Position numbers and translations under genes: made by a program. From IMG/VR virus record IMGVR_UViG_3300045988_181578: a stretch of 42,779 bases of DNA; one strand, written 5' to 3'. The stretch is from a virus. Positions within the stretch are counted from its first letter, which is position 1, and the number at the start of each line of letters is the position of its first letter. The notes below the pieces were generated by a model. The model did not search any database, was not told the DNA's origin, and saw nothing but the letters and a program-made list of their open reading frames with translations. Shown here piece after piece: positions 1-42,779 of the stretch.

Positions 1-277
1 GACCGTCAGATTGTCGGGCAGGGACGTAATGCCCGTGTCGCTCAAATCAAACGAATCGCCGACCGTCAGATTGTCGGGCAGTGACGTAATGCCCGTGCCA
101 CGCAAGTTCAGCCAACCGCCGACCGTCAGATTGTCGGGCAGGGACGTAATGCCCGTGTCGCTCAAATCCAACGAATCGCCGACCGTCAGATTGTCGGGCA
201 GTGACGTAATGCCCGTGCCGCTCAAGTTCAGCCAACCGCCGACCGTAAAATTGTTGGGCAGGGACGTAAAATCATAA
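1..277. repeat. 60-bp near-perfect direct tandem repeats (about 4.6 copies) encoding 20-aa LRR units
   Basis: The unit gaccgtcagattgtcgggcag(g/t)gacgtaatgcccgtg(t/c)cgctcaa(a/g)t(c/t)(a/c)a(a/g)c(g/c)aa(t/c)cgcc repeats head to tail. The same array is present at 42480-42779. Confidence 0.9.
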
Positions 278-312
278 TTATGTTTTGATAGCCATTTTTC
301 AGTTAATTTCAT
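1..312 (-). CDS. LRR protein, N-terminal part (ATG at about 312 then in-frame 20-aa LRR repeats); gene runs off the window start and continues at the window end
   Basis: Minus-strand reading gives MKLTEKWLSKHNYDFTSLPNNFTVGG then repeats of LDLSDTGITSLPDNLTVGGS. The RBS aaaggaaag precedes the ATG. The first 37 nt of the window are identical to the last 37 nt. Confidence 0.6.
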   Translation of the reverse strand, partial: MKLTEKWLSKHNYDFTSLPNNFTVGGWLNLSGTGITSLPDNLTVGDSLDLSDTGITSLPDNLTVGGWLNLRGTGITSLPDNLTVGDSFDLSDTGITSLPDNLTV

Positions 313-323
313 ACTCTTTCCTT

Positions 324-470
324 TCAATTCCAGCAATTTGACAAAAAAATGCACCCTGTCGGGTCTTTTCCAGCCGCTCTGTCGATTCGGGCGACTTCAG
401 CGTCAATCGCAAAAAATACGGCAAAAACCAAAAATGCCGCACTTGCAATTAAACAAACAACATCTTTCAT
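324..470 (-). CDS. small single-TM membrane protein (48 aa), co-oriented immediately upstream of the LRR gene
   Basis: MKDVVCLIASAAFLVFAVFFAIDAEVARIDRAAGKDPTGCIFLSNCWN with RBS aaggaagg 6-7 nt upstream. It is the internal start of track ORF 324..593. Confidence 0.35.
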   Translation of the reverse strand: MKDVVCLIASAAFLVFAVFFAIDAEVARIDRAAGKDPTGCIFLSNCWN

Positions 471-620
471 TTTTTCCCTTCCTTTTTTCGAATCGGAATC
501 TTGCCGTCGATATTTTTTTGTACCAAATTCAAAAACAGCCGTCAACAACTTTTTATTTTTTTTCAAAAAATGTTTTGATTTCTTAAAATTCACGAATAAA
601 ATAAAGGCGTGAGGTGTAAA

Positions 621-830
621 ATGAACATTCTTGAAAAATACAGGAAAGAAAACGGCTTAACGTATGCCGAGCTTGGTGAACGTATGGGACACAAACCTTG
701 CCGTGTTTGGAAGTGGTGCAAAAAAGGAATCAGATGCCCCGCATCCATAATATCTATTTCCGAGCTTTTGAATCTCGAAACGTCAACAGTTTTAAAAGAA
801 ATGACTGAAAGGAAAGAAAAAAATGGTTGA
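621..830 (+). CDS. small HTH DNA-binding protein (Cro/XRE-like)
   Basis: MNILEKYRKENGLTYAELGERMG is an HTH-like segment, preceded by RBS gaggtg. The gene is divergent from the LRR operon. Confidence 0.5.
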   Translation: MNILEKYRKENGLTYAELGERMGHKPCRVWKWCKKGIRCPASIISISELLNLETSTVLKEMTERKEKNG

Positions 831-1077
831 AATTAAAGATGTAAACGGAGTCGATGCGTCGCGCCTACTGTCGTATCTTGAGCGAATCGAACGTTTAGAA
901 GAGGAACGAAAAGCTCTTCAAATCGACATTAAAGAAGTATTTGAAGAAGCAAAATCGGCGAATTTTGACGTAAAAGCAATCAAAGAGCTTTTGAAAATTC
1001 GCAAAAAAGACGAACTGGAACGCCAAGAACAGGAATACGTCGTCGAACAGTACCGACGCGCTCTTGGCATCGATTGA
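823..1077 (+). CDS. DUF2312/GapR-like DNA-binding protein
   Basis: ERIERLEEERKALQIDIKEVFEEAKSANFDVKAIKELLKIRKKDELERQEQEYVVEQYRRALG matches the DUF2312 (GapR) consensus pattern. Confidence 0.65.
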   Translation: MVEIKDVNGVDASRLLSYLERIERLEEERKALQIDIKEVFEEAKSANFDVKAIKELLKIRKKDELERQEQEYVVEQYRRALGID

Positions 1078-1080
1078 AAT

Positions 1081-1108
1081 ACGGCGGGGATTATCCCGCC
1101 GTTTTTTC
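1081..1108. terminator. bidirectional rho-independent terminator between convergent genes
   Basis: Stem ggcgggg / ccccgcc (loop attat) with a T-run on the plus strand and an A-run on the other side. The stop codon of the minus-strand small ORF lies inside the hairpin. Confidence 0.5.
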
Positions 1109-1270
1109 TTTGTACACCCATTTTTCGCCGTCAAACACAATGTCAAAACCGATTTTAAGGTTTAGCGGCTCTTTGAACGTATGAAACGGCGGTAAATCCG
1201 ATTCGGAGTGGCATTTTTGCGCCCCGTTCCATTTTCCTGTTTTTTTATCGTATGAATAAGCAATCAGCAT
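1091..1270 (-). CDS. small hypothetical protein (59 aa)
   Basis: MLIAYSYDKKTGKWNGAQKC...GEKWVYKEKTAG with a strong RBS aggag 7 nt upstream. Below the track's length cut-off. Confidence 0.4.
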   Translation of the reverse strand: MLIAYSYDKKTGKWNGAQKCHSESDLPPFHTFKEPLNLKIGFDIVFDGEKWVYKEKTAG

Positions 1271-1380
1271 AAGCGACTCCTGTTTGTTATAAAAATTCCC
1301 CGCCGATAAGGAGGAAAATCGGCGGGGGTTTTAGTGCTGAATAGAAGGTAGTTTCTTTATGGCATAAAAAGCCAAAAAGT

Positions 1381-1605
1381 TCAACCTTTTTTTTCAGAAT
1401 CAATCAGCTCTTTGATTTCATCCCGCTTCATTCTGCCGACATAAAACAAACCGTCGGCAGTTTGCAAAACGGGGACTTGCGTTATGTTTTTCTTTGAAAG
1501 TTCTTCAGCAGGCATATCTTCAGCGTAAACAACGTTGAGGTCAGGAAACACCCTTTTTATTTCCCTGCATTTGAAACAATTACGAGTTGAAATCAGAGTT
1601 GCCAT
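1381..1605 (-). CDS. glutaredoxin-like / NrdH-like redoxin
   Basis: CFKC (CxxC) motif plus VPVLQTADGLFYVG in a thioredoxin-fold pattern; ATG with RBS aagga. The track's start is TTG at 1611. Confidence 0.55.
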   Translation of the reverse strand: MATLISTRNCFKCREIKRVFPDLNVVYAEDMPAEELSKKNITQVPVLQTADGLFYVGRMKRDEIKELIDSEKKG

Positions 1606-1767
1606 TTTCAAATCCTTTCATACAATCTATTGCGCTTTCCAAGTCTTCAATGACCTCTTTACGCACTTGTTTTGTCAGTTTTCTTATCGTCTTCATATTG
1701 AAAGTTAGACGGGGCGTATACGTCCCGTTTTATTCAATGTAAAGGATAACATCATCATCAAGCATTG

Positions 1768-2049
1768 TTATTTTCCAGTTTCTCTTTCGCACCCGCAAGC
1801 CAAGTATCCAACCGCATCAACCCACGAATCTTCGTGCTTCGGATTTCCCTGCAAGCGGGCAATTTTAAAAAGTGTCATCATAACGGCGACATCCGTTTCC
1901 GTTATACGAACGTCGATTCCGTCGTTCTGCAAATACGTCGTCCAAAGGCGGGCAATCCGCTTAAACGTGTTGGCGGGATTTCCATGCGCTTGTTCGCGAC
2001 TTCCGCATACGGTTTCAGCGGCTTTTTTGAGTAATTCTTCTCTGGTCAT
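1768..2049 (-). CDS. DUF6378-like phage protein
   Basis: HGNPANTFKRIARLWTTYL...DVAVMMTLFKIARLQGNP pattern. The start ATG overlaps the upstream stop (ATGA). Confidence 0.4.
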   Translation of the reverse strand: MTREELLKKAAETVCGSREQAHGNPANTFKRIARLWTTYLQNDGIDVRITETDVAVMMTLFKIARLQGNPKHEDSWVDAVGYLACGCERETGK

Positions 2050-2399
2050 TAGTGATGATAACTCCCGTTTGCTTGTTTCTTCCAACTGCGATTGAAGTTG
2101 ATTGTCATCTTTTTCTGAATCGCATCGTACAGTTCGTCGTCGGCATCGGCGCAATGCTTTACAATCGCCTTGCAGGTGAACATACCGATAGACGCTTCAA
2201 AGCGAAACCAGAGCGCGGAAGCCACGATAAAGCAGTCAGCCAATTCCGTGATTTGCTTTTCGGGGTCGGCTGTTTCCGCCCGCCATTCGTCAAATTCTTC
2301 GTCCAGTTTAAGCAACTGTCCCGCCTTGTCAGCATCTTTGAACGTAACAGTGTGCCAATCTGCAATTTTCTTTGCCAAGTCGTAAAATTCTTGTTTCAT
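2049..2399 (-). CDS. MazG-like nucleotide pyrophosphohydrolase-like protein
   Basis: EEFDEWRAE...ITELADCFIVASALWFRF resembles the MazG EEhxE / ELADvl helices. RBS aagga; ATGA overlap with the upstream gene. Confidence 0.4.
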   Translation of the reverse strand: MKQEFYDLAKKIADWHTVTFKDADKAGQLLKLDEEFDEWRAETADPEKQITELADCFIVASALWFRFEASIGMFTCKAIVKHCADADDELYDAIQKKMTINFNRSWKKQANGSYHH

Positions 2400-3361
2400 T
2401 TTGATTCCTTTCGAGGTGAGCATTTAAGGTATTCATCAATTACCGTTTTTAAACCGAGATGATTCATACAGTAATCGTACTGTTTGGGATGGGTTTGCTT
2501 CATTTTGTCGAATTTTGTTTCACCCTTCTTTTCGCAATGAAGCCCGTACATACAAAACATACAACCCGTTCTGTGCACGCCTGTCGTATACAGTTTTCCG
2601 TTGTATTCTTTGATTTCTCCATAAACGGAAGGTATATCAAGATTAAAACGGCGAATGTACTCCAAAATGTCTTGCTCCGTCCAAAATGATAGCGGTTTGC
2701 TCTCAGGGTGTTTTGCCGAAAATGCGTTGCAATTCGTGCCTAAGTATTTTTGCCAGCGCAGACGACTTTCCTCAGCCATCGTTCCGAGAATCGGATGTCG
2801 CCCGCTTTCCTTTTCAAACTTTTTTGCTGGATTCTTTTTCATCACGTCACAGCATTTGTTTGAAATCTCAAACGGAGCGTTTATAAGCGGTTGCCAGCAA
2901 TTCGACAAACGAGACATTGACCCTCGCGTTCCGTCTGGTAAAAGTCTTCCGTTCATACGGACGTCTTTCAGTTTGTCGGATTTTGAGTGGCGCATATCGT
3001 AAATGTATCTCGACTGCTCTTTTGAAATGATTGGATAGCCATATTTTTCAAGAACTTGTTTGAACGTGTATTTCGGCTTTATCCATATCACGTTTTCCGT
3101 ATTTTTAACGTGCTGACGCAGTTCTGGGTATTCCAAGCCAGTATCCACAAAAACTGCTGGGATGTCGGCGCAAGTTTTGATTGACCGAGCGATATGTAGC
3201 AGGACTGTGCTGTCTTTGCCTCCAGAAAAGCTGACAAAAACCTGACCGTCATATTGAAGATACCACTCCAATATCAATTCTTTCGTCCGTTTAATTTTCT
3301 CGTCAATCGGCAATTTCAACAATGCGAGTTTTTCGTCTTTTGTCATTTTGAGTCCTTTCAT
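2396..3361 (-). CDS. phosphoadenosine phosphosulfate (PAPS) reductase-family protein (PP-loop ATP pyrophosphatase)
   Basis: SFSGGKDS PP-loop motif and a C-terminal Cys cluster GCMFC...C. Start alternatives are 3361 (ATGA-coupled) or 3346 (RBS aagga). Confidence 0.8.
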   Translation of the reverse strand: MKGLKMTKDEKLALLKLPIDEKIKRTKELILEWYLQYDGQVFVSFSGGKDSTVLLHIARSIKTCADIPAVFVDTGLEYPELRQHVKNTENVIWIKPKYTFKQVLEKYGYPIISKEQSRYIYDMRHSKSDKLKDVRMNGRLLPDGTRGSMSRLSNCWQPLINAPFEISNKCCDVMKKNPAKKFEKESGRHPILGTMAEESRLRWQKYLGTNCNAFSAKHPESKPLSFWTEQDILEYIRRFNLDIPSVYGEIKEYNGKLYTTGVHRTGCMFCMYGLHCEKKGETKFDKMKQTHPKQYDYCMNHLGLKTVIDEYLKCSPRKESK

Positions 3362-3510
3362 TTTTTTGTTGCACAAAAAAAGTAGGCGCGCTTTTCGGCT
3401 TCTTCACGACTAAATTCAGCGTCAAATTCCAAAATAGCCGCACGTTCTTCAAAGTCTTCAAATTCAGCGTTTGAAAAATCAACCGCCGCCAATTTTGCAT
3501 AGTCTATCAT
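3358..3510 (-). CDS. small acidic hypothetical protein (50 aa)
   Basis: MIDYAKLAAVDFSNAEFEDFEERAAILEFDAEFSREEAEKRAYFFCATKK. ATGA overlaps at both ends link it into the operon. Confidence 0.35.
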   Translation of the reverse strand: MIDYAKLAAVDFSNAEFEDFEERAAILEFDAEFSREEAEKRAYFFCATKK

Positions 3511-3824
3511 ATCAACGCCTTTTTGTTATCAGAAAAATACTTCAAAATGTTTAATTTGTCATCCATTGTCATATTTTGCGCCCGCATACGAACGTCAAAA
3601 ATCGCGTTGTCAGCAAGTCCGAACATTTCTGGGTGGTGTGATATGAAACGTTCCTCGAAAGTCATTGTGCGCATTGTTTCCGCCGCGCGAACGCCAAAAT
3701 ACTTTTTAAGCTTTTCACGATACGCTTTTAAAGCGTTGGCGCGCGCAGTTTCTTTATCCAGTCCGCTCGCTTCTTCAAAAGCACGGTATTCAAAATAAAA
3801 AGCCCGAATTTCTTTAAATCTCAT
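3507..3824 (-). CDS. hypothetical protein
   Basis: 105-aa ORF inside the co-directional early operon. It overlaps the upstream helicase gene by 11 nt. Confidence 0.45.
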   Translation of the reverse strand: MRFKEIRAFYFEYRAFEEASGLDKETARANALKAYREKLKKYFGVRAAETMRTMTFEERFISHHPEMFGLADNAIFDVRMRAQNMTMDDKLNILKYFSDNKKALI

Positions 3825-4722
3825 TCCGCAATTCCTTTATTTCCGACCCCGTATAATTCACGGAAAGGACTTCGTAAGCGTCTTCATACTGCCCGCGCTT
3901 CAAGTCATAGTACAGGCGCGCCGCTTCGTTTCTAAAGCCACCGAATCGGTTTTTACGGATACAACAAAACGTCGCCTTGCGCGCACTTGTAGTTGACAGC
4001 TCATTCATTTCGTCATCGGGCGCAAACATAATAACAACCGTTGCTTCCTTAACCTTATTTGAGCTTCCGATAAATTCATCCATGGACGGGATTTTGAAAA
4101 GCTTTTGCCCAAACATCGGCTTACGCAAATGCGATATAGCAACGACCGCCATTTTCGTTTCATCCTGCACTTGCCGAATCGTCTTCATCAGCATTGTTTG
4201 GTGGATGTTGTCGTTCAAGTCGTAAGCGTCTTTTTCGACATAATCCAAGTGGTCAATAATCAGCAATTCGCAACCCGCTTCTTTTTCTTTCAGCATAGCA
4301 TCGACAAGCTTTTCGATTGTGAAATTCGGTTGTCTGTGAAAAACGTGCAAGCCTTTAAACGCCACATCCATTGCCGAGTCGATTTCGTTCACGATATCTT
4401 CAGTCATCAAACTGTTTGCACCGCCCTGCATAAACGCGCGTTCGGAAATGTCATAGCGTTTCGTCAGTTCAAGAAACTTCAAATACCCGACGTGCATTTC
4501 AAGGTCGTCTTCAAAGTTCTCAAGCGAAAACAGGGACACTTTGCACCGATTACGGTTTTTAAGCGCGATACTGTTTGCGATTGTGGATTTTCCCGCGCCG
4601 CTTCGGCTTCCGATTAAAATCAAATCGCCTTTCCCGATGCCGTACAGCGTCTTGTCGAGGTAATTGATTCCGAAAACGCCTACATTTTTGTTGGAATTGA
4701 CTCCCGAAAAATATGTTGTCAT
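3814..4722 (-). CDS. DnaB-like helicase C-terminal (RecA-fold ATPase) domain protein
   Basis: Walker A GSRSGAGKST, Walker B LLIIDHLD, and ISHLRK. ATGA overlap with the replisome-organiser gene. Confidence 0.8.
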   Translation of the reverse strand: MTTYFSGVNSNKNVGVFGINYLDKTLYGIGKGDLILIGSRSGAGKSTIANSIALKNRNRCKVSLFSLENFEDDLEMHVGYLKFLELTKRYDISERAFMQGGANSLMTEDIVNEIDSAMDVAFKGLHVFHRQPNFTIEKLVDAMLKEKEAGCELLIIDHLDYVEKDAYDLNDNIHQTMLMKTIRQVQDETKMAVVAISHLRKPMFGQKLFKIPSMDEFIGSSNKVKEATVVIMFAPDDEMNELSTTSARKATFCCIRKNRFGGFRNEAARLYYDLKRGQYEDAYEVLSVNYTGSEIKELRNEI

Positions 4723-5471
4723 TTCTCAAGCTCCTGTTCAATTATTTGTTTAAGCCGTGTTCGCGCCCTCTGGATAAAGAACTCGTCCCCCTGTGCTTTC
4801 ATCTGTTCCAAATACGCCATTTGGTTTTTAACAGCTTCCCGATTTAAAACGTGGGATATATCTTTGAATGTTCGAGAGTTTCTAAGCCAGTTTCGCCAAG
4901 TTGCTATCCAATCTTTTTTGGTCGCCGTTGCTCCAGTTTTTCCTGCCCAGTAATCTTTGAATGTTTGATACTCTCTTTCTGCCGATTGAAACGGATTCAT
5001 TTTCACCGATTCGGTTTCAAAATCTTTTGGCATTGTTTCATTGAAGTACGGTGAGTTTTCAAAACGGCATCCTTTTGTGATTTCCGTTTTTTCTTTAGAA
5101 ATTTCTTTTTTTAATGTTTCGTTAGAAACATCAGAATCAGATTCAGAATCAGATTCAGAATCAGATTCATAGCGCATTTGCTTGCATTTGGTAGCATTTG
5201 GTAGCATTTGCTTGCATTTGGTAGCATTTGCTTTCCCTCCTAAACTACCAGCGTTTCTGCGCTTTTCACAAACTTTTTCATATTTTTCAGCGTTTTCGTC
5301 AAAGTAATTTTTGAAAGGCAAGAATACGGCTTTCATCAATCCATTTAATTTAGGTTCGACGCCGTTCTGATAGTCTTTAATCGCCAAAAACAAATCGGCG
5401 ATTTGTTCTTTGTTGAGTTCGTCAAGAACTGAAAGCGATTCCGTGTAAATTAAAAATGATTTTTTTTTCAT
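4719..5471 (-). CDS. putative phage replication initiation / replisome organiser protein (DnaD-like C-terminus)
   Basis: N-terminus LFLAIKDYQNG...KRRNAGSLGG is organiser-like; C-terminus FKDYWAGKTGATATKKDWIATWRNWLRN is DnaD/Phg_2220_C-like. It sits next to the helicase gene. RBS gaaagg. Confidence 0.5.
   Translation of the reverse strand: MKKKSFLIYTESLSVLDELNKEQIADLFLAIKDYQNGVEPKLNGLMKAVFLPFKNYFDENAEKYEKVCEKRRNAGSLGGKANATKCKQMLPNATKCKQMRYESDSESDSESDSDVSNETLKKEISKEKTEITKGCRFENSPYFNETMPKDFETESVKMNPFQSAEREYQTFKDYWAGKTGATATKKDWIATWRNWLRNSRTFKDISHVLNREAVKNQMAYLEQMKAQGDEFFIQRARTRLKQIIEQELEK
5139..5240. repeat. short tandem repeats inside the replisome-organiser linker
   Basis: gattcagaatca x3-4 encodes SDSESDSESDSD; gcatttgcttgcatttggta units encode ANATKCKQM x2. 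Confidence 0.8.
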
Positions 5472-5590
5472 AAAAGACCTTTCAGCGTGCAGAACGTCGG
5501 GCGCGACCCCGTAAGGTTTGCCTTATACTACAAACGCCGTTCTGCATAAAAAAAGGATTTTCCGTATAAGTTTTAATCGCAGGTAAAACG

Positions 5591-5785
5591 TTATTCCTTT
5601 TCAGACATCTTGTCAAGGATTCTTCCCAAGCGCGCGCGGATTCCTAAGAGTGAAACCAAGACAATCGCTACGACAGCGTTCAATGAAAAGCTTGTGTCCA
5701 AAATTGCTTTGACAAAGGCATATTCAATGCAGAAAAGAAGCACGCCAAAGAGATTTTTTCCGATCTGATTCAATGCGTTTTCCAT
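5591..5785 (-). CDS. small membrane protein (2 predicted TM)
   Basis: Hydrophobic stretches LFGVLLFCIEYAFV and AVVAIVLVSLLGI. RBS gaaagga. Confidence 0.4.
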   Translation of the reverse strand: MENALNQIGKNLFGVLLFCIEYAFVKAILDTSFSLNAVVAIVLVSLLGIRARLGRILDKMSEKE

Positions 5786-5804
5786 AGTTTTTTCCTTTCA
5801 GTTT

Positions 5805-6263
5805 TCAAAAAAAGATTTGACCTGGTGCGGTTTGGACTTCAGAAACGCTGATACGCAGATAGGGCTTTGTGTCCGTGTATCGTTTTTCAAAGGACATCAT
5901 CACGATTTGATTGTCATCCTTGTACATCACGCCGTTTAAAGCGTCCGCAACCAGTTTTAAAACGTTGTCCGCGTCGGGTTTAACCGTCGGGCGCACTTCA
6001 TTGTCAAGCATCTGTTGTTTTAAACGCTTGGACGTGGATTTTGGGATAGGATAACCCGCTTCGACATCCAGCTTTACCGAGTCTTTGAAAACACCGACAG
6101 AGCAAACATCCATTGCGCTTTTGCACACCGACGCGATTTTTCTTTCGGCGTTCTTTGTTTCGGGTGGGGTATATGTTCGGACAAATCCACCTTGCCGAAC
6201 AAAACGCGGGCGACCTTTGCCGACCATTTTTTCCATATTCACCACAAAATTAAGCGTTGTCAT
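5805..6263 (-). CDS. rusA: RusA-family Holliday junction resolvase
   Basis: GKGRPRF...TYTP and KPDADNVLKLVADALNGVMYKDDNQI match RusA motifs. Confidence 0.8.
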   Translation of the reverse strand: MTTLNFVVNMEKMVGKGRPRFVRQGGFVRTYTPPETKNAERKIASVCKSAMDVCSVGVFKDSVKLDVEAGYPIPKSTSKRLKQQMLDNEVRPTVKPDADNVLKLVADALNGVMYKDDNQIVMMSFEKRYTDTKPYLRISVSEVQTAPGQIFF

Positions 6264-6308
6264 TTCCGTTGTCCTTTCGATTGTCTTTTGCCGTACAAAA
6301 TCGAATTT

Positions 6309-6758
6309 TTATACGTTTGGATTTGTCGAGAACAAGATTTTATCGCTTGTTTCAAAAACCATTCTTTGGTTTTGGACGGTTGTCCATAAACCAGTTTGTC
6401 GATTAAGCGTTTCTGTTTTTCTTTTTCGTTTTTCATTTGTCCGCTCCCTTAATTCTTCGTTGATTTCATTGTTCACTTCCGACCAGTCAATAGGCTTTAC
6501 CGTTTTTAGGTATTCAATAACCGCGCGACAGTCGGGGTCGTTATTGTCCCAAGGCTTCGACGGCACTTTTGACCAATCGGGCTCTTTCGTTGACCAAGTT
6601 CTTTTTTTGGCTTGTTTTTTCAGAGCTTCCGCCTTTTGAGCATAATTTGCTTTAACGCGACACTTCACAGAACAGTATTTCTGGTGGCTTCCGTGTTGGC
6701 GTTCTTTTTCTTTGAAGTATGCGCCGCACCAAGCGCATTTAATTAGTTTTTCAGACAT
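6309..6758 (-). CDS. zinc-ribbon protein, function unknown
   Basis: CAWCG...C..KC pattern CxxC...CxxxC. RBS gaggg. Confidence 0.4.
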   Translation of the reverse strand: MSEKLIKCAWCGAYFKEKERQHGSHQKYCSVKCRVKANYAQKAEALKKQAKKRTWSTKEPDWSKVPSKPWDNNDPDCRAVIEYLKTVKPIDWSEVNNEINEELRERTNEKRKRKTETLNRQTGLWTTVQNQRMVFETSDKILFSTNPNV

Positions 6759-6761
6759 TTT

Positions 6762-8213
6762 TTATCCCTCGTTTTTAAGCGGTTGCAAAGACAAGCGACC
6801 GTTTGCGGACAATTTCGCTTTTCCGCCGTCCAGCGTGTAGATTTCGGAAGCGTTGTTGTCCATCATAAATTTTTTGATGAGCAACTTGTTTTTTTCGTTT
6901 TTGTCATCATCCAATCGGATTGATTCGGCGAAAAACAATGCTTCGTTAAACCACTCGTGCGCGTCCTGATCGTCGATTTGGTCTTGTGAAGACAACATAA
7001 CCGCACCTGACGCATTGAACTTTTCAACCTCTTGATAGCACGCAAAGTCCTTTTTCATCAAAGACAGCGTTTCTTTGTTTATTTCTGGAGGCGTGTTGGA
7101 GGCGATTGCCTTTTCAAAATTCCGCAACGCCTCTTTGATTGCTTCCTGCATTTCGGGGATAATTCCGTAAACAGACGTATAAATTTCGGGCGAAAAACGT
7201 TCTTTCACTTCTTCAAAGCGTTTCTGTTCAATCAAGGACGCAATTACGCCGCGATTAAATGTGGTGTCCTTTTCCAAAGGCAAAAGCATTGAACTGATTA
7301 CAGCCGCTTCACGTCCGCAAATAAAGGAATTGTATTGGATTTGAAACAAATACTGCCATTGCAAACCGCGCGTTAAAGCATCTTCTTTTAACGCTTTGAA
7401 GTGCTGGATTGTCTTGCACTCCCAAACAGGATTCCGTTCTGTAATTGGACGCCCATTCACGTCGTCATACTGTTCTTTTTTTGAAACGGCGTATCCGTCT
7501 GGTGAACAGGAAGAAAAGGGGCTAACGTCGGGGCGTTTAATGAAGTCTTGACAACGCGTGATTTCAAAATCCACATTTTCACGCAAAGCCCATTCAACGT
7601 AAGATTCGGCGGCGTGTCCGTACACATTCAGTTCGTCGGGGATAGGCGGTTGACGGTATCCGTTTTTGATTTTGTGAAAAACAAGATAGCCCGTTGTATA
7701 CAACGGTTCGTTTAAAAACGAAGTGGCGGCGCGTTCCCCCATTATTTCTATTAACCGTTCTTTCGACACAAAGGATTTAATAACGGCGGCGATTTCAGAA
7801 CCGCCGATTGTCCCTTGTTTTTCGGACAGCCATTCGTCCGAGTTTTGAACAATGTTTCGCATCCGTCCGACGTTTTCCAAAATTTCTTTGCGCTTTTCGG
7901 CGGCGAAGTCTTCAAACGATTGTCCTTTTTCCCGCAGATAGTCTTTGAGCAAAACATTTTTACGGGATTCCAAATAGGCGCGCGTTTCGGCATCGACCAA
8001 ATCCAAGCCGTGATTCCACATTCCTTTGTCGTGAATGGCGGCGTGGCATTCGGCGCACAGCGGTAACAGGTTTTTAACGTCCCAGCGTAATAACTGATTA
8101 TTGCGCCCGATTAAATGGTGGACGTGTTCGGCGGGCTTACCGCACGGGCATTTCTGCCCGATACGCAAGCGCGGATATAACGAATCCAGTTCTTTTTCCA
8201 TTTCTTCACGCAT
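6762..8213 (-). CDS. HNH endonuclease domain fused to a YqaJ-like (lambda Exo-type PD-(D/E)XK) recombination exonuclease, plus an about 200-aa C-terminal region of unknown function
   Basis: HNH motif CPCGKPAEHVHHLIGRNN...LCAECHAAIH. YqaJ signature SDEWLSEKQGTIGGSEIAAVI with SPDGYAV and WECKT (D, ExK). Start taken at MREEMEK (RBS aggaagg), because the upstream 354-nt gene occupies the longer ORF's 5' part. Confidence 0.65.
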   Translation of the reverse strand: MREEMEKELDSLYPRLRIGQKCPCGKPAEHVHHLIGRNNQLLRWDVKNLLPLCAECHAAIHDKGMWNHGLDLVDAETRAYLESRKNVLLKDYLREKGQSFEDFAAEKRKEILENVGRMRNIVQNSDEWLSEKQGTIGGSEIAAVIKSFVSKERLIEIMGERAATSFLNEPLYTTGYLVFHKIKNGYRQPPIPDELNVYGHAAESYVEWALRENVDFEITRCQDFIKRPDVSPFSSCSPDGYAVSKKEQYDDVNGRPITERNPVWECKTIQHFKALKEDALTRGLQWQYLFQIQYNSFICGREAAVISSMLLPLEKDTTFNRGVIASLIEQKRFEEVKERFSPEIYTSVYGIIPEMQEAIKEALRNFEKAIASNTPPEINKETLSLMKKDFACYQEVEKFNASGAVMLSSQDQIDDQDAHEWFNEALFFAESIRLDDDKNEKNKLLIKKFMMDNNASEIYTLDGGKAKLSANGRLSLQPLKNEG

Positions 8214-8559
8214 TGTTTTCACCTTCCTCTGAAATGACGCCGTGTTCAAGCATCGTTCTTTTTCTGTTTCGACAACGGCGCATCGCGATATTATGCTTGC
8301 GGCGTTTATACCAATGATTTTTCCAAAAACGCGCCTTTCGCGCTTCCAACATTTTTTCTTTCCGCGACGGGAAAAGAATAAACTGGATTGTGCGGCGGGA
8401 AACATTGAACAGTTTAGCCAATCCTTTAATCGACGCGCCGTTGCACCACATCGTTTTGATGTTTTCCCGTTCTTCATCGGTCAATTTGACGCGGGCATCC
8501 TGTTCTTTCGGCACGCGCACCTTGTCGATATTGACGGCGGGGGCTTTTTTCTTTTCCAT
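8206..8559 (-). CDS. HTH DNA-binding protein with basic C-terminus
   Basis: IKGLAKLFNVSRRTIQFIL HTH. TAATG overlap with recT. Confidence 0.45.
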   Translation of the reverse strand: MEKKKAPAVNIDKVRVPKEQDARVKLTDEERENIKTMWCNGASIKGLAKLFNVSRRTIQFILFPSRKEKMLEARKARFWKNHWYKRRKHNIAMRRCRNRKRTMLEHGVISEEGENNA

Positions 8560-9668
8560 TATTTCACCCCTTTCCGCAGTTTTTTGTTAAAAGATTCAGA
8601 AACATTTTTTGACGCATCCGCGTAGCCCGCAGTTTCCAATCGGTCGCGCAGGTCATTAACGTACTTCATTTTTTTCAGCGTGTCTGCATCGTCCAAAGAC
8701 AACGACTCATCTGCATACGTTTCCAGCCTGTCCATAAACGTGGACAATTCCAAAATGACGGCAGGCGGTTCTGCATTTTCTTCCGACATTTCCATTTCTT
8801 CATCGGAAACATCGACGCTTTGCCCGTTTTCCTGCTCGCCTGTTTCGATTGACGGCGTTTCTGGTATAGGGGTAGCGGTCAATGCTTCAACGGGCGTTGT
8901 GGACGCAAATAAAGCGGTTTTTTCGCTTTGCACCTGAATGGCGGACTCGGCTTCGGGGACTTCATCGTCAAACATCGCCCGAATTTCAGAACGAATCTCA
9001 ATTTTTGCCATTGAGATTTTGAGGGCTTTTTTGAGCCCGCATTTCAGATACATATCGTTCGGAAAGAATTTCCAAGCGGGCGATTCTTTGCCGAACATTT
9101 TGCGCATCGACGCTTGTTTCGCCGCTTCCAGTTCCTCGAAAGAAAAAGTGTAAATTTTCGGGGAATAGCGGGCACACTTGACAAAAGCGTAAAACCCGAC
9201 AATCTTTTTACGTCCGAACGGATTCCCACGTTTCAAAACGAACGAGTCGCCCGCGGCGGATTCTGTCATTTCAAACGAATCGCCGTCAAACACAAGTCCC
9301 GCGTCCACTTCCAAACCGTTTTGACTCGCGACGTATAACAAGCCTTTATATGACGGTTCCGCCGTCATATTCCCGCTATTGTTGTAAAAATAGCAAAAAT
9401 CGCGTGAATCAAGCGGGATATTCCACGCCGCGACTTGTAAAAACGCCTTTTGCACCGATTCAGGCGTACAATCTAGCAGTTTTCCGCCCGTTTTCGCCGA
9501 CAAATCTTTAACACGGCAAAAATTATAAAATTCAACCGCGCGTTTTGTTAGCTCTATTTCGTCATATCCAAGACGAGCGGCGACGGCGGGAATAAACCCG
9601 CTTGATAACGGCGCGGGCAAAATAGCGGCGTTATTGTTTTTTATAACAATTTGTTTACTTTTTTCCAT
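8559..9668 (-). CDS. recT: RecT-family single-strand annealing protein
   Basis: GLEVDAGLVFDGDSFE...LKRGNPFGRKKIVGFYAFVKC...SPAWKFFPNDMYLKCGLKKALK matches the RecT pattern. Adjacent to the YqaJ-like exonuclease gene. RBS aaggaag. Confidence 0.8.
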   Translation of the reverse strand: MEKSKQIVIKNNNAAILPAPLSSGFIPAVAARLGYDEIELTKRAVEFYNFCRVKDLSAKTGGKLLDCTPESVQKAFLQVAAWNIPLDSRDFCYFYNNSGNMTAEPSYKGLLYVASQNGLEVDAGLVFDGDSFEMTESAAGDSFVLKRGNPFGRKKIVGFYAFVKCARYSPKIYTFSFEELEAAKQASMRKMFGKESPAWKFFPNDMYLKCGLKKALKISMAKIEIRSEIRAMFDDEVPEAESAIQVQSEKTALFASTTPVEALTATPIPETPSIETGEQENGQSVDVSDEEMEMSEENAEPPAVILELSTFMDRLETYADESLSLDDADTLKKMKYVNDLRDRLETAGYADASKNVSESFNKKLRKGVK

Positions 9669-9749
9669 TGATTTGCTTCCTTTCTTTCAAAAATTAACTT
9701 GTTCAAGTGGCGGCGCGTTGTCGCCACTTTGGCAAATTAACCCGTTTTC

Positions 9750-10103
9750 TTAATCGGGCAAAACCGAACCGCCCGCCGTGTACACAGCGACGTTTTCAAA
9801 GTTCTTTTCCAAAAACTCGGCGGTCAATTCTTTTGTTAATGCCGCCAATTTTGAAACAGTACGGCGATTTCCCGCATCTTCAATGACAGTTATAAATTTA
9901 CCTAAACCGTGGCAAACTCTCACGTCCCCTTTGTTTTCCCATTTTGAACGATTACAAACAATGCGGTATCCGTTTAAATCGGGAGTCCGCCAATGCCAGC
10001 GGTTTTTGAATTGTAAAGTATAGACGATTTCCCTGTTTTCCATTCTTAAAACGGTTTCGCTACCTATTTTTTCGGCTGTCCATCCATTGAATAAAGTTGT
10101 CAT
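9750..10103 (-). CDS. hypothetical protein
   Basis: 117-aa ORF with RBS ggaagga. Confidence 0.45.
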   Translation of the reverse strand: MTTLFNGWTAEKIGSETVLRMENREIVYTLQFKNRWHWRTPDLNGYRIVCNRSKWENKGDVRVCHGLGKFITVIEDAGNRRTVSKLAALTKELTAEFLEKNFENVAVYTAGGSVLPD

Positions 10104-10449
10104 TGTTTTATCCTTCCAACTGACGGCGTTTTAACGCCGATTCCAACATTTCCAAACGCCCAAGACGATTAAACAGGCGGATTTCTTCGGCAGAGTCGTT
10201 GCTCTTTGCCCATTTTTCCAAACAGGCGACACCGCCGCCGCTCTGGCAAAATCAAGCTTAACAGTTTTTTTCCAAAAATTCGCCGACGGTCATTTCCCCG
10301 AATTTCGCGCGGAAAGATTCAACTGCCGCGCGTCGCGGTATTTTTGACCGCTCACTCCCGCGAGCTGGCGAATTAAACAGCAAGAGTTTCCCGTTGTCGG
10401 CAAATCGTATATTTTTGTGTTTAACGTTTTTTCTTTCATTTTTTCCCCC

Positions 10450-10659
10450 TTATTCTTCGATTTCCATTTCTTCGACGAAAAACGTCAAATAATCGCCAAA
10501 ACAGTTTTCATAGCCGACCGATTTGTTTAAATCAGCGGCAATACGCTCCGCCGTTTCTTTGTCGTCAAATGTTTCGACGACATCCCCGTACAGATTCCCA
10601 CGACGGTCAGACCAGCCAGATTCACAGCGGGCGTTGTATGCAATAGTGTATTTTTTCAT
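10450..10659 (-). CDS. hypothetical protein (69 aa)
   Basis: RBS aaggag. First gene of the minus-strand early cluster. Confidence 0.45.
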   Translation of the reverse strand: MKKYTIAYNARCESGWSDRRGNLYGDVVETFDDKETAERIAADLNKSVGYENCFGDYLTFFVEEMEIEE

Positions 10660-11820
10660 TTTTTTAACTCCTTTTTTGTTTCCACCGATTCGGTGGTGGG
10701 GTTCTTTGCCCCTCTTGATATTGTCATTGTACGAAAAAATGAAACATCTGTCAACGAAAAAAGTATAAAATTCACACCCTTTTTACAATCAAAAAATGGC
10801 GGATTTCTGCCGTTTTTTAAGGATAGGCGCATTTTTTTTAAAACGACAACGACAAAAAGAAGAAAGCGACGGCGTATATATGGCCGAATCGGGGGAAGTA
10901 GTACAGCGGCACGCGCGTCGATTTGTTTCCACCAAAAACACCGCCTTTTTAGCCCGCCCCACAAAAAACGCCCGCAAGCGCAAAAACAACAAAACGTCAA
11001 GGACAAAGCGGACAAGCAAGAGAGTCAAGTAAGTGAGTAGGGGGGGGAACAGCACGCGCGCTGTACAGCAGCCATCCTTTTTTTTTCTTTAATAGGCGAA
11101 AATGTTTGTTTATGTTTTTCCTGTTTAAAAAAAATGAAAAAATGTTTTTGTTTTGAAAAACGCGGGAAACGGCGGTTTGCTTAGGTTTTTGGAGATTTTT
11201 GAAAAAAAGCAGAAAGCTTATATTTTCAAAAGTTTTTTTGTCAAAACGTGCTAAGTCATTGATTTTATTGAGTTTTAAAATCACATAATATATGTTATGC
11301 GACAATTAAGAGGGTGTGAAACAGCATTTTTCAAAGAAAGCGTAATGTTTTCAATGCCTTACGATAGAGAGTCAATCCTTTTTTGGTTCGGGGAGGGGGT
11401 GTCAGAAAACGGGCGGAAAAAGAAGTCCGCATACAAAAATGTACAGATTTGGCTTTTATTTTTTGTCCAAAAGAGAGATTTTAGACAAGTAGATTTAAGG
11501 AAGAGGTATCAAAAAATACGGGTGTGATACGGAGGGGCGTTTGTAAGAATGGCGGATTTCCGTTGTTTTTGGTTTGTCTAATTTTTCACGGAGTTTTTGT
11601 CTATCAATCCTTTTAAGGGTAGGGGAGTGGGTTAAAAGTGGCGGAAAAGCTTGATTTTTTGATGTTTTAGTGTACGGCGAAAAGAATTTTGGTTGGTAGA
11701 GAGAAAAAAAGGCTTGCAGGGCGGGGATGTGTTTGGTAGAAGTAGGGGAGTGAAGTTAAAGGCTTTCAAAGCGCGCTTTAACGGATTCACGGAAATGTTT
11801 GCAGAGATATAAAGTTGGTA

Positions 11821-11862
11821 AGGGGCGCGCGAGAAGCCCCTTTATCTTTTGTGTTGATTTTT
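11821..11862 (+). terminator. rho-independent terminator
   Basis: Stem aggggc / gcccct (loop gcgcgagaa) followed by ttatcttttgtgttgattttt. Confidence 0.45.
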
Positions 11863-11942
11863 GGCGGTGTTTTGATAGAATGGGGACGTTAAGCAGAAAA
11901 ACTCCTTTTTTGTTGACGTTAGGCAGTTTAACGGCTGTCTAT

Positions 11943-11975
11943 GAGCGGGTGTAAAAAAGCCCGCTCTTTTTTTTA
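11943..11975 (+). terminator. rho-independent terminator
   Basis: Stem gagcggg / cccgctc followed by T9. Confidence 0.55.
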
Positions 11976-12033
11976 TGGTTATTGTGGCGTTATTGTGCTA
12001 AGATTATCTGAATTTATCTTAAGAGGTGTCGCA

Positions 12034-12423
12034 ATGAAAGAATTATTGGGTCAATTATTGGCGTTGGAGCTTATGGCGAAAGAGGTTCACTACTCGTACA
12101 GGGGTGGGGACTTTTTCAGCGTCCATAAGTTAATGGATGAAGTGTTTTCGGGTTTGTCCGATTTTCGGGACGAGTTGTCGGAAACTGTGTTTATGGGGCA
12201 GGGCGCGCACGTTCCGACGGCGATTGAAGTTATTGACGAAGCTTCGGAGTTTATCACCGTTGATGTTTCAATGCGGTCGATCGTTGATTTGATTGACGTG
12301 ATTCTGAATAAACTGTCTGACGGGAATATCCGCGTCGGTGAAGAAAAGGTGCTTGATGATATATCGGCGCATTGCCGTAAATATCGCGGATTGATTTTGG
12401 CACAAATGGGAGTTTCGGAATGA
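12034..12423 (+). CDS. Dps/ferritin-like four-helix-bundle protein
   Basis: VHYSYRGGDFFSVHKLMDEVF...DELSETVFMGQGAHVPT parallels the Dps motifs [23 protein letters not shown]...DEIAERLLALGGKP. RBS agaggtg. Confidence 0.5.
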   Translation: MKELLGQLLALELMAKEVHYSYRGGDFFSVHKLMDEVFSGLSDFRDELSETVFMGQGAHVPTAIEVIDEASEFITVDVSMRSIVDLIDVILNKLSDGNIRVGEEKVLDDISAHCRKYRGLILAQMGVSE

Positions 12424-13070
12424 CGGTATCGGACGGACTCGTTCCCAAGGTTTGTAAATGCTGCGGGAGGCGTTTTCGTGGCGAGCCCAAACAGCAATTA
12501 TGCTCCGACGAGTGCCGCGCGGAAATGCGGGCGCGTTCGTATGAAAAAAGAAAGCGGACGATGAAGCGCACGAAAAGAATGGTTGCCAAGGAAGCGGAAA
12601 AGATTTTCCGTGAAAACGCAAAGCGGCAAAAGAAAGAGATTGTGCGTTCGCCTGAAGAACAGTCGGCTATAAATGAAAAAATGGCGCGGTTGCGGGCGAT
12701 GATTACAAAAGAAGATTACGAAAAAGCCGCGATTACGCGCGCGGACACTTGTAAAACGAAGCGTGTGTTTGAAGCGGCGGTCAAAGCGATTGTTTTGGCG
12801 GAAGACATTAAAGGGAACAGCGTTCTTGAAGAAATGGTCAAGGCGTTGGTGAACAAGGTTCTGGATATGGGCGACGTTTCGGCTTTTGTGGCGTTGCGGG
12901 ATACAATGGGCGAAAAGCCGATTGATAAGAAAGTGTCCGCAAGTTTTGATATGCCGACTTTTGCGCCGCCGCCGATTAAGAAAGAAGACGACCCCGAATA
13001 TGCCGAATTTTTGGAGTGGAAGCGGCGTCGGGGTTTGATTGAAGCCGAATATAAGGAAGTTAAAAAATGA
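12420..13070 (+). CDS. putative terminase small subunit
   Basis: Lies immediately upstream of and translationally coupled to TerL. N-terminal Zn-ribbon CKCCG...CSDEC plus a basic region. Confidence 0.45.
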   Translation: MTVSDGLVPKVCKCCGRRFRGEPKQQLCSDECRAEMRARSYEKRKRTMKRTKRMVAKEAEKIFRENAKRQKKEIVRSPEEQSAINEKMARLRAMITKEDYEKAAITRADTCKTKRVFEAAVKAIVLAEDIKGNSVLEEMVKALVNKVLDMGDVSAFVALRDTMGEKPIDKKVSASFDMPTFAPPPIKKEDDPEYAEFLEWKRRRGLIEAEYKEVKK

Positions 13071-14392
13071 TTGACCCGCGCGAAATGATTTCCCCCGCGT
13101 TCAATGACGTTTATGACTCGTTGGTGCGCGGGGATTTTGAATACAGGCATCTGTGGTTAAAGGGCGGGCGTTTTTCTTTGAAGTCGTCTTTTATGGGACT
13201 GATTATCCCGTTTTTGATGATGCGGGACGCTTCGTGGGTAGAGCAGGGGATTATTTCAGAGTCTTCTTTGTCAAACGCCGTCGTTTTGCGAAAGTTCGGG
13301 AATACGTCGCGCGAATCAACGTTTGCGCAGATTGAATGGGGAATCCGAAAACTCGGCGTTGATGAATTGTGGGAAAGCACGCTTGCGCCGCTCACTTACA
13401 TTTACCGCCCGACGGGACAAAAAATTTATTTTCGCGGTTTGGATGACGCGACAAAAACAAAGTCAATTAAGGCTTCAATCGGGCGTTTTGTTTACGTTTG
13501 GTACGAAGAACTTGAAGAATTTAACGGAATGCCCGAAATCCGAAAAGCGAATCAGTCGTTTTTCCGTGGCGGTGACGGTTTGGATGAAAAAGACTTCCAT
13601 TTAAAAAATGTTTGCTTTTGCACCTACAACCCGCCTCTGACCATGGCATCTTGGGTTAATGAAGAAGCGGCGAAGAACGACAAAACGCGGAAGGTTCTTC
13701 ACTCGACGTATTTGGACATACCCGAAAAAAAGCGGATTGCTTGGATTGGCGCGGATGCGTTAGAGGAAGCAGAGACTTTAAAAATAAAAGACCCCCGCGC
13801 ATATCGGCACGAATATCTGGGTGAGGTTGTCGGTACCAGCGGAGCGATTTTTAAAAACTTGTCCGCTGAAACGATTGACGACGACCAAATCAGAAGATTC
13901 CCGAACGTTTTGACAGGTATTGACTGGGGATTCGGGCACCCGTTTGTTTGGCTGAAAGTGTCCTATGATAAGACGTTGGACACGATTTACGTTTATGATG
14001 AAATTGTCGAAACGGAACTTTTGAATAAAGACGCGATGCGCCTTGTTCGTGAACACAATAAAGGCGACCGCAAAATCGGAATCATTGCCGACAGCGCGGA
14101 AAAGAAGTCTATTTTGGAATGGCGCGGGAAAGGATTTAATATCCGCGGCGCGCGCAAAAGAAAGAACAGCGAAAAATACGGTATTAAATGGATAGCGGGG
14201 CGCACTAAGCTTGTTGTCGATCCCGTTCGTTGTCCGAAAGCGTATCAGCAACTTTCACAATACGAATTTGTCCGCGATAAAGAGGGGCGTTTCACCGACC
14301 AGTTGCCGAAACTGAATGACGACGTTTCCGACTGTTTGCGGTACACGTTGGAAAATCAAATCTTTCCTATGGCTTTTTCGTTTCAAAAATGA
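13067..14392 (+). CDS. terL: terminase large subunit
   Basis: ATPase-like N-terminus LKGGRFSLKSS. C-terminal nuclease motifs GIDWGFGHP and IIADSAE. 441 aa. Confidence 0.85.
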   Translation: MIDPREMISPAFNDVYDSLVRGDFEYRHLWLKGGRFSLKSSFMGLIIPFLMMRDASWVEQGIISESSLSNAVVLRKFGNTSRESTFAQIEWGIRKLGVDELWESTLAPLTYIYRPTGQKIYFRGLDDATKTKSIKASIGRFVYVWYEELEEFNGMPEIRKANQSFFRGGDGLDEKDFHLKNVCFCTYNPPLTMASWVNEEAAKNDKTRKVLHSTYLDIPEKKRIAWIGADALEEAETLKIKDPRAYRHEYLGEVVGTSGAIFKNLSAETIDDDQIRRFPNVLTGIDWGFGHPFVWLKVSYDKTLDTIYVYDEIVETELLNKDAMRLVREHNKGDRKIGIIADSAEKKSILEWRGKGFNIRGARKRKNSEKYGIKWIAGRTKLVVDPVRCPKAYQQLSQYEFVRDKEGRFTDQLPKLNDDVSDCLRYTLENQIFPMAFSFQK

Positions 14393-16284
14393 TAAAATCG
14401 CCCATATTTCGGGTAACAGGCGGATTTAAAATGTCTAAAAAGAAAAAACAGAAACTTCAACAGGCTTTGCAAAATGTAAAGTCTTCTTTGACGGCGCAGG
14501 ACAAAACGGCGGCGTGGGGAAAAATGTTTTCCAAAACTGTCGAAAACTTTCAAAAGCGGACAAAAGACGGAAAAACCGTTGCGATGGACGCTTCCGTGTG
14601 CCAAAAATTTCAAGATTATTACGCTCCGAATATGGATTTGGACGCTACTTTGTACGAATATATGCAAAAGGGCGTTTTTATCGGTTATCAGGCGTGCGCG
14701 ATGCTTATGACAAACTGGCTGATTTCAAAAGCTTGCCGTTTGCCGCCCGAAGATGCGCTTGCGCCCGATTTTCGCATCGTTCTTGAACAGGATTCCGACA
14801 AAGAAACGCAGGAAAAAGGCGAAGAACTGAAAGAACTGCGTTATTTGGCGGACAAAAAATACAACATTATCCCGCAGACGCTCAAATATCTGGTAAACAA
14901 CCGCACTTTCGGTGTCGCTTATGCTTTGCCGATTGTTGACGGTATCGATTATTCCGCTCCGTTCAACATTGACGGCGTGAAATCGGGGGCTTATAAGGGG
15001 ATTCGTATTATCGACCCGATTTGGCTTGTACCCGAATTTAATTTGTCGTCTGTTTCAAAACCCGATGACAAGAGCTTTTACGAACCGACGTTTTATCAAC
15101 TTATGAATGGACAGCGTATTCACGCGTCGCACGTTATTAAATGCGTATACGCGCCTGTTCCCGATATTTTGAAGCCGTCGTTTTACTTTGGCGGCGTTCC
15201 TTTGACGCAAATGATTTATCGCCGCGTGTTTTCTGCGGAAGCGTTGGCTGATGAAGCGACAATGCTGGCGAAAAGCAAGCGTATGCTGATTGTTGACGGC
15301 GATTTGGCTTCCTACATTGAAAACGAAGCAGAAATGCAAGTGATGTTGGATAAGGTTGCCGAATTGCGCGATAACAAGGGGATGTTCTTTAAAAATCCCG
15401 ATGACGACGTGAAGCAGATTGACACGTCGCTTACGGACTTGCCAGAAGTTATGGCGGGGCAATACCAACTTGTAGCGTCAACCGCTCAAATGACGTATGA
15501 AAAACTTATGGGGACAGCCCCGAAAGGTATGAACGCAAGCGGCGAATTTTCCTATAAAGATTATGTGCAGACTTTGCAGGGCATACAGGAATTGCAAGCA
15601 ACGCCCTTAATCGAGCGGCATTGTTTGCTTTCTTTGAAGTCAGATTTCGGAAAAACGTATAAATTTAACGTTGTCTTTAACCCGATTGACAGCCCGACCA
15701 GCAAGGAAATTGCCGAAGTGTCCGCTATTCGCGCCAACACTTTGGCGACGTTGCAGGCTTCGGGGGCTATTTCTACCGATGAAATGCGCGATGTGATTCG
15801 GCAGGACGAGCATCTTGGATTGAACAACATTTCCGATGATATTGACACGTCGGAAGTTCAAGAGCAAGAAACGAACGGCGACCGCACCGTTCAAAAGGAC
15901 GGACAAAATTTCCGTATGCGGAATCCCGCCATTTCCCCGACTTTGCAACAAAAAGAAAAAATCAAAGTCAAAGCGTCCGATTCCGCTTGTGAAGACGGCG
16001 GCGAGGGAAGCGGCGACTTCAATCACAAAGGACGCAAGGGCGAAGTCGGCGGTAGCGAATCCAAAGAAAAGAAAGACCGTTTGACGAGTTCCGAAAACGC
16101 GTCCGAAAAAGAAGATGACCACGATTTTATCGTTGTCGAACGCGGAACGGATGAAGTCCGTCTTAAAAACAAAGAGGACGGCGTGAAGTTTTGGGTAGAC
16201 AAAGACGAGTGGGATGACCAAAAGAAGCGTTTGTCAAAATCTGGCGTTGCAAAGTACCGCCGCGCTAAAAATAAATTGACTTAA
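14389..16284 (+). CDS. portal protein with low-complexity acidic/basic C-terminal extension
   Basis: Position directly after TerL. 631 aa. ATGA coupling; alternative start at 14431 (MSKKKK). Confidence 0.6.
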   Translation: MIKSPIFRVTGGFKMSKKKKQKLQQALQNVKSSLTAQDKTAAWGKMFSKTVENFQKRTKDGKTVAMDASVCQKFQDYYAPNMDLDATLYEYMQKGVFIGYQACAMLMTNWLISKACRLPPEDALAPDFRIVLEQDSDKETQEKGEELKELRYLADKKYNIIPQTLKYLVNNRTFGVAYALPIVDGIDYSAPFNIDGVKSGAYKGIRIIDPIWLVPEFNLSSVSKPDDKSFYEPTFYQLMNGQRIHASHVIKCVYAPVPDILKPSFYFGGVPLTQMIYRRVFSAEALADEATMLAKSKRMLIVDGDLASYIENEAEMQVMLDKVAELRDNKGMFFKNPDDDVKQIDTSLTDLPEVMAGQYQLVASTAQMTYEKLMGTAPKGMNASGEFSYKDYVQTLQGIQELQATPLIERHCLLSLKSDFGKTYKFNVVFNPIDSPTSKEIAEVSAIRANTLATLQASGAISTDEMRDVIRQDEHLGLNNISDDIDTSEVQEQETNGDRTVQKDGQNFRMRNPAISPTLQQKEKIKVKASDSACEDGGEGSGDFNHKGRKGEVGGSESKEKKDRLTSSENASEKEDDHDFIVVERGTDEVRLKNKEDGVKFWVDKDEWDDQKKRLSKSGVAKYRRAKNKLT

Positions 16285-16338
16285 CGTTTTGTAAATGGCA
16301 TTATAACAAATAATTGTATTTCATACGGACGGCTAAAA

Positions 16339-17472
16339 ATGTCAAAGATTGAAGACGATAACGGCTTTTGGCTTTGCAACGATAGTAATATCAGCAAAGT
16401 CGGCGTTTTTGCGTATCTTGGTCGCGAGATTTCACCGAAACTCGAAGCGGACAAGATTTATTACGTTTACCGCCCCGCCGATGAATTGTTTTCTCAAGAA
16501 ACGATTGACAGCTTTAAATCGGTCGTTCCCTTGACTGATGAACACGAAATGCTGGGAAAAGATTATACCCCCGCCGAATCAAAAGGTGTCGAGGGCGTTG
16601 TTTTTGACCCGCATCCGTCGGATGACGGCTTGTACTTAAAGGGAAACGTTAAGATTTTTTCCGAACGTATGAAGCACTTGTTAAATCGGGGCAAAAAGGA
16701 ACTCTCAATGGGTTATTTTTGCGATTACGATTTAACGGCGGGTGAATTTAACGGGCAACATTATGACGTTGTTCAAAGGAATCTTCGGGCAAACCACGTT
16801 GCGTTGGTTGACAGAGGTCGCTCTGGCTCTGATGTCCGAGTGTTTGACAGGGCGGTGGTGTATGACAAAGAACCTATGGAGTTGACAAAAATGACGAAAA
16901 CGATTGTCAAAGATTCCGAAGTCGATAAGCGCAAGGACATCAGCGAAGTTGAAGCTATGCTTTACGAAGCGAAAAAAGACCCTGCGAAATTGACCGACGA
17001 ATTGATTAAAACCATTGTCGGGAAAATGGAAACAAATTCCTACAATGACTCCGAACGCTCTGCCGATGACAAAGCGTGCGGGGATGAAGACACGGAAAAT
17101 AAGGAAGAAGCGAAAGACGAAGACGAACCAGAAAAAGAAGACGAAAAGAAAGCTATGGACGCTGAAATCAAGTCTTTGAAAAAGGCGTTGGACTCTCTGC
17201 CGAAAGAAATGGCGAAAGCCGCCTCTTTTGCTGAAAAAGTGGCAAAGAAAATCGGCACTTTTGATTCTGCGGGTATGTCCGTGCAGGAAATTGCGGAATA
17301 TGCTTGCGGCAAATTGGGTATCAAATGCGCCGCCGCCGATTCCGTCGCAACGTTGAACGGCTATTTAATGGCTTCTCGCGAAGATGAAACCTACTCGATT
17401 TCTGACAAGAAATCGGCTATGGATTCCGCTTCCTCTATGGATGCCGATTTGGTCGCCTATTTGAAAGGGTAA
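16339..17472 (+). CDS. putative prohead protease / scaffold fusion (DUF2213-like N-terminus, acidic coiled-coil C-terminus)
   Basis: Sits between portal and capsid genes. C-terminal half is acidic and helical (EDTENKEEAKDEDEPEKEDEKK). Confidence 0.4.
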   Translation: MSKIEDDNGFWLCNDSNISKVGVFAYLGREISPKLEADKIYYVYRPADELFSQETIDSFKSVVPLTDEHEMLGKDYTPAESKGVEGVVFDPHPSDDGLYLKGNVKIFSERMKHLLNRGKKELSMGYFCDYDLTAGEFNGQHYDVVQRNLRANHVALVDRGRSGSDVRVFDRAVVYDKEPMELTKMTKTIVKDSEVDKRKDISEVEAMLYEAKKDPAKLTDELIKTIVGKMETNSYNDSERSADDKACGDEDTENKEEAKDEDEPEKEDEKKAMDAEIKSLKKALDSLPKEMAKAASFAEKVAKKIGTFDSAGMSVQEIAEYACGKLGIKCAAADSVATLNGYLMASREDETYSISDKKSAMDSASSMDADLVAYLKG

Positions 17473-17477
17473 AGAAA

Positions 17478-17957
17478 ATGGCTTTGCAGAAAGTTATTAA
17501 CACGAAGCTTGCCGCTGGCGTTGAAGGCGGTTTGTATGACGATTCCCCGCGTCGCGCGGAATCGAAACGTTTGCACGCTAATGCTGGTATTGCCGCCGCT
17601 TTGGGTCGCGCTTTTACGCAAGGTGCTACCGAAGACGACGTTACGGTCGGCGGCGAGGGTGCTTTTGCAGGTATCGCGCTGAACGACGGCACGGTTGCTT
17701 TGCACGGTGGCTTGGCGGCGACGTTGGAAGTTTTGGACGGCACGGTTGCTTCTGTCGCCCGTTTTGCTCACGTTTGGGTTAAATCCGAAACGGCGGCGGC
17801 GATTGGCAACATTGCGGCTTATGCCAAAGACACGGGCAAAATTTCCGCTTATGCGGCGACTGCCAATGTCCCCGAAACTCACGTTGAAATTCCCCACGCT
17901 ACTTTCCGTTCCAGTGGTGCGGCGGGCGAATTGGTGAAACTGGAACTTGGTGATTAA
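17478..17957 (+). CDS. Ala/Gly-rich head-associated structural protein (possible decoration protein)
   Basis: 159 aa, beta-rich Ala/Gly composition, lying between the protease/scaffold and capsid genes. Confidence 0.35.
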   Translation: MALQKVINTKLAAGVEGGLYDDSPRRAESKRLHANAGIAAALGRAFTQGATEDDVTVGGEGAFAGIALNDGTVALHGGLAATLEVLDGTVASVARFAHVWVKSETAAAIGNIAAYAKDTGKISAYAATANVPETHVEIPHATFRSSGAAGELVKLELGD

Positions 17958-17971
17958 GGAGTATTATTCAA

Positions 17972-19024
17972 ATGATTACCTCTGAATCGAAAGTGAAAGT
18001 TTCTCTGTCGCCGAAACAGGTTCGTCCTGTTGAAGACAAAATGTCCGATGCCGCTTTGCAGGCGTTGGGTATCGGTGTCGGCGCGATGGACGCTTTGCCC
18101 GCTATGATTACGGCGGCGAATACTGGCACGCCCGTGCAGTTCTTGCAGACGTGGTTGCCGAAAGCGATTTATATCGCGACTTCCGCCCGTAAAGCTGACG
18201 ACCTGTTGGGGCGAAACATTATCGGGCGTTGGGAAGATGAAGAAATCGTCCGTAAGGTCGTTGAACGTTTGGCGCAGGCGCGTCCTTACGGCGACACTAC
18301 GAACGTTCCTCTGGCTGACCACAACGTCAACTTTGAAACGCGTTCGGTTGTCCGTTTGGAAATGGGCTACGAATCCACGATGTTGGCTTCCGCCCGTTCG
18401 TCTGCGATGCAGATTGATTCCGATGCGGAAGACCGTACGGCGGTTGCCGAATCTTTGGCTATCGGCTTGAACGATATTGCGTTCTACGGCTATAACAACG
18501 GCTCGAACAACACTTACGGTTTGTTCAATGACCCGAATCTGCCGAACTACGTTAATGTTCCCGCTGGCGCGGCTGGCGAAACAACGTGGGCGACCAAAAC
18601 GTTCTTGGAAATCACAAAAGATATTATCGCGATGATTTCCGCCGTTCCCGCCGTTCAGGCGAACTTGGTTGACCCGAAAGCCGATGATTTCACGTTAGTT
18701 GTTCCGCCGCAGGCTGAAATTTACCTGTCGACTCCGTCGTCGGAATACGGTAAAACGGTTATCGGCTGGTTGAGCGAAAACTACCCGAAATGCTCCGTGA
18801 AGACTGCCAAACAAATGGCGGGAGCGAACGGCGGTTCGGATGTCGCTTACCTGTTCTTTGAACGTATGAATGGCGATAAAGTCGTCAATCAGGATGTTCA
18901 GGCGACGTTCTTCTTTGTCGGTTTTGAAAAGAAAGCGAAAGGTCGCGTTGAAGATTATTCGGCGGCGACTTCTGGCTTCTTCTTGGCACAGCCGACGGGA
19001 TTGGTGCGTTTCTCGGGCATCTAA
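17972..19024 (+). CDS. major capsid protein
   Basis: 350 aa. Position in the head module. RBS aaggag. Confidence 0.6.
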   Translation: MITSESKVKVSLSPKQVRPVEDKMSDAALQALGIGVGAMDALPAMITAANTGTPVQFLQTWLPKAIYIATSARKADDLLGRNIIGRWEDEEIVRKVVERLAQARPYGDTTNVPLADHNVNFETRSVVRLEMGYESTMLASARSSAMQIDSDAEDRTAVAESLAIGLNDIAFYGYNNGSNNTYGLFNDPNLPNYVNVPAGAAGETTWATKTFLEITKDIIAMISAVPAVQANLVDPKADDFTLVVPPQAEIYLSTPSSEYGKTVIGWLSENYPKCSVKTAKQMAGANGGSDVAYLFFERMNGDKVVNQDVQATFFFVGFEKKAKGRVEDYSAATSGFFLAQPTGLVRFSGI

Positions 19025-19051
19025 ACTTAAACAACAAAAGGGAGTATTCTT

Positions 19052-19426
19052 ATGGTTTACATTTTTTCGACTTTAACGGGCGGGCAAGATTATTGCTTGT
19101 ACGAACGCATCGGAAACGGGAATGTGATTTTGAAAAAGAAAATCAGCATTAACGGCGGCGCGAACGTTGCAAACAAAAAACTGTATACGCCCAAAGGTGT
19201 GGTTACTTCGGTTTCTGATGAGGATTATGAAGTCTTAAAGCAGATTCCCGAATTCAACAATCACGTTGCGCGCGGCTTCTTGAAAGTCCAAAAGGCGAAA
19301 CAGGATGCCGATGAAGCGGTACACGACTTGCAAGAAAAGGACGCTACCGCTCCGTTGACCGAACAGAGTTTGTCGGGTGTCGATGAAGTCGAATCGGGCA
19401 ATAAGCGCAAGCGGAAAAACAAATAA
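19052..19426 (+). CDS. hypothetical head-associated protein
   Basis: RBS ggag. 124 aa. Confidence 0.4.
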   Translation: MVYIFSTLTGGQDYCLYERIGNGNVILKKKISINGGANVANKKLYTPKGVVTSVSDEDYEVLKQIPEFNNHVARGFLKVQKAKQDADEAVHDLQEKDATAPLTEQSLSGVDEVESGNKRKRKNK

Positions 19427-19437
19427 GGATACTTCCT

Positions 19438-19839
19438 ATGTCTTGCACGGTGTCGGTAAGTGTTGAGGGATTTAGGGCTACGTTTCCTGTTTTCACGCAG
19501 GAATCGTATCCCGATTCCGTCGTTTCCGCATATCTTGGAAACGCTCAAAATTATGTTTCAAACATCAATTACGGGCGGTTGCGGGACACGGCGCGGGAGT
19601 ATGCCATTTATTTAATGACCGCGCACTTATTGACATTGAAAGACAGAATAGAGCAAAGCGGAAGCGGGTTTATCGGATATGAAACGTCGGCGCGTGTCGA
19701 TAATGTTTCTGTTTCGTTAGCCCCGCCGCTTTCCCGCAATGAATTGGAACGTTGGTTTGAGTTGTCGGGGTACGGATTGGAATTGCGTGCCTTGTTGATG
19801 ACAAGGGCTTGCGTTCCGTTTTGGATTAAAGCGCAATGA
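19438..19839 (+). CDS. putative head-tail connector / adaptor (DUF4054-like)
   Basis: Position after the capsid gene. 133 aa. Confidence 0.4.
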   Translation: MSCTVSVSVEGFRATFPVFTQESYPDSVVSAYLGNAQNYVSNINYGRLRDTAREYAIYLMTAHLLTLKDRIEQSGSGFIGYETSARVDNVSVSLAPPLSRNELERWFELSGYGLELRALLMTRACVPFWIKAQ

Positions 19840-20249
19840 AACAATTAAAAGTCGGTTTCTTTGGTGATGATAAAGAGGAAAACGGCGAATCTGTCGCAAA
19901 GGTTGCGCGCAGGCAGGAAAACGGGGCGATTATAAAGGGTTTTAACGGAAATGATGTACTTGTCCCAGCCCGTCCTTTTATGCGCCCGTGCGCCCTTGAA
20001 AACGCGGGGAAATGGAAAGAACTGTTTGCCGATTTGATAAAAAAGCACGGCTTGTCAAATTTACAAACAGTTTTTGAAGAATTAAGCAAGGTTGTCGAAC
20101 AGGATTTAAAGGATTCAATTAATTCTGTTTATTCGCCGCCGCTTTCTGAACGAACTTTAAGGAATCGTCGGAAGCACGGAAATACAAGCGACAAGCCTTT
20201 GATTGACACGGGAACGATGATTAACAGCGTGAAAAGTGAGATAAAATAA
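19836..20249 (+). CDS. HK97 gp10-like head-tail joining protein
   Basis: C-terminal PLIDTGTMINS resembles the gp10-family DTG motif. ATGA coupling. Confidence 0.45.
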   Translation: MKQLKVGFFGDDKEENGESVAKVARRQENGAIIKGFNGNDVLVPARPFMRPCALENAGKWKELFADLIKKHGLSNLQTVFEELSKVVEQDLKDSINSVYSPPLSERTLRNRRKHGNTSDKPLIDTGTMINSVKSEIK

Positions 20250-20638
20250 TGTCGGCTTTGATTACAAAAAATCTGCTTTCCCGTGCTTTGAATATAATCC
20301 CGCCAGTTTCAATAACGGTTTTTAAGTTTCTTGGAAACACAATCACGGATTACGGACAGGCTATCCCGTCGTTTGACGAGGGGACTGTTTATCCGAAGTC
20401 ATCTGTACAGCCGCTTCAAAATGCGATTTATACGCAGCTCGGTCTTGATTTTCAGAAAGAATACAAGTCGGTTTATGTGAACTGCCAACTTAACGGCACA
20501 GACAAGCAAGAAACGCCCGATTACGTTGTTATTAATGGCGAAAGGTGGAACGTCTTTAAAGGGAACGACTGGCAGTCTTACGACGGCTGGTCATCCGCCA
20601 TTGTCGTTAAACAGATAGGTGAAGACGATGCTCCGTAA
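20249..20638 (+). CDS. putative neck / tail completion protein
   Basis: Position in the connector module; TAATG overlap. Confidence 0.35.
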   Translation: MSALITKNLLSRALNIIPPVSITVFKFLGNTITDYGQAIPSFDEGTVYPKSSVQPLQNAIYTQLGLDFQKEYKSVYVNCQLNGTDKQETPDYVVINGERWNVFKGNDWQSYDGWSSAIVVKQIGEDDAP

Positions 20639-21167
20639 TGAAAACCAAACATACGCCGATGTTGTCGGCTTTATCAAACAGGCTTTGCAGGATGCGGGAA
20701 TCATGGGATTTTCGATTGTTCAAGCCGACCAAGCGTTGAATTTGTCGATTGATACTGCTGTTGTTCTTGTAGACCGCTTCCATTCCCGCCGCTATGGTTG
20801 GCAGGGACAGAATTATGTCAAAAAAGAAAAATTGAAGCGGATTGTCGATTATTTTCAAGACATCCATTTTCAAATTCGGGCTTTGAAGCGGCGTAAAGGT
20901 GTGCAGGATTCGACTGTTGCGACTTCAAACGATGTTATCCAAGCAATTATTACTTGGTTTCAATCACAAAATGGGATAAAATCCTTAAAGAGTTTGGGTT
21001 ATAATTTGTTGCGGATTACCGATATAAAAGAGGAATCTTTCATCGATAAAACAAACAAATACGAAAAAAGCCCAGAGTTCACGTTGGTCTTGACGTTGTA
21101 TCAGTCATCTGAAACAGAACAAGACGTTATTAACAGCATTGACGGAAACTTTGTAAAGGTGGATTAA
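20628..21167 (+). CDS. putative tail terminator / completion protein
   Basis: ATG 20628 with RBS aggtga. The track's 20619 start is GTG. Lies immediately before the sheath gene. Confidence 0.35.
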   Translation: MLRNENQTYADVVGFIKQALQDAGIMGFSIVQADQALNLSIDTAVVLVDRFHSRRYGWQGQNYVKKEKLKRIVDYFQDIHFQIRALKRRKGVQDSTVATSNDVIQAIITWFQSQNGIKSLKSLGYNLLRITDIKEESFIDKTNKYEKSPEFTLVLTLYQSSETEQDVINSIDGNFVKVD

Positions 21168-22667
21168 ATGGCTATCAGTCAATCAAGATACGTCGCAATC
21201 ACAAGCGGCATCGGGGGGCAGGCGGCGGCTTCTCGTAAGAACATGGGGACTCGCGTTATTTCGACAAATAGCCGTATCCCTACGGGGCATATTTTGGAAT
21301 TTTCGGGTGCCGCATCTGAAATTCTGAAAAATGTCGGTGCTTATTTCGGCACGCAAAGCAAGGAATACGCTTTCGCGGCAAAACAATGCGCCTATGTTTC
21401 AAATGCAATCACTCAAATCAATATGATTTCGTATGCGCGCTTCACGCCCGAAGCGGTCGCGCCTGTTTTGTTGCCGACTGTGAACGCGGCGGCATTGTCC
21501 GTTTTTACGGCTATCGGAGCAGGCTCTTTGACCGTTTCTTTGAATGGCGTTTCTTATGAAATGTCAAATATTGATTTGTCGAAATCTGACAATCTGGCGG
21601 CGGTCGCAACGACTTTGACGGGTAAAATCCGTGAAAACGAAGGTGGCGGCGCAATGTTTACAGGTGCGACGGTTCAGTTTGAAAACGGCGTGTTTGTTTT
21701 GACTGGCGGCGAAACGGGCGTTGCGACTGTTGAATTTGCCGATGACGGCGAATTGGCGACGGCGTTGCGTTGGAATAAAGCGAACGCCCCGATTTTGTCG
21801 AACGGCGCGGCGGCGGAAACAGCGGCGGCGGCTATGGACAGAATCACGAACGTTTCAAATAACTTTGCTTCTTTTGTGTTCTTGCCTGCTTTGACGGAAA
21901 CAGCAGATATTGAAGCCGTTTCGAATTGGGCAACGGTGCAAAATATGCAGTTTGCGTATTCGCATCCCGTTACCAAATTGACGTATTCCGACGTTGTTGC
22001 GGTTACCGAAGGCGGGGCGGCGACAATTCTAACAGATGACGAAAACGCCGATTATGCGGAATACATGCCTTGCGTTTTGGGGGCGACAACGAACTATAAC
22101 GCTGTGAATGGCACGATTTCGCCCATGTTCAAACAGTTCCCGAATGACAAGCCGTCGGTTGAAGACGACGCGACGGCTAATTTGCTTGACCCAAAAAACG
22201 TAAACTACTTGGGTTTGACGCAACAGGCGGGCAAAGGCATTTCGTTCTATCAGCGCGGTTATACGCAGGACGGAACGGATATTGCTGTGTTGTTCAATGA
22301 AATCTGGTTGAAAGATGCAATCACAACGCAGGCGTTTAATTTGTTTTTGGCTTTAAATAAAATCCCCGCCAATGAAGACGGCGTGTCCTTGTTGACAACC
22401 GCTTTGACGAGTATTTTTGACGAAGCGAAAACGAACGGCGTTATTTCCGTTGGAAAGACGCTGACAACGACGCAAAAAGCGTACATTGACCAACTGACTG
22501 GCGAAGCGGAATCGTGGCGCACGGTGCAGGAAAACGGGTATATCTTTATTCCTGTTTTGGCGCAACAAACGATTCAAGGAAAAGACGAATGGGTCTTCAC
22601 CTACACGCTGATTTACGGCAAAGGCGACTCTATCCGTAAGGTCGTCGGTTCTGACATTTTGATTTAA
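21168..22667 (+). CDS. tail sheath protein
   Basis: 499 aa, directly followed by two tube-size paralogs. RBS aaggtgg. Confidence 0.55.
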   Translation: MAISQSRYVAITSGIGGQAAASRKNMGTRVISTNSRIPTGHILEFSGAASEILKNVGAYFGTQSKEYAFAAKQCAYVSNAITQINMISYARFTPEAVAPVLLPTVNAAALSVFTAIGAGSLTVSLNGVSYEMSNIDLSKSDNLAAVATTLTGKIRENEGGGAMFTGATVQFENGVFVLTGGETGVATVEFADDGELATALRWNKANAPILSNGAAAETAAAAMDRITNVSNNFASFVFLPALTETADIEAVSNWATVQNMQFAYSHPVTKLTYSDVVAVTEGGAATILTDDENADYAEYMPCVLGATTNYNAVNGTISPMFKQFPNDKPSVEDDATANLLDPKNVNYLGLTQQAGKGISFYQRGYTQDGTDIAVLFNEIWLKDAITTQAFNLFLALNKIPANEDGVSLLTTALTSIFDEAKTNGVISVGKTLTTTQKAYIDQLTGEAESWRTVQENGYIFIPVLAQQTIQGKDEWVFTYTLIYGKGDSIRKVVGSDILI

Positions 22668-22680
22668 GGGAGTGGAAACA

Positions 22681-23118
22681 ATGGATTATATTTCAGCCGC
22701 TGGCTTTTTTATAACGTTGGTTGCCGATAAAACTTTTCCCGCTGGTATTATTCTGCGTAAATTTGCAGATGATTCCGACCCGTTCGATTTTCCCGATGTT
22801 ACCGTCGCCGAGTACGGTATAGGGTTGAACGGCGATATGGTTGTCTGGCAAAAAGCCGTCCCGCTGCCGATTGATTTGAACGTGCTTCCGAATACCGATG
22901 AAGAAAAAAATTTGTCGGTTTTGTTGGAAGCGAATCGGCAAAAGAAAGGCAAAAACAGCGCGAAAGACGTTATCACGATTACGGCGAATTATCCCGACGG
23001 CACGGTAAAAACGTTGCAGTCTGGCGCGATTCTTGTCGGTTCGCCGATGCAGTCGATTGCGTCTAACGGTCGTATGAAGTCGAAACATTACGGTTTCGTC
23101 TTTGAAAACGTCGCCTAA
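22681..23118 (+). CDS. tail tube protein (paralog 1)
   Basis: FPAGI...FADDSDPFDFPDV...KSKHYGFVFENV is paralogous to the next gene. RBS gggagtgg. Confidence 0.5.
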   Translation: MDYISAAGFFITLVADKTFPAGIILRKFADDSDPFDFPDVTVAEYGIGLNGDMVVWQKAVPLPIDLNVLPNTDEEKNLSVLLEANRQKKGKNSAKDVITITANYPDGTVKTLQSGAILVGSPMQSIASNGRMKSKHYGFVFENVA

Positions 23119-23140
23119 TTAAAATCAAGGGGAAAGTGTT

Positions 23141-23581
23141 ATGTTTAATATATCCGCAGTCGGATTTTCTATGTGGATAAGTGCGACAAACACTTTCCCG
23201 CTTGGTTTTGAGGTTTCTGATTTTGCCGATGATGTTGACCCGTTTGAACTCCCAGACGTTCCTTTGGGTGTCGGTGTAAAAGATTTGAACGCCCGCGTTT
23301 TCTTTCAAAACGTTGCGCCGATTATTCCGATGTACGTTAATGTCATTGCAAATTCGCCGAGCGACAAACGTTTGCAGACGCTTTATAACTCTAATTTGTC
23401 GGCATCAAACAAAGTTTCTAATAGCGACATTATCACTTTGATGTTAAAATACAACGGAAAACGGGACAGCTTGTACGGAAACGGAAAAATGATTATCGGA
23501 ACGCCCGATGTTCCGATTCAATCAAGCGGTCGTTATAGAAGCCGTCGGTACGGTTTCGTTTTCGGGGCAAAGCTTAATTAA
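23141..23581 (+). CDS. tail tube protein (paralog 2)
   Basis: FPLGF...FADDVDPFELPDV...RSRRYGFVFGAKL. Confidence 0.5.
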   Translation: MFNISAVGFSMWISATNTFPLGFEVSDFADDVDPFELPDVPLGVGVKDLNARVFFQNVAPIIPMYVNVIANSPSDKRLQTLYNSNLSASNKVSNSDIITLMLKYNGKRDSLYGNGKMIIGTPDVPIQSSGRYRSRRYGFVFGAKLN

Positions 23582-23594
23582 AGAAGGATAAAGA

Positions 23595-24029
23595 ATGAAA
23601 GAAAAAGATTTTGAAGTGGAAACGTCGGACGGATTGAAAAAAACATTCGTTTTGTCAAAGTTCCCCGCAACAGAGGGACGGCGCATTATGACGCAGTATC
23701 CGATTTCCGCTCTTATCTCAAATACAAAAATCGGTTCGTATGATGACCAAGAACGGCTTATGCTGGACTTGATGTCGTATGTAAAAATTCGCCTTGATGA
23801 CGGTCGGGAAATTCCTTTGAAAACAAAGGATTTGATTAACAATCATTGTGAAGACTGGGAAATGCTTATGAAGATTGAAAGGGAAATGATTGTGTACAAT
23901 TTCTCTTTTTTTCAGAATGGCAAGGGCTTAGACTTTATGCAGAGTCTTCTGGCTCTTGTCGTACAGAGTGTTACCGAAACGTTGATGGGCTTATCGGACA
24001 AATCATCTCACTCGGCGGAGCAACTTTAA
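23595..24029 (+). CDS. tail assembly chaperone; the -1 frame stays open from about 23877 to 24163 (candidate chaperone frameshift product)
   Basis: Position between tube and tape-measure genes. T_TTT_TTT heptamer at 23908-23914 in the 0 frame. The -1 ORF ends 14 nt inside the tape-measure gene. Confidence 0.5.
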   Translation: MKEKDFEVETSDGLKKTFVLSKFPATEGRRIMTQYPISALISNTKIGSYDDQERLMLDLMSYVKIRLDDGREIPLKTKDLINNHCEDWEMLMKIEREMIVYNFSFFQNGKGLDFMQSLLALVVQSVTETLMGLSDKSSHSAEQL

Positions 24030-24149
24030 GGGAATTACAAACGGTTTACGACCTTGAAGACGCGATGACGATATGGGAATCTTTAATCGTTCCAAAGTAT
24101 AATCAATACAAGGCGATTGAAGAAGCAAACAGAAAGCGGAAGTTGCAAA

Positions 24150-25598
24150 ATGGCGGTTACTGACGAATTTGTATATTTGTTCAAGGCAAAGGGCGAAAAG
24201 GACGTTCAAAATGGCGTTGATTCGCTTAAAACCGCCATTGCTGGCTTGCGGAAAGAATATGAAAAACTCGACCGCGAAGCAATGAAAGACCGTGTGGCGC
24301 AAATTCGTGTTGAAACAGCGGAAGAAAAGAAAAAGGGCGTTGTCGAAAAAAATGAAGCCGCCGCCCGTTTGCGTGAATCGAAAGAAAAGTCCGCCGCTTT
24401 GTTGTCAGAGTTAAAAGCAAAGCGGGAGCGTTCAAAACTCGATAAAGATTCTTTTTCTCTTGAAGTTGCAAAGCGCAAAGAACAAGAACGGCAGGAAAAG
24501 AACAAACAATCCGCTTTAAAGAAAGAACGGCAAGAAAAAGAAAAGGCGTTACGCCAAGACGAAAAGCGAGCGGAGTTAGAAAAGGCGGCATTAAAACGTC
24601 AGGCTTTGCTTATTAAAGCGGCGGCGTCCTATGTGGCGTATAAAGCGGTTCAGTTTTACAAGGATACGGCGCAAGAGGCGCAAAACGTAAATGTGTCGTC
24701 TTTTTCGGCGGGTGTAGACGCTACAAGATTGCAAGCAATGGGTCTTGCCGCTAAACGTTTCGGCGGCGACATGGCTACGATGTCAAAAACGTTGCAGGGC
24801 TTAAATCAGACGATTTCCGAATTTAAACTGGGTTTTAACGTCGATAAAGTCGCCCCACTTGCCGCTAAATTCGGCGTTCGTTTGGACGGCGTGGGCGATG
24901 CCGAAACGTTCTTGAGGCGTATCGGCGAATCAATGCAGGGAAAAGATGTTGAAACGCAAAAACTTATCGGGCGTTCTTTCGGATTGGATGAAGCGACAAT
25001 CCAAATGTTGTCGCAGGGCGTTGAAAAATTCTTTGCGTCCGTCAATCAGTTTGAAAAGACAATCCAGTTTAACGATTCGTCTTTGAAAACGTATTCGGAA
25101 GCTCAAAAAGCGTGGCTTGAACTTCAAGACTCTTCGTCAAAAGCAATGACGGAAATTTTTTCGCCTATTGCCAAAGACATAACGCGTTTAATGCAAAGCT
25201 TTTCTCGAATCACAAAAAGCAATGTTTTTATAGGGGATTTGAAAGAAAACATCTATGATATTTGGACAGGTATGACGCTTGGTGCTTTTCGTCCGAAATA
25301 TGATGAAAACTGGAAGAAAGCGGACGAAGCGGAAATTTTCGGAACTATGTTCCCGAAACAGGCGGCAAAGACAATGAACGAAAACATTTCGGCGGGCGAA
25401 AATGTTTTGACAACGCTTAATACATACGGCGGGGCGACAAACAACACGTCCAACACGTTTAATATGAATGCAAATGTAAATGTTTCATCTGGCGGCGAGT
25501 CGGCGGCAATCGGACAAGCGGCGATGTTAGGAACCCAAAATGGGTTGCTTCAAAATGCGGCGCGGCTTCAAACAATGTTGCAGGGGACGGGACAATGA
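24150..25598 (+). CDS. tape measure protein
   Basis: Coiled-coil rich (EEKKKGVVEKNEAAARLRESKEK...). Lies after the chaperone. Upstream alternative ATG at 24117. Confidence 0.55.
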   Translation: MAVTDEFVYLFKAKGEKDVQNGVDSLKTAIAGLRKEYEKLDREAMKDRVAQIRVETAEEKKKGVVEKNEAAARLRESKEKSAALLSELKAKRERSKLDKDSFSLEVAKRKEQERQEKNKQSALKKERQEKEKALRQDEKRAELEKAALKRQALLIKAAASYVAYKAVQFYKDTAQEAQNVNVSSFSAGVDATRLQAMGLAAKRFGGDMATMSKTLQGLNQTISEFKLGFNVDKVAPLAAKFGVRLDGVGDAETFLRRIGESMQGKDVETQKLIGRSFGLDEATIQMLSQGVEKFFASVNQFEKTIQFNDSSLKTYSEAQKAWLELQDSSSKAMTEIFSPIAKDITRLMQSFSRITKSNVFIGDLKENIYDIWTGMTLGAFRPKYDENWKKADEAEIFGTMFPKQAAKTMNENISAGENVLTTLNTYGGATNNTSNTFNMNANVNVSSGGESAAIGQAAMLGTQNGLLQNAARLQTMLQGTGQ

Positions 25599-26293
25599 GT
25601 TTTTTTACATTGAACTTAGCTCAAAATGTTTTAGGCGCAATTTTTTCCAATGACTCTTTCGAGGTTTACCCGTACGTTACGCCTGAAATGTCGTATGGAT
25701 ATACCGACAACGTCGAGTTAAGAACTATTCTTCTTGAGCAAAACAATAAAGTTTTGCGAAAAACTTTTGATACGAAATACTCTTTTAACAAAATAGCGAT
25801 TTTGGATGTTGAAGTTCAAAACCCGTCAAAAATTATGACAACGCCTGTTGAAGACGGTCGTTTTGTCGCCGATTCGAAAATCATTATGCCGAAACGCGCT
25901 GTTGTAAAAATCGGGTTGCCAAGCTCGGCAGGTGATGATTATTTAGCGGTTTTAAGTTCCGCCATATCGGGCGTTTCCGACATTGTTTCGGGAAAGCTGC
26001 CGTCGCCGTTGTATGAAAAAGTTATGACGGGCATAAAGTATGCCTACGACGATTCAATCCCGTTTAACATAAAAACGAAAACTGAACTTTTGCAAAATAT
26101 GATTTTAACGGGTTATCCGCACAAATTCACGGTGGATACTCTTTATCGCGTTATATTGACGCTTGAGTTTGAAGAAGTTATCGTCGTAAAACAGGTTGAA
26201 ACTTTCAAATCGGCGCAGGATTCATTTTTCAAAAAAGTAGGAAATGTTATTTCAAAGAAATTTAGCGGCGCATTATCAAAGATAGGATTATGA
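25595..26293 (+). CDS. putative tail/baseplate assembly protein
   Basis: ATGA coupled to the tape-measure gene. 232 aa. Confidence 0.35.
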   Translation: MSFFTLNLAQNVLGAIFSNDSFEVYPYVTPEMSYGYTDNVELRTILLEQNNKVLRKTFDTKYSFNKIAILDVEVQNPSKIMTTPVEDGRFVADSKIIMPKRAVVKIGLPSSAGDDYLAVLSSAISGVSDIVSGKLPSPLYEKVMTGIKYAYDDSIPFNIKTKTELLQNMILTGYPHKFTVDTLYRVILTLEFEEVIVVKQVETFKSAQDSFFKKVGNVISKKFSGALSKIGL

Positions 26294-26294
26294 A

Positions 26295-26588
26295 ATGGCA
26301 CAAATCATCCCTACAACGAAAACTCCCAATCAAACGTTTTTTGTCGTTCTTGACGGCGTGAACTATGAAATTTCTTTGCAAACATCGCTTGACTTGCTTT
26401 TCATTACGATTGTCGCCGATGAAGAAACTTTGTGTACGAGCGTCGCCGTTTGCAACAATCAGCCGATTCTGTATGATTGTCAGAAACGCGGCGGACAGTT
26501 TTATATGCTTTGCGATGATGAAGATTATCCGTCTTATGACAAATTGGGCGAAAGCGCGAACTTGATTTATGTGAGTGATTCGGAATGA
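26295..26588 (+). CDS. hypothetical tail-module protein
   Basis: 97-aa ORF in the tail module. Confidence 0.35.
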   Translation: MAQIIPTTKTPNQTFFVVLDGVNYEISLQTSLDLLFITIVADEETLCTSVAVCNNQPILYDCQKRGGQFYMLCDDEDYPSYDKLGESANLIYVSDSE

Positions 26589-27451
26589 AAAAGCGTAAAG
26601 TCGTTGTCGAAATTTACCGCTTGTCCGCTGATAAAAAACAGCGGGATGTTTTGCTGACGCTTGAAGATTTATCAGTTCGTTTCAAAATCACAAAATATCG
26701 CGGAACTGTTTTTTCGCAAGGCACAATATCGGTGTGCGGATTGTCGAAAGAACATATAAACCATTTGACGACGTTTCAGGGGGCGTATCTTGCAACGCAA
26801 AACGATAAATATATTCGTCTGACAGCAGGATACGTTGAAGAAAATGACGACGAGTCGGCGGTAATTTTTGACGGATTGATTTTTAAAGCAATTCCGACAA
26901 TGCCGCCTGATATTTGGCTGAATATGGAAGTGTTTTCAAACTTAGACCTTGTTTCTAAAGAAAAAGAAATATCCATTGAAAACACCACGTCGAAGAGCCT
27001 TATAAAAAAAATAGCCGCAGAATTTTCTGTTCCTGTCGTTTTGGATTATTCAACATCCAACAAAACAATAGACAAGTTTTATTTTAAGGGGAATCTTCCG
27101 TCATTAGAAAGAAAACTCTATGAAATATTCAAAAACGACAAGATTTTTTATTATGAACAAGGAAAAATCATTGTTGACGACTGGGAAAAAACAAATCGAC
27201 CGAGCATTCCGTATTTAATCAATGTTGAAAACGGTATGGTTTTTATGCCGAAGCCGACGACTTACGGATGCGACGTTTCAATTTTCCTAAACCCGTTTTT
27301 TCAGATGTCGCAAATCGCACAAATAGAATCGACGCAAATCCCGTCGTTAAACGGCGAATATACTGTTTATATGTTGACACACGAGGGGACTTCCCGCGAC
27401 GTTCCTTTTTACACGCACCTTTCTTGTATGAGGATTCCGAGCAATGTCTGA
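26585..27451 (+). CDS. putative baseplate hub / tail protein
   Basis: 288 aa; ATGA coupling. Confidence 0.35.
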   Translation: MKKRKVVVEIYRLSADKKQRDVLLTLEDLSVRFKITKYRGTVFSQGTISVCGLSKEHINHLTTFQGAYLATQNDKYIRLTAGYVEENDDESAVIFDGLIFKAIPTMPPDIWLNMEVFSNLDLVSKEKEISIENTTSKSLIKKIAAEFSVPVVLDYSTSNKTIDKFYFKGNLPSLERKLYEIFKNDKIFYYEQGKIIVDDWEKTNRPSIPYLINVENGMVFMPKPTTYGCDVSIFLNPFFQMSQIAQIESTQIPSLNGEYTVYMLTHEGTSRDVPFYTHLSCMRIPSNV

Positions 27452-28139
27452 AACTTCAATCGTAAATGCAAACCCGCTTTCAACTGAAAGCGAACTTTTC
27501 GCACTTCAAGATTTATTACGTTCGATAAGCGCACAAATAAGCGTCTGTATGCCCGCTGTCGTTCAAGAGTATGATAGAGCATCTAATACTGTCAAAGTGC
27601 GCCCAGCGGTCAAATATATACGGAATGACGGCATTACGGAAAGCCGACAGATTATCACAATGCCCGTTGTCCGTTTCGGGAGCGCATTTACGGTTTCATT
27701 TTCTTTGAAACAAGGGGATTTGGGACTGATTTTTTTCGCCGACCGCGATTGCTATAATTTTTTGAAGACACTCTCCGAAGCCGACCCGAATACCAGACGA
27801 GTCCACGCCGTTGAAGACGGTTTCTTTTTGCCGTTCAATCTTTCGACGGCAGATAATACAACGGCAGACGTTTCAATTCAAAATTCGGACGGCACGGTCA
27901 AAGTTGAAATGACGGCGGAAAAATTAACGCTCACGAATGGCGAAAGCACGCTTGTTTTTGACGCGAACGGCGCGACCGTTTCTAAAAATGTTTCTGTTTC
28001 GGGAAATACCGAATCGGCAACGTATTCAACGGGCGGCGTTGCGGGACTGACAACGCAGGTTGTTGAAATTCACGATGTTTCAGGCGCGACAAAGCAAACA
28101 CTTACTTTTACAAACGGACTTTTGACGCAGGTTTCTTAA
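27444..28139 (+). CDS. baseplate central spike (P2 gpV / Mu gp45-like)
   Basis: N-terminal OB-like MPAVVQEYDRASNTVKVRPAV...MPVVRFGS...KQGDLGLIFFADRD followed by a Thr/Ser-rich beta region. Confidence 0.5.
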   Translation: MSETSIVNANPLSTESELFALQDLLRSISAQISVCMPAVVQEYDRASNTVKVRPAVKYIRNDGITESRQIITMPVVRFGSAFTVSFSLKQGDLGLIFFADRDCYNFLKTLSEADPNTRRVHAVEDGFFLPFNLSTADNTTADVSIQNSDGTVKVEMTAEKLTLTNGESTLVFDANGATVSKNVSVSGNTESATYSTGGVAGLTTQVVEIHDVSGATKQTLTFTNGLLTQVS

Positions 28140-28204
28140 TCCTTGCTTATCGGGCGATTATCCGATAAAATTAGGACATTATTTTTTGAAAGGAAACAAA
28201 CCTT

Positions 28205-28645
28205 ATGAAAGCTTACAGATATAATTCTGAAAACAAAAAGTATGAAGGAGAAACGACGTGTCAAATCGACCCATTGGAATCGAAACTGGCAGGCAAAGAA
28301 GTTTACTTGTTGCCCGCGGATTGTACCTATGAAGAACCTCTGCCCGAAAAAGAGGGTTTTGACATCATCTTCAACGGTACGGCTTGGGAATACAAGGAAG
28401 AAGAAAAGAAACCCGAAGACGAGCCTTACGTTCCGACTGAAAAGGAAAAGACCCAATGGGCTATCTGGAAATTGAAGTCCAAGCTCGCCGAAACGGATTA
28501 CAAAGTGTTAAAATGCACCGAAGCGTCGTTGTGCGGACAAGAATTGCCGTATGATTTAGATGCCGTTGTTTCCGAGCGCGACGGGTGGCGGTCTCAGATT
28601 AACGAGCTTGAGGAAAAGCTCAAGACGATTAAAGAATCCGAATAA
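28205..28645 (+). CDS. hypothetical protein (acidic, possible fibre-assembly or accessory protein)
   Basis: RBS gaaagga. Followed by a terminator. Confidence 0.45.
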   Translation: MKAYRYNSENKKYEGETTCQIDPLESKLAGKEVYLLPADCTYEEPLPEKEGFDIIFNGTAWEYKEEEKKPEDEPYVPTEKEKTQWAIWKLKSKLAETDYKVLKCTEASLCGQELPYDLDAVVSERDGWRSQINELEEKLKTIKESE

Positions 28646-28651
28646 GAAAGG

Positions 28652-28677
28652 GGCGGGATTTTTCCCGCCTTTTTAAT
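28652..28677 (+). terminator. rho-independent terminator
   Basis: Stem ggcggga / tcccgcc with loop ttttt, then tttttaat. Confidence 0.6.
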
Positions 28678-29276
28678 ATGACTGTTTACGCATATTTACG
28701 GGTGTCATCTGTTTCTCAAGACGAACAAAATCAGCGGCAAGGTGTGGATGCTAAAGCCGTTGCTTTGAATGTTCACATCGACAAATACATTGTTGACAAA
28801 GTTTCGGGGACAAAAGAGCCGAAGCTCCGTAATCTTGGAAGCCTTGCCCGACGTTTGAAATCGGGCGATGTTGTTATTGTTTCGGAGTTGTCCCGCCTGT
28901 CCCGCCGTATATTCACGCTTTGCCGACTATTTGAAGACTTGCTTGAAAAGGGCGTTCGTGTTTACTCGGTGAAAGAAAACTTTGTTCTTGATGATTCGCC
29001 GCAGTCGAAAATGCTGATATTTTGTTTTGGGATGTCCGCTGAAATTGAACAACGTATGATTTCTGCTCGGACGCGGGAAGCTTTGGCGTATCGTAAACAA
29101 CAGGGCATCAAATTAGGACGTCCAGTAGGCGCAAAGACGAAAAAGCATAAGTTAGATGTTTACGCCGAAAAAATCGCCCTGTGGCTAAAAAAGGCGTTTC
29201 GCGCAGAAAGATTGCAAAACGGTGCAAGGTGTGTGAAAAAACGCTTCGCAAGTGGTTGCGTAAAACGAACGTTTAA
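28678..29276 (+). CDS. Gin/Hin/Cin-family serine DNA invertase; the HTH domain lies in the -1 frame after the A-run at 29187-29193
   Basis: YAYLRVSSVSQDEQNQRQ (Ser nucleophile), DKVSGTKEPKLRNLGSLARRLKSGDVVIVSELSRLSRR and MISARTREALAYRKQQGIKLGRP match the Gin catalytic domain. The -1 frame encodes KKGVSRRKIAKRCKVCEKTLRKWLRKTNV*, which matches the Gin HTH GIPRKQVALIYDVALSTLYKK. The 0 frame instead reads through into fibre cassette V2 (track ORF 28678..29571). Confidence 0.75.
29187..29193 (+). other. A_AAA_AAG heptamer at the invertase catalytic-domain/HTH junction (candidate -1 slippery site, or a homopolymer indel)
   Basis: cta aaa aag in the 0 frame. A -1 slip yields LWLKK-GVSRRKIAKR..., the exact frame that encodes the HTH. 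Confidence 0.5.
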
Positions 29277-29291
29277 TCTGCCGAACTTTAA
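29266..29291 (+). other. inversion crossover site A (core AACGTTTAATCTGCCGAAC)
   Basis: One of four copies of the about 19-bp core AACGTTTAAYSTGCCGAAY. Overlaps the invertase stop and the start of cassette V2. Confidence 0.55.
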
Positions 29292-29571
29292 TGGCAAAAC
29301 GGTGTGGCAACGAACAGATCATCAAGTTGGAATTCCGACTGTAGGTCAACTGCCGAATATTACGGGTGGGGTAAATATAGACCACGCAAACCTTCTAAAT
29401 GCGTTTGGGTGCTGTACCGCCGATTCTAATATAGGGCAATACTATGGTACGCAGTTAGAAAAACACCTGCAAAGATTGTTGATTGACGCTTCTAAATCAT
29501 CGTCAATTTATCAAAACGTTAATCTTGTCGTTCCAGCAAACAATTCTGTTGTGTTTTGTATACGATACTAA
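29266..29571 (+). other. silent tail-fibre C-terminal cassette V2 (TFNLPNFNGKTVWQ ... FCIRY*)
   Basis: Homologous to the C-terminal 112 aa of the expressed fibre (FN.PN.N, LPNITG, ASKSSSIY, VVP, FCIRY). Has no start codon of its own. Convergent with, and abutting, the fibre gene 3' end. Confidence 0.7.
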
Positions 29572-30500
29572 TATCTGATGCAAAAATGTATCACCCCAGA
29601 TGCAGGGACGACTTGCGTTTCTCCGTCTTTATAAATTGAACTTGAGCGCGACGCATTAAAATCTTGAGCTGTTTGTCCATCCCATACGTACGTCAAAGTA
29701 CAAGCCAAACCACCACCATCCTTATAAGTTCCGGTGTTTATAGCACCAGTTCCATTATACAAAACAGGGCGCCTACTATCTTGACTTGTACCTTGAGCTG
29801 TCCAACTGGCGGTGATATTTGGTAACCTACCAGCCAGTATTGTTCCAATAGAAAGCGTACTAGATTGAAACACCGTTTTATTGTTAAGATTCGGCACATT
29901 AAACGTTGTATTTCCGTCCCCTGCACCCCACGTTGTCCCGATGACATTGAACAGACGCGCGTAAGTGATGCGGGAAATAGCCGCGCCGTTGCAAATCAGA
30001 TAACCGTCGGGAGCGTCATTTGCAGGCCAAGTGATAATTATTCCTGTCGGAAGTCCCGCGTCAATAAAAGCCCAATGCACGCCGTCAAGATATTCGGGAT
30101 TTGTTAAAAAGTTAAACGTGTTGTTTTCGACAAGGGAATAAACCGCCGTCGGTTTTCCGCCGACAATCGCCCACAACAAAGCCCCCTGCGGATACCCGCC
30201 GATAGCGTCTGAAACTGCTTGATTGAACGAATATGTACCGCCGTTTTGAGCGAAGAAGTTATGTTGCGAAACGGTGTTAAAAAGACCGTTAAAGTCTTGC
30301 TGTTTCGGGGGAAGTCCCGATACCTGTGTCGGCAAAGGATTTTCAATTACGGGCATACGGGTAATGGCAGGAAAACCCTCTTGGAAAGATGCACGATTCG
30401 TCCCTGTTGCGCCGTTCGGAATAGCGTTAATGTTTTCGCTTGTCGCCTGTGCGGCAATCGGTTGTGGGATTACGACGGGGGTTGTATTTGAAGTCGCCAT
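29568..30500 (-). CDS. tail fibre protein (P2 gpH / Mu S-like); constant N-terminal part plus variable C-terminal cassette V1
   Basis: C-terminus TFNVPNLNNKTVFQ...ASRSSSIYKDGETQVVPASGVIHFCIRY. RBS aggag. Gene order W-J-I-H. Confidence 0.7.
   Translation of the reverse strand: MATSNTTPVVIPQPIAAQATSENINAIPNGATGTNRASFQEGFPAITRMPVIENPLPTQVSGLPPKQQDFNGLFNTVSQHNFFAQNGGTYSFNQAVSDAIGGYPQGALLWAIVGGKPTAVYSLVENNTFNFLTNPEYLDGVHWAFIDAGLPTGIIITWPANDAPDGYLICNGAAISRITYARLFNVIGTTWGAGDGNTTFNVPNLNNKTVFQSSTLSIGTILAGRLPNITASWTAQGTSQDSRRPVLYNGTGAINTGTYKDGGGLACTLTYVWDGQTAQDFNASRSSSIYKDGETQVVPASGVIHFCIRY
29887..29910 (-). other. inversion crossover site B inside the fibre gene at the constant/variable boundary
   Basis: Minus-strand acaACGTTTAATGTGCCGAATct encodes TFNVPN. 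Inverted relative to sites A and C. Confidence 0.55.
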
Positions 30501-31118
30501 TTATTTAACTCCTATGCTGTCTACGACAAAAACGCCGTTGTTAAAAGGTTTAAGTCCGCTTCCCTCGAAACCGAACGTTTCTTGCGGCGGAATCGGTGTA
30601 ATGGATGTAATTTTAACGCCAGACGGGCGCGGCAGAAAATCGTTTAATTGCAAAACGATTTCTTCTTCCGCCGTCGGAAAAAAGTCTAAAATGTACGTTA
30701 TGGACATATTCAAATTGTCCTGCACATAAGACTTGTTGTCTGGATGATTGAAGAAAATTTGCCGAATAAACGTGTTTACGTTTGAAAACGTCGGCGCGTG
30801 AGAGTTCTTATACAGTTTTGCGTTCAAAAGCAGTCTGTAAGACTCCGTCGGAATGGGGACAAGTTCGCCGTCGGCGTTCGTATACAAAGGACGTTCCAAA
30901 TTCAATAAAAATCCCCACAACGTCAAACCAAATTCGTTTGCCGTCTGAATGTTCAAAACGTCATCAATCCAGCGTTCCCAAAAATCAGAAACGGCATCAT
31001 CGTAAAAGTTTTGTTTAAACGCAATAAGGGCGTTAAAGTTCGGCGCGTTGTCGTACTGCCAAAGGATAACGTTTCTTGCATTAAAAGCGATTTCTTTTGC
31101 GACATCGTAATTCTTCAT
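30501..31118 (-). CDS. baseplate/tail protein (P2 gpI-like)
   Basis: Position between the J-like and fibre genes; ATGA coupling. 205 aa. Confidence 0.45.
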   Translation of the reverse strand: MKNYDVAKEIAFNARNVILWQYDNAPNFNALIAFKQNFYDDAVSDFWERWIDDVLNIQTANEFGLTLWGFLLNLERPLYTNADGELVPIPTESYRLLLNAKLYKNSHAPTFSNVNTFIRQIFFNHPDNKSYVQDNLNMSITYILDFFPTAEEEIVLQLNDFLPRPSGVKITSITPIPPQETFGFEGSGLKPFNNGVFVVDSIGVK

Positions 31119-32320
31119 TGAACCACCACCGAAACATCATCAGACGTTAAAAGCGCGCATTGTTTTGAAAGGATTGAAACGCCACTGACTGTTTGTTGTT
31201 CGCCTTTTTTACCCGCAACGACTTGAACAATTTTAATTTCAGGGATTGCTTCGGAAACGGCGGAAGCGATTTCAAAAGTGTTTACATTATTCCCGATTAC
31301 AAGCCCCTCGACGTTCGGATTTTTGTTTTGCGCCCAAGCGACAACGGCATCTTTTACATCTTGATAAATGTTGTTTCCCTGATATTTGTTCAAAGAAACC
31401 GTGATTGTCGTTTGAACTTCGATATATTCGGGGCGATTGAACGTAACTTGGACGTATCGGTCGTTTATCGCATCGTATCCTAAACCTGTTTCGGACTGTC
31501 CGCTAATCGCCGTGTATCCGCATCCGACGTTTTTTGCGGACGCAATGGCATTGTAAATGTCTTGAACAAGTCCGCCGTCCACAATGATGCACAAAGAGTG
31601 CGGAGCAACAGAAACACCGTTAACTTCAACTGCCGTGTCGTTATAATTCTCGTAATACCAAGAAGATATAACGCCGTTTACGCCCGACAGTTTTCCTTTG
31701 ATAGAATCGTTATATCCGTTCGCTAATTGTTGAGCGTACAAAATACGTTCTCGATAAGAAGAATCGCTTTCTTTTTCATATCCGATAATGGCGGGGTCGG
31801 GATTGTTTATCGTTTCCCACCCCGAAACGCTTGAAACGATTTCCGTTAATGTTCCGACGGGACAAGGAATTTGTCCGAGTTCAACCGACTGAAAATAAAC
31901 TTCCGCCTTGCCGTTTGTGTCCAGTTGAACCGTTCTTTCGCTTTCAAAAACATTTCCGTCCGTTGTCTTTGCTTGTGAACCCACAGGGATAATAGTCCCC
32001 ACAACGCCCGCCAAAGAAACAAGAACTTGCGTCGGTTGCGCATATTTTCGATAGACTAAAACTTTTGCGCCGATTGCGTCCAAAAAATCGCCCGATGCCG
32101 TTTGGATGTTTTGAGAATTTGCCATTAAAGCGACAACGCGGATTACCTGTTGACGCAATAACGTATCGTGTTCGATCAAACGACCCTGCGGCGTTGACGT
32201 TTCAATGGACAAATCCGCCCCGAAAATATCTTTATATTCGTTTTCAACGTCCGTTTTTACGTCGCCTGTATTCGGAATAACAACGCCCGTGGACGTAACA
32301 TAATCGTACAAATCAGCCAT
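31115..32320 (-). CDS. baseplate J-like protein (P2 gpJ / Mu gp47-like)
   Basis: 401 aa. Position W-J-I-H. Confidence 0.6.
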   Translation of the reverse strand: MADLYDYVTSTGVVIPNTGDVKTDVENEYKDIFGADLSIETSTPQGRLIEHDTLLRQQVIRVVALMANSQNIQTASGDFLDAIGAKVLVYRKYAQPTQVLVSLAGVVGTIIPVGSQAKTTDGNVFESERTVQLDTNGKAEVYFQSVELGQIPCPVGTLTEIVSSVSGWETINNPDPAIIGYEKESDSSYRERILYAQQLANGYNDSIKGKLSGVNGVISSWYYENYNDTAVEVNGVSVAPHSLCIIVDGGLVQDIYNAIASAKNVGCGYTAISGQSETGLGYDAINDRYVQVTFNRPEYIEVQTTITVSLNKYQGNNIYQDVKDAVVAWAQNKNPNVEGLVIGNNVNTFEIASAVSEAIPEIKIVQVVAGKKGEQQTVSGVSILSKQCALLTSDDVSVVVQ

Positions 32321-32322
32321 TT

Positions 32323-32667
32323 TTAACCCGCAATCGTTGTTTCACCGTAAACCGTCGAAACGTTCATTTCATATTTTAAAGTGCTGTCTTCAATTCGCAT
32401 TGCAAAATTCACCACAGAATTTACGCCGTTAATCGCTTCAACGTTATTAAAAATCTGTTTTCTAAACAAAAAAACGTCGGGCGGCGAATTGAAAACAGAG
32501 CCAAAATAATCAACGCCGACATTTGTAGCCAACTGACATTCGCTTAAAACAGTCTGAATCCGCTGTTTTATGACCAATGCCAAAGCGTCAATATCAGACA
32601 CCAACGCCAGATTGCCAAGCGCATCTAAATAAACGTCATTGTCCGAATTTGTCGCTATCGTTTTCAT
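32323..32667 (-). CDS. baseplate wedge protein (P2 gpW / GPW_gp25-like)
   Basis: 114 aa. Precedes the J-like gene. RBS aaagg. Confidence 0.5.
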   Translation of the reverse strand: MKTIATNSDNDVYLDALGNLALVSDIDALALVIKQRIQTVLSECQLATNVGVDYFGSVFNSPPDVFLFRKQIFNNVEAINGVNSVVNFAMRIEDSTLKYEMNVSTVYGETTIAG

Positions 32668-32739
32668 TGAACGCCTTTCATTTCGTTAAATCCTATAACA
32701 ATTTGAAATCTTTGTAAAGGCAAAATCACGGGACGAAAA

Positions 32740-32762
32740 ATCAACGTTTAACGTGCCGAATT
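32740..32762 (+). other. inversion crossover site C (AACGTTTAACGTGCCGAAT)
   Basis: Conserved core at the start of cassette V3. Confidence 0.55.
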
Positions 32763-33058
32763 TTAATAACAGAATTCCGCAGGGAAGTGGCAGCCGTGGA
32801 ACGGTCGGTGCGTATTTGTCGGAAAGCTTGCCAAATATCACAGGTACTTTTGGTGTCCCTAAATATGAAATAGTGAATGTAGGAACTGGAGCTTTTACAT
32901 CTACTGTGAATGGAACAGAATATAACATGTCATCACTCGAAGTTAACAGAAATGGGCACTTTTTCTATTTTTCAGCTTCCCGTTCATCTTCTACCTATCA
33001 AGACAATGCACCCGTTCAGCAAGCGGCGACGGTGGTTAATTTCTGCATCCGATATTAG
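32742..33058 (+). other. silent tail-fibre C-terminal cassette V3 (TFNVPNFNNRIPQG ... FCIRY*)
   Basis: GTG-initiated ORF in the track. Shares LPNITG, SASRSSSTY and FCIRY with the fibre C-terminus. Confidence 0.7.
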
Positions 33059-33357
33059 TATTTGATGCAGAAATTAATGTTAATTCCAGACGGTACAACA
33101 AGATTGTCGGAACGTGAGTAGGCGGACGACGAGCGGGATGCGTCAAAATTAAAAGCTCTGTTAGAATTCGTAGTCCCCGTAAGGTGAACATATTGTACGT
33201 CAATTCCGTTTAAAGCAAACGCCCCAGAAGCACTATACCACAAATTTCCACCTTGTTGAACATAGCCTGTTATTTTCGGCAAACTACCATTAAAGGATGT
33301 CCCCACAACCCCACCCTGCCAAACGGTATGATTGGTGGAGTTCGGCACATTAAACGT
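33055..33357 (-). other. silent tail-fibre C-terminal cassette V4 (TFNVPNSTNHTVWQ ... FCIKY*), convergent with V3
   Basis: Shares LPKITG, DASRSSSAY, VVP and FCIKY. A TAG stop lies immediately upstream of the conserved core. Confidence 0.7.
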
Positions 33358-33360
33358 TTT
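33339..33360 (-). other. inversion crossover site D
   Basis: Minus-strand aaAACGTTTAATGTGCCGAACtc. Confidence 0.55.
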
Positions 33361-33531
33361 TTTTGCTTTCCTAAAAAGACTTATTGATAAAAAGAACAGA
33401 TTGTTTTAACCTATAAGTAGTCAAATTTTTATAGATATAACGAAAATGAAAAATTACAACGTGAAAGCCAAGGAATGGCAACCGCTTTCAGACATTATTC
33501 ATGTAAACGTCTTTATAGAGGAAGCAGAATA

Positions 33532-33780
33532 ATGGAACACGTCATCGAAAAACTTAAAGCGTGGGGCTGGGTGATAATGACAATTTTCACCGTGTCCTGT
33601 TTTATCCAAACACTTATTCAGTTGTCCCCGCGTGTTACGGAATTGGAACGTCGCGCCGCCATTACAGAGGGCAAGGTTTCAATGATTGAGGTTAAACTCG
33701 ATACAGTTTTGCACCAGACGACCGAAACAAAGAACGACGTAAAGGACATTTACCGAATCTTAATTGGGGAAAAAAAATAA
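33532..33780 (+). CDS. small membrane protein with N-terminal TM and C-terminal coiled coil (holin/XhlA-like candidate)
   Basis: WGWVIMTIFTVSCFIQTLI TM, then ELERRAAITEGKVSMIEVKLD. RBS ggaag. First gene of the lysis cassette. Confidence 0.35.
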   Translation: MEHVIEKLKAWGWVIMTIFTVSCFIQTLIQLSPRVTELERRAAITEGKVSMIEVKLDTVLHQTTETKNDVKDIYRILIGEKK

Positions 33781-34305
33781 ATGATTCAAGCTTTGATTTT
33801 TAGCGTTTTCGGTGCTTTTTTTCGCCGCTGGTTCGGCGGGGGCTTTGGAAAGTTCGGCGACGTTTCGCGTTTTTGGAAATATCTTTCCCTCTCAATCGCT
33901 TTTATCGCCGCTTGGTTTTATCTAAATGGTATTGATTGGACGGCTTTGAAAATGTATGCCGCCCTTGTTTCTTTTATGGTGTTTTGGGCGGTGGGACACG
34001 GGACTTGGTTCGTATACTGGGATGATACGGCGGCGGCAGAGGGGCGAATCCCGCTTATTGATAAAATTGTTTGGTTCTGTATCGGCGTTGATGAATCTCG
34101 GACGTTTTGGGGAAATTGCTTTGGAATGTTTGTCCGATATACGATTACGGCAATTCCCGTTGCAATCTTCACAAGCCCTCTTTTTTTGACCGCTGGCGCG
34201 ATTGTCGCACTTTCCTATGTTCCCGCAGGGTTTAAACAGGATACGCGCCTTGGTGAATGTTTGGCGGGCTTCTTTGTGTTCTTTTTGCTCTGGTGGTGCT
34301 TATGA
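33781..34305 (+). CDS. multi-pass membrane protein (putative holin or lysis accessory protein)
   Basis: 174 aa with 4-5 hydrophobic segments. Lies immediately upstream of and ATGA-coupled to the peptidase gene. Confidence 0.4.
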   Translation: MIQALIFSVFGAFFRRWFGGGFGKFGDVSRFWKYLSLSIAFIAAWFYLNGIDWTALKMYAALVSFMVFWAVGHGTWFVYWDDTAAAEGRIPLIDKIVWFCIGVDESRTFWGNCFGMFVRYTITAIPVAIFTSPLFLTAGAIVALSYVPAGFKQDTRLGECLAGFFVFFLLWWCL

Positions 34306-34670
34306 CGAAAAATTACTTTTCACAAAACGAAGAAGCTTGCCGTTGTTGCGGGTGCGGCGGTCTTGTCCCCGACTTTCGTGAAAAATTAAACAAGGCGCGC
34401 GAACTTGCGGGCATCCCGTTTGTTTTAACGTCTGCTTTTCGGTGTGAAAAATATAATCGAGAAGTCGGCGGTTCGGAAACGTCTTCACACTTGGCGGGTC
34501 TTGCCGTTGATATTAAATGTACGGACGGCTGGAGTCGTTTCAAAATTTTGTCCGCATTATTGGAAGTCGGCTTTTGTCGTATCGGAATCGGAAAAACATT
34601 CATTCACGTTGACGATGACCTAACAAAACCGCAAGGCGTTGTCTGGGATTATTACCGAAAACAGGGATAA
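34302..34670 (+). CDS. peptidase M15-family endolysin (D-Ala-D-Ala carboxypeptidase-like, Zn-dependent)
   Basis: LTSAFRCEKYNREVGGSETSSHLAGLAVDI and a later H/D give the SxHxxGxAxD pattern of Peptidase_M15. Confidence 0.75.
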   Translation: MTKNYFSQNEEACRCCGCGGLVPDFREKLNKARELAGIPFVLTSAFRCEKYNREVGGSETSSHLAGLAVDIKCTDGWSRFKILSALLEVGFCRIGIGKTFIHVDDDLTKPQGVVWDYYRKQG

Positions 34671-34720
34671 AAAGAACGGGCGAATTTTCATCCGTCCCGT
34701 TCGTTCCGTTTGTCTTCTTT
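34667..34720. terminator. bidirectional rho-independent terminator between convergent genes
   Basis: Stem gaacggg / cccgttc with T-rich runs on both strands. Confidence 0.5.
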
Positions 34721-34775
34721 AGGAGAAATAAGAGATTTTCATCCTATCTGTTTTATCCGCCGTTGTCAAGAAGTT

Positions 34776-34943
34776 TTAATGTATTGTGTGTTTCCCGTTC
34801 TCTTTTTCCGTATATGCCAAAGAGGGAAGCAAATCGGCGACGTTTTCAATTTGTTTCGCCCGTATCGTTTCCAATAAAATAGAGCAAGCGTCCGCCATTC
34901 CCTTTTTATACGCTTCTACGAGAGCTTTTTCTTCTTTCGTCAT
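34776..34943 (-). CDS. hypothetical protein (55 aa)
   Basis: MTKEEKALVEAYKK...; ATGA coupled to the upstream membrane-protein gene. Confidence 0.3.
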   Translation of the reverse strand: MTKEEKALVEAYKKGMADACSILLETIRAKQIENVADLLPSLAYTEKENGKHTIH

Positions 34944-35083
34944 TTTATCTTTATTTCTAACCCAATAAGGCACAGCATAAAAATAACACCAGAATTTACA
35001 GCGTTTTTTTCCAAAGCTATTGCACCCCATAGACAAAAGATTGCCCAAGCTATCGTTAGAATAAAATAAACCCAATCTTTCAT
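34940..35083 (-). CDS. small membrane protein (47 aa)
   Basis: MKDWVYFILTIAWAIFCLWGAIAL... with a strong RBS gggaggt. Confidence 0.4.
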   Translation of the reverse strand: MKDWVYFILTIAWAIFCLWGAIALEKNAVNSGVIFMLCLIGLEIKIK

Positions 35084-35202
35084 TTTTTTACCTCCCTCAA
35101 TCCAACATAAAAGACAACACAATCGTCGTCAACGCGGCGAAAAAAATCCCATCCGCCGTTCCTTGGCAAGCCATACAGCACGGAACGAGATAAGCCAAGT
35201 AT

Positions 35203-35619
35203 TTAAGATTTTTCATCGATTACCCCATTTCTGTTTTCATAACGAGTAAACCCATTGCGGACTGGTACGTCTTGATAAGGCGATGTCCATCCCTCAAAAA
35301 CGTTCCCACGCACTTCGATGTCATACGACGACAATTCACTCAAATCGTACCGCACAACGCCTTTAACCCCGACCGAGTATCCGCCATTGTCCCAGTATAC
35401 GCGCATAAAGTCCTTTTCCCAATCATCCCAAAGAACGTCACCTGCGTAAATCATATAGCCGTTCTTGTCGAAACGTCCCGTGCTTTTTTGAATAATACAG
35501 TTTTTTAAAGGTTTCATTTTATCATCATAAGCAACACCGTTTTGATTGATGAAAAAGTTTCCGTCTAAAAAACGCTTTTCATCAAGCGACCAAACACGAA
35601 ATTTTAACTTGTCATTCAT
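35203..35619 (-). CDS. YopX-family protein (paralog 1)
   Basis: MNDKLKFRVW N-terminus. RBS aaggaaag. Confidence 0.55.
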   Translation of the reverse strand: MNDKLKFRVWSLDEKRFLDGNFFINQNGVAYDDKMKPLKNCIIQKSTGRFDKNGYMIYAGDVLWDDWEKDFMRVYWDNGGYSVGVKGVVRYDLSELSSYDIEVRGNVFEGWTSPYQDVPVRNGFTRYENRNGVIDEKS

Positions 35620-35634
35620 TTTTCTTTCCTTTCT

Positions 35635-36006
35635 TCATCCGATACCTTGTTCGTCTTGATATTCGTCAAAAGCGGCGACGGCGCAATTCATACAGAAGTT
35701 CCAAAGCGGTTCTTTGTCACGATAAAGCCGCTTTGCGATTTTCGGATAATTCGACCGGACAAATTCTTCAACAGCGGCGGCATAAGCTGTCTGTTCTTTA
35801 TTCCAACGCGTCAGAATTGAAACGTCTGCCAAGCCAAGCGGCGCGTCTTTCCGTGCATTTTCAACGGCGTGACGGGTCATTTTGGTTAATTCGCCAAGCA
35901 TAGCCGAAGACGCTTTATCCCACCTGTTTATAACGTCAATCGTCCAACTTTCAGACACAACCGCGTTATAAATCACGCCGTCAATCTCGTATTCTGTATT
36001 TAACAT
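35635..36006 (-). CDS. hypothetical protein
   Basis: 123-aa ORF in the operon. Confidence 0.45.
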   Translation of the reverse strand: MLNTEYEIDGVIYNAVVSESWTIDVINRWDKASSAMLGELTKMTRHAVENARKDAPLGLADVSILTRWNKEQTAYAAAVEEFVRSNYPKIAKRLYRDKEPLWNFCMNCAVAAFDEYQDEQGIG

Positions 36007-36018
36007 TTCGTTTCCATT

Positions 36019-36459
36019 TTAAAGTAAAGATAATTGCTTTGGTTCGTTTTCTTCCGCCCATTGACGCATAACCTTTAAAGCGTCATCAATGATAAAGTTT
36101 GTTGCAAAGACGGATTCAAAGTCCAAATCAGGATAGCCATATTCAGCGAATAAAGCCCGTACGCACTCTTTGCATTCGTTCATATTGTCCTGTTGCAATT
36201 CGATAGCCCAAACGCTTGCAAGGGCGGTTTGTGCGTCCTGACGGTTTTTGCATTTTTCAAGTTTGCGCCGATAAATTTCGACAACAAAATTCCCGTCCCC
36301 GCCCGACGGTTCAAGAAAGGTTTTTTCAGGCGCGAAAACGTCAATGTCTGCATTTTCTTCTTGCAACATATCGCACATCATTTTGACAACCCAATCGGGC
36401 GTAAAAATTTCGGTTCTGTTCCGCTCTCGCCCGCCTTTTGTGTAAAGTTTTTTAGCCAT
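36019..36459 (-). CDS. small SAM-methyltransferase-like protein (motif X FTP and motif I EPSGGDG present; no (D/N/S)PP(Y/F) motif IV seen)
   Basis: EIFTPDWVVKMMCDML...FLEPSGGDGNFVVEI. Confidence 0.45.
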   Translation of the reverse strand: MAKKLYTKGGRERNRTEIFTPDWVVKMMCDMLQEENADIDVFAPEKTFLEPSGGDGNFVVEIYRRKLEKCKNRQDAQTALASVWAIELQQDNMNECKECVRALFAEYGYPDLDFESVFATNFIIDDALKVMRQWAEENEPKQLSLL

Positions 36460-36886
36460 AAATCAAATCCCACTTGTCACCAAACAAAGACACTTTTTTA
36501 GTGTGTCCATTTCTAAAACGCTGAATAGCTCTCCGATAACGCAATTCGTCGCCTTTGCATATTTCCCGAAATGACTTCCCATTGTAAAAATGAACACTTC
36601 GCGCCCGCCCCTTATCAATACCTTTTAGGCTTTCATCAACCGTTCTGTCATAATGCTTTATTCGCCATAAGCAAGCGCGATATTCGGATATTGTTTTGCA
36701 TTTTTTAATCAAAGGAACTCCGTCAGAACACAATAAATAACTTTGACAAATTTTATCAATGGAAACAGCTTGTTCAACGGTCATCATCTTTTTTTGAATT
36801 CGCTTAACGACTGTACTGTAATTGATTCCGTTGTCTGCACAATACTGCCGCAAAGTCTTCCCTTTGAAAAAATACTTTATGCTCAT
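36452..36886 (-). CDS. DNA-binding protein with two tandem HTH-like modules
   Basis: FFKGKTLRQYCADNGINYSTVVKRIQK and FYNGKSFREICKGDELRYRRAIQRFRNG repeat units. Start at MSIKYFF, 4 nt after the upstream stop. Confidence 0.45.
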   Translation of the reverse strand: MSIKYFFKGKTLRQYCADNGINYSTVVKRIQKKMMTVEQAVSIDKICQSYLLCSDGVPLIKKCKTISEYRACLWRIKHYDRTVDESLKGIDKGRARSVHFYNGKSFREICKGDELRYRRAIQRFRNGHTKKVSLFGDKWDLIYG

Positions 36887-36887
36887 T

Positions 36888-37100
36888 TTAATCCTGACTG
36901 TTTGCGTGTATTTCCGCTTCTGTTTTTGCGCTAGACAATTCGTAATCCAAATACGCCAAGAAAGACCAACCGACAGACATTTTAATCGGTTCAATACTGA
37001 TCAACGCGTAACTTTTACGCCCGATTTTGCTTATCCGAAAAACGCCTGATTCCCAATAAGTCAGTTTATCCGTTTTGATTTTTTTCCATTTCAGTTTCAT
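36888..37100 (-). CDS. hypothetical protein (70 aa)
   Basis: RBS gaggga. MKLKWKKIKTDKLTYWESGVFRISKIGRK.... Confidence 0.4.
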   Translation of the reverse strand: MKLKWKKIKTDKLTYWESGVFRISKIGRKSYALISIEPIKMSVGWSFLAYLDYELSSAKTEAEIHANSQD

Positions 37101-37113
37101 TTTTTATTCCCTC

Positions 37114-37950
37114 TCAAAAAAGTGAAAATTGCCCGTTCTTTTCCTCTTTAAAAGCCGCCACGGGCTGTTTAACGGGCGGGGTAGGTTCTAACACCTTTTT
37201 GACGCTTTCAACGCCTGACGGGGCGTTTACTGGCGTTTCCTGTTCGTTTATAACCGGCAACGCTTTCGACTCGGCATATTTTACAAAATTCCTGAATTTC
37301 AGATAATTAAGCACATAAAACGGCGTATGCAATTCTTCCCATATTTCAAGCGTCAACGTGTCGCCTATGCAGACGATAGCGGGCGCCCCCAAAAGCGAAA
37401 GCGTTATATAGCACATATAAGCGCACCGATAGTCTATGTCTTGAGCTACCGTCAGCGATTGCGTTTGAAAGTTATACCCGTTTTCTTTCATCGTTTCCAA
37501 GAAAGCGACAATCATCGCGCCGCCGCCCGCCGCTGGTTCGTTTATGCCTACATATCCATTTTCGGCAATCGCCGCGTCAATCTGTTCTTTGTCAAAGGAC
37601 ATCTGGGCGCAAAGTCGCGCGACGCTGTACGGCGTGAAGAACTGCCCCGTCTTGCTATTAGACGCGCCGAGTTCTTCAAAACATTCACCAAGAAAATCGC
37701 CGAATTGAGCTTCAAAGCCTTTTGTCGTGATTGCCAACAGTTCGGGAAAGCGCGCCTGTTCGTCGGGTTCATACTTCCCAATCAAATCAAGATACTTCTT
37801 TTCCCGCTCCTGTTTAAAATCGACGGCGTTTGAAATGCTCATCGCCGCCATTGAAACAAAGTCGGTAAAGACCTGTTCGGGCGTATGTCGCCCTGCAATC
37901 ACATCAATCGTCTTGAGAAAGTCTTTTTTCGCCGAATCATACAACGTCAT
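37114..37950 (-). CDS. HsdM/N6-adenine-methyltransferase-like protein lacking a recognisable catalytic NPPF/Y motif
   Basis: GQFFTPYSVARL (motif X), GINEPAAGGGAMIVAF (motif I), and the HsdM-like VAQDIDYRCAYMCYITLSLLG...GDTL block. No motif IV follows before the stop. Confidence 0.55.
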   Translation of the reverse strand: MTLYDSAKKDFLKTIDVIAGRHTPEQVFTDFVSMAAMSISNAVDFKQEREKKYLDLIGKYEPDEQARFPELLAITTKGFEAQFGDFLGECFEELGASNSKTGQFFTPYSVARLCAQMSFDKEQIDAAIAENGYVGINEPAAGGGAMIVAFLETMKENGYNFQTQSLTVAQDIDYRCAYMCYITLSLLGAPAIVCIGDTLTLEIWEELHTPFYVLNYLKFRNFVKYAESKALPVINEQETPVNAPSGVESVKKVLEPTPPVKQPVAAFKEEKNGQFSLF

Positions 37951-38189
37951 TATGACACCTTTTCTGTCGGTCTTAAAACTTCCAACAAAGCGGCGGCACG
38001 CTCCGTCAATTCAACGGGATGTTCTAAAAGGACGCGTTCCATTTTTTCGGAATACGGCTTTGAAACTGCGCGCCGTCCTTTTTCAACCATTGAAACATAG
38101 TTTTCATTGAATCCCGACATTTTAGCGTATTCAACGCGCGACCACCCCATTGCTTTACGGTAAAACCACATTTTTTCGTTTTGTGTCAT
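37950..38189 (-). CDS. XRE-family HTH transcriptional regulator
   Basis: FYRKAMGWSRVEYAKMSGFNENYVSMVEKGRR. Confidence 0.55.
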   Translation of the reverse strand: MTQNEKMWFYRKAMGWSRVEYAKMSGFNENYVSMVEKGRRAVSKPYSEKMERVLLEHPVELTERAAALLEVLRPTEKVS

Positions 38190-38488
38190 TTGTCCCCGCT
38201 TTCGTGAATGTTTCCAATTACATTATATTCATCAACAGGTGCTTCTTTCGCGTTCCCTGTAAGAATAAAACCAGCCATTGCATTTTCCCAATCAACACGC
38301 ATTTTTTCTTTGCGTATCAACATTATATCACCCTCGAAAATTAGAACGCCGTTTTTGTCTGTCAATCCCGTACATTGTTCTGCAATCAACCCGTCGGGCA
38401 AATCCCACGGCACAAAGTCTTCGGGATTTTCGACGTATTTTTTGTTTTCAACGTCGTAAATTCTGTATTTGAAACGGTCATTTGTCAT
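38186..38488 (-). CDS. YopX-family protein (paralog 2)
   Basis: MTNDRFKYRIYD...YNVIGNIHESGD. RBS agaggag. Confidence 0.65.
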   Translation of the reverse strand: MTNDRFKYRIYDVENKKYVENPEDFVPWDLPDGLIAEQCTGLTDKNGVLIFEGDIMLIRKEKMRVDWENAMAGFILTGNAKEAPVDEYNVIGNIHESGDK

Positions 38489-38564
38489 CCTTTTAACTCC
38501 TCTTTCTTTTCGTAAAAAACATAAGTAGTTCCACCGCAAAACGGGAAAGACTTCAAGTCTTCAC

Positions 38565-38783
38565 TCATTCCAGATTCTCCCTTACTTTTTCCTCGATTTC
38601 TTCAATTTTTTCATCAGACAACAGCGGCATAATGTCTACACCGCCGACACAAACGGAATTAACGTAAACATCAGTCTCTGTACCCCTTGAAACACCCCAA
38701 CTGTAAGGCTCAAGGGAATACGTTTCTGTTTCAAAGCTAATTGACAGCAAAACGCCGTCAACCGTGATTTCGATTTCAGCCAT
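38565..38783 (-). CDS. hypothetical protein (72 aa)
   Basis: RBS aaggaaaagg. First gene of the minus-strand operon. Confidence 0.45.
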   Translation of the reverse strand: MAEIEITVDGVLLSISFETETYSLEPYSWGVSRGTETDVYVNSVCVGGVDIMPLLSDEKIEEIEEKVRENLE

Positions 38784-38957
38784 TTTCCTTTTCCTTTTTT
38801 CAGAGCAACCGATTCGCCCCGTCCTTGTTTTATTTGTACCAAATTACAGAACATTAAGCAAGTTTTTTTGTTTTTTTTTCAAAAAAATAAAATATCGCAG
38901 AAACCGCCGTTTTTTGATAAACTGAAAACGGAAGCATTTTAATGAAAGGAAAGCTTT

Positions 38958-39167
38958 ATGGAAAACATTATCGAATATGCGAATCAAGCGTTATACTGGA
39001 TAGGTGCGATTGTTACGGCGGCGACTGTAATTGTCCGCATCACTCCGTCGACTCGCGATGACAGCGTTCTTGAAAAAATCATCCACATTTTGGATTATTT
39101 TTCCGTTGTCAATCCGAACGGGACGCGCACTTTAAAAATCGTGGGAAAGAAAAGCGACAACAAATAA
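38958..39167 (+). CDS. small membrane protein (N-terminal TM)
   Basis: ALYWIGAIVTAATVIVRI. RBS aaagga. Confidence 0.45.
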   Translation: MENIIEYANQALYWIGAIVTAATVIVRITPSTRDDSVLEKIIHILDYFSVVNPNGTRTLKIVGKKSDNK

Positions 39168-39709
39168 TTTGCGGATGTCCGCCGAGTTGCGTCCGTGGGC
39201 TTGGGAACAGAACGAACGGAACGGTGGTTTTCGCGGGATAGACCAGACACAACAAATCCCGTTTTTTTTATGAAAGGTAAAACAATGAGCGAAAAAATAG
39301 AAATCGTGTTGAAAGACGAGGAAAGACAACCTTGCGAGGTGTGGACGCGTGAAATCCCATAAACGCGCGTCCTTAAAAAGTCATCTAAACGGGGGAACGC
39401 CCTTGCGGTCTATCCCGTGCTAATAAAAATGCCTAACGACTATCCCGAAAGGGAGTAGGTGCAAGCGCACCGAAACGGTGACAGCCGATTATATCGGTTA
39501 TGATATAGTCTAATCTATGCGGCGACGTATAGCAGTTCATAAGAGAACGGCTTTTCAGTAGCGAAGAGAAGTGAATAAAATCAAATGGTTATGGGTTATT
39601 TCCGCCCCGTTTCCGAATTCAATATCGGCAAGAAATCCGAATATGCGGAACGGGTGTGTTTCAAGGAATCTGTTTCAATGAAGCACGTTGAAACAGGGCA
39701 GGCGGCGGA
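39168..39709. other. 0.54 kb non-coding structured region
   Basis: No ORF over 25 codons. Several hairpins: atcccgaaagggag, ccgattatatcgg, and a 9-bp stem ctgtttcaa/ttgaaacag at 39670-39696. Confidence 0.4.
39234..39270 (+). terminator. weak rho-independent terminator
   Basis: Stem cgggat / atcccg followed by T8. Confidence 0.35.
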
Positions 39710-39913
39710 ATGAATGACTTAACTATTACCGCCATTGCTGGCGTGTTTGTTTCCGTAATTTCGTTTTTGTCCTACAAACTTGGACGTGAACAAGAGGGGC
39801 ATAAAAATGCGGAAAAAGAAAGCGATGCGATTAAAGAAGCAAAGCGACTGCGGGAGCGTTTAGACAATGACTTTGATTTGCAAAAAGAAGTCAAAGAACG
39901 TTTTTCTCGTTGA
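39710..39913 (+). CDS. small membrane protein (N-terminal TM, charged helical C-terminus)
   Basis: TITAIAGVFVSVISFLSY TM followed by a KE-rich tail. Confidence 0.45.
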   Translation: MNDLTITAIAGVFVSVISFLSYKLGREQEGHKNAEKESDAIKEAKRLRERLDNDFDLQKEVKERFSR

Positions 39914-39951
39914 CAAGACAGACAAAAAAATGGAAATATATAAGAGTGTTA

Positions 39952-39977
39952 TTAACGTCTGAACGTTTTTTTTTTCC
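39952..39977 (+). terminator. rho-independent terminator (weak stem, T10 tail)
   Basis: aacgt ctga acgtt followed by T10. Confidence 0.4.
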
Positions 39978-40015
39978 TTTTTCCTTGCGTTCTTTCCAAA
40001 AGACGTTAATCATAA

Positions 40016-40058
40016 ACGACGACGGTTTTGCCAAGTTTTCCGTCGTCGTTTTTTTTTG
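40016..40058 (+). terminator. strong rho-independent terminator
   Basis: 10-bp perfect stem acgacgacgg / ccgtcgtcgt followed by T9. Confidence 0.65.
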
Positions 40059-40068
40059 AGGTGTATGA

Positions 40069-40263
40069 ATGAAGCAATTTAAAGCCCGTACAGCGTTTCT
40101 TATGTTTCTGTGTGTCTTTTTGTTGTCTGGGTGTTCAAAACGCCTGTATGGCGGATTTTGCCTGCTTTATCAGCCTGTTTTTTTGGATTACAAAAATGAT
40201 ACGGATGAAACGATTAAACAGGTCGAAAAAAACAACGTCGTATATATGCGGTGTCAAAAATGA
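40069..40263 (+). CDS. small lipoprotein (lipobox L-S-G-C)
   Basis: MKQFKARTAFLMFLCVFLLSGCSK signal peptide with lipobox. RBS gaggtg. Confidence 0.55.
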   Translation: MKQFKARTAFLMFLCVFLLSGCSKRLYGGFCLLYQPVFLDYKNDTDETIKQVEKNNVVYMRCQK

Positions 40264-40408
40264 TTTTGTTTAATTTAAAAAGCCCTTCGGGAATAATCGC
40301 CGCCGTTGGTATTCGTTCCGAAACATACACGCCCACCAATGTAAATCGGTGGGACGTGATAACCTTCCAAAAGGACGGTAAGATTTTTACAACGTTCGGG
40401 CGGTTTTA

Positions 40409-40687
40409 TCCGATTGAAACACCGTCGTAAAAGTCTTTGTATTCAAAGAACTTTCCGTGGAACTCGTCCCCGTCTTCAATGGCTTTCAAAAATCGCCTTA
40501 AATTGTTAACGGTTGTTCGGACTTCGGAATAAAAGTTATCCCTCCAATACGATTCAAGAGTTTCATAAACTTTAACTCACGATTGGCTTTGTTGCCGTTT
40601 TGCCAGAGACTCCACGCCGATTTTTTGATTGTCGCAATCCTGCTTGTCCGTCGATACCCGCAAATATCCGTACACCGTCATTTTCAT
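40409..40687 (-). pseudogene. decayed serine recombinase (resolvase/invertase/integrase-type) N-terminal remnant
   Basis: MKMTVYGYLRVSTDKQDCDNQKIGVESLAKRQQSQS*VKVYETL...NNLRRFLKAIEDGDEF keeps the Y-x-R-V-S-T-x-x-Q nucleophile motif and the R..L..l..GD block, but has an in-frame TGA and has lost the D..SG and DRLGR motifs. ATGA overlap with the MT-A70 gene stop. Coordinates are approximate. Confidence 0.4.
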
Positions 40688-41238
40688 ATTTCCTTGTCAA
40701 ATTTTTCAGTTTCATTTCCCCAGCAATCCCAACCTACCCGATGCTGACGGGCAAATAGTTCGATTCGTTCCCCGCCGCAAAGACTTTCGATTAAAGAATA
40801 CTGTTCATCAGGTTTTCGGGAATGTTCACGAACAACGCCTTGAATAACATTCCTTGTCGATTTGTTAAGCACATGGGGATGCCCGCGCGTTCCGACAAGC
40901 AACAATTCGGAAGCGCAACGGAAAATATATCCAGTTCCGAAAGCGGTTTTCCCGTTCTTCGTCGTTTTATGCCAAGATGCGCCCGTCTTGTATTTAAACC
41001 CCCAAGCCGCCATTGTTTCCAAAGCTTCGGGCAACATTGGAAACGTCGCCCACATAAAGAGGAAACAGTCTTTGTCGGCAATGTCGATAACAGGCAAAGT
41101 CTTAATGTCATTTGTCGGCATACAAGAATAATGCCCTTCCGCTCCTTTTGCCGTGATTCCTTTTGACGAAAACGTTTTGAACTTCCATGGCGGGTCGGCA
41201 AGAATTACGCCATATTTTTTATTCGGGAACGGAATCAT
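40684..41238 (-). CDS. MT-A70-family N6-adenine DNA methyltransferase
   Basis: ILADPPWKF (DPPW catalytic motif). RBS aagga before MIPFPNKKYG. Confidence 0.8.
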   Translation of the reverse strand: MIPFPNKKYGVILADPPWKFKTFSSKGITAKGAEGHYSCMPTNDIKTLPVIDIADKDCFLFMWATFPMLPEALETMAAWGFKYKTGASWHKTTKNGKTAFGTGYIFRCASELLLVGTRGHPHVLNKSTRNVIQGVVREHSRKPDEQYSLIESLCGGERIELFARQHRVGWDCWGNETEKFDKEI

Positions 41239-41557
41239 TTTTTTTGTCCTTATATTCAAAAGAACGTCCTTTAGTTTTCTTTCCTTTCCCGATTATTTTC
41301 GCAACGGATGTTCCGTATTTTGACATTGCGTCGTGTACCGAATCGAAAACTTCATTTGTTTCCACACAAATAACGCGACGGGAACAGAAGCCCCCTTTAC
41401 GCTTTTTAGACGACGGAATCCGTTTTTTCATTTCTGCAATAACGCCGTCGGGTGTGATTTTTGAACACTTCAACAAAAAGTCGGCAACCGCCTGTTCGGG
41501 CGTATCAAAACCGATAGGCGCAACAGCCGCTTTTTTCAAAACAACAAGATATTTCAT
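41219..41557 (-). CDS. hypothetical protein
   Basis: RBS aagga. Overlaps the MT-A70 gene start by 20 nt. Confidence 0.45.
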   Translation of the reverse strand: MKYLVVLKKAAVAPIGFDTPEQAVADFLLKCSKITPDGVIAEMKKRIPSSKKRKGGFCSRRVICVETNEVFDSVHDAMSKYGTSVAKIIGKGKKTKGRSFEYKDKKNDSVPE

Positions 41558-41559
41558 CC

Positions 41560-41820
41560 TTATTTTTCCTTTTCAATCAATTTGAACGCATCCGCTCTTA
41601 AGTCGTCGATGCCGTTTACGATTTCGGATAAAGCGTCTTTAAGCCGCTCTATTTCTTCTTCTAATTGTCGGACAGGTGTTCGATTATTCCAAGCTTGCGC
41701 TTCTTTTCCCAAAAAAGAAAATTCAACAGATGCGCCACAAAACGGATTTGTGCATTCTACCCGACCTCTCTCAAGTCTTGCTTCACTTCCACAAAAAGGA
41801 CACGGTTTAAGTTCTTTCAT
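41560..41820 (-). CDS. Lar-like restriction alleviation protein (Zn-ribbon) with C-terminal coiled coil
   Basis: MKELKPCPFCGSEARLE...C..FC matches the Lar-family CPFCG motif. RBS aaaggaaag. Confidence 0.55.
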   Translation of the reverse strand: MKELKPCPFCGSEARLERGRVECTNPFCGASVEFSFLGKEAQAWNNRTPVRQLEEEIERLKDALSEIVNGIDDLRADAFKLIEKEK

Positions 41821-41862
41821 ATTCTTTCCTTTCGATAAAAAGGGGTGGAAGTCAAAAAACAC

Positions 41863-42004
41863 TTTCCGTATGCTTTGCCTTATTCACCTATTTATTCGGC
41901 AACTTCCACAATGTAGGACGTAGATTTCTCTGTTTATCCCGCCTATTTTCAGTTCAGCGGGCAGTTGCGGTTTATTCTTTATTCACCGCCGTCCGTTTTC
42001 GGTT
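41863..42004. promoter_or_regulatory. intergenic region upstream of the minus-strand Lar/MTase operon
   Basis: 8-bp inverted repeat GTGGAAGT ... ACTTCCAC (41869-41876 / 41927-41934). Direct repeats ttattcacc x2. Confidence 0.3.
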
Positions 42005-42779
42005 TTACCCGAAAAACTTTTTCAATTCACTGTTTCCATACTGCCCTTCCGTGATTTTAATAATTTCGGAAACAGTCATAGTTTCTTGAATTTTATCGCT
42101 GTTCGTTTCGACAAAATGACGTGTTCCCGCTTCGCAAGCACCCGTGATAACACGATACATTTTAATCGCTTCTTCTTTCGTCAAAACACTGTTTTTATGC
42201 AGATGCTTATACGCAGACGTATCGCGTTTGCCGATTTTGTACATCAAAGAAGCGCGTGCTTCTTCTATTGTTTCCCCGTGAGCGAATCTTTCGCCGTCAG
42301 TAACAATGAATTGAACTTTAAGACCGATTTTGACTTTCCAAACGTTCTTCTTTTGGGAAAGAACTTCGCAGAAAATTCCGTCAAAAATTCTATATTTGCC
42401 CCCTTTCCAAGACAAAAGATTTTCAATGTTGAAAGTCAATTTTTTGACTTTTTCTCTTTCTTTTTGAGTAATGCCCGTGCCGCACAAGTCCAGCGAACCG
42501 CCGACCGTCAGATTGTCGGGCAGTGACGTAATGCCCGTGCCGCTCAAGTTCAGCCAACCGCCGACCGTCAGATTGTTTGGCAGGGACGTAATTTTCGTGT
42601 CGCTCAAATCCAACGAACCGCCGACCGTCAGATTGTCGGGCAGGGACGTAATGCCCGTGTCGCTCAAATCAAACGAACCGCCGACCGTCAGATTGTCGGG
42701 CAGTGACGTAATGCCCGTGTCGCTCAAGTTCAGCCAACCGCCGACCGTCAGATTGTCGGGCAGGGACGTAATGCCCGTG
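42005..42779 (-). CDS. LRR protein, C-terminal part (LRR array plus about 160-aa non-repeat C-terminal domain); continues from the window start
   Basis: Track ORF 42005..42727 carries TSLPDNLTVGGSLDLSDTGI repeats. The frame stays open to the window edge. Confidence 0.6.
   Translation of the reverse strand, partial: TGITSLPDNLTVGGWLNLSDTGITSLPDNLTVGGSFDLSDTGITSLPDNLTVGGSLDLSDTKITSLPNNLTVGGWLNLSGTGITSLPDNLTVGGSLDLCGTGITQKEREKVKKLTFNIENLLSWKGGKYRIFDGIFCEVLSQKKNVWKVKIGLKVQFIVTDGERFAHGETIEEARASLMYKIGKRDTSAYKHLHKNSVLTKEEAIKMYRVITGACEAGTRHFVETNSDKIQETMTVSEIIKITEGQYGNSELKKFFG
42480..42779. repeat. 60-bp tandem repeats (5 copies), the same family as at 1-277
   Basis: Units are identical or near-identical to the window-start array. 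Confidence 0.9.

What the first reader, a model, noticed from the sequence alone, without database searches (positions are those of the whole stretch)
1..312. LRR (20-aa TSLP-type) repeat protein gene spans both window ends; contig likely circular or terminally redundant
The window starts and ends inside the same near-perfect 60-bp tandem array (last 37 nt equal first 37 nt). On the minus strand the array is one ORF: N-terminus MKLTEKWLSKHNYDF (ATG about 312), at least 9 LRR units LDLSDTGITSLPDNLTVGGS (LxLxxTxIxxLP, like bacterial YopM/IpaH-type short LRRs), then a unique 160-aa C-terminal domain (to 42005). A tiny TM protein (324-470) sits co-directionally just upstream. LRR proteins are rare in phages, and this one could be a host-interaction or anti-defence factor. 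The DNA-level repeat identity implies recent expansion and copy-number instability, and explains why the assembly broke here.
Basis: seen in the sequence. Interest (0 to 1): 0.7.

Follow-up and report, generated by a model that had tools for sequence, protein, structure and literature searches.

The report
Phage LRR gene split by contig ends
The two ends of this window are the two halves of one phage early gene, which encodes a variable-length leucine-rich-repeat rod fused to a conserved, uncharacterised C-terminal domain; the gene is real and belongs to a large unstudied phage family, but its function is still only inferred.

The parts
1..312 (-). 5' part of the gene: start codon at 312-310, a 15-aa N-terminal cap (MKLTEKWLSKHNYDF, no signal peptide) and the first ~4.5 LRR units
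   Evidence: An identical N-terminus is found in P0001 and P0317 from independent contigs.
42005..42779 (-). 3' part of the same gene: remaining LRR units, linker, C-terminal domain and TAA stop at 42007-42005. The last 37 nt duplicate window 1-37.
1..269 (.). 60-bp tandem array, window-start half, with a 120-bp higher-order period
   Evidence: 85% at period 60, 95% at period 120; unit table
42468..42779 (.). 60-bp tandem array, window-end half
   Evidence: 89%, 5.2 copies
42008..42475 (-). Conserved C-terminal domain: a five-strand beta-meander followed by helices, basic (pI 9.4). D32, H66 and K80 are invariant. T142 is invariant in the locus set and near-invariant in A1. Y107, R108, T111 and C114 also look invariant, but they lie in or next to the motif used to retrieve the loci.
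324..470 (-). Small hydrophobic ORF (48 aa) directly upstream on the same strand. It is specific to this phage, not a family partner, and was not called as a gene in the sister contig.
471..608 (.). A+T-rich intergenic region between divergent operons; presumed early promoter region (weak consensus matches only)
609..1077 (+). Divergently transcribed HTH regulator (609-830) and GapR-like DNA-binding protein (823-1077)
40684..41862 (-). Genes immediately downstream on the same strand: Lar-like restriction-alleviation protein (41560-41862), an unknown 112-aa ORF (41219-41557) and an MT-A70-type DNA methyltransferase (40684-41259)

Best explanation
SHOWN. The window is a complete, circularly permuted genome of about 42.7 kb from a myovirus-like phage. 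The assembler cut it inside a 60-bp tandem array. That array is the coding sequence for the LRR part of a single 349-aa cytoplasmic protein: an N-terminal cap, nine 20-residue LRR units (LxLxxTxIxxLPxxLxVGGx), a flexible linker, and a conserved 154-aa C-terminal domain. The number of units differs between near-identical genomes (2, 4, 9), and the array routinely breaks short-read assemblies.

INFERRED. The protein is an early-expressed accessory factor that acts inside the infected bacterium. The acidic LRR solenoid would be the variable target-binding module. Variation is concentrated at the exposed beta-strand positions 12, 14, 16, 17 and 19 of the unit, which form the canonical LRR ligand face. 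In-frame unit gain and loss by recombination between 60/120-bp repeats would retune it quickly. The constant basic C-terminal domain, with invariant Asp, His, Lys and Cys (the Cys at the N-terminus of a helix), would be the effector, probably an enzyme or a binder of a target universal to bacteria. In this phage the gene sits in an operon with a Lar-like restriction-alleviation gene and DNA methyltransferases, so the most likely role is host takeover or counter-defence. The logic resembles IpaH-type effectors (variable LRR plus constant catalytic domain), but here directed at bacterial proteins.
For: - One gene across a circular map.
- No signal peptide in the N-terminus (read directly from the sequence).
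- Variable positions: within the window array, and across 894 units from 127 proteins, where within-protein entropy is 0.94-1.39 bits at positions 12, 14, 16, 17, 19 and at most 0.58 elsewhere.
- Unit-number polymorphism: 209, 249 and 349 aa in genomes that are 99.8-100% identical wherever they were aligned to the window, plus a novel unit in P0315.
- Constant domain: 1,480 clusters at E<=1e-3, always C-terminal among the 150 best hits listed. It is fused to LRR variants, 8-9-aa beta-helix repeats, hexapeptide-like and BspA-like repeats.
- Early-region context: this window, Tetrasphaera phage TJE1 and Riemerella phage CRP6, and metagenomic loci near cI-like repressors, RecT/ERF/Rad52, SSB, helicases and methyltransferases. 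The gene usually lies in a same-strand operon with 15-20-nt gaps.
- Charge: array net -17 (pI 4.05), C-terminal domain net +8 (pI 9.4).
Against: - No experiment and no homology to any characterised anti-defence or defence protein: PADLOC none, Pfam, NCBIfam and PHROGs none for the C-terminal domain.
- No conserved neighbour gene across the family, so guilt by association rests on a general early-region location plus this phage's own operon.
'Enzyme' is therefore a guess from conservation.
- Expression timing is inferred from gene order only. Promoter scans were uninformative.
- The N-terminal module can be a non-LRR solenoid. That weakens the idea that the concave LRR face specifically is what matters.
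- Unit counts come from short-read assemblies and may be partly collapsed.
Confidence: 0.45

Rival explanations
1. Prophage-encoded defence or superinfection-exclusion protein. The repeat solenoid senses a protein of an incoming phage, and the constant C-terminal domain is a toxic or abortive-infection effector. This would resemble the repeat-sensor plus effector logic of bacterial NLR-like and Avs proteins, but without an NTPase.
For: Family members occur on long bacterial contigs, presumably as prophages: 10 of 80 genome loci lie on contigs over 100 kb, including contigs of 1.15 Mb and 4.1 Mb. The gene is often a few genes from a cI-like repressor (13 of 88 loci). Hypervariable repeats are typical of sensors.
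Against: No match to any PADLOC model. There is no NTPase or oligomerisation module. The gene usually sits inside same-strand early operons with recombination and replication genes rather than as an isolated moron. In this phage it is co-oriented with anti-restriction genes. No tyrosine integrase was seen in the ORFs screened here, although not every ORF was scanned.
Confidence: 0.15
2. Nucleic-acid mimic or nuclease inhibitor, analogous in function to Gam, Ocr, ArdA or pentapeptide-repeat proteins. The acidic rod-like solenoid imitates DNA and blocks a host DNA-binding enzyme such as RecBCD/AddAB, a type I restriction enzyme or another nuclease. The basic C-terminal domain would assist binding or localisation.
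For: The array has net charge -17 and pI 4.05. The N-terminal repeat region is net negative in 82% of 157 family members. The N-terminal module can be any of several beta-solenoid types, which suggests that shape and charge matter more than a specific LRR face. The gene often lies close to phage recombinase, exonuclease and SSB genes, where Gam/Abc-type inhibitors sit in lambdoid phages (the lambda comparison is from general knowledge). In this window it is next to Lar and methyltransferase genes.
Against: The acidity is a tendency and not universal: 18% of members are neutral or basic. LRR solenoids are curved. No similarity to any known DNA mimic was found. This idea does not explain the strongly conserved polar residues of the C-terminal domain.
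Confidence: 0.12
3. Lysogenic-conversion effector aimed at a eukaryotic host: an IpaH/SspH/YopM-like 'LRR ligase', as proposed in silico for Edwardsiella phage Edno5 gene 47.
For: The LRR class is the same as in SlrP, SspH1 and IpaH. The Edno5 paper makes this proposal (PMC6372524).
Against: There is no NEL domain. The C-terminus is a 154-aa alpha/beta domain with no Pfam or PDB match. No secretion signal is visible. The family spans phages assigned to Proteobacteria, Bacteroidota, Clostridia, Gastranaerophilales, Elusimicrobia, Patescibacteria and an activated-sludge actinobacterium, and most of these are not pathogens. Edno5 gp47 itself shares only the array and has a different C-terminus.
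Confidence: 0.03
4. The repeats matter mainly as DNA (origin iterons, a packaging site or a recombination site), or the protein is a virion or tail component. In either case the coding LRR reading would be secondary.
For: The array is a striking DNA repeat with anomalous composition: 58.9% GC against 44% for the genome, and GC3 of 77% against 38% for the C-terminal domain.
Against: The repeat is conserved at the protein level across phyla that have different codon usage and GC content. Differences between units fall mainly at exposed positions of the LRR unit and change the amino acid. A better origin candidate lies elsewhere, in the 10-12-bp iterons at 5130-5233 next to the DnaB-like gene. 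The gene lies outside the structural module (about 11.9-33.3 kb), and in other phages it also sits in the early region.
Confidence: 0.04

Closest known systems
Vibrio FlrP (PDB 8Z5U/8Z5W/8Z60), an LRR protein bound to the rod of the polar flagellar motor
   Different: FlrP has a Sec signal peptide, is periplasmic, consists of the LRR alone (199 aa), has a positively charged surface, and serves as a structural spacer in the motor (bioRxiv 10.64898/2025.12.04.692373). The phage protein has no signal peptide, an acidic array and an extra conserved C-terminal domain.
IpaH/SspH/SlrP family (LRR plus NEL E3 ubiquitin ligase) and YopM, type III secretion effectors
   Same: Short bacterial LRR class, with sequence and fold similarity of the LRR part. 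Modular logic of a variable LRR recognition domain followed by a constant C-terminal domain that carries an invariant Cys.
   Different: No NEL domain. The C-terminal domain is half the size, alpha/beta rather than all-helical, and unrelated in both sequence and fold searches. There is no secretion context. The gene is phage-borne, in an early operon, and found across many non-pathogen lineages.
Edwardsiella phage Edno5 gene 47 ('LRR ligase', PMC6372524)
   Same: A phage early-left-operon gene with the same LRR array type: 49% identity over 236 aa, 8 units.
   Different: Its C-terminal ~75 aa are not the conserved domain; only a 16-aa weak match was found, E 0.016. The published function is an in-silico suggestion only.
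Uncharacterised homologues in deposited phage genomes: Tetrasphaera phage TJE1 (orf50/51 region), Riemerella phages CRP5/CRP6 ('ribonuclease inhibitor'), Dulem virus 31
   Same: They carry the same C-terminal domain (31-47% identity) after a repeat region, and sit in the early, recombination and replication region.
   Different: The repeat types differ: LTSLPEGFNPTVGG in TJE1 and BspA-like repeats in CRP6. The annotations are hypothetical, name-by-similarity or mis-split; in TJE1 the gene is divided between an opposite-strand orf50 and a 132-aa orf51.

Membership tests
Leucine-rich repeat (LRR) superfamily, short bacterial 20-residue class | Tandem 20-30-residue units carrying the conserved segment LxxLxLxxNxL | tested here: met
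   Nine units of exactly 20 residues with LxLxxTxIxxLP. Thr replaces the ladder Asn, and the first Leu of the canonical segment is displaced (V at -4). Consensus over 894 family units is.
Leucine-rich repeat (LRR) superfamily, short bacterial 20-residue class | Significant match to curated LRR profiles | tested here: inconclusive
   Pfam LRR_1 scores 22.2 bits against a cut-off of 20.6, but no single stretch is significant. LRR_4 and LRR_14 fall below their cut-offs. Many homologues carry precomputed LRR_1, LRR_4 or LRR_14 hits. NCBIfam gives only sub-threshold hits to SlrP, XopL and XopAC.
Leucine-rich repeat (LRR) superfamily, short bacterial 20-residue class | Homology to, and fold of, a solved LRR solenoid | tested here: met
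IpaH/SspH/SlrP NEL E3 ligases | C-terminal NEL domain (~300 aa, all-helical, catalytic Cys) | tested here: not met
IpaH/SspH/SlrP NEL E3 ligases | Delivery by a type III secretion system into eukaryotic cells | not testable with these tools
   The host is unknown. The family's spread over many non-pathogen lineages argues against this feature.
FlrP-type flagellar LRR proteins | Sec signal peptide, periplasmic location, LRR-only architecture | tested here: not met
   The N-terminus MKLTEKWLSKHNYDF has no hydrophobic signal segment, and an extra 154-aa domain is present.
Known anti-phage defence system proteins (PADLOC-DB) | Match to any defence-system profile | tested here: not met
   No family at E<=0.01 for 8 diverse family members, the isolated C-terminal domain of the window protein, and the small ORF.
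DNA-mimic anti-restriction or nuclease-inhibitor proteins (Ocr, ArdA, Gam, pentapeptide-repeat proteins) | Elongated, highly acidic surface imitating the DNA backbone | tested here: inconclusive
   The array has net charge -17 and pI 4.05, and 82% of family N-terminal regions are net negative. No surface-geometry analysis was possible and there is no sequence or fold similarity to known mimics.
Circular or circularly permuted phage genome | Independent assemblies collinear across the junction, with different start points | tested here: met
   L001 spans the junction. The sister contigs begin at window ~11563 and ~3265. 42779-37, 42561-119 and 42441-119 differ by exactly 300 and 420 nt. Assembly alone cannot tell a circular molecule from terminally redundant, permuted linear virion DNA.

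The most novel reading that the evidence does not exclude
The gene would represent a large, undescribed class of modular phage effectors that work inside bacteria. A new kind of small Cys/His/Asp-containing catalytic domain, absent from Pfam, PHROGs and the PDB, is aimed at different host or defence proteins by interchangeable, rapidly expanding and contracting beta-solenoid modules (LRR, beta-helix, hexapeptide-like). This would be a bacterial-virus counterpart of IpaH-type 'LRR plus enzyme' effectors, with unit-number variation acting as a contingency mechanism in the arms race with host immunity.
Probability: 0.2. Interest if true: 0.8.

Novelty: new variant of a known kind. Interest (0 to 1): 0.5.

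Why it matters
The part about the contig ends is routine. A tandem repeat broke a circular phage assembly, and that matters mainly for how such contigs are handled. They should be rotated before gene calling, because otherwise this gene is lost or truncated. The same failure affects about half of the family's loci in public data (78 of 160) and causes mis-annotation in deposited genomes. The protein is the more valuable lead. It is a widespread phage early-gene family: about 1,480 clusters at 50% identity, found in phages from many bacterial phyla. Its conserved C-terminal domain is missing from every reference library searched and has enzyme-like invariant residues. That domain is coupled to hypervariable solenoid repeats. 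Families with this signature (early operon, rapid diversification, next to anti-restriction genes) have repeatedly turned out to be counter-defence or host-takeover factors. This one is therefore a concrete, testable candidate and a domain worth defining.

Tried and rejected
2. NEL E3 ligase. No domain found.
3. Small TM ORF as a functional partner. It is present upstream in only 4 of 83 loci.
4. A conserved neighbour gene. Clustering 648 neighbour ORFs gave no partner in more than 13 of 88 loci, and the top cluster is simply a cI-like repressor.
5. 'Stand-alone' C-terminal-domain proteins. The two cases I checked (P0141, P0151) are truncated by 100-N scaffold gaps inside arrays.
6. Array as origin iterons. 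Disfavoured.
7. Megablast of the structural region against deposited phages found no match, so the phage has no close cultured relative.
8. The AlphaFold-DB Foldseek library was unavailable. BFVD returned only unannotated family members.
9. Two exact-protein look-ups failed, probably because of start-codon choice. The terminase and RecT look-ups worked instead.
10. Promoter and terminator scans were uninformative.
11. Literature searches for the repeat motif, and for phage LRR anti-defence proteins, found nothing specific.

Full report
**Observation**

The first 269 nt and the last 312 nt of the window belong to the same 60-bp tandem array. Tandem Repeats Finder gives 85% matches for 1-269 and 89% for 42468-42779 at period 60, and 95% at period 120 for 1-269. 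The only exact terminal overlap is 37 nt. In-register overlaps of 97 nt (8 mismatches) and 157 nt (4 mismatches) also exist.

Removing the 37-nt duplicate and reading the minus strand gives one ORF of 349 aa. It starts at ATG 312-310, preceded by AAAGGAAAG, and ends at TAA 42007-42005.
- Residues 1-15 form a cap, MKLTEKWLSKHNYDF.
- Nine 20-residue units follow, in two alternating subtypes (GGWLNL and G[GD]S[LF]DL). Units are 82-98% identical at DNA level, which explains the 120-bp higher-order period.
- A non-repetitive 154-aa C-terminal part ends the protein.

The unit is 60 nt, so every in-register join keeps the frame. Only the unit count changes: 9, 8 or 7. The small ORF at 470-324 exists. 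It encodes 48 aa, is very hydrophobic and has its own Shine-Dalgarno-like sequence.

**The junction is real and the map is circular**

An exact-sequence look-up of the closest homologue, P0001, led to an independent ENA contig, k119_346160 (42,561 bp). It is 99.8-99.9% identical to the window. On it the gene is internal and unbroken. One flank matches window 10312 down to 26 and the other matches window 42711 down to 32005.

The end of that contig corresponds to window 11445. Its start extrapolates to window 11563. That is a 119-nt terminal overlap, equal to the assembler's k-mer. A third contig, k119_242876 (42,441 bp), is 100% identical over window 4559-18392 and starts at about window 3265.

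After trimming overlaps the three lengths are 42,742, 42,442 and 42,322 nt. They differ by exactly 300 and 420 nt, which is 5 and 7 units. This agrees with the protein lengths of 349, 249 (P0001) and 209 aa (P0317).

So the window is a complete, circularly permuted genome. Assembly alone cannot say whether virion DNA is circular or terminally redundant and permuted.

**Copy-number variation and assembly failure**

The 90%-identity cluster of this protein holds products of 209, 229 and 249 aa. It also holds two N-terminally truncated products from JGI contigs of 42,765 and 42,915 bp. Those contigs, like the window, end inside the array. One truncated product, P0315, has a unit (GGSLYLRG) that is absent from the window. 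The arrays therefore differ in content as well as length. Close relatives at 82-88% identity have two units.

Collapse by short-read assemblers cannot be excluded for the 2- and 4-unit versions.

The effect is general across the family.
- In 78 of 160 related loci the contig ends within 1.2 kb upstream of the C-terminal domain, mostly within 600 nt. That places the end inside the array. Only 16 loci end that close downstream.
- Two apparent stand-alone C-terminal proteins are truncated by 100-N scaffold gaps inside arrays.

**What the repeats are**

Pfam calls the LRR only marginally: LRR_1 scores 22.2 bits against a cut-off of 20.6. Comparison with solved structures is clear.
- The array matches Vibrio FlrP (PDB 8Z5U) at E 1.4e-25. 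It also matches SlrP at 2e-9 and SspH1 at 3e-4.
- FlrP is a periplasmic 20-residue LRR beta-solenoid bound to the flagellar rod (bioRxiv 10.64898/2025.12.04.692373).

The unit is LxLxxTxIxxLPxxLxVGGx, with Thr at the Asn-ladder position. There is no signal peptide, so the protein is cytoplasmic. The array is strongly acidic, with net charge -17 and pI 4.05.

Variation is concentrated at unit positions 12, 14, 16, 17 and 19. This holds within this array and across 894 units from 127 proteins. By general knowledge of LRR structure, these are the solvent-exposed residues of the beta-strand face that binds ligands.

**The C-terminal domain**

The model of residues 194-349 is confident: pLDDT 88, a five-strand beta-meander followed by helices.
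- BFVD returns only unannotated family members.
- Pfam, NCBIfam, PHROGs and PADLOC have no model for it. This holds even when 111 or 27 diverse members are scanned one by one.

A profile of the domain alone finds 1,480 clusters at E<=1e-3 (919 at E<=1e-10) among 1.84 billion representatives. In the 150 best hits listed, the domain is always at the extreme C-terminus.

D32, H66 and K80 are invariant, and T142 is invariant in the locus set and near-invariant in the A1 alignment. The motif YRxITGACxxG also appears invariant, with C114 at the N-terminus of a helix. That motif's invariance in the locus set is partly built in by the retrieval pattern. The domain is basic, with net charge +8 and pI 9.4. 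This pattern looks like an active or ligand-binding site. I could not inspect the coordinates to test whether the residues cluster.

**Family architecture**

The constant domain follows N-terminal tandem repeats of several kinds:
- the TSLPDNLTVGG LRR
- LTSIPEGFNPTVGG, NAKISLPNCSSVGG and IRSDAELPNLQTVGG variants
- 8-9-residue SGDYAQIGS and AGxxSTQ beta-helix-like repeats
- hexapeptide-like repeats
- BspA-like repeats

Unit counts run from none or almost none to 18. Conversely, Edwardsiella phage Edno5 gp47 has the same LRR array but a different C-terminus.

The family occurs on phage-sized contigs and in prophage-like regions. The contigs are assigned to Proteobacteria, Bacteroidota, Clostridia, Gastranaerophilales, Elusimicrobia, Patescibacteria and an actinobacterial phage. 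In deposited phage genomes it is rare: 11 of 50,697 records match, and 4-5 distinct phages have the C-terminal domain. The annotations there are 'hypothetical', 'ribonuclease inhibitor' or mis-split ORFs.

**Context**

The window encodes terminase, portal, protease, major capsid, sheath, tape measure, baseplate and tail-fibre proteins. It also encodes RecT, a YqaJ-like exonuclease, a DnaB-like helicase and RusA.

The LRR gene is the second ORF of a minus-strand operon. That operon diverges from an HTH regulator and a GapR-like gene (609-1077, plus strand). Downstream of the LRR gene come a Lar-like restriction-alleviation gene, an unknown ORF and an MT-A70 methyltransferase. A further N6 methyltransferase lies downstream.

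In TJE1, CRP6 and the metagenomic loci the gene also lies in the early region. Its neighbours there are repressors, ERF/RecT/Rad52, exonucleases, SSB, helicases and methyltransferases. It usually sits in a tight same-strand operon. No single neighbour is conserved. The small membrane ORF is not a partner.

**Mechanism**

These points are shown:
- one gene
- an LRR solenoid
- a conserved, novel C-terminal domain
- a variable unit number
- an early-region location

This part is inferred, with confidence about 0.45. The protein is a cytoplasmic early factor. Its solenoid binds a lineage-specific bacterial target and is retuned by in-frame unit gain and loss. The phage's own RecT and exonuclease would favour such recombination. 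The constant domain acts on, or anchors to, something universal in bacteria. The most likely role is host takeover or counter-defence.

The rivals are:
- a prophage defence sensor-effector (0.15)
- a DNA-mimic nuclease or restriction inhibitor (0.12)
- an IpaH-like effector aimed at eukaryotes (0.03)
- a DNA-level or virion role (0.04)

**Comparison and novelty**

The protein works like IpaH/SspH-type modular LRR effectors, but it fails their defining test because it has no NEL domain. It is homologous to FlrP in the LRR only. The only published mention I found is the in-silico 'LRR ligase' note on Edno5 (PMC6372524).

The contig-end effect is ordinary. The protein family is an undescribed combination of a known repeat with an unknown domain. 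I therefore rate it as a new variant of a known kind, with interest 0.5.

Noticed in passing
window 28678-33364: A serine recombinase (28678-29571) gives its best PHROG match to 'DNA invertase' (E 3.5e-37). It abuts oppositely oriented tail-fibre and baseplate genes. A ~26-48-nt motif (AACGTTTAA..TGCCGAA..TTAAT) recurs in both orientations at 29262-29287, 29876-29923, 32727-32774 and 33339-33364. This looks like a Gin/Cin-type invertible or shufflon-like host-range switch.
   Followed up: partly
window 5130-5233: Two adjacent short tandem arrays: TCAGAATCAGAT x3.2, and GCATTTG[CG]T[TA] x6 with a 10-bp period. They lie inside ORF 4719-5471 (minus strand), just upstream of the DnaB-like helicase gene (3814-4722). 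This is a plausible replication origin with iterons inside an initiator gene, as in lambda O.
   Followed up: no
window 1-269 and 42468-42779; loci L001-L164: The array is compositionally anomalous: 58.9% GC against 44% for the genome, and GC3 of 77% against 38% in the C-terminal half of the same gene. Across the family the repeat region is GC-richer than the C-terminal domain in 58 of 63 loci (median +12.6 points; GC3 +10). Amino-acid composition explains part of this. The GC3 excess is unexplained; biased gene conversion or recent acquisition are possibilities.
   Followed up: partly
window 37114-41862: A cluster of anti-restriction-type genes lies on the same strand as the LRR gene: Lar-like (41560-41862), an MT-A70 methyltransferase (40684-41259) and an N6 methyltransferase-like gene (37114-37950). 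YopX and HTH genes lie between them.
   Followed up: partly
window 1381-3376: A PAPS-reductase-like gene (2396-3376) lies next to genes with a dATP/dGTP pyrophosphohydrolase-like hit, DUF6378 and a thioredoxin-domain hit. This may be a nucleotide or DNA-modification module.
   Followed up: no
L083 (Tetrasphaera phage TJE1, HQ225832.1) 4838-5645: The GenBank annotation splits the family gene. orf50 is called on the opposite strand over the repeat region, and orf51 (132 aa) covers only the C-terminal domain. The intact ORF is 4908-5645 (245 aa, GTG start).
   Followed up: yes
L165 4300-5420; L166 4200-5440: Both scaffolds carry a 100-N gap inside the repeat array, so the gene callers output only the 137-142-aa C-terminal domain as if it were a stand-alone protein.
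   Followed up: yes
L157 2982-5279 and six other loci: In 7 of 88 loci with a complete gene, a neighbouring gene within four positions is a second repeat protein with similar repeats. Five of these lie immediately upstream, and one is 765 aa. This suggests local duplication of the repeat module.
   Followed up: no

Follow-up and report, generated by a model that had tools for sequence, protein, structure and literature searches.

Mu Gin/G, P1 Cin/C and e14 Pin/P are host-range inversions in which a small serine invertase, with an HTH at its C-terminus, swaps fibre C-termini, and in Mu G, P1 C and Pin two sites serve two variants, each variable part with its own assembly gene (U/U′). The Gin, Cin, Hin, Pin and Min members are about 60–70% identical and interchangeable, and the hix and gix sites read AAAACC AA/GA GGTTTT. 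In this enhancer-dependent subfamily the crossover sites are 26 bp long and show an imperfect dyad around an identical 2-bp centre, and an enhancer bound by Fis lies close to the 5′ end of the invertase gene. The Min system of p15B has six mix sites, with the constant part outside the invertible region and the cassettes in one block. Min is described as a serine-recombinase shufflon of tail-fibre C-termini (PMC6109161), hix sites are 26 bp long (PMC2427008), and Fis and a recombinational enhancer act in Hin inversion (PMC3798978). Gut phages also carry multi-cassette shufflons that diversify a receptor-binding protein, including Rin of Bifidobacterium prophages, in which a tyrosine recombinase acts at rix sites of 11 bp (PMC6109161), and the tail-fibre shufflon of a BV01-like Phocaeicola phage (PMC13596623). 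In the survey of Milman et al (2023), the genes enriched beside predicted programmed inversions included those for tail fibre, phage tail protein I and DUF2612 (PMC9881135).

In the window, by which we mean the whole stretch of 42,779 nucleotides analysed, we identified a region in an uncultivated gut myophage of ~42.8 kb that we read, with a probability of about 0.8, as a host-range switch of the multiple-inversion (shufflon) type, operated by a small serine recombinase (Table 1). The initial annotation had proposed a serine-recombinase system with four sites heading four fibre C-terminal cassettes, and this is upheld by the Resolvase domain, the site matches and the open cassettes; the ORFs and domains were also as it described them (Resolvase from 28678, a fibre with a Collar domain, I, J and W on the minus strand, and open V2, V3 and V4). 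Its attribution of the architecture to Mu G, P1 C and p15B Min did not hold, because the constant part and W-J-I lie between sites B and C and are inverted in comparison with relatives, and a single tfa-like gene lies outside.

The locus resembles p15B Min in that the recombinase gene adjoins it, more than two crossover sites stand at the 5′ end of promoterless fibre C-terminal cassettes, and alternative C-termini share one constant N-terminus. Here, however, two banks of cassettes flank a flipping constant part, which also carries three baseplate genes and a leader. In contrast to Mu G, P1 C and Pin, this locus has four sites, cassettes of ~100 aa, one tfa-like gene outside the switch and a crossover inside the Collar domain. 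As in Rin and the BV01-like shufflon, every cassette is preceded by a short asymmetric repeat and the comparison of related genomes reveals isomers, whereas in those systems the cassettes form one block beside a constant gene that stays fixed, and inversion involves no structural operon. The gene neighbourhood is the same as that reported by Milman et al (2023); a text search of that paper (PMC9881135) found no description of the phage family, the two-bank layout or the invertible W-J-I-fibre module.

Table 1. Features of the inversion locus and its surroundings in the window.
Feature	Position	Strand	Basis or remark
Tail-fibre-assembly-like (tfa-like) gene, 146 aa	28205–28645	+	PHROG: phrog_105 9e-6, phrog_7290 2e-4
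GC-rich hairpin GGCGGGATTTTTCCCGCC then TTTTT, between tfa and invertase	28652–28669	+ (T-run)	terminator-like site
Small serine recombinase (invertase), frameshifted	28678–29276	+	Resolvase PF00239, 4e-30, aa 3–143
Quasi-site in invertase gene, GAAATTGAAC AACGT ATGATTTCTGC	29041–29066	+	junctions in L034
A6 run, 1-nt deletion (relatives A7 or TA6)	29187–29192	+	nucleotide comparison
Crossover site A, TTGCGTAAAACG AA CGTTTAATCTGC; predicted centre 29268–29269	29256–29281	+	pattern match, dyad
Silent cassette V2, 100 aa, TFNLPN...FCIRY*	29269–29571	+	
Expressed cassette V1, 112 aa, fibre C-terminus in the window isomer	29568–29906	-	
Crossover site B, in fibre gene at Collar domain end (GNTTFNVPN); predicted centre 29906–29907	29894–29919	-	
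Fibre gene	29568–30500	-	Collar PF07484, 1e-20, aa 153–209
Constant N-terminal fibre part, ~198 aa	29907–30500	-	homologs >90% conserved
I-like gene (DUF2612/Phage_Wedge1)	30501–31118	-	Pfam, PHROG
J gene (Baseplate_J)	31115–32320	-	Pfam, PHROG
W-like gene (sheath initiator)	32323–32667	-	Pfam, PHROG
Leader upstream of W, in invertible segment	32668–32730	-	nearly invariant in nine genomes
Crossover site C; predicted centre 32743–32744	32731–32756	+	
Silent cassette V3, 104 aa	32744–33058	+	
Silent cassette V4, 100 aa	33055–33357	-	
Crossover site D, adjoining lysis module; predicted centre 33357–33358	33345–33370	-	

Four cassettes and their crossover sites

The core AACGTTTAAYSTGCCGAAY has four exact matches in the window, at 29268–29286 (+), 29889–29907 (-), 32743–32761 (+) and 33340–33358 (-), where 0.02 are expected by chance from shuffles and none of 100 shuffles reached four; the four copies of a ~19-bp core in alternating orientation that had been noted from the sequence are confirmed by this count. 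Repeat finding recovered the same site pairs as inverted repeats I1, I2, I4 and I5. The 19-nt core had been taken as the whole crossover site, but junctions at secondary sites map the exchange point to its first bases. Based on these junctions and on the resemblance to hix and gix, the crossover is most likely centred on the first AA of the core, which would then represent mainly the right half-site together with conserved TFNxPN coding. The right half-site is strongly conserved, and the left halves are poorly conserved and only A-rich. Site A (TAAAACG AA CGTTTAA) is hix-like and the inverted orientation typical of Hin and Gin sites is confirmed, although the dyad symmetry is convincing at site A only, so that the AA centre is a prediction. 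Two of the L011 sites have a GA centre and two an AA centre. A palindromic CG centre was rejected because core position 4 varies (G, C or A) among the sites of a single genome, for example L009.

Identity among homologs of the fibre exceeds 90% as far as TFNxPN, and beyond it their C-termini are unrelated, which marks a mosaic boundary, and site B codes for the last conserved Collar strand, TFNVPN. V1–V4 are 39–41% identical to one another. Their alignment shows invariant TFN.PN, LP.IT, AS.SSS.Y and FCI.Y, in agreement with the earlier proposal that the cassettes share a motif framework after the common core. A Pfam search of the cassettes gave no match and a PHROGs search gave weak tail-fibre matches only; the AlphaFold2 model of the fibre (32-sequence alignment) had a pLDDT of 52, too poor for a fold search. 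The cassettes are putative receptor-binding tips.

It is hardly credible that these are four ordinary fixed paralogous fibre genes or an assembly artefact. Inverted repeats can confuse assemblers, and V3 and V4 start with GTG inside the site; against this, independent assemblies agree at 99.98% identity with k-mers (119–141) longer than the repeat. Also, V3 and V4, with 15–16 open codons and no ATG upstream of the site, have neither an SD sequence nor the first (N-terminal) two thirds of the protein, which argues against paralogues with their own starts, and the same cassette classes are fused to the constant region in related genomes. The fibre carries a V3-class cassette in L011/P0012, and P0007/P0008 start with the same V3-like N-terminal motif. 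Cassettes of the V2 class lie beside the W or X flank in L011 and L033 and have been seen next to invertase, W and X flanks in all, those of the V3 class next to W, lysis, fibre and X flanks; L034 has a V4-class cassette.

In the shufflon that we favour, the four sites would set three invertible segments, namely bank 1 (V2/V1), an expression module (leader-W-J-I-fibre N-terminus) and bank 2 (V3/V4). Each site would consist of an "outer" left half and a cassette-side right half, the outer flanks being the invertase gene end at A, the end of the fibre constant region at B, the W leader at C and the lysis module edge at D. Any plus-oriented site could recombine with any minus-oriented one (A x B, B x C, C x D and A x D), and enumeration of such events gave 16 isomers and 4 fibre variants. 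All cassettes share one reading frame, counted from TFNxPN, which forms the final Collar strand. In the window isomer, the expression module opposes the rest of the structural operon and yields fibre::V1.

The baseplate wedge genes (30501–32667, minus strand) share the invertible segment with the fibre N-terminus. The W leader contains a promoter-like TTTACA-17-TAGGAT and an AAAGG ribosome-binding site, and its promoter function is putative, the match being 9/12 and the whole promoter scan standing at chance level. The tfa-like gene lies outside the invertible DNA and is a single copy common to all cassettes; its homologs in relatives show a faint Caudo_TAP_N match. The hairpin that follows is a candidate terminator of the upstream late operon.

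Inversions at the sites in related genomes

In a comparison set of nine related phage genomes, we found that window positions 29889–32749 correspond to L001 10432–7572 reversed, at 95% identity, with both flanks colinear and endpoints exactly at the sites, of which site B is one. The W-J-I-H module is forward in L001, L009, L011, L033 and L034 and reversed in the window, L010, L032 and L036. These orientations are interspersed on the W-J-I tree: the window (reversed) is sister to L009 (forward) at 4.3% divergence, and L032 (reversed) to L033 (forward) at 2.1%. A flip of the A x B type distinguishes L014 from L010, in which I and the fibre constant region are 99.8% identical and the cassette pair is flipped at the site. 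This evidence is a comparison between lineages that have diverged by 2–13%, the contigs of the window phage showing a single isomer. It shows that inversions at these sites really occur in related phage genomes, and that the constant operon (leader, W, J, I and fibre N-terminus) is itself an invertible 2.8-kb segment between two cassette banks. The earlier suggestion that the alternating sites allow in-frame fusion of any cassette with the constant N-terminus of the fibre is borne out, the predicted inversions being seen among relatives. Four sites, four cassettes in one frame, and isomers and reshuffling among relatives place the locus among the multiple-inversion systems or shufflons, to which Min, R64 and Rin belong.

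Recombination is also documented at secondary sites inside the invertase gene, where events were found in three lineages (L034/L035, L001 and L033). In L034/L035, the quasi-site position has recombined with the lysis-side site and the invertase gene is split; both reciprocal junctions in L034 are precise, with the exchange at AACGT. The invertase is deleted up to the W flank in L001 and rearranged in L033. Use of quasi-sites is known for Cin too. A junction in L032 that joins the lysis flank to the W flank was considered as a site-specific deletion and, being imprecise, was dropped as evidence.

General homologous recombination between the short inverted repeats, or horizontal cassette replacement, with the adjacent recombinase having another role, is a very improbable source of these rearrangements. 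Some cassettes do share 40–50 nt of extra identity past the core, the phage encodes RecT and a YqaJ-like exonuclease, and cassette classes have clearly also been exchanged horizontally between lineages. The breakpoints, however, coincide with the 19-nt motif in otherwise unrelated flanks, and the secondary-site events, with 5–8 nt of identity and precise reciprocal junctions, are typical of conservative site-specific recombination. The recombinase gene, moreover, always adjoins the locus, and the gene of the 199-aa type has its stop codon within a site. The locus's own enzyme would catalyse the inversions.

No match was returned by blastn of 27400–33500 against 50,697 GenBank phages, and all matches of the J protein were below 60% identity, so the phage has no annotated relative. 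In IMG/VR, L001 was the sole related contig recovered, whether the scan used J peptides, the 19-nt core or the W leader; other core matches there (L002, L003 and L005) were unrelated single Collar-motif matches. Scans of JGI metagenomes and GTDB genomes with the fibre constant region yielded no more than one short contig that is close (L014) and a single Clostridiales MAG fragment. The P0026 and P0006 contigs were considered as isomers of the window phage and belong to the L001 lineage.

The frameshifted invertase gene

The invertase gene spans 599 nt and its catalytic domain is intact, with Ser10 in YLRVSS (nucleophile near residue 10). Its HTH-like C-terminus GVSRRKIAKRCKVCEKTLRKWLRKTNV* is encoded in the -1 frame and is reached only after the A6 run; the HTH is absent from the in-frame polypeptide because of the 1-nt deletion. 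The 0-frame reads through site A into V2 as a 297-aa ORF, whereas the -1-frame stop, TAA at 29274–29276, falls inside site A. The left half of this site encodes the invertase C-terminus, and the right half encodes TFN of V2 in another frame. Homologs in relatives are 199 or 208 aa long, in one frame, with the HTH in the same polypeptide; the intact 199-aa homolog P0138 is 98% identical. The initial call of an invertase gene at 28678–29276 therefore stands for the Resolvase domain and the catalytic Ser10, but the gene is not intact, its HTH being out of frame.

The best PDB match of the repaired invertase is Gin (4m6f, 1e-12, full length including the HTH), with ~31% identity over 173 aligned residues, and HTH_23/HTH_28 matches were sub-threshold. 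This is not a close relationship to Gin or Hin, and the enzyme, first assigned to the Gin/Cin/Min-like class, is better described as a small serine recombinase that is not demonstrably of that subfamily. The locus further differs from p15B Min in this distance and in its host, likely a Clostridia-type Firmicute. Clostridia-type Firmicutes are not known to have Fis.

The 297-aa fusion ORF is present in 7/7 large contigs of the window phage, and the same isomer was found in every assembly of it (seven large and two short contigs). With the HTH out of frame and a single isomer in all seven large assemblies, the window copy is probably locked in the fibre::V1 isomer or switches very rarely, and ongoing switching in this genome is probably weak or absent. 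A switch that is still active in the window phage is unlikely. It would operate through a low level of full-length invertase made by -1 slippage on CTA_AAA_AAG, through A6/A7 slipped-strand reversion, or through a host or co-resident recombinase, and the single assembled isomer would be the majority form selected in lytic growth, as for Mu G(+). The 0-frame codons CTA AAA AAG (29185–29193) do form a slippery heptamer, A_AAA_AAG, at the very site of the deletion; slipping by -1 there would restore the wild-type protein, with ...LWLKKGVSRR... as in relatives. Assemblers also give the majority path only, so that minority isomers would not show in contigs. On the other hand, no significant stimulatory structure or spacing lies downstream of the heptamer (z = -1.3), and the same junctions recur in all nine assemblies. 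No fibre::V2, V3 or V4 protein was found at 90% identity or more (best 68%), a weak negative given that the known 297-aa ORF was missed as well. Destroyed invertases are widespread in other lineages, with P0183 in 12 contigs, which also speaks against an active switch and indicates that locked lineages are evidently viable. A trans-acting recombinase may act on the locus, although the second serine recombinase in the window is a remnant only.

A possible distinct shufflon design

The kind of system is known, namely Min-like multiple inversion, and what sets this locus apart from Mu, P1 and p15B is the invertible constant operon between two cassette banks. We tentatively suggest, with slightly less than even confidence in the claim as a whole, that the locus represents a distinct shufflon design with three features. 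The first would be an invertible expression module that toggles between banks, in which the leader/promoter, three wedge genes and the fibre N-terminus are mobile and the orientation of essential structural genes is routinely reversed with respect to the rest of the late operon. The second would be a dual-coded site, read in one frame as the invertase C-terminus with its stop codon and in another as the Collar TFN of every cassette. The third would be a self-limiting invertase, its gene repeatedly destroyed through recombination by the enzyme itself at quasi-sites within it or by A7 slippage, giving rise to successful "frozen" lineages that include that of the window.

Tail-fibre shufflons are among the few routes to host-range change without mutation, and few have been described outside enterobacterial phages; the present one, in a Firmicute-type myophage of the gut, is compact, its four cassettes allowing 16 isomers. 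The interchangeable tips of ~100 aa, with a fixed splice point at TFNxPN, form a large natural library useful for fibre engineering, and the active and frozen variants are a natural series for studying the decay of inversion systems. As judged from the genomes compared here, baseplate genes may tolerate flipping relative to the late operon.

Crossover sites and fibre cassettes

The genes surrounding the four sites proved to be as the initial annotation had described them, in both open reading frames and domains. Its 19-nt pattern at the head of each fibre cassette was also confirmed: we found four exact copies and none elsewhere in the window, against 0.02 matches expected from shuffled sequences, and the inverted repeats returned by a repeat finder were the same site pairs. 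At each site, a frame of 100–112 aa opens from core base 2 and runs to an FCI(R/K)Y end. The cassettes V2 and V1 (bank 1) and V3 and V4 (bank 2) show a mutual identity of 39–41% and retain invariant TFN.PN, LP.IT, AS.SSS.Y and FCI.Y motifs. Upstream of V3 and V4, just 15–16 codons are open, without an ATG. Because site B is positioned at the end of the fibre Collar domain (aa 153–209), TFNxPN represents both a conserved Collar strand and part of the recombination site.

Features of the window and of rearranged invertase genes in related phages
Feature	Genome	Coordinates	Strand	Remark
Baseplate hub	window	26585–27451		
Spike	window	27444–28139		
Tail-fibre-assembly-like gene	window	28205–28645		
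Serine recombinase	window	start 28678		
Site A core	window	29268–29286	+	exact pattern match
Collar-domain fibre	window	29568–30500	opposite to recombinase	
Site B core	window	29889–29907	-	exact pattern match
DUF2612/I-like wedge protein	window	30501–31118	opposite to recombinase	
Baseplate_J	window	31115–32320	opposite to recombinase	
W-like sheath initiator	window	32323–32667	opposite to recombinase	
Site C core	window	32743–32761	+	exact pattern match
Site D core	window	33340–33358	-	exact pattern match
Invertase split	L034/L035	3783–4174 and 8228–8500		
Invertase event	L001	7241–7657		
Invertase event	L033	3421–4028 and 4607–4760		

The region between sites B and C carries the wedge genes W, J and I and the fibre N-terminus. 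The W leader, of 62 nt, is almost invariant in nine genomes, compared with 2–13% divergence in the adjoining coding DNA; within it are TTTACA-17-TAGGAT and a ribosome-binding site, AAAGG. Between the assembly-like gene and the invertase there is a hairpin with a T-run after it.

Further features were identified outside this region. A 60-nt tandem repeat with the same unit occupies both window ends (1–269 and 42468–42779; 4.5 and 5.2 copies). The window thus has the appearance of a complete genome, circular or permuted, that was opened within a repeat-bearing ORF (42005–42727, minus strand, 240 aa) with no Pfam match. Two adjacent short tandem arrays at 5130–5233 (ATCAGA x6.7 and GCATTTGCTA x5.9), within or beside a DUF6291 gene (4719–5471) and near a DnaB-like helicase gene (3814–4722), are iteron-like and possibly mark the replication origin. 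A membrane-like 174-aa ORF (33781–34305) shares ~49 nt with the beginning of the Peptidase_M15 endolysin ORF (34257–34670). Gene calls in relatives give the endolysin 122 aa, so the real start probably lies downstream of the one assumed here.

Inversions among related phages

Nucleotide and J-protein searches found no similar annotated phage. The comparison covers nine related genomes, obtained from exact-protein look-ups and one IMG/VR match, whose W-J-I genes are 87–96% identical to those of the window. All nine carry the 19-nt motif where a cassette meets an outer flank, which may be the 3' end of the invertase gene, the constant region of the fibre, the leader of W, the edge of the lysis module or, downstream of 208-aa invertases, a flank termed "X". 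Across genomes, V2-class cassettes are located on invertase, W and X flanks, and V3-class cassettes on W, lysis, fibre and X flanks. In the 30-odd fibre homologs, conservation of >90% extends over the first ~205 residues, after which the sequences are unrelated; the boundary is exactly at TFNxPN.

Inversions of the predicted kind were observed among these relatives. Window positions 29889–32749 align in reverse with 10432–7572 of L001 at 95% identity and both flanks are colinear, so the B–C segment is inverted between the two genomes with its endpoints at the sites. The module points the same way as the structural operon in L001, L009, L011, L033 and L034/L035, and the opposite way in the window, L010, L032 and L036. 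In a W-J-I tree built by neighbour joining, the two states are interspersed, with the reversed window beside forward L009 (4.3% divergence) and reversed L032 beside forward L033 (2.1%), which indicates at least three module flips. L014 and L010 differ by an A x B-type inversion: their I and fibre constant sequences are 99.8% identical, the cassette pair is in the opposite orientation and the cassette silent in L010 is fibre-fused in L014.

Two further observations were made in these genomes. The 33-kb L010 contig stops 31 nt past its W-flank crossover site (1–50), a break of the type expected from mixed isomers in the sample, if present. In L032 (4740–4765), the lysis flank is fused straight to the W leader and the cassette bank is absent (GCAAAAACGACGGCTTATCG); this junction is imprecise and looks unlike a clean site-specific product.

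Invertase integrity and the crossover point

The window's recombinase gene is frameshifted. Its ORF encodes 297 aa, crosses site A and extends into V2, with the Resolvase domain confined to the first ~143 aa. The run CTAAAAAAGG contains six A residues at 29187–29192, where relatives have A7 or TA6, and the -1 frame after it reads GVSRRKIAKRCKVCEKTLRKWLRKTNV*, with a TAA stop within site A. Relatives encode a single polypeptide of 199 or 208 aa with exactly this C-terminus, and an intact 199-aa protein that is 98% identical (P0138) is present in the protein collection. In the 208-aa type, the site lies 100–200 bp downstream. In the 199-aa type, the stop falls inside the site, within the conserved right half-site, and is thus retained in every isomer; the last residue alone varies (V/L/I). 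The repaired invertase matches Gin (4m6f, 3uj3) along its length, including the HTH, with E about 1e-12, and Pfam HTH matches are just sub-threshold. At about 31% identity this relation is distant, and the proposed Gin/Cin/Min-type assignment needs to be corrected.

At the deletion, the 0-frame CTA AAA AAG forms a classic A_AAA_AAG slippery heptamer, on which a -1 ribosomal slip would restore the wild-type protein; because the downstream RNA fold is below significance (z = -1.3), we consider such frameshifting a minor possibility. The sole other serine recombinase of the phage family has 308 aa in L009 and may be the family's integrase. The window retains a remnant (40409–40681, minus strand) beside an MT-A70 methylase gene (40684–41259); over the first 30 codons it shares 93% identity with the 308-aa Resolvase-domain protein of L009/L011, and it then jumps to a stretch resembling the C-terminus of that protein.

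The exact W, I and 297-aa fusion proteins were found in nine, eight and seven contigs, respectively, the last of 20–50 kb. The one readable large contig is 99.98% identical to the window with the same arrangement, and two short contigs have the same W-C-V3 junction. The contigs yielded no other isomer of this phage. Taken with the frameshift and the lack of a second recombinase, the single isomer suggests that the lineage is frozen with its module reversed and V1 on the fibre (fibre::V1). Since contigs show majority paths only, some residual activity may persist.

In three other lineages, aberrant recombination at quasi-sites within the invertase gene itself has split or shortened it; counting the frameshift in the window, the invertase is disabled in four of nine lineages. 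The 125 N-terminal codons of the L034/L035 invertase run into a cassette at ...GAAATTGAAC|AACGT|TTAATGTGCC..., and the other part of the gene is found in inverted orientation at a distance of 4 kb, preceded by ...GGAAAACAAAAAC|AACGT|ATGATTTCTGC.... The reciprocal junctions are both precise, and the only sequence they share is AACGT, or AACAACGT. Here the lysis-side site has undergone inversion with a quasi-site, which the window also has (29041–29066). In L001, the sequence from invertase codon ~115 up to the W flank is deleted, and the 138-aa product (P0183) occurs in 12 contigs. The more complex L033 pattern, with one junction reading CGATATGCC|AA|CGTTTAAT, can be explained as two secondary-site inversions.

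In all three lineages, the exchange maps to the left end of the 19-nt core. Across 31 sites, the sequence logo is invariant on the right (CGTTTAAT.T.CCGAA), and A-rich and weakly conserved on the left. Site A reads TTGCGTAAAACG AA CGTTTAATCTGC, resembling hix/gix (AAAACC AA/GA GGTTTT). Core positions 1–2 are AA in all sites except two, both in L011; a CG centre is disfavoured by the variation of position 4 among sites of individual genomes. From these observations, we infer a crossover centre at the AA (29268–9, 29906–7, 32743–4 and 33357–8). In L011, GA sites (5173 and 5740) bracket bank 1 and AA sites (8594 and 9176), the fibre and lysis sites, surround bank 2. If crossover takes place at these dinucleotides, inversion would be open to each bank but not to the W-J-I-fibre module.

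A proposed two-bank inversion system

On this anatomy, each site would combine an outer left half with a cassette-side right half. Every inversion would preserve the + - + - order, so that A x B, B x C, C x D and A x D would always be available. Two bank positions, two orientations per bank and two of the middle module would give 16 isomers, and all four cassettes could join the fibre in frame. The module, carrying the fibre N-terminus, W, J, I and the leader, would be transcribed from a promoter that it carries itself, whichever way it points. This would explain the viability of reversed-state phages, among them L010 (238x contig coverage) and the window phage (seven large contigs).

Among known inversion switches of fibre C-termini are the multiple system Min (p15B) and simpler ones, Gin, Cin and Pin. 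The initial annotation, which proposed a Mu G / P1 C / p15B Min architecture, was right in kind, as this is a multiple inversion system, whereas architecture, enzyme family and active switching in this genome, with its frameshifted invertase and one isomer in contigs, require correction. The system works like Min but differs from it in four respects. Its cassettes lie in two banks that flank a constant operon which can itself invert, and a single assembly gene is shared instead of each cassette having its own. The crossover lies in the Collar domain and overlaps the invertase stop codon, and the enzyme is distant from Gin. Shufflons of this kind have been described in Bifidobacterium prophages (Rin, with a tyrosine recombinase; PMC6109161) and BV01-like Phocaeicola phages (PMC13596623), and in a systematic survey, genes for tail fibres, tail protein I and DUF2612 proteins were over-represented next to predicted programmed inversions (PMC9881135). 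The two-bank layout was not found in the literature searched, the scope of which excluded older work on Min.

Follow-up and report, generated by a model that had tools for sequence, protein, structure and literature searches.

A single-nucleotide deletion probably inactivates the invertase gene of a four-site tail-fibre inversion system in a phage genome

The DNA invertases Gin of phage Mu, Cin of P1, Pin of e14 and Hin of Salmonella are small serine recombinases with a Resolvase catalytic domain and a C-terminal HTH. Their genes lie beside invertible DNA, the G, C, P and H segments, in which tail-fibre C-terminal cassettes are swapped between short inverted sites. In Min of plasmid p15B and in shufflon-like switches, several sites and several fibre C-termini are served by one invertase, which in Min is a serine invertase too. 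Expression in two frames is known from a different set of genes. The dnaX and IS3/IS911 sites carry A_AAA_AAG in the correct phase for a -1 slip, with the downstream domain encoded in the -1 frame. In addition, frameshift pseudogenes have been described in which a 1-nt deletion lies at a shifty run and a slip restores the protein (PMC5009743; PMC10861913).

The window analysed here is the whole of a 42,779-nt stretch of viral DNA (IMG/VR record IMGVR_UViG_3300045988_181578). It contains a gene that is a mutated member of the small serine recombinases, within the Gin/Hin/Cin/Pin DNA-invertase subfamily, and that shares with those genes both the Resolvase plus C-terminal HTH composition and a position beside invertible DNA with tail-fibre cassettes. 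Among solved structures its best match is Gin (4m6f, E 1e-12), to which it is only about 30% identical. Unlike the Gin, Hin, Cin and Pin systems, however, the window has four sites and four cassettes instead of two, one of the sites (A) shares sequence with the stop codon of the invertase, a 2.85-kb block of baseplate and constant-fibre genes between two sites is itself invertible, and the gene is frameshifted in the window strain. The use of several sites and fibre C-termini with one invertase recalls Min and the shufflon-like switches, a likeness of description and not of sequence, and the layout differs, with two cassette pairs here flanking a constant module. The features of the locus are:

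28652..28677, plus strand: hairpin rich in G+C (GGCGGGA-TTTT-TCCCGCC) with a T run after it; its end lies 3 nt ahead of the invertase ATG
28678..29193, plus strand: catalytic domain of the invertase with E-helix and linker, read from the ATG at 28678; codons 1-172, with L-K-K at the end
29186..29193, plus strand: place where 1 nt has been deleted (CT-AAAAAAG), with the in-phase heptamer that this created; three alleles in the alignments
29193..29276, plus strand: DNA-binding HTH, encoded one frame back (-1) from the catalytic domain and closed by the TAA at 29274-29276
29256..29281, plus strand: probable 26-bp extent of recombination site A (core AACGTTTAATCTGCCGAA at 29268-29285), centred on AA 29268-29269 by analogy with hix and gix; overlaps the last two invertase codons and the stop
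29270..29571, plus strand: silent tail-fibre C-terminal cassette VA, entered by frame 0 of the broken invertase gene
29568..30500, minus strand: expressed tail-fibre gene of 310 aa with a Collar domain (PF07484, E 1e-20); its constant N-terminal part is currently joined at site B to cassette VB
29890-29907, minus strand: core of recombination site B, perfect
32743-32760, plus strand: core of recombination site C, perfect
32743..33358: cassette pair VC (plus strand, to 33058) and VD (minus strand, from 33055), bounded by cores C and D
33341-33358, minus strand: core of recombination site D, perfect

The hairpin that precedes the gene looks like the terminator of an upstream late operon. An Rfam scan of the region gave a sub-threshold sRNA match only, on this terminator-like hairpin, for which the hairpin scan lists the minus-strand reading only.

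The inversion system consists of four perfect copies of the 18-nt core AACGTTTAAYSTGCCGAA, versus 0.02 expected in the window, in the order + - + -. The dyad at the centre of the site, read by eye as AAAACG-AA-CGTTT, appears to resemble the centre of hix (AAAACC-AA-GGTTTT in hixL). Each site is followed by a cassette of ~100 aa; all four cassettes start with TFN(V/L)PN, end with FCI(R/K)Y and are 34-42% identical to one another. By their Pfam names, the genes of the block between sites B and C are those of a sheath initiator, Baseplate_J, a wedge protein and the fibre N-terminus. This block is on the minus strand in the window and on the plus strand in three related contigs (L002, L009 and L021), and therefore the 2.85-kb block is itself invertible. 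The same site architecture is present in L004, L006, L014 and L015.

The catalytic domain of the invertase is read in the frame of the ATG at 28678 (frame 0). PF00239 (Resolvase) matches residues 3-143, with E 4e-30 for the 297-aa ORF 28678-29571 and E 1.5e-30 for the invertase part, YAYLRVSS at residues 4-11 is the YxRVS serine motif of this domain, and the sequence is 98% identical to a contiguous orthologue, P0001. In a three-frame translation of 29099-29300, frame 0 reads ...EKIALWLKKAFRAERLQ... / ...GIKLGRPVGAKTKKHKLDVYAEKIALWLKKAFRAERLQNGARCVKKRFASGCVKRTFNLPNFNGK..., and the -1 frame, which has no stop between the TAA at 29148-29150 and the one at 29274-29276, reads ...VAKKGVSRRKIAKRCKVCEKTLRKWLRKTNV up to the latter. 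The HTH lies in the -1 frame only, and its presence in one polypeptide with the catalytic domain, seen in all orthologues, is absent in the window allele. The product of a -1 slip has 199 aa and matches Resolvase and, weakly, HTH_23/HTH_28 (E about 1e-4). Its residues 5-191 align with Mu Gin (PDB 4m6f and 3uj3; E about 1e-12), in an alignment that takes in GIPRKQVALIYDVALSTLY, the region of the Gin recognition helix. The unshifted frame instead crosses site A into a ~100-aa tail-fibre C-terminal cassette ending in FCIRY, giving 297 aa. It runs on into VA because site A overlaps the last invertase codons and the stop, frame 0 being the frame of the cassette. This frame-0 extension is 125 aa long, with no stop nearby.

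A first-pass annotation, made by a model from the letters alone, had described this arrangement correctly: a catalytic domain in frame 0, a Gin-like HTH confined to the -1 frame, an A_AAA_AAG heptamer in slip phase at the junction, and an unshifted reading that ends as a 297-aa fusion into a fibre cassette. Its statement that a -1 slip would give a full-length invertase also holds, and supports possible leakiness only, not an evolved control. We rejected the fusion of catalytic domain and fibre as a real protein; such a chimera is without precedent, and the chain between its two parts is out of frame. The proper annotation is that of a frameshifted invertase, not of a 297-aa 'invertase' fusion.

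A search with the 199-aa slipped sequence in a collection of 5.8 billion protein clusters returned 718 homologues. The closest are P0001 (98% identity), P0002 (96%), P0003 to P0007 (87-91%) and P0008 (80%), each of which is one contiguous protein of 199-208 aa reading ...KIALWLKKGVSRRKIAKRCKVCEKTLRKWLRKTNV. Of the further homologues, which number more than 100, most are about 200 aa long and have the HTH, and a minority are longer or have been shortened by lesions. In DNA alignments, the codons at the junction are TGG CTT AAA AAA GGC (CTTAAAAAAGG) in L001-L005 and L013, and TGG CTA AAA AAA GGG (CTAAAAAAAGG) in L006, L007, L014 and L015. The window and L012 read CTAAAAAAGG / TGGCTAAAAAAGGC and are one base shorter (CT + A6). 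As judged from these alignments, the lesion is a 1-nt deletion in which either the T was lost from CTT or an A was lost from the A7 of a CTA ancestor. The first-pass framing of the problem as six versus seven A residues is apt only for the more distant relatives L006, L007, L014 and L015, with CTA + A7; it does not fit the closest relatives, which also have six A and carry CTT where the window has CT.

The window has a single lineage-specific substitution in the HTH, CGG to CGC, which leaves the amino acid of the HTH frame unchanged. Apart from the deletion, neither half of the gene has a lesion, and the four sites and the four cassettes are intact as well; either the deletion is young, therefore, or some selection still acts on the gene.

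Among INPHARED phages, blastn of positions 28600-29650 found no match, and tblastn found relatives below 41% identity only. The exact junction pattern with zero or one extra base did not occur in metagenome_contigs or viral_contigs, in a scan limited to the flanking context of the window, from which the A7 relatives differ in flanking bases. A scan of genome_contigs for the invertase gave no match. A scan of the same set for baseplate J found one binned MAG contig (Clostridiales), without an invertase module, which is a weak clue to the host.

At 29185-29193 frame 0 reads CTA AAA AAG, which places A_AAA_AAG (29187-29193) in phase for a tandem -1 slip. This is the heptamer of dnaX and IS3/IS911, likewise in the correct phase and with the downstream domain in the -1 frame. 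Unlike those sites, however, it has no SD or structure, is not conserved in orthologues and was made by a deletion. Orthologues carry A6G in the non-slippery phase AAA AAA G; the heptamer is in the slippery phase because the 1-nt deletion moved these conserved Lys-Lys-Gly codons, and it falls exactly at the frame junction because the deletion lies in or beside the A run. The string AAAAAAG occurs 47 times in the window versus 45 expected, and the heptamer alone is not significant. An in-phase 'canonical' heptamer at a frame junction can thus be a side effect of an indel within consecutive Lys codons, a caution for annotation, and a check of orthologues settles such cases fast.

The stimulatory hairpin or pseudoknot that the first-pass annotation proposed to look for downstream was not found. 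The 97 nt that follow the heptamer (29194-29290) fold no better than dinucleotide shuffles (-24.4 versus -24.8 +/- 3.1 kcal/mol, z 0.13), and no Rfam frameshift element was found in the region. In addition, neither of the SD-like motifs GGAGG and AGGGAG occurs in the ~25 nt upstream (29160-29186). The window lacks tRNA genes, so it offers no clue to lysine decoding. The product of a slip reads LWLKKGVSRR, exactly the orthologue sequence. Slippage at the heptamer would therefore restore the wild-type protein exactly, though probably in fewer than 1% of translations; heptamers that lack stimulators reach only 2-10 times a background of 0.055% in E. coli (PMC4066793). An extra A added by RNA polymerase would likewise recreate this protein exactly. 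The locus resembles the pseudogenes with shifty-site suppression in having a 1-nt deletion at a shifty run and a slip that restores the protein, and differs from the cases in PMC5009743 and PMC10861913 in that suppression in the window is predicted only.

The switch is active in relatives that have an intact invertase. Two contigs from neighbouring assemblies (L014 and L015; ENA ERZ808259 and ERZ808274) have the same flanks joined to different cassettes and are inversion isomers, and the end of L014 folds back onto the 3' end of the invertase gene joined to a different cassette. Six distinct contigs with an intact invertase (L002, L003, L005, L006, L014 and L017) end inside or within ~50 nt of a detected site, an indirect link to inversion activity, to be read with the caution that some Logan contigs are short-k-mer and that the 23-40-nt site repeats of some relatives could break contigs alone. 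L008, which is the same contig as L016, makes a seventh; its end lies 1 nt past the gene, at a position that a site occupies in other loci, with no site detected in this one. Where the invertase is defective (the window, L012, L013 and L009), the genomes assemble straight through the region in contigs of 42-44 kb. The HN+VB fibre is the only isoform of the window strain in a 15-billion-protein collection, which contains none of its three predicted alternative isoforms. The window strain is seen in one orientation only, among few contigs and with a fusion-protein look-up that itself selects that orientation at site A. The single isoform and the straight-through assembly are indirect signs, small in number, that fit a locked switch. 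Two short contigs with the fibre N-terminus, L019 and L020, stop ~60-70 nt before site B and are uninformative on orientation.

We consider it likely that a real and recent 1-nt deletion inactivates, or nearly inactivates, the invertase. The change is probably an ordinary inactivating mutation rather than an evolved frameshifting control. In this model, the gene at 28678-29276 encodes a small serine recombinase of the Gin/Hin/Cin/Pin kind that serves tail-fibre inversion with four sites and four cassettes. Loss of a single base at the Leu-Lys-Lys-Gly codons has converted CTT AAA AAA GGC or CTA AAA AAA GGC to CTAAAAAAGGC, and normal translation then yields the catalytic domain, ~30 out-of-frame residues and a silent fibre cassette. 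Because such a product has no DNA-binding domain, it would be expected, from what is known of serine recombinases, not to bind the crossover sites. Inversion would have stopped or almost stopped, which would leave the fibre locked as HN+VB. The deletion relative to orthologues, their contiguity, the lack of stimulators and the presence of the allele on several contigs are shown here; both the loss of function and the level of leakiness we infer. The A_AAA_AAG is not an evolved signal in this model, the conserved AAAAAA-G having been shifted into the slippery phase by the deletion.

The two options of the first-pass annotation, a homopolymer error and programmed frameshifting, bracket this explanation without reaching it, and a real deletion is the best reading. 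An artefact of sequencing or assembly, in which the true genome has CTT + A6 or CT + A7 and a contiguous 199-aa gene, is very unlikely, even though the change is a single base in or next to a 6-7-nt homopolymer, the classic place for indel errors, and relatives with A7 exist. The exact 297-aa fusion protein occurs on seven contigs (20-50 kb) in two repositories, JGI/IMG and ENA, which may not be independent samples, and L012, a MEGAHIT k119 short-read contig, matches the window at 100% identity across 12,894 nt; this recurrence makes a random assembly error unlikely. Moreover, the repaired 199-aa sequence of the window allele is absent from the 15-billion-protein collection, and a run of 6-7 nt is seldom miscounted by short-read assemblies. 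Programmed -1 ribosomal frameshifting that has evolved to set the dosage of invertase, as in dnaX or the IS3 transposases, is exceedingly improbable. The orthologues at 80-98% identity and more than 100 distant homologues are contiguous, the outcome that the first-pass annotation had itself named as refuting this option, and the two-frame layout is confined to one strain. The canonical in-phase heptamer and the overlapping 0 and -1 frames of the two domains are what such a mechanism predicts, but no SD, hairpin or pseudoknot accompanies them, the orthologues have the heptamer in the non-slippery phase, and frame 0, with no nearby stop, yields a meaningless 125-aa extension. In addition, resolvase, invertase and recombinase go unmentioned in the text of a genome-wide prokaryotic survey of conserved frame transitions (PMC3711429). 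We give almost no credence to a split gene in which the catalytic domain and a separately initiated HTH peptide act as two polypeptides. An ORF of 31 aa with a GTG start (29181-29276) does cover the HTH, but no SD precedes the GTG and all relatives are single-chain. In the structures of the serine recombinases gamma-delta, Gin and Hin, moreover, the HTH is tethered to the E-helix in one chain.

It is also unlikely, though less so, that the allele is a leaky hypomorph kept by selection, in which slippage at A_AAA_AAG, or transcriptional slippage on A6, gives a little wild-type invertase, the lower inversion rate is useful or tolerated, and the 'savior' slippery site acts as a natural throttle. 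A slip would restore the exact orthologue sequence, the gene, sites and cassettes are otherwise intact, and translational 'correction' of indels is a recognised category (PMC5009743). A second allele bears on the same question. L013 (P0122) has an independent 1-nt deletion (TTAGAC to TTAAC), 31 nt upstream of the window lesion. With this deletion the one stop that the +1 frame has ahead of the heptamer is gone, so that in L013 too the shifted frame runs into A_AAA_AAG in phase. Of the three alleles with a single-base frameshift, two lie in a 'rescuable' stretch of ~35 nt, out of a gene of 600 nt, in which the frame shifted by a 1-nt deletion reaches the heptamer in phase without a stop. Two 1-nt deletions in this stretch would be the pattern expected from selection for leaky alleles. 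However, the argument is post hoc and concerns two alleles only, and late frameshifts are more readily ascertained, as the short proteins left by early ones fall into other clusters. If the host belongs to the Clostridiales, as the weak clue suggests, and has a tRNA-Lys(CUU), as it may, slippage at AAG would be reduced. The heptamer has no stimulator, and bare heptamers stay under about 0.6% in E. coli (PMC4066793). Full knock-outs are common (the L009 type, on at least 12 contigs; P0124, P0093 and P0094), so loss is tolerated without rescue, and no alternative fibre isoform of the window strain was found. We likewise think it doubtful that a latent A_AAA_AAG in the +1 frame of Lys-Lys-Gly lets 1-nt deletions in the ~35 nt before it leave a trickle of native or near-native invertase and a very slow switch; such leaky rescue, if true, would be a simple natural way to tune the frequency of inversion.

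Inactivation of the invertase by a real deletion is in keeping with the relatives, in which the gene has decayed repeatedly; invertase loss is evidently common and tolerated in these phages. The window adds a further probable example of a gut-phage host-range switch turned off by invertase decay, which is relevant to the length of time for which phase-variable receptor-binding systems remain active in nature. The route of decay is a point deletion here and in L013, and in other relatives it is apparently recombination by the invertase at a pseudo-site in its own gene. In L009 (P0046) the gene stops at codon 113, and what follows is the left half of a genuine recombination site, with the junction exactly at the site centre; this suggests recombination at a pseudo-site inside the invertase gene. 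In P0124, P0125 and P0130 the gene breaks off at about codon 100; a frameshift near codon 120 disrupts P0093, and P0094 and P0075 have undergone a deletion or rearrangement.

The region at 29256-33370 is a multi-inversion system in which four recombination sites (A to D) are each followed by one of four homologous tail-fibre C-terminal cassettes. The site core AACGTTTAAYSTGCCGAA occurs four times in the window, against an expectation of 0.02 copies. The features of the region and its upstream neighbour are as follows:

28205-28645: 146-aa ORF directly upstream of the invertase; relatives weakly match tail-fibre assembly protein families
29270-29571, plus strand: tail-fibre C-terminal cassette VA
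29568-29905, minus strand: tail-fibre C-terminal cassette VB
between sites B and C, 2.85 kb, minus strand in the window: block encoding sheath initiator, Baseplate_J, wedge and fibre N-terminus
32745-33058, plus strand: tail-fibre C-terminal cassette VC
33055-33356, minus strand: tail-fibre C-terminal cassette VD

The block between sites B and C lies on the minus strand in the window, whereas it is on the plus strand in three related contigs (L002, L009 and L021). Hence the baseplate-fibre module, which is constant and is flanked by two cassette pairs, is itself an invertible segment. Inversion isomers are also found among relatives in which the invertase is intact. Two contigs from neighbouring ENA assemblies, L014 (4824-7263; ERZ808259) and L015 (240-2662; ERZ808274), carry the same flanks joined to different cassettes. 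The end of L014 repeats the 3' end of the invertase in reverse complement, this time attached to a different cassette, which is direct evidence of mixed orientations in a single sample.

One relative has no invertase, sites or cassettes on its 9.5-kb contig (L021; SFEB01000065.1, from the MAG Clostridiales bacterium W0P28.020), and its Baseplate_J is 95% identical. Here the segment corresponding to window 30189-34655 has the opposite orientation and follows immediately on the baseplate hub gene, an arrangement that shows how plastic the baseplate-fibre module is. This contig also provides the only host clue found, pointing weakly, since it is a binned contig, to a Clostridiales bacterium.

Site A (29256-29281) extends over the 3' terminus of the invertase gene, as do the corresponding sites in L001, L004 to L007, L014 and L015. 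In L002 and L013 there is no such overlap and the site is instead located approximately 100 nucleotides downstream. The presumed crossover point of site A, AA at 29268-29269, falls in the penultimate invertase codon, so that the cassette side would supply the final codons together with the TAA stop. Because AACGTTTAA is kept in all four window sites, the ending ...N V stop is retained in every isomer.

Upstream, GGCGGGATTTTTCCCGCC TTTTT (28652-28677) is a strong G+C hairpin trailed by a run of T; it stops three nucleotides short of the ATG of the invertase. The stretch 28400-29700 yielded no sigma-70-like promoter. Terminator read-through may be the sole route of invertase expression, which alone would keep expression low. 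The relatives of the 146-aa ORF give faint or weak Pfam matches, to Caudo_TAP_N and Phage_tail_APC. This ORF is outside the invertible DNA, and all four cassettes would therefore need one common chaperone.

Defective invertases are present in several relatives. L013 (ENA SAYO22-1 scaffold_982, 44.5 kb), which has only two recombination sites, carries an independent one-nucleotide deletion in the invertase linker (TTAGAC to TTAAC; 6470-6480), 31 nucleotides upstream of the position of the window's lesion. The deletion removes the only +1-frame stop ahead of the A6G run, and this allele therefore also meets A_AAA_AAG in slippery phase. The commonest defective form, P0046, occurs on at least 12 contigs. 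In it the gene breaks off at codon 113, where the left half-site GGGACGGAAATAC-AA from a genuine recombination site is attached, with the junction at the exact site centre (L009 6330-6350, IMGVR_UViG_3300045988_182280; window equivalent 29008-29027). At the break the invertase reads AAAATG-CT-GATATTTT, which resembles a weak pseudo-site, and in this form the invertase may have destroyed its own gene through recombination at a secondary site.

Follow-up and report, generated by a model that had tools for sequence, protein, structure and literature searches.

Fibre switching by DNA inversion is textbook biology, and to our knowledge only the variable ends of the fibre move in every case described so far (Gin, Cin, Pin, Min, and Rin). 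The Min multiple-inversion system of p15B was reportedly described by Sandmeier et al. in 1992. The invertible G segment of Mu spans 3 kb and the C segment of P1 spans 4.2 kb (PMC12529663). Min of p15B uses a serine invertase and more than two crossover sites to produce several fibre C-termini by successive inversions, and in the Rin shufflon of Bifidobacterium prophages, a gut-phage receptor-binding protein combines a constant N-terminus with alternative C-termini of 95 to 100 aa at short repeats, with isomers observed between related genomes (PMC6109161). In cyanophages, a multi-gene module bounded by inverted repeats is found in both orientations with no correlation to phylogeny (bioRxiv 10.64898/2026.02.14.705889, where an invertible region of ~30 kb in the related cyanophage Elbi is also cited).

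Here, we analysed a locus in a gut phage, using a stretch of 42,779 nucleotides (IMG/VR record IMGVR_UViG_3300045988_181578) that we refer to at its full length as the window. The locus is a multi-inversion system of the Gin/Min type in a new arrangement. As in Mu Gin/G, P1 Cin/C, and e14 Pin/P, the sites fall within the fibre gene, where its constant part meets the variable part, inversion swaps convergent alternative C-terminal cassettes, and the enzyme is a small serine invertase; among solved structures, Mu Gin is its closest relative (best PDB match, E 3e-12). Mu and P1 have two sites and a single invertible segment that excludes the constant part (Sc), and each variable part has its own chaperone (U, U′), whereas here there are four sites (A to D), the constant part (Hc) lies between sites B and C, and a single chaperone gene lies outside. 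The cassettes are also only ~100 aa long, and three baseplate genes are flanked by sites as well. The combination of more than two sites with several alternative fibre C-termini (here four sites and four intact cassettes) is shared with Min. In Min, however, the constant ORF is fixed and has all of the cassettes to one side, while here banks of cassettes flank the constant ORF and its operon, and both banks can be reached only if the ORF and operon invert. The Rin and R64 shufflons likewise join a constant N-terminus to alternative C-termini separated by short repeats, but Rin and Rci are tyrosine recombinases that leave the constant part outside the invertible DNA; here, the enzyme is a serine invertase and the constant part is inside. 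The cyanophage module, also bounded by inverted repeats, multi-gene, and found in both orientations, is much larger and has neither a demonstrated recombinase nor a link to fibre-cassette splicing. A first-pass annotation of the window had called its invertible unit unusually large, but at 2.8 kb it does not exceed the Mu G or P1 C segments; what is unusual is the content of the segment, the constant fibre part together with baseplate genes.

Results

Four crossover sites and two banks of fibre tips flank a baseplate-fibre operon

A search with the core AACGTTTAATGTGCCGAA, allowing at most one mismatch, returned four matches only (0.13 expected by chance). These sites alternate in orientation, and the inverted pairs AxB, BxC, CxD, and AxD were all detected, so that the short inverted crossover sites flanking invertible DNA that characterize Hin/Gin/Cin/Pin-type systems are present (Table 1). 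The B/C pair has the longest well-matched arms (29876-29923 and 32727-32774, 48 nt, 81% complementary), and the A/D pair has the best core match (26 nt, 88%). We infer that crossover occurs at the palindromic AACGTT centre.

Each of the four sites opens one intact fibre-tip cassette. All four cassettes start with TFNVPN and end with FCI[RK]Y*, the latter as part of a common C-terminal end, ASRSSS.Y..VVP..FCI[RK]Y. The A-B and C-D segments (~0.6 kb each) contain only two convergent cassettes apiece, without an assembly gene; the tfa-like gene lies outside all invertible DNA as the final gene of the plus-strand tail operon. In every relative, as in the window, the cassettes are intact ORFs whose ends are shared, and Hc is 90-99% identical among relatives whose C-termini differ strongly.

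The interior between B and C holds the W-like, Baseplate_J, and DUF2612 genes and the constant fibre part, all on the minus strand. The first-pass annotation had placed a W-J-I-fibre operon between these sites and proposed that a BxC flip of about 2.8 kb would carry gpW, gpJ, gpI, and the constant fibre part; indeed, the inverted sites B and C enclose all four on a 2.84-kb stretch, and each gene was identified. It had further argued that a BxC inversion is needed to put V3 on the fibre, and the cassette-pair geometry agrees, for V3 and V4 alike. Since AxB, CxD, and AxD inversions leave the cassette pairs invariant, only a BxC-type inversion takes the fibre to V3 or V4. The flank order is identical after BxC and after AxD, and AxD also flips the operon. 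Four sites allow 16 arrangements in all, given two orders within each bank, the side on which each bank lies, and two orientations of the module.

Table 1. Features of the invertible locus and its flanks, in window coordinates
Feature	Position	Strand	Remarks
Single tail-fibre-assembly-like gene (tfa), 146 aa	28205..28645	+	phrog_105, phrog_7290 'tail fiber assembly'; Caudo_TAP_N in relatives
Terminator-like hairpin	28652..28674	+	GGCGGGA-TTTT-TCCCGCC, then TTTTT; between tfa and invertase start
Small serine DNA invertase, frameshifted	28678..29274	+	PF00239, E 4e-30; phrog_125 'DNA invertase'
Crossover site A	29268-29285	+	Core match
Cassette V1, 100 aa	29269..29571	+	Now fused to broken invertase ORF
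Cassette V2, 112 aa	29568..29906	-	Now the expressed fibre tip
Crossover site B	29890-29907	-	Core match; within Collar domain coding sequence of fibre
Constant N-terminal 198 aa of tail-collar fibre (Hc)	30500 to ~29907/29908	-	PF07484 Collar
DUF2612/Phage_Wedge1 baseplate wedge gene, gpI analogue	30501..31118	-	Domain match
Baseplate_J gene	31115..32320	-	Domain and phrog matches
gpW/gp25-like sheath-initiator gene	32323..32667	-	PF10934, phrog_120
W leader within invertible module	32668..32742	-	75 nt, site C to W ATG; conserved
Candidate promoter element, TGTTATAGG (TGnTATAGG)	32700-32692	-	W leader; then RBS AAAGG
Candidate -35, TTTACA	32718-32713	-	W leader
Crossover site C	32743-32760	+	Core match
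Cassette V3, 104 aa	32744..33058	+	Silent in window isomer
Cassette V4, 100 aa	33055..33357	-	Silent in window isomer
Crossover site D	33341-33358	-	Core match
Site D outer flank and lysis-cassette leader	33359..33474	+	

Close relatives carry the module in either orientation

The orientation of the module was compared in ten related metagenomic phages, window included. It was colinear with the tail operon in five (L004, L005, L006, L010, and L015/16) and flipped in the other five (the window/L001 lineage, L009, L014, L017, and L018), in line with the view that the operon must work in both orientations. Orientation was interspersed on the module tree: the flipped L018 is 97.5% identical to the forward L006, and the flipped L009 is 96% identical to the forward L004. 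Because relatives carry both orientations, interspersed on the tree, we conclude that the module inverts in nature and that the window is itself a flipped isomer. The window is therefore not the ground state for which it had been taken, as judged against the spike-W-J-I-fibre order of a distant relative. Both isomers thus occur among the relatives, not for the window lineage.

L004, L005, L006, L015, and L017 have the same four-site layout, in which a pair of inverted sites encloses the module, and module homology stops at sites or site remnants wherever both flanks are covered. L011 and L014, whose modules are 99.8% identical, differ by an AxB flip and as such isomers show that the inversion system is active in the family. 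The contigs L007, L008, L014, and L017 end at, or a few hundred bases from, a site, and the invertase is intact in L007, L008, and L014, the three of these four that carry its gene. Contig breaks near sites are the pattern that mixed isomers in a sample would be expected to leave. L004 and L005 likewise have an intact invertase; the samples with an intact gene are ERZ19650256 (L004), ERZ15609757 (L005), ERZ26858473 (L014), SRR25448461 (L007), and SRR25448193 (L008), and L001 comes from ERZ27229692.

Metagenome assemblers can misjoin at repeats, and the flipped order of the window could in principle be a misassembly at its inverted repeats. We consider this extremely improbable. At 18-52 nt, the repeats are shorter than the assembly k-mers (k119, k141) that the contig names give for two related assemblies. 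A second, independent contig of 42.4 kb, obtained from a different sample, matches the window colinearly at 99.985% identity, and two short contigs, originating from two additional samples, show an unchanged arrangement across the C junction. The flipped order is also common to four other lineages.

Cassette comparisons and the choice between inner and outer sites

Comparison of cassette types between lineages gave signals in both directions as to whether BxC or AxD moves the module. The T2/T3 pair remains at the Hc end: in forward L004 it is found on the lysis side, in flipped L018 and L009 on the invertase side. This single discriminating comparison fits the outer pair, as does the best core match between A and D. 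On such an account, only AxD and the small AxB and CxD flips would be used, the operon would move with its attached bank, and the far bank, V3 and V4 in the case of the window, would never be joined to the fibre by the invertase and would be no more than a reservoir for homologous recombination. However, the far-side cassette pair is intact, with its N- and C-terminal motifs kept, in every four-site lineage, and the longest well-matched arms are those of B and C. Moreover, the decisive cassette identities are just 75-88%, and cassette pairings are clearly reshuffled between lineages. We regard exclusive use of AxD as a minor, though real, possibility and infer that the inner (BxC) pair is the one used. 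Since the pairings differ between lineages, ordinary recombination also reshuffles the locus, and some of the orientation differences could therefore be old, fixed events.

The invertase is repeatedly inactivated, and the window lineage is probably locked

The Resolvase domain of the window invertase gave a clear catalytic domain match; a second serine recombinase in the window is a remnant only. In frame 0, the invertase ORF runs through site A into V1, producing a 297-aa ORF that ends at 29571. The HTH can be reached only in the -1 frame past an A6 run (29187-29192), with a tail ending ...KKGVSRRKIAKRCKVCEKTLRKWLRKTNV* whose stop (29272-29274) falls within site A. Exactly this predicted HTH tail is borne by the intact 199-aa relatives P0123 and P0125. 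At the run, L014, with its intact 199-aa invertase, has A7, and the window and L001 have A6. The window invertase has lost one A from an A7 run. Programmed -1 frameshifting on A AAA AAG (29187-29193) was also considered as the design of the enzyme and is unlikely, given that A7 occupies the run in L014, the only intact-invertase relative checked there, that in close relatives the 199-aa protein, predicted tail included, is encoded contiguously, and that the L009 gene is broken by another indel.

The invertase is inactivated in five of the ten lineages: by the frameshift in the window, by a different indel in L009, by a deletion from within the gene to site B in L010, and by inversions in L006 and L015. 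The L006 inversion is short and turns the 3′ end around; that of L015 is long and has moved the 3′ end to the D side. In these two lineages and in L010, the extra rearrangement joins a site to a point within the invertase gene. With the invertase dead in half of the lineages, inversion may be rare or selected against. Entire cassette banks have been lost in L009, L010, L012, and L018; the deletions observed in L012 and L018 are head-to-head, and the palindromic centre of the sites may permit them.

The dead invertases, the lost banks, and the lack of window-lineage isomers in databases would also fit a Gin-like system in decay, with accidents accumulating at sites and quasi-sites; the two orientations would then be rare, fixed evolutionary rearrangements and not a programmed switch. 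Such an origin seems to us quite unlikely, because orientation switches between lineages that are 96-97.5% identical, the module breakpoints fall at sites or remnants wherever both flanks are covered, the events in L006, L010, and L015 connect a site with the interior of the invertase gene, AxB isomers exist within one lineage, and contig ends fall at or close to sites where the sample has an intact invertase.

For the window lineage, ~15 billion proteins were searched by exact sequence. Hc-V1 (two junction variants), Hc-V3, Hc-V4, Inv-V2, Inv-V3, Inv-V4, and the repaired window invertase were absent from this set; only Hc-V2, present on 4 contigs, and the Inv-V1 fusion were found. The C junction has the same arrangement on L001, L002, and L003, the three contigs on which it was read, and at six further places with the W protein, the neighbouring genes were reported as mostly the same. 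With the J protein as query, IMG/VR, JGI metagenomes, and GTDB genomes each yielded a single locus. No GenBank phage matched the module by megablast, and the W leader, used as a DNA pattern in IMG/VR, returned only the same contig again. Because its invertase is frameshifted and databases hold no isomer of the lineage, the system is probably locked here, with the window isomer probably frozen in the flipped state and its fibre joined to V2.

A conserved leader ahead of the W gene is a candidate promoter

The first-pass annotation had proposed a sigma-70-like promoter in a 75-bp gap between site C and the W start. The gap measures 75 nt, and TTTACA is present on the minus strand. As a promoter, the candidate draws its support from conservation and not from its consensus score: TTTACA-17-TAGGAT scores 9/12 against a sigma-70-type consensus, which is not above chance, and a consensus scan gave 20 matches against 13.2 +/- 3.3 in shuffled sequence. 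TTTACA-15-TATAGG with TGn is an alternative spacing. Across nine lineages, 60 nt of the leader are nearly invariant (4 mismatches against 33.5 expected), making the leader ~8 times more conserved than coding DNA. In 11 lineages, neither TTTACA nor TGTTATAGG varies, the differences being confined to the spacer and to the outside, and the leader stays ahead of W irrespective of the upstream sequence. In L018 and L012, the W and lysis genes are divergent across an intergenic gap of only 167-195 nt. The fold of the leader is nothing unusual (z -0.16), and an Rfam scan of 28000-34000 found no family above threshold; a PrrB/RsmZ match (22.6 bits against a gathering score of 44) was dismissed as chance-level.

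When a repeated late-promoter motif was sought elsewhere in the genome, the sole convincing second copy was in the lysis-cassette leader. A 26-nt motif in that leader (33421-33445) resembles the W leader.

The exact terminator-like hairpin motif after tfa is kept in L001, L004, L006, L007, L008, L009, L010, and L018. Directly upstream of the W leader, L009 has an 18-bp hairpin with a U-run (z -6.7) and L006 has an 8-bp hairpin with U5. These hairpins bear on whether the operon is instead read from outside, by the tail operon when forward and by a leftward lysis-side promoter at ~33372-33474 when flipped. A second TTATAGG on the minus strand (33410-33416) and the chance-level score of the leader are compatible with such an arrangement. 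The conserved hairpin after tfa and the U-run hairpins of L009 and L006 speak against it, however, as does a leader more conserved than the genes it precedes with both hexamers invariant, and we judge an outside promoter unlikely. We therefore interpret the W leader as a putative promoter, with a predicted minus-strand transcript start near 32685, ~7 nt past TATAGG, in either orientation.

Discussion

The evidence, on balance, favours the view that the 2.84-kb stretch is a real invertible module, a self-promoted, swivelling operon within a four-site multi-inversion system served by a small serine invertase. We propose that the A-B and C-D banks would each offer a convergent pair of alternative fibre tips, with the operon of W, J, I, and the constant fibre part acting as a swivel between them. 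Depending on the orientation of the operon, the fibre would continue into either the left or the right bank, and a small flip (AxB or CxD) would then select between the two tips of the joined bank. All tips would share the one chaperone gene, which is not part of the invertible DNA. The operon would work in both orientations because its own promoter and RBS would travel with it in the 75 bp that separate the W start codon from site C, and the terminator after tfa may insulate it from the upstream tail operon.

More tentatively, and as a reading on which we remain nearly evenly divided, the locus may be a "two-sided" shufflon, in which a self-promoted baseplate-fibre operon is the central segment between two banks and the invertase also cuts quasi-sites in its own gene. 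Cutting of this kind, of which the inversions in L006 and L015 and the deletion in L010 may be the traces, would lead lineages to lock in one state repeatedly. If true, a two-sided shufflon would double the host-range repertoire without duplicating the constant part and would be a simple design for access to cassette banks on both sides of a gene.

The moving part at this locus is the constant end of the fibre with three essential baseplate genes, and natural phages have it in either orientation. An essential late operon can thus be an orientation-independent cassette, given an internal promoter, here a candidate, and an upstream terminator. Such loci break metagenomic assemblies at the sites, yield unusual or fused ORFs (here the 297-aa invertase-V1 fusion), and can make close phage relatives appear rearranged. 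That the invertase has died repeatedly and independently suggests that switching trades off against stability, a balance that could be measured.

Genome and crossover sites

The phage genome is ~42.4 kb, comes from gut metagenomes and encodes structural proteins like those of Pseudomonas phage E217 (precomputed Pfam families E217_gp29/31/32/41, Pam3_gp18 and Dit_like); as for a host, two MAG labels, Clostridium or Clostridiales, come from binning only. Tandem repeats of 60 nt, 86-97% alike, lie at both window ends (1-270 and 42180-42779), and an independent contig (L001), 99.985% identical to the window and circularly permuted relative to it, is continuous across the join. The window is thus a whole genome in circularly permuted form, opened within the repeats by the assembler.

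In the plus-strand tail operon, the tape-measure gene is followed by the Dit-like gene, the spike-like gene and, last, the tail-fibre-assembly-like gene (tfa). The core AACGTTTAATGTGCCGAA occurs four times at no more than one mismatch, against 0.13 occurrences expected by chance. Read in its own direction, each of these sites, A to D, encodes TFN[LV]PN, a stretch of the phage tail-collar domain, and leads into an intact cassette of 100-112 aa with the C-terminal end ASRSSS.Y..VVP..FCI[RK]Y and a stop codon. The B and C inverted repeats measure 48 nt and are 81% complementary.

Features of the module and its flanks in the window
Feature	Position	Strand	Evidence or context
Spike-like gene	27444-28139	+	tail operon
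Tail-fibre-assembly-like gene (tfa)	28205-28645	+	end of tail operon
GC-rich hairpin then TTTTT	28652-28674	+	sequence
Small serine recombinase gene	28678-29274	+	PF00239, E 4e-30; phrog_125 'DNA invertase'
Crossover site A	29268	+	core match
Crossover site B	29890	-	core match
Fibre, first 198 aa (Hc)	30500 to ~29908	-	between B and C
DUF2612/Phage_Wedge1 protein (I)	31118-30501	-	between B and C
Baseplate_J (J)	32320-31115	-	between B and C
gpW/gp25-like sheath initiator (W)	32667-32323	-	between B and C
Crossover site C	32743	+	core match
Crossover site D	33341	-	core match

The first-pass annotation had placed W, J, I and the constant fibre part between sites B and C, where four minus-strand genes were indeed mapped. 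Its geometry holds as well: AxB and CxD inversions exchange the two cassettes within one bank (V1/V2 in A-B, V3/V4 in C-D), AxD carries the whole banks along with the W-J-I-Hc module, and BxC alone switches the fibre from one bank to the other. Beyond the module, ~190 nt found in L004, L005 and L006 are absent from the window at ~33498, between the first two small lysis-cassette genes; these encode 91 aa and 83 aa in the relatives, and the window has a single 101-aa ORF there (33475-33780).

The module lies in both orientations among relatives

A search with the fibre protein returned many proteins whose first 198 aa were 90-99% identical to those of the window and whose C-termini were quite different; the contigs encoding them were fetched, and genes and sites were mapped on each. 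The module was forward in L004, L005, L006, L010 and L015/16, all colinear in the order spike, tfa, invertase, cassette pair, W, J, I, Hc, cassette pair and lysis genes, and flipped in the window/L001, L009, L014, L017 and L018. Across these ten lineages, known from assemblies that may in each case show the majority form among mixed isomers, module homology stopped at the sites or site remnants wherever both flanks were present. Forward and flipped states were interspersed in a tree of module DNA, and two flipped/forward pairs of modules were 97.5% (L018 versus L006) and 96% (L009 versus L004) identical. The window had been read as the ground state; the order spike-W-J-I-fibre-tfa in L019, a distantly related prophage that lacks an invertase, indicates that it is best seen as a flipped isomer instead. 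A related MAG contig (L012:1-9534) carries the spike gene (+), inverted lysis genes and then W-J-I-fibre (+), with a different fibre C-terminus and with no tfa, invertase or cassette banks; a divergent lysis-gene/W-operon unit thus also exists outside any inversion system.

Because BxC and AxD give the same flank order, they are separable by cassette identity only. AxD fits cassette types T2/T3, which stay with the Hc end of the module both on the lysis side (L004) and on the invertase side (L018, L009). BxC fits other types, whose place at the outer flank is the same in either orientation. Since cassette pairings vary between lineages, ordinary recombination also acts. The far-side bank is intact in every four-site lineage, though it can reach the fibre by the inner inversion only, and this is the best argument, an indirect one, that BxC would be used.

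A likely promoter in the W leader

The 75-nt gap between site C and the W start contains TTTACA and TGTTATAGG, as stated by the first-pass annotation, which had proposed a promoter there. Its consensus match is unremarkable: TTTACA-17-TAGGAT scores 9/12 against a sigma-70-type consensus that may not be the host's, and promoter prediction over the region gave 20 matches versus 13.2 +/- 3.3 in shuffles. What stands out is conservation. The 60 nt 5' of the W ATG show 4 mismatches versus 33.5 predicted from the module's own divergence in nine lineages (Poisson value 2e-10, overstated because the lineages are related). Both hexamers are invariant in 11 lineages, and the few changes all fall in the spacer or outside. 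The leader is also kept before W whatever its 5' neighbour, which can be a cassette but is unrelated DNA in L006 and L009, the lysis-gene leader in L012 and L018 and a truncated invertase gene in L010. Transcription is unlikely to continue out of the tail operon, since the hairpin after tfa is exactly conserved in eight loci, forward ones included. Hairpins also abut the leader on its upstream side, an 18-bp perfect one with a U-run in L009 (-25.7 kcal/mol, z -6.7) and an 8-bp one with U5 in L006. On these sequence features, an internal promoter in the W leader is likely.

The W leader resembles the lysis-cassette leader at 33421-33445 (23/26 nt). The two (32668-32706, minus; 33421-33451, plus) have TCAAATT(G/T)TTATAG..AT(T/A)TAACGAAA(A)TGAAA in common, and the W-leader copy holds a mini-ORF of five codons (ATGAAAGGCGTTCAATGA), the stop of which overlaps the start codon of W.

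Inversion in the family and probable locking in the window

Across J-I-Hc, L011 matches L014 at 99.8% identity, and the A-B segment is cleanly inverted between them, the invertase-adjoining cassette of L014 being the Hc-fused cassette in L011; by this comparison, the family has an active inversion system. Four contigs break off at a site or at most a few hundred bases away (the ends of L007, L008 and L017, the start of L014), as expected of an assembler faced with mixed isomers in a sample, and the invertase gene, present on L007, L008 and L014, is intact there (199 aa).

In the window, frame 0 of the invertase continues past site A into V1 as a 297-aa ORF, in which the catalytic domain is fused to the cassette and the DNA-binding helix-turn-helix (HTH) is missing. 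The -1 frame after an A6 run (29187-29192) encodes the expected HTH tail and stops inside site A; the close relatives P0123 and P0125 are contiguous 199-aa proteins with exactly that tail, and L014, with its intact gene, has A7 at this run. The identical frameshifted protein occurs on four contigs and is thus not a random sequencing error. The frame at the run reads CT-A-AAA-AAG (29187-29193). Since A-AAA-AAG is the slippery heptamer of dnaX, low-level -1 slippage could still yield full-length invertase. L004 encodes another serine recombinase of 308 aa, with 49% identity to the catalytic domain of the invertase; in the window it is reduced to a remnant (40409-40681, minus), with just its first 30 aa and last ~95 aa recognisable, and no ORF of at least 90 aa occurs in the 2.1 kb at 38540-40683. 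None of the predicted isomer proteins of the window lineage was found in the protein collection. The window copy of the system is probably locked.

Invertase inactivation is independent and recurrent among the relatives. L009 (8001-8582) has an indel different from the window's; the gene's 3' end is inverted between an internal quasi-site and site A in L006 (4821-5011) and lies inverted at the D side, ~4 kb off, in L015 (4156-4173, 8219-8236); and in L010 (6585-6654) a deletion reaches from a point within the gene to site B. Three cases join a point inside the invertase gene to a true site (quasi-sites near window 29085 and the SAEIEQ codons), and these rearrangements look like self-inflicted locking. 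In L012 and L018, the lysis-side flank is joined head to head with the W flank through AACG(TT), which suggests crossover in the palindromic centre of the site.

Comparison with known inversion systems

The system shares its working principle with Gin/G, Cin/C and Pin/P, and its four sites bring it closest to Min of p15B; the tyrosine-recombinase analogue is the Rin shufflon of bifidophages (PMC6109161). In none of the five is the constant part itself within the invertible DNA. Here, in contrast, it makes up the central invertible segment together with three baseplate genes, with a cassette bank on either side; this is neither the Mu/P1 nor the Min layout, and the one chaperone is outside the invertible DNA. 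Contrary to the first-pass annotation, the segment is not unusually large, given 3 kb for G and 4.2 kb for C (PMC12529663). We found no description of a layout with the constant part as the central invertible segment in the literature searched. A programmed-inversion survey has DUF2612 proteins, tail protein I and tail-fibre-assembly proteins among the annotations enriched at predicted inversion loci (PMC9881135), an enrichment compatible with such loci being common yet not dissected.

Follow-up and report, generated by a model that had tools for sequence, protein, structure and literature searches.

The window analysed here (the whole stretch of viral DNA, 42,779 nucleotides, of IMG/VR record IMGVR_UViG_3300045988_181578) encodes two methyltransferase-like proteins, of 278 and 146 aa, both of which are intact, short SAM-binding halves of gamma-class N6-adenine DNA methyltransferases. 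Judging from its sequence, each of them ends in a peptide predicted to dock on the sliding clamp, and this terminal motif is the most informative feature of both proteins. It is possible, though short of an even chance, that the two act as clamp-docked, non-catalytic SAM-binding modules on newly replicated DNA of the element, with a function in counter-restriction.

Organization of the Locus

The two genes belong to a block of four ORFs, all on the minus strand. The block and the relevant genes located 5' of it are the following:

41560..41862, minus strand: Lar-like restriction-alleviation gene (phrog_599, 6.5e-08; PF14354, 27.1 bits, just below the 28.6 cut-off)
40684..41259, minus strand: complete MT-A70-type adenine methyltransferase, with DPPW at nt 41196 (PF05063, 1.6e-33; phrog_359, 3.8e-78)
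37950..38189, minus strand: 79-aa Xre-type HTH gene (PF01381, 7.7e-08)
37114..37950, minus strand: 278-aa HsdM-like half-methyltransferase (phrog_5696, full length, 4.6e-72; Pfam N6_Mtase, partial)
36888..37100, minus strand: 70-aa ORF without recognisable family
36452..36886, minus strand: 144-aa repeated-HTH protein (ATG at 36886; internal repeat)
36019..36459, minus strand: 146-aa half-methyltransferase of the Eco57I/MmeI/PglX-like clade (phrog_21201, full length, 7.5e-17)

The initial annotation of this DNA had placed a 70-aa ORF and a protein with HTH repeats between the two half-methyltransferases, and both are present. The 70-aa ORF gave no match in Pfam, PHROG, NCBIfam and PADLOC searches, and a non-homologous 82-aa ORF takes its place in a relative (L088). 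The HTH protein, listed as a 180-aa ORF with a TTG start (36994..36452), realistically starts at ATG 36886, which comes after the stop codon of the 70-aa ORF; its residues 5-31 and 107-133 form an internal repeat (pairwise E=4e-05). It matches HTH_23, HTH_Tnp_1 and sigma-70 region 4 weakly, as well as the DNA-binding part of a PHROG HNH-endonuclease family, and its stop codon lies within an 8-nt overlap with the start of the 146-aa gene. The arrangement of two half-methyltransferases flanking a double-HTH protein holds for the window but is not conserved: in a close relative, the gene in between encodes a different, 249-aa Zn-ribbon/sigma-like protein. On the other side, the Xre gene ends and the 278-aa gene begins within TAATG, stop codon and ATG sharing 1 nt, and this gene order is also seen in L088. 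The MT-A70 and Lar-like genes previously noticed near the block share its strand, and the former belongs to the same leftward gene block. INPHARED contains no near-identical phage; distant relatives at the protein level are found in Faecalibacterium, Vibrio and Flavobacterium phages.

Architecture of the Two Proteins

The features of the 278-aa protein are:

37630..37644, minus strand: motif X, QFFTP (residues 103-107; F105, T106 and P107 invariant in 50 homologues)
37519..37539, minus strand: motif I, EPAAGGG (residues 138-144; G142 and G144 invariant)
37354..37365, minus strand: motif III, GDTL (residues 196-199; G196 and L199 nearly invariant, 197 being D or N)
37132..37260, minus strand: disordered E/A/P-rich linker (residues 231-273; pLDDT 42-54)
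37117..37131, minus strand: QFSLF, predicted beta-sliding-clamp-binding motif at the C-terminus (GQFSLF, stop codon directly after)

Three parts can be distinguished in this protein: (i) an N-terminal helical domain (residues 1-93) followed by motif X; (ii) beta1 with motif I, beta2 with motif II (D171), beta3 with motif III, a hairpin strand and a terminal helix; and (iii) the disordered linker, which leads to the clamp-binding motif. In both proteins, motifs II and III were placed from AF2 secondary structure and conservation. The AF2 model of the 278-aa protein has about 225 ordered residues (pLDDT of at least 94 for residues 1-220, with a dip to 82-84 at residues 91-110, and below 55 for residues 231-278), which form an HsdM-like helical domain and a three-stranded half-Rossmann fold with one hairpin strand before disorder sets in. 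The top Foldseek matches of this model are HsdM 3lkd, PacII M and BsaXI.

HsdM, from Type I R-M systems (PF02384, EcoKI, PDB 3lkd), is the best match in both sequence and fold. The two proteins have in common the N-terminal helical domain, with a D-x-x-G-x-x-Y/F-E/M helix, and the sequences of motifs X (GQ(F/Y)FTP), I ((E/D)PAxGxG) and III (G(D/N)TL); in both, beta2 is followed by an acidic residue. But while HsdM continues, the 278-aa protein stops at the point of NPPF, without beta4-beta7, motifs IV-VIII and the C-terminal HsdS-binding region, and it has instead a disordered tail with a clamp motif that HsdM does not have. Its gene, unlike that of HsdM, is found by itself on mobile elements, with neither hsdS nor hsdR beside it. 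In agreement with this, the alignment to Pfam N6_Mtase covers profile positions 20-123 of 311 and goes no further, and the alignment to EcoKI HsdM ends ahead of the HsdM NPPF. The earlier description of a protein with QFFTP, EPAAGGG and GDTL but no NPPF/Y is hence borne out. The T209-P210 pair, invariant in the family, is probably a helix cap in the predicted structure and not motif IV, because it is preceded by the hairpin strand and begins a helix. As a degenerate NPPF it is unlikely, since a 4-residue turn joins the preceding strand to beta3, which would place it at the far edge of the sheet.

The features of the 146-aa protein are:

36397..36411, minus strand: motif X, EIFTP
36292..36312, minus strand: motif I, EPSGGDG
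36022..36036, minus strand: QLSLL, clamp-binding-like motif at the C-terminus (KQLSLL, stop codon directly after)

This protein had been credited with motifs X and I only. Both are present, but so are motifs II and III: in the model, E87 closes beta2 and D126 follows beta3, ahead of a short disordered tail. The pLDDT exceeds 88 for residues 21-130, which include three strands, and the block mean for residues 141-146 is 49. The top Foldseek matches are CamA, LlaGI, DrdV, BsaXI and PglX, and PADLOC gives MTase_II, mad2 and IIG matches. Methyltransferase domains of the Eco57I/MmeI/DrdV/LlaGI/BREX-PglX/CamA kind are the best fold matches (query-normalised TM-score 0.5-0.6), and motifs X, I, II (E) and III (D/N-x-L) are common to these domains and the 146-aa protein. 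In contrast to these enzymes, the latter has only the first ~135 residues of the domain and lacks NPPY, TRD and nuclease, while the QLSL[FLI] tail is an addition in its phage lineage. Its IMG/VR relatives are mostly short and without NPPY (77/80); full-length NPPY relatives, of 454-523 aa, occur in phages. The 146-aa protein matches phrog_11371 (383 positions) only in the C-terminal part of the profile, at positions 285-368, a hint at a fused form.

Absence of the Catalytic Half

Motifs X, I, II and III are kept in both proteins, and the SAM-contact residues (FTP, GxG, the acidic residue ending beta2 and the D/N after beta3) are invariant or nearly so in the family alignments; both proteins are thus predicted to bind SAM. 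Motif IV ([NDS]PP[YFWH]), whether in place or displaced, is absent from the six frames of 35000-38600, and the sole genuine one in the window is the DPPW of the MT-A70 gene. The models contain three strands (plus the hairpin in the 278-aa protein) and neither includes beta4-beta7, motifs V-VIII, a TRD or an HsdS-binding C-terminus. As motif IV, beta4-beta7 and the DNA-recognition domain are absent, the two proteins cannot methylate DNA by the normal mechanism.

Truncation or artefact is ruled out as the origin of this architecture by family size, conserved lengths, confident folds and the lack of motif IV in any frame. The 278-aa protein has an identical copy on 4 contigs, and all of its close homologues (72/72) are 163-290 aa long. 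The families phrog_5696 (278 aa) and phrog_21201 (146 aa) are length-conserved and both proteins are full-length members with confident models, so that the remnants of a disrupted methyltransferase proposed in the initial annotation find no place here. Also ruled out is a homing-endonuclease insertion in which the 70-aa and HTH ORFs would have invaded and split one gene: the 146-aa protein repeats motifs X-III, supplies none of IV-VIII, and comes from a different methyltransferase clade than the 278-aa protein (the profile-profile match between both families covers motifs X and I only). Apart from the complete MT-A70 enzyme, no second gene with a motif IV-VIII half was found in a methyltransferase-like context, and the neighbouring ORFs have no similarity to methyltransferases. 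Fold searches of BFVD and PDB gave no characterised short homologue, and PADLOC/NCBIfam gave no full-length above-threshold match, the partial sub-threshold ones (MTase_I, MTase_II, mad2, IIG) covering the SAM-binding part alone.

The Putative Terminal Clamp-Binding Motif

Bacterial clamp motifs reportedly follow the consensus QL[SD]LF (with a QLxLxh variant), described by Dalrymple and colleagues in 2001, and the beta-clamp clients that carry it include Pol II, Pol IV, UmuC, MutS, Hda and the delta subunit. Among the six-frame ORFs of at least 60 aa in the window, strict clamp motifs are found only at the C-termini of the two half-methyltransferases. As in the known clients, the consensus pentapeptide comes at the very end of a flexible linker that is itself poorly conserved. 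In some half-methyltransferase lineages the motif is N-terminal, as in Hda (QLSF in Enterobacterales plasmid members; EQLSLF in P0290). To our knowledge, no known clamp client has a methyltransferase-like body. The terminal motif of both proteins had not been mentioned in the initial annotation.

In the 278-aa family, the motif lies within the last 14 residues in 79/150 cluster representatives, versus 4.1% of internal 14-residue windows. With a wider regular expression it is found in 70/80 genomic loci, which span Firmicutes, Burkholderiales, Pseudomonas, Gastranaerophilales and others. The family logo reads Q-L/M/F-S/T/A-L-F, with the stop codon immediately after in 76%. Neither the length nor the sequence of the linker is conserved (29-105 residues between the conserved TP and the motif's Q, 5th-95th percentile), and the motif is kept across phyla at the tip of this variable, disordered segment. 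Approximately 40-45% of the representatives have no recognisable terminal motif, although some of them have degenerate Q..LF tails, and a short subfamily ends directly after the conserved TP. In the 146-aa family, the motif is confined to the closest relatives, whose last residues are QLSLF or QLSLI. A link between lack of the motif and phages with their own polymerase is not supported: PolA is encoded in only 1/4 such loci (L003). No PolA was found in the flanks of the 80 genomic loci.

Distribution, Genomic Context and Fusions

The 278-aa family comprises at least 2,273 clusters at E<=1e-30, nearly all of 210-340 aa, and was traced to about 524 loci in bacterial genomes and about 2,130 plasmids, of which 1,470 are conjugative. 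Databases label its members as active methylases ("N-6 DNA methylase"), and no description of the family was found in the literature, including its Klebsiella plasmid homologue WP_004152751.1. On a Klebsiella IncFII(K) plasmid, the family's gene maps to the leading region, between psiB/psiA/ssb/parB and traM. A Lar gene lies near the half-methyltransferase in the window, in the relative L088, in L182, which is a phage contig, and in L178, a Burkholderia plasmid. Across 80 genomic loci of various taxa there is no universal conserved neighbour or partner gene; neighbours are lineage-specific: for instance, loci in Burkholderiales have a PRTRC ParB cassette and those in Lachnospiraceae have RecD-like and YqaJ-like genes.

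Two kinds of fusion can be differentiated: (i) P0292 and P0293, in which ArdcN and MPTase (a complete ArdC) and the half-methyltransferase domain form one polypeptide, without clamp tail; and (ii) P0255, in which the half-methyltransferase domain is joined to a complete small NPPF methyltransferase, the only such fusion among the 150 representatives. The methyltransferase part of P0255 resembles a separate 187-aa leading-region methyltransferase (28% identity, E=7e-15) of the Klebsiella plasmid, which also carries a half-methyltransferase. With ArdC and the polyvalent anti-restriction proteins, the family shares the context of early entry and establishment, besides the fusions, but the window proteins themselves, unlike ArdC, have neither an ArdcN domain nor a zincin peptidase. 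The survey of polyvalent proteins reported active methylase-helicase (DarB-like) modules, not a truncated half-methyltransferase domain (PMC5512222).

Proposed Mechanism

No gene for a polymerase or a clamp turned up in the window, so that the phage would have to replicate via the host replisome. In the counter-restriction reading, the tails would dock both modules on host clamps left behind on fresh phage DNA, and the plasmid and ICE relatives would dock likewise on freshly synthesised DNA of their elements. The SAM-loaded modules could then act locally as counter-defence factors against those restriction or defence complexes that depend on SAM and match them in class. As for targets, we infer Type I systems for the 278-aa protein and, for the 146-aa protein, systems of the Type IIG, IIL, ISP or BREX-like kinds; as for the mode of action, they might be decoys or dominant-negative partners, or they might modulate the host enzyme and tip it away from cleavage. 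What is observed is the truncated architecture, the conserved SAM-contact motifs, the terminal motif and its conservation, the fusions to ArdC and to a methyltransferase, the spread over mobile elements and, in one conjugative plasmid, a place in the leading region. The initial suggestion of a dead, SAM-binding, anti-restriction-like factor fits the SAM motifs, the Klebsiella leading region, the ArdC fusions and the nearby Lar gene, the function itself being a proposal. A pure protein-mimic decoy would not obviously need conserved SAM-contact residues. The P0255 fusion suits an adaptor or activator at least as well as an inhibitor.

More tentatively, the 278-aa family may constitute an undescribed class: a replisome-tethered pseudo-methyltransferase which disarms or reprograms SAM-dependent defences in cis behind the fork. 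In such a class, archaeal variants with PIP-like tails would ride PCNA in place of the bacterial clamp, and other members might be tethered through the N-terminal clamp motif or the ssDNA-binding domain of ArdC. The sliding clamp would then be a general counter-defence platform for phages, ICEs and conjugative plasmids, and thousands of "N-6 DNA methylase" annotations would be wrong.

If the counter-restriction reading is true, a gene on approximately 3% of sequenced plasmids (among them Klebsiella, Enterobacter and Acinetobacter conjugative plasmids), and also in many temperate phages and ICEs, would be a clamp-docked establishment or counter-defence factor and no methylase, and a widespread database label would need correction. 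The sliding clamp would join the host hubs that mobile elements exploit against restriction, and the tail-clamp contact would be a defined, testable peptide-pocket interaction affecting plasmid spread. Even if the anti-restriction role is wrong, a conserved and stable half-Rossmann module, predicted to bind SAM, is of structural interest.

Alternative Explanations

The foremost alternative, though unlikely, is that the half-methyltransferase is a replisome adaptor or activator, which would bind the clamp and recruit or stimulate an active orphan methyltransferase encoded apart from it (in this phage MT-A70, on plasmids the small enzyme of the leading region), nascent element DNA being methylated as it is made. 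In eukaryotes, catalytically inactive methyltransferase paralogues are known as partners (DNMT3L, METTL14), and DNMT1 is coupled to PCNA; the half-methyltransferase would be an analogue of these in bacterial elements. The phage proteins resemble these in having a methyltransferase fold without catalytic residues and a putative sliding-clamp tether, but they have half a fold where DNMT3L and METTL14 have a complete one, and homology exists only at the level of the class I methyltransferase superfamily. This alternative is favoured by P0255, whose methyltransferase is homologous to the Klebsiella 187-aa enzyme, and by the active orphan methyltransferase within a few kb of the half-methyltransferase in the window, L001, L003, L086 and L088. 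Furthermore, two methyltransferases of leading regions, M.EcoGIX and M.BceJIII, reportedly work on ssDNA together with DNA polymerase I (PMC7736820). Their genomic niche is that of the half-methyltransferases, and so is the replication-associated anti-restriction logic, but they are active and have motif IV, and the association reported for them is with Pol I instead of the clamp. On the other hand, there is no conserved partner gene around the 80 genomic loci, the nearby methyltransferases come from unrelated families (MT-A70, N6_N4, C5, small gamma-like), early regions often carry orphan methyltransferases in any case, and the fusion is a single one among 150 representatives.

It is improbable that the function is clamp-directed host takeover or replication control, whereby the hydrophobic cleft of the host clamp would be occupied and clients (Hda, MutS/L, translesion polymerases) displaced, or clamps redirected to the element, the methyltransferase-like body being a bulky or SAM-sensing regulatory domain. 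One phage with two independent clamp-motif proteins and the presence of the genes in replication and recombination neighbourhoods would agree with it. Polypeptides of S. aureus phages reportedly compete for the clamp. Mu C is reported to target the clamp and to use it for late transcription (PMC12867686). Nevertheless, the phage itself depends on the host clamp, and takeover leaves unexplained the ArdC fusion, the leading-region position, the association with Lar and the recruitment of two defence-type methyltransferase clades.

For the 146-aa protein only, it is conceivable but very unlikely that it serves as co-factor to the DNA-binding or sigma-like protein encoded just upstream, to which it is translationally coupled. 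In phage T4, gp33/gp55 and gp45 link transcription to DNA-loaded clamps, and the 146-aa protein would do the same. Its gene always overlaps the upstream gene, by 4-8 nt, and the latter encodes in relatives a Zn-ribbon protein with a weak sigma match (phrog_1740, 0.0013) and a sigma-region-4-like C-terminus; the fused form suggested by phrog_11371 and the use of the clamp by Mu C in late transcription point the same way. However, the sigma-like assignment is weak, the upstream protein of the window is not clearly homologous to that of the relatives (13-22% identity), and most of the 146-aa family has no clamp motif.

Highly improbable is a SAM sponge or a new SAM-cleaving enzyme that would starve SAM-dependent defences, similar in function to the T3 SAM lyase but with another fold. 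The SAM-contact motifs are indeed kept without the transferase site, but stoichiometric sequestration of an abundant metabolite is implausible, and a soluble SAM-degrading enzyme needs no clamp tether, ArdC fusion or HsdM-like N-domain; no candidate catalytic residues were identified either. Lastly, decayed or truncated genes, or an assembly artefact, would account for the missing motifs IV-VIII and nothing else, and their probability is negligible in view of length-conserved families with thousands of members, the identical protein on 4 contigs, the confident folds, the lack of a displaced motif IV in any frame and the strong purifying selection on the motifs and the terminal peptide.

Gene block and methyltransferase motifs

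The two methyltransferase-like proteins of the window, hereafter the large (278 aa) and the small (146 aa) half-methyltransferase (half-MTase), are encoded in a minus-strand block whose genes, according to the ORF listing and the sequence, are closely packed:

38539..38186, minus strand, YopX protein
38189..37950, minus strand, Xre-type HTH protein
37950..37114, minus strand, 278-aa protein (large half-MTase)
37100..36888, minus strand, 70-aa ORF
36886..36452, minus strand, repeated-HTH protein (the ORF listing gives a 180-aa TTG ORF from 36994)
36459..36019, minus strand, 146-aa protein (small half-MTase)
36006..35635, minus strand, 123-aa protein
35619..35203, minus strand, second YopX protein

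The Xre stop and the start of the 278-aa gene share 1 base, and 8 bases are common to the end of the HTH gene and the start of the 146-aa gene. The two YopX paralogues (35203-35619 and 38186-38539) bracket the block.

It is firmly supported that both proteins are non-catalytic as regards the standard mechanism. The SAM-binding motifs reported in the initial annotation were all found in the sequence: (i) QFFTP, EPAAGGG and GDTL in the large protein; and (ii) EIFTP and EPSGGDG in the small one. Likewise, the reported lack of catalytic motif IV was borne out, with no (D/N/S)PP(Y/F/W/H) in any frame of 35000-38600; the sole genuine motif IV of the window is the DPPW within the complete MT-A70 enzyme (40684..41259). 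As to where the alignment stops, the Pfam N6_Mtase profile covers the large protein at profile positions 20-123 of 311 only, and the alignment of an HMM of the large family (that of the 278-aa protein) with EcoKI HsdM extends over DDFGDMYE, GQYFTP and DPAAGTAG and ends before NPPF. The small protein had been credited with motifs X and I only, but it also has motif II (E87) and motif III (D126).

Conservation and predicted folds

That both proteins are intact and conserved is also firmly supported. The large protein matches phrog_5696 from end to end (4.6e-72), as the small protein does phrog_21201, and all 72 close homologues of the former fall within 163-290 aa. When 1.84 billion cluster representatives were searched with a profile, 2,273 large-family clusters were recovered at E<=1e-30, nearly all of 210-340 aa; at E<=0.001 the hits number about 9,000. 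In a pattern scan with one genome per species, the large family was found at 524 loci, whose hosts are Oscillospiraceae, Lachnospiraceae, Burkholderiales, Pseudomonas, sphingomonads, Treponema, Gastranaerophilales and one archaeon. Among 80 relatives of the small protein in IMG/VR, 77 are of 88-276 aa (five of them cut by the contig end) and lack NPPY, the other three, at 454-523 aa, being enzymes of full length whose NPPY falls within residues 141-199. The conserved lengths, the end-to-end PHROG matches and the size of the large family, together with confident AlphaFold2 models, exclude that these proteins are truncations or remnants of a disrupted methyltransferase, as had been contemplated.

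In the AlphaFold2 model of the large protein, pLDDT is >=94 over residues 1-220, except for residues 91-110 (82-84), and some 225 residues in total are ordered: a helical N-domain is followed by the motif X helix, strands beta1 (134-138), beta2 (165-171) and beta3 (191-197), a hairpin strand (202-208) and a closing helix, beyond which the chain is disordered through to the C-terminus. The model of the small protein, also confident, has strands at 48-50, 83-87 and 122-124, helices between them and a disordered tail. In both family alignments, the positions at which real enzymes contact SAM show no or almost no variation; it is firmly supported that the SAM-contacting half of the fold has been kept. 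T209-P210, invariant in the large family, is unlikely to be a degenerate NPPF: in the model it follows the hairpin strand and opens a helix, and it is read instead as a helix cap.

Foldseek matched the large protein to Type I HsdM, PacII M and BsaXI, and the small protein to CamA, LlaGI/LlaBIII, DrdV, BsaXI and BREX PglX. The profiles of the two families match each other in motifs X and I only; the two proteins stem from different clades of gamma-class adenine methyltransferases.

A putative clamp-binding motif at the C-terminus

The beta-sliding-clamp-binding consensus, reportedly defined by Dalrymple et al. in 2001, is QL[SD]LF. A consensus motif of this kind, GQ(L/F)SLF, closes the sequence of many large-protein homologues, and in the window the large and small proteins terminate in GQFSLF-stop and KQLSLL-stop, respectively. 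This terminal motif was overlooked in the initial annotation. When every ORF of at least 60 aa was scanned in the six frames of the 42.8 kb for the strict form Q[LFM][SD][LF][FLI], exactly two matches were obtained, both of them these C-termini. Within the large family, a penta- or hexapeptide variant occurs in the last 14 residues of 79 of 150 cluster representatives, against 4.1% of internal 14-residue windows of the same proteins; with a wider expression, the motif is found at 70 of 80 genomic loci. Its logo reads Q, L (66%)/M/F, S (47%)/T/A/D, L (87%) and F (90%), and the stop codon follows directly in 76% of cases. The motif ends an E/A/P-rich segment, predicted to be disordered, of varying length (29-105 residues from the conserved TP to the Q, 5th-95th percentile). 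It is retained as DQLALF in Burkholderiales, GQLTLF in Oscillospiraceae and KQLSLF in Gastranaerophilales, and the homologue of Pseudomonas pCAR1 has the tail GQQIALF. It is firmly supported that the C-terminal peptide of the large and small proteins matches the clamp-binding consensus and is under selection. In the small family, the tail (QLSLF, QLSLI or QLSLL) is confined to the closest relatives and looks like a recent acquisition of this phage lineage.

Part of the large family lacks the C-terminal motif and, judging from the sequences, other tethers appear to take its place. The versions of Enterobacterales plasmids (L086:8866-9699, L171:381-1214, L172:375-1205, L174:432-1202, L176:366-1199), which lack it, start with MSQLSFADVF, MSQLSFASFF or MSNQLSFDALL, followed by a variable spacer; this QLSF looks like the clamp motif relocated to the N-terminus, in a Hda-like manner. 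One cluster representative (P0290) has ...EQLSLFD at its N-terminus. Two others (P0292, P0293) lack a tail and consist of a complete ArdC protein, with its ArdcN ssDNA-binding domain and zincin peptidase, to which the half-MTase domain is joined at the C-terminus. The single archaeal homologue (Methanolapillus millepedarum, L052, 8001-8732) ends in ...IIKSIFDFQ and another representative (P0168) in GQTSIFDFL; as a lead, these tails resemble PCNA-binding PIP boxes and not the bacterial clamp motif. A further representative (P0258, 450 aa) carries after the half-MTase a PcfK-like domain (PF14058, a conjugative-plasmid family of unknown function) and the clamp-like C-terminus QQVSIFDMMG.

Distribution and genomic context

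The large family resides overwhelmingly on mobile elements. In PLSDB, about 2,130 plasmids match it, 1,470 of them conjugative, with hosts that include Klebsiella (~690), Enterobacter, Acinetobacter and Pseudomonas. In one IncFII(K) plasmid, from K. pneumoniae, this gene (product WP_004152751.1) is in the leading region, with ssb/parB/psiB/psiA on one side and traM on the other; leading regions are enriched in anti-defence genes and orphan methyltransferases (PMC11541004). In Burkholderiales, it lies immediately upstream of the PRTRC (ParB-related, ThiF-related) mobile-element cassette (L178 7150-12840, plus 20 Burkholderiales loci, e.g., L032 9268-10950). In three phage or prophage contigs that are unrelated to one another (L001 6884-7729; L180 8886-9704 and 10450-11493; L181 10624-11609), Phage_integrase (tyrosine-recombinase) genes lie directly next to the large-family gene or overlap it.

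A Lar gene is beside or near the large-family gene in the window, in its close relative L088, in phage contig L182 and in Burkholderia plasmid L178. A PAPS-reductase-like gene is near it in an A. baumannii plasmid (L179, 3030-4121) and in L182 (17614-18685), and the window also has such a gene and a DUF6378 gene (2396-3376 and 1768-2154). These shared genes point to a recurring early-gene toolkit.

The close relative keeps the order MT-A70, Lar, YopX, Xre, large half-MTase, small ORF, X, small half-MTase, where X is a 249-aa Zn-ribbon/sigma-like protein different from the repeated-HTH protein of the window. In every case there is an overlap of 4-8 nt between the small half-MTase gene and the gene upstream of it (L088:4259-5008, L089:4219-5004, L090:4441-5004; window 36452-36886). 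The product of this upstream gene in the relatives is a Zn-ribbon protein that matches a sigma factor weakly and whose C-terminus is sigma-region-4-like; the repeated-HTH protein is non-homologous to it. phrog_11371 (383 positions) may be a fused form. A transcription-coupling role of the small protein is among the less likely explanations.

Possible function

These proteins are publicly labelled 'N-6 DNA methylase', 'type I R-M methyltransferase subunit' or 'hypothetical'. A survey of polyvalent ArdC- and methylase-containing proteins describes neither the truncated domain nor a clamp link (PMC5512222), and full-text searches found no literature on the large family. The half-MTases are rated as a pseudo-enzyme derived from a restriction-type methyltransferase together with a docking peptide that is already known. 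With a fair probability, they form a distinct functional class, whose function is putative; part of the family lacks the motif.

The tail would dock the half-MTases on host clamps and so put them on freshly synthesised element DNA, at the moment when the unmodified element turns into a restriction substrate. The SAM-loaded module could then interfere with, or reprogram, defence complexes that depend on SAM and belong to the matching class. Several findings speak for a role in counter-restriction or establishment that acts in cis: (i) the ArdC fusion, as an alternative DNA tether; (ii) the leading-region position; (iii) the Lar neighbours; and (iv) the recruitment of two different defence-type methyltransferase clades. 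In the main rival explanation, the half-MTase would be an adaptor or activator and carry an active orphan methyltransferase to the fork. This reading draws on a fusion of the half-MTase domain to a complete small NPPF methyltransferase (P0255), a homologue of the small methyltransferase that the Klebsiella plasmid encodes separately in its leading region, and on the published link of leading-region methyltransferases with replication (PMC7736820). Takeover by clamp blocking and SAM scavenging are less likely.

Phage genome and replication

The window has a full set of tail and baseplate genes (further structural ORFs come from the ORF listing) and the following replication and recombination genes: a DnaB-like helicase, an initiator-like protein with internal iterons, RecE/RecT-like proteins and RusA. 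No polymerase or clamp gene was detected and, hence, the phage must rely on the replisome of its host, for which Oscillospiraceae or Faecalibacterium are likely candidates. The initiator-like gene (4719..5471; DUF6291, with weak primosomal and replication-initiator PHROG matches) contains iteron-like tandem repeats at 5130-5233, in 6/12-bp and 10/20/30-bp units, which probably constitute a replication origin. The RecE-like exonuclease (571 aa, 6762-8477) has an HNH-endonuclease-like segment at residues 105-158 and its exonuclease core at 265-473.

A 60-bp tandem repeat is present at both ends of the window (1-269 and 42468-42779; 4.5 and 5.2 copies), which marks the window as a complete phage genome that is circularly permuted. 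The repeats fall inside a 240-aa ORF (42005..42727, minus strand) with no family match, and it is within this repeat-containing gene that the assembly broke.

Follow-up and report, generated by a model that had tools for sequence, protein, structure and literature searches.

A probable internally deleted pseudogene of an Mpi-like small serine recombinase behind the MT-A70 methyltransferase gene of a phage genome

The 42,779-nt stretch of viral DNA analyzed here (IMG/VR record IMGVR_UViG_3300045988_181578; hereafter the window) very probably carries, on the minus strand at 40406-40697, an internally deleted and frame-disrupted pseudogene of a ~304-aa Mpi-like small serine recombinase, encoded by an accessory gene. 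The window copy retains its ribosome-binding site (RBS), codons 1-30 and the last ~55 codons, and has lost codons 31-250 (220 codons, ~650-660 nt, 72% of the protein) out of frame. In the relatives, the lost segment holds the SG and SELSRLGR motifs, helix E, a putative helix-turn-helix (HTH) and the larger part of the catalytic domain; the junction is marked by an 11-nt deletion and a stop codon. We correct the annotation of the locus to a pseudogene rather than an integration module, and the locus gives no evidence for lysogeny. The relic itself is ordinary and matters little, other than as a clean example of the death of a phage accessory gene.

A recombinase remnant and its relatives in sister phages

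The MT-A70 DNA methyltransferase gene (40684-41259, minus strand; Pfam PF05063, 1.6e-33) lies directly upstream of the remnant and has 83% amino acid identity to its counterpart in one related phage (L001) and ~91% nucleotide identity to that in another (L172). The minus strand at 40687-40577 encodes 36 codons, MKMTVYGYLRVSTDKQDCDNQKIGVESLAKRQQSQS, opening with ATG AAA ATG ACG and ending at an in-frame TGA (40576-40574); past this TGA the frame carries on as VKVYETL...GDEFHGKFFEYKDFYDGVSIG for 56 codons, until TAA at 40408-40406, and the full peptide read through beyond the TGA is VKVYETLESYWRDNFYSEVRTTVNNLRRFLKAIEDGDEFHGKFFEYKDFYDGVSIG. The upstream ATG (40687-40685) overlaps the MT-A70 stop codon (40686-40684) as ATGA. 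All three features named in an earlier, sequence-only reading of this DNA (the minus-strand ORF, the in-frame TGA and the ATGA overlap) were thus borne out. The real recombinase start is the second ATG (40681-40679), as in all homologues, and the upstream ATG is specific to the window (ATATGAAAATG, vs. ATCTGAAAATG in L172). When phage and mobile-element contexts of the gene are aligned, homology begins ~20 nt 5′ of the ATG, and an RBS region (40682-40697, minus strand) moves along with the recombinase gene.

The 5′ piece of the remnant, codons 1-30 (MTVYGYLRVSTDKQDCDNQKIGVESLAKRQ; 40592-40681, minus strand), is identified by tblastn, Pfam and nucleotide identity. It contains the catalytic-serine motif YLRVST at codons 6-11, which follows the nucleophile pattern Y-x-R-V-S-T/S, and 28 of its 30 residues are identical to those of an intact recombinase in the sister phage L230 (residues 1-30 against 40681-40592, 93% identity, E 1e-13). 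The Pfam Resolvase profile PF00239 matches the 36-aa piece with 23.5 bits, just above the gathering cut-off of 23.3, at profile positions 1-31; coverage of the remnant amounts to 31-39 of 145 profile positions, and the 56-aa tail alone has no Pfam match. The N-terminal piece is a genuine serine-recombinase N-terminus, far past chance, and the proposal of a decayed serine recombinase is supported. The remnant lacks a complete catalytic domain, the putative HTH and an open frame, the frame being broken by the TGA, by an out-of-frame junction and by the 11-nt deletion.

A metagenome scan with the C-terminal 144 residues brought up two sister phage contigs with an uninterrupted 304-codon recombinase gene (L230, 3135-4049; L231, 3298-4212). 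In a tblastn search of the window with the L230 protein, residues 251-301 matched 40573-40421 (59% identity, E 1e-15) and residues 1-164 matched a second locus, 28678-29166 (51% identity, E 1e-46), and residues 31-250 had no counterpart near the remnant. The two remnant pieces are collinear and on the same strand relative to the orthologue. The 3′ piece (40409-40573, minus strand, with its stop at 40408-40406) corresponds to the last ~55 codons, the C-terminal module of the parent protein, as seen by tblastn, alignment and HMMER. The tail had been taken for a catalytic part that keeps an R..L..GD spacing, but it did not align to a 201-aa family member by BLASTP, its GD lies 7 residues away from that of the family by our own count, and it aligns instead to the extreme C-terminus of the 304-aa orthologue.

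A further relative, L172 (IMGVR_UViG_3300045988_182280), is a 42.5-kb contig that is ~87-96% identical to the window across the remnant region. At the same locus, between the MT-A70 gene and a conserved 59-codon ORF, it has a complete recombinase coding sequence that is split by an inversion. Related phages with the gene undeleted, which the sequence-only reading had suggested looking for, are thus found both as uninterrupted copies (L230/L231) and at the very same position (L172). A 280-codon ORF in L172 runs from recombinase codon 12 through the full catalytic domain to ...EIKPIVRLSDFKVYKSIRSLWYDNFSKELNPTIYNLKKLAECIHNGDEFHGKFFEFKDFYDGVSIG*, adjoining the conserved 59-codon ORF, and its C-terminus matches the window tail; recombinase codons 1-11 follow the MT-A70 gene, 2 kb off and inverted. 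With the inversion undone at its CGACGG overlaps, the recombinase becomes whole again, and so does a glutaredoxin-like gene that is intact in the window (1384-1605). Against the gene reconstructed in this way, blastn aligned window positions 40844-40596 with 92% and 40473-40350 with 90% nucleotide identity.

In this rearranged part of L172 (4156-7068), the recombinase is split at codon 11/12 and the other breakpoint is within the glutaredoxin/NrdH-like gene, with the 6-nt CGACGG overlaps. The gene order of L172 requires a second breakpoint pair (604/605 and 1925/1926 in the window). A site-specific origin of these rearrangements was considered and found no support: just 6 nt and 2 nt are common to the junctions, whose sites are dissimilar, and GACGG is frequent in the window (3.7 per kb). 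The tail-fibre invertase of L172 is truncated at residue 115, and with the other gene split by inversion, both recombinases of L172 are therefore disrupted. In L001, which was found via its MT-A70 gene, three unrelated ORFs occupy the position of the remnant. Four sister genomes and the window thus present four states of the gene: intact, inversion-split, internally deleted and absent.

Deletion, decay and the origin of the window copy

The TGA is not the primary lesion; ~660 nt are missing. The deletion junction is an 18-nt stretch (40574-40591, minus strand) that includes the TGA and adjoins the 11-nt deletion. By alignment and frame-3 translation it reads KTATKPIVS, against TTEIKPIVRLSDF in L172/L230, and represents the remains of parental ...TTEIKPIV... 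in a shifted frame. The tail aligns codon by codon to its relatives with a single 11-nt gap. Reading of the TGA as a sense codon was considered and dropped: the MT-A70 frame also terminates at TGA, and the missing 220 codons account for the lesion.

The sequence-only reading had held out the alternative that the TGA is a sequencing error and that a full ORF exists; in its broader form, this would make the whole lesion a product of sequencing or assembly, with a full ORF in the real phage. In one homopolymer at least, the window does differ in length from its relatives (A6 vs. A7, in an invertase gene). Nevertheless, the sequencing-error alternative fails because 220 codons are absent, which no point error produces; in addition, the junction lies at an imperfect repeat of 12-13 nt, too short for assembly collapse, and is accompanied by a separate 11-nt deletion. 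We therefore consider an artefact extremely improbable.

One observation weighs against the pseudogene reading, in that the decay is uneven. The 122 nt at 40474-40595 have ~60% identity to the relatives (our own count from the alignment), in contrast to ~90% in the flanks, and no blastn block between the window and the reconstructed L172 gene aligned across them. Given this unevenness, the ancestor of the window copy is read as having carried a divergent (mosaic) allele, which was presumably functional before the deletion. Within the C-terminal module, differences from L172/L230 are conservative substitutions. The decay is a recent, structural event rather than a gradual process.

For the ancestor of the window copy, the exact endpoints of the deletion are taken from other alleles. 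In the relatives, these endpoints coincide with imperfect direct repeats, TTTGGCAAAACG near codon 27 and TTTGGAACAACAG near codon 240, and the large deletion may have arisen by short-homology recombination between TTTGGCAAAACG and TTTGGAACAACAG. Such an event is plausible because the phage encodes RecT (8559-9668) and a YqaJ-domain protein (6762-8477), the latter a YqaJ exonuclease. The retained RBS may still drive translation of the 36-codon ORF, whose product would be unable to form a recombinase and is probably inert. The gene appears to have been dispensable, because a paralogous invertase is encoded at 28678 and because sister phages have lost or broken the gene independently.

Could the remnant have been kept for a function, as a 36-aa peptide, as signals for MT-A70 translational coupling or termination, or as hairpins that end the convergent operons? 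Its RBS and start are intact, its flanks are ~90% conserved, and a hairpin links its last codons to the sequence downstream, with a 9-bp terminator-like stem at 40353-40332 and folding z-scores of about -2. The neighboring genes, however, are equally conserved, so that no extra constraint is evident; L230, L231 and L001 lack any of the remnant at the MT-A70 position; and the peptide would lack every dimerization and DNA-binding element, as read from an alignment with gamma-delta resolvase. We regard retention for a function as barely credible.

Homologues of the 5′ piece also occur outside phages. Queried with the read-through peptide, a word-indexed search gave 23 proteins; each starts with MTVYGYLRVSTDKQDC(D/E)NQK and is a short or frame-shifted fragment, and their contigs are relaxase- or T4SS-bearing mobilizable elements. 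These elements carry a 201-aa resolvase gene after the relaxase gene, beside restriction-modification genes. In a genome scan, this resolvase family turned up overwhelmingly in uncultured Alphaproteobacteria of gut and rumen, and a single genome often had several copies. Counted from the ATG, the window is identical to the element resolvase genes (L085, L088) at ~74 of 75 nt, after which similarity falls. Searches by megablast and blastn against cultured phages and plasmids, and for an exact 44-mer in IMG/VR, returned nothing. On the evidence of the element homologues, uncultured gut Alphaproteobacteria are the likely host.

Mobilizable and conjugative elements of gut Alphaproteobacteria often bear 5′ stubs of the Mpi-like resolvase gene that end near codons 30, 50 and 52 and are fused to unrelated cargo (L081, 6001-7763; L167, 6001-6174; L171, 708-932). 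L081 has one stub and one full copy, in direct orientation, on either side of a 0.9-kb insert that contains two reversed genes. A crossover site within the 5′ coding region of the recombinase was considered as an explanation for the abundance of 5′ stubs in databases, and the idea was dropped because synonymous positions are not unusually conserved (third-codon positions in the 5′ 80 nt show no more conservation than those in the rest of the catalytic domain); it also fails in that the stubs end at varied codons (~30, 41, 50, 52). An initial reading of the remnant as a bare 5′ stub from a host element, ending near 40575, was superseded when L172, L230 and L231 showed the tail to be the gene's own 3′ end.

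The same observations bear on the possibility that the fragment was captured straight from a host mobilizable element, with no decay in place. Its first 75 nt are ~99% identical to resolvase genes of relaxase-bearing gut alphaproteobacterial elements, and the host elements themselves carry many 5′ stubs of that gene. Yet the 5′ and 3′ ends of one long-form gene are both present in the right order and orientation, L172 carries the gene in full at this locus, between the same flanks, and the 5′ end is in any case strongly conserved in the closest family members. Direct capture is thus highly unlikely.

The position of the recombinase gene varies among the sister phages. In L230/L231 it follows a homologue of the N6-methyltransferase encoded at 37114-37950 in the window, and the MT-A70 gene leads straight to the conserved small ORF. 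L172 and the window have the recombinase gene behind MT-A70, and their N6-methyltransferase slot is empty. Each of the two slots (37097-37136 and 40684-40697 in the window) begins where a DNA methyltransferase gene, N6_Mtase or MT-A70, reaches its stop codon. The insertion in L231 consists of the recombinase gene alone (~920 nt), with stop-RBS-start repeats on either side (TGAAAAGGGAAAGAA... and TGAAAGGAAAGAA...). Recombination between the conserved linkers at gene boundaries yields such a pattern, and the gene is accordingly read as a shuffled accessory cassette: the recombinase behaves as a single-gene accessory cassette that occupies different slots in sister phages. A self-mobile single-gene element that inserts just downstream of phage DNA-methyltransferase genes, the window relic being a decayed copy, is unlikely, though a lone ~920-nt insertion with short flanking repeats, after N6-MTase in L230/L231 or MT-A70 in L172 and the window, is the kind of arrangement that would suggest it.

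Surroundings of the remnant and a second recombinase

The sequence-only reading had taken the remnant for the possible trace of a lost integration or resolution module, built on a large serine integrase or resolvase, with 39168-39709 as what could be a decayed attachment or resolution site. Consistent with such a history, a serine-recombinase relic stands at the end of an early operon, and no tyrosine integrase was found among the 29 ORFs scanned against Pfam (a set that took in the largest ORFs of the window). The supposed site, however, reads as a different kind of element. The stretch 39168-39709 is a predicted group I intron in a spanin-like gene, with 39256-39532 matching Rfam RF00028 along the whole length of the model, the J8/7-P7 sequence being well aligned, at 45.3 bits (E ~3e-10), just under the gathering score of 50, and L172 lacks the inserted stretch. 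The predicted intron itself is placed at 39284-39713 (plus strand), within a 72-aa spanin-like gene that starts at 39270.

L172 has the two flanks of the window's ~425-nt insertion joined directly to each other (AAAACAATGAATGAT), and the intron-less allele reads ATGAAAGGTAAAACAATGAATGAT... (MKGKTMNDL...), restoring one ORF. The predicted intron would interrupt the 72-codon membrane/coiled-coil, spanin-like gene (39270-39913, plus strand) after about codon 6, between MKGKTM and NDL..., with boundaries that are ambiguous by a 5-nt repeat (AATGA) and do not obviously satisfy the canonical U/G rule. It contains no homing-endonuclease ORF. Next downstream is an Rz-like lipoprotein gene (40069-40263), in the lysis region.

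The block that adjoins the remnant is likewise a gene and not an attachment site. A conserved 59-codon ORF (40251-40430, plus strand), downstream of the spanin-like pair and convergent on the remnant, overlaps the last 22 nt of the remnant and is open in five of five related phages despite ~50% amino acid divergence. It follows the pattern MxMxLFxLKSPxGIxxAVGxxSE...FxQDGKIxTxFG and has no Pfam or PHROG match. A tRNA scan found no tRNA, and no att-like core was found in the loci compared. Further against the lost module, the intact orthologue is a 304-aa protein with PF00239 as its only domain, lacking those of large serine recombinases, and it scores far under the cut-offs of the CcrA/CcrC models, as the paralogous invertase of the window does with XisF; in sister phages, the gene is a lone cassette in varied slots. 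Taken together, these points leave a lost integration or resolution module with next to no probability.

The accompanying statement that the window has no intact integrase also needs revision. A paralogous Mpi-like DNA invertase at 28678-29276 (plus strand; PF00239, 4.3e-30) is essentially intact, bar a 1-nt homopolymer frameshift. In the window, the ORF runs from 28678 to 29571 and encodes a complete Resolvase domain; according to relatives, the true gene has 199 codons and ends at 29276. The protein is 51% identical to the L230 recombinase (E 1e-46) and scores 194 bits with NF009949, against 33 bits, far under the cut-off, with the XisF model. The frameshift lies in a run of six A (29187-29192), which is A7 in two relatives (L224, L225) that have one continuous 199-codon ORF; it removes the HTH of the invertase, and the ORF runs into a silent fibre cassette. 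A programmed -1 frameshift at A_AAA_AAG was rejected, given the A7 run and single ORF of the relatives. Possible sources of the A6 run are a sequencing error in the homopolymer, a true mutation and slippage.

Beside this invertase are four copies of a ~20-26-nt site, AACGTTTAA(T/C)(G/C)TGCCGAA, at 29262-29287 (plus), 29880-29916 (minus), 32727-32774 (plus) and 33339-33364 (minus), together with four alternative fibre C-terminal cassettes at 29288-29571 (plus), 29568-29880 (minus), 32774-33058 (plus) and 33055-33339 (minus). All four cassettes start with TFN(V/L)PN and end with ..SRSSS.Y...CI(R/K)Y. The whole forms a predicted multi-site tail-fibre inversion system at 28678-33371. Unusually, sites 2 and 3 enclose the constant fibre part together with the DUF2612 and baseplate-J genes. 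This segment is oriented opposite to the rest of the structural module in the window and has the other orientation in the L172 phage. An Mpi-like invertase beside four alternative tail-fibre tips suggests, from sequence, a switchable host range. The predicted group I intron in a lysis-cassette gene and the tail-fibre system have more practical value than the relic, and so have the pointer to the host and the long-form recombinase subfamily.

Among the products of the early region (41219-41862, 37114-37950) are MT-A70 and N6_Mtase, both of them orphan DNA methyltransferases, and a Lar-like protein of restriction alleviation (41560-41862). The Lar-like protein, the two methyltransferases, RecT and the YqaJ-domain protein together make up a toolkit for anti-restriction and recombination. 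Both ends of the window (1-389 and 42383-42771) consist of 60-nt tandem repeats that belong to one leucine-rich-repeat-like gene (42005-42727 and beyond). The end regions 42016-41812 and 605-324 are adjacent in L172, which lacks that gene. This makes it probable that the window is a complete genome, circularly permuted and broken inside the repeat.

The parent recombinase and its place among known systems

Three parts make up the intact 304-aa parent: a resolvase/invertase catalytic domain at the N-terminus, a divergent stretch behind it and, at the C-terminus, a rare module of ~55 aa. Its sole Pfam match at E <= 1 is PF00239 (4e-33, residues 3-145), PHROGs assigns it to phrog_125 (DNA invertase), and the best solved structures, gamma-delta resolvase and Gin, cover the catalytic domain end to end (E ~3e-9). 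The best NCBIfam model is NF009949, the Mpi family, with 215.7 bits over residues 3-162 (model positions 2-160 of 203); given an equivalog cut-off of 272 bits for this ~200-aa model, the parent is an Mpi relative, not an equivalog. CcrA/CcrC models score 27-29 bits, far under cut-offs (375-900 for Ccr/XisF). The putative HTH was read by eye at about residues 175-200 of the orthologue, and falls within the deleted segment.

The C-terminal module has no Pfam or PHROGs match, and a word-indexed protein search with the C-terminal 144 aa found nothing. HMMER with the window tail matched four proteins among 1.84 billion representatives, including a 287-aa recombinase that ends in the window-tail module (P0025, E 1e-6) and a free-standing 79-aa form of the module (P0026). 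Hence, the module is a real but rare conserved domain. A likeness between the module and the upstream 112-aa protein was considered, and no similarity was found. The long-form recombinase with its unannotated C-terminal module constitutes a small undescribed subfamily. In the sequence around the L230 copy, no convincing inverted-repeat pair was found about the intact gene, nor did the deleted gene yield an assignable recombination site, enhancer or target.

The Mpi invertases (NF009949) belong to the closest known systems. According to PMC4747536, citing Coyne et al. (2003), 13 regions of Bacteroides fragilis are inverted by the serine recombinase Mpi. The Mpi family is the top family for the parent, which shares with it the N-terminal catalytic domain and the small size; NF009949 scores are 216 bits for the parent, 194 for the tail-fibre invertase of the window and 248 for the element resolvases, all below 272. 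In place of the short HTH tail of Mpi invertases, however, the parent has a longer C-terminus with the additional ~55-aa module.

The catalytic domain of the orthologue also aligns end to end with Gin/Hin/Cin invertases and gamma-delta/Tn3 resolvases (PF00239; PDB 1zr2, 4m6f, 5cy1), whereas the window remnant retains just the strand-1 and Ser-motif region. Gin in Mu and Cin in P1 adjoin alternative tail-fibre C-terminal cassettes, and it is the paralogue at 28678 that, like them, adjoins such cassettes. With the accessory ("moron"-like) cassettes of phages, the recombinase gene shares variable slots, stop-RBS-start repeats, and independent loss or breakage in L001, L172 and the window; it differs in that both of its slots follow a DNA methyltransferase gene. 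With large serine integrases (phiC31, Bxb1, CcrA/B, XisF), it has in common only the PF00239 fold and the YxRVST nucleophile motif. Those proteins exceed 400 aa, whereas the parent has 304 aa and lacks the recombinase domain (PF07508), the zinc ribbon and the coiled coil; it belongs with the small, Mpi-like invertases/resolvases and not with the large serine integrases.
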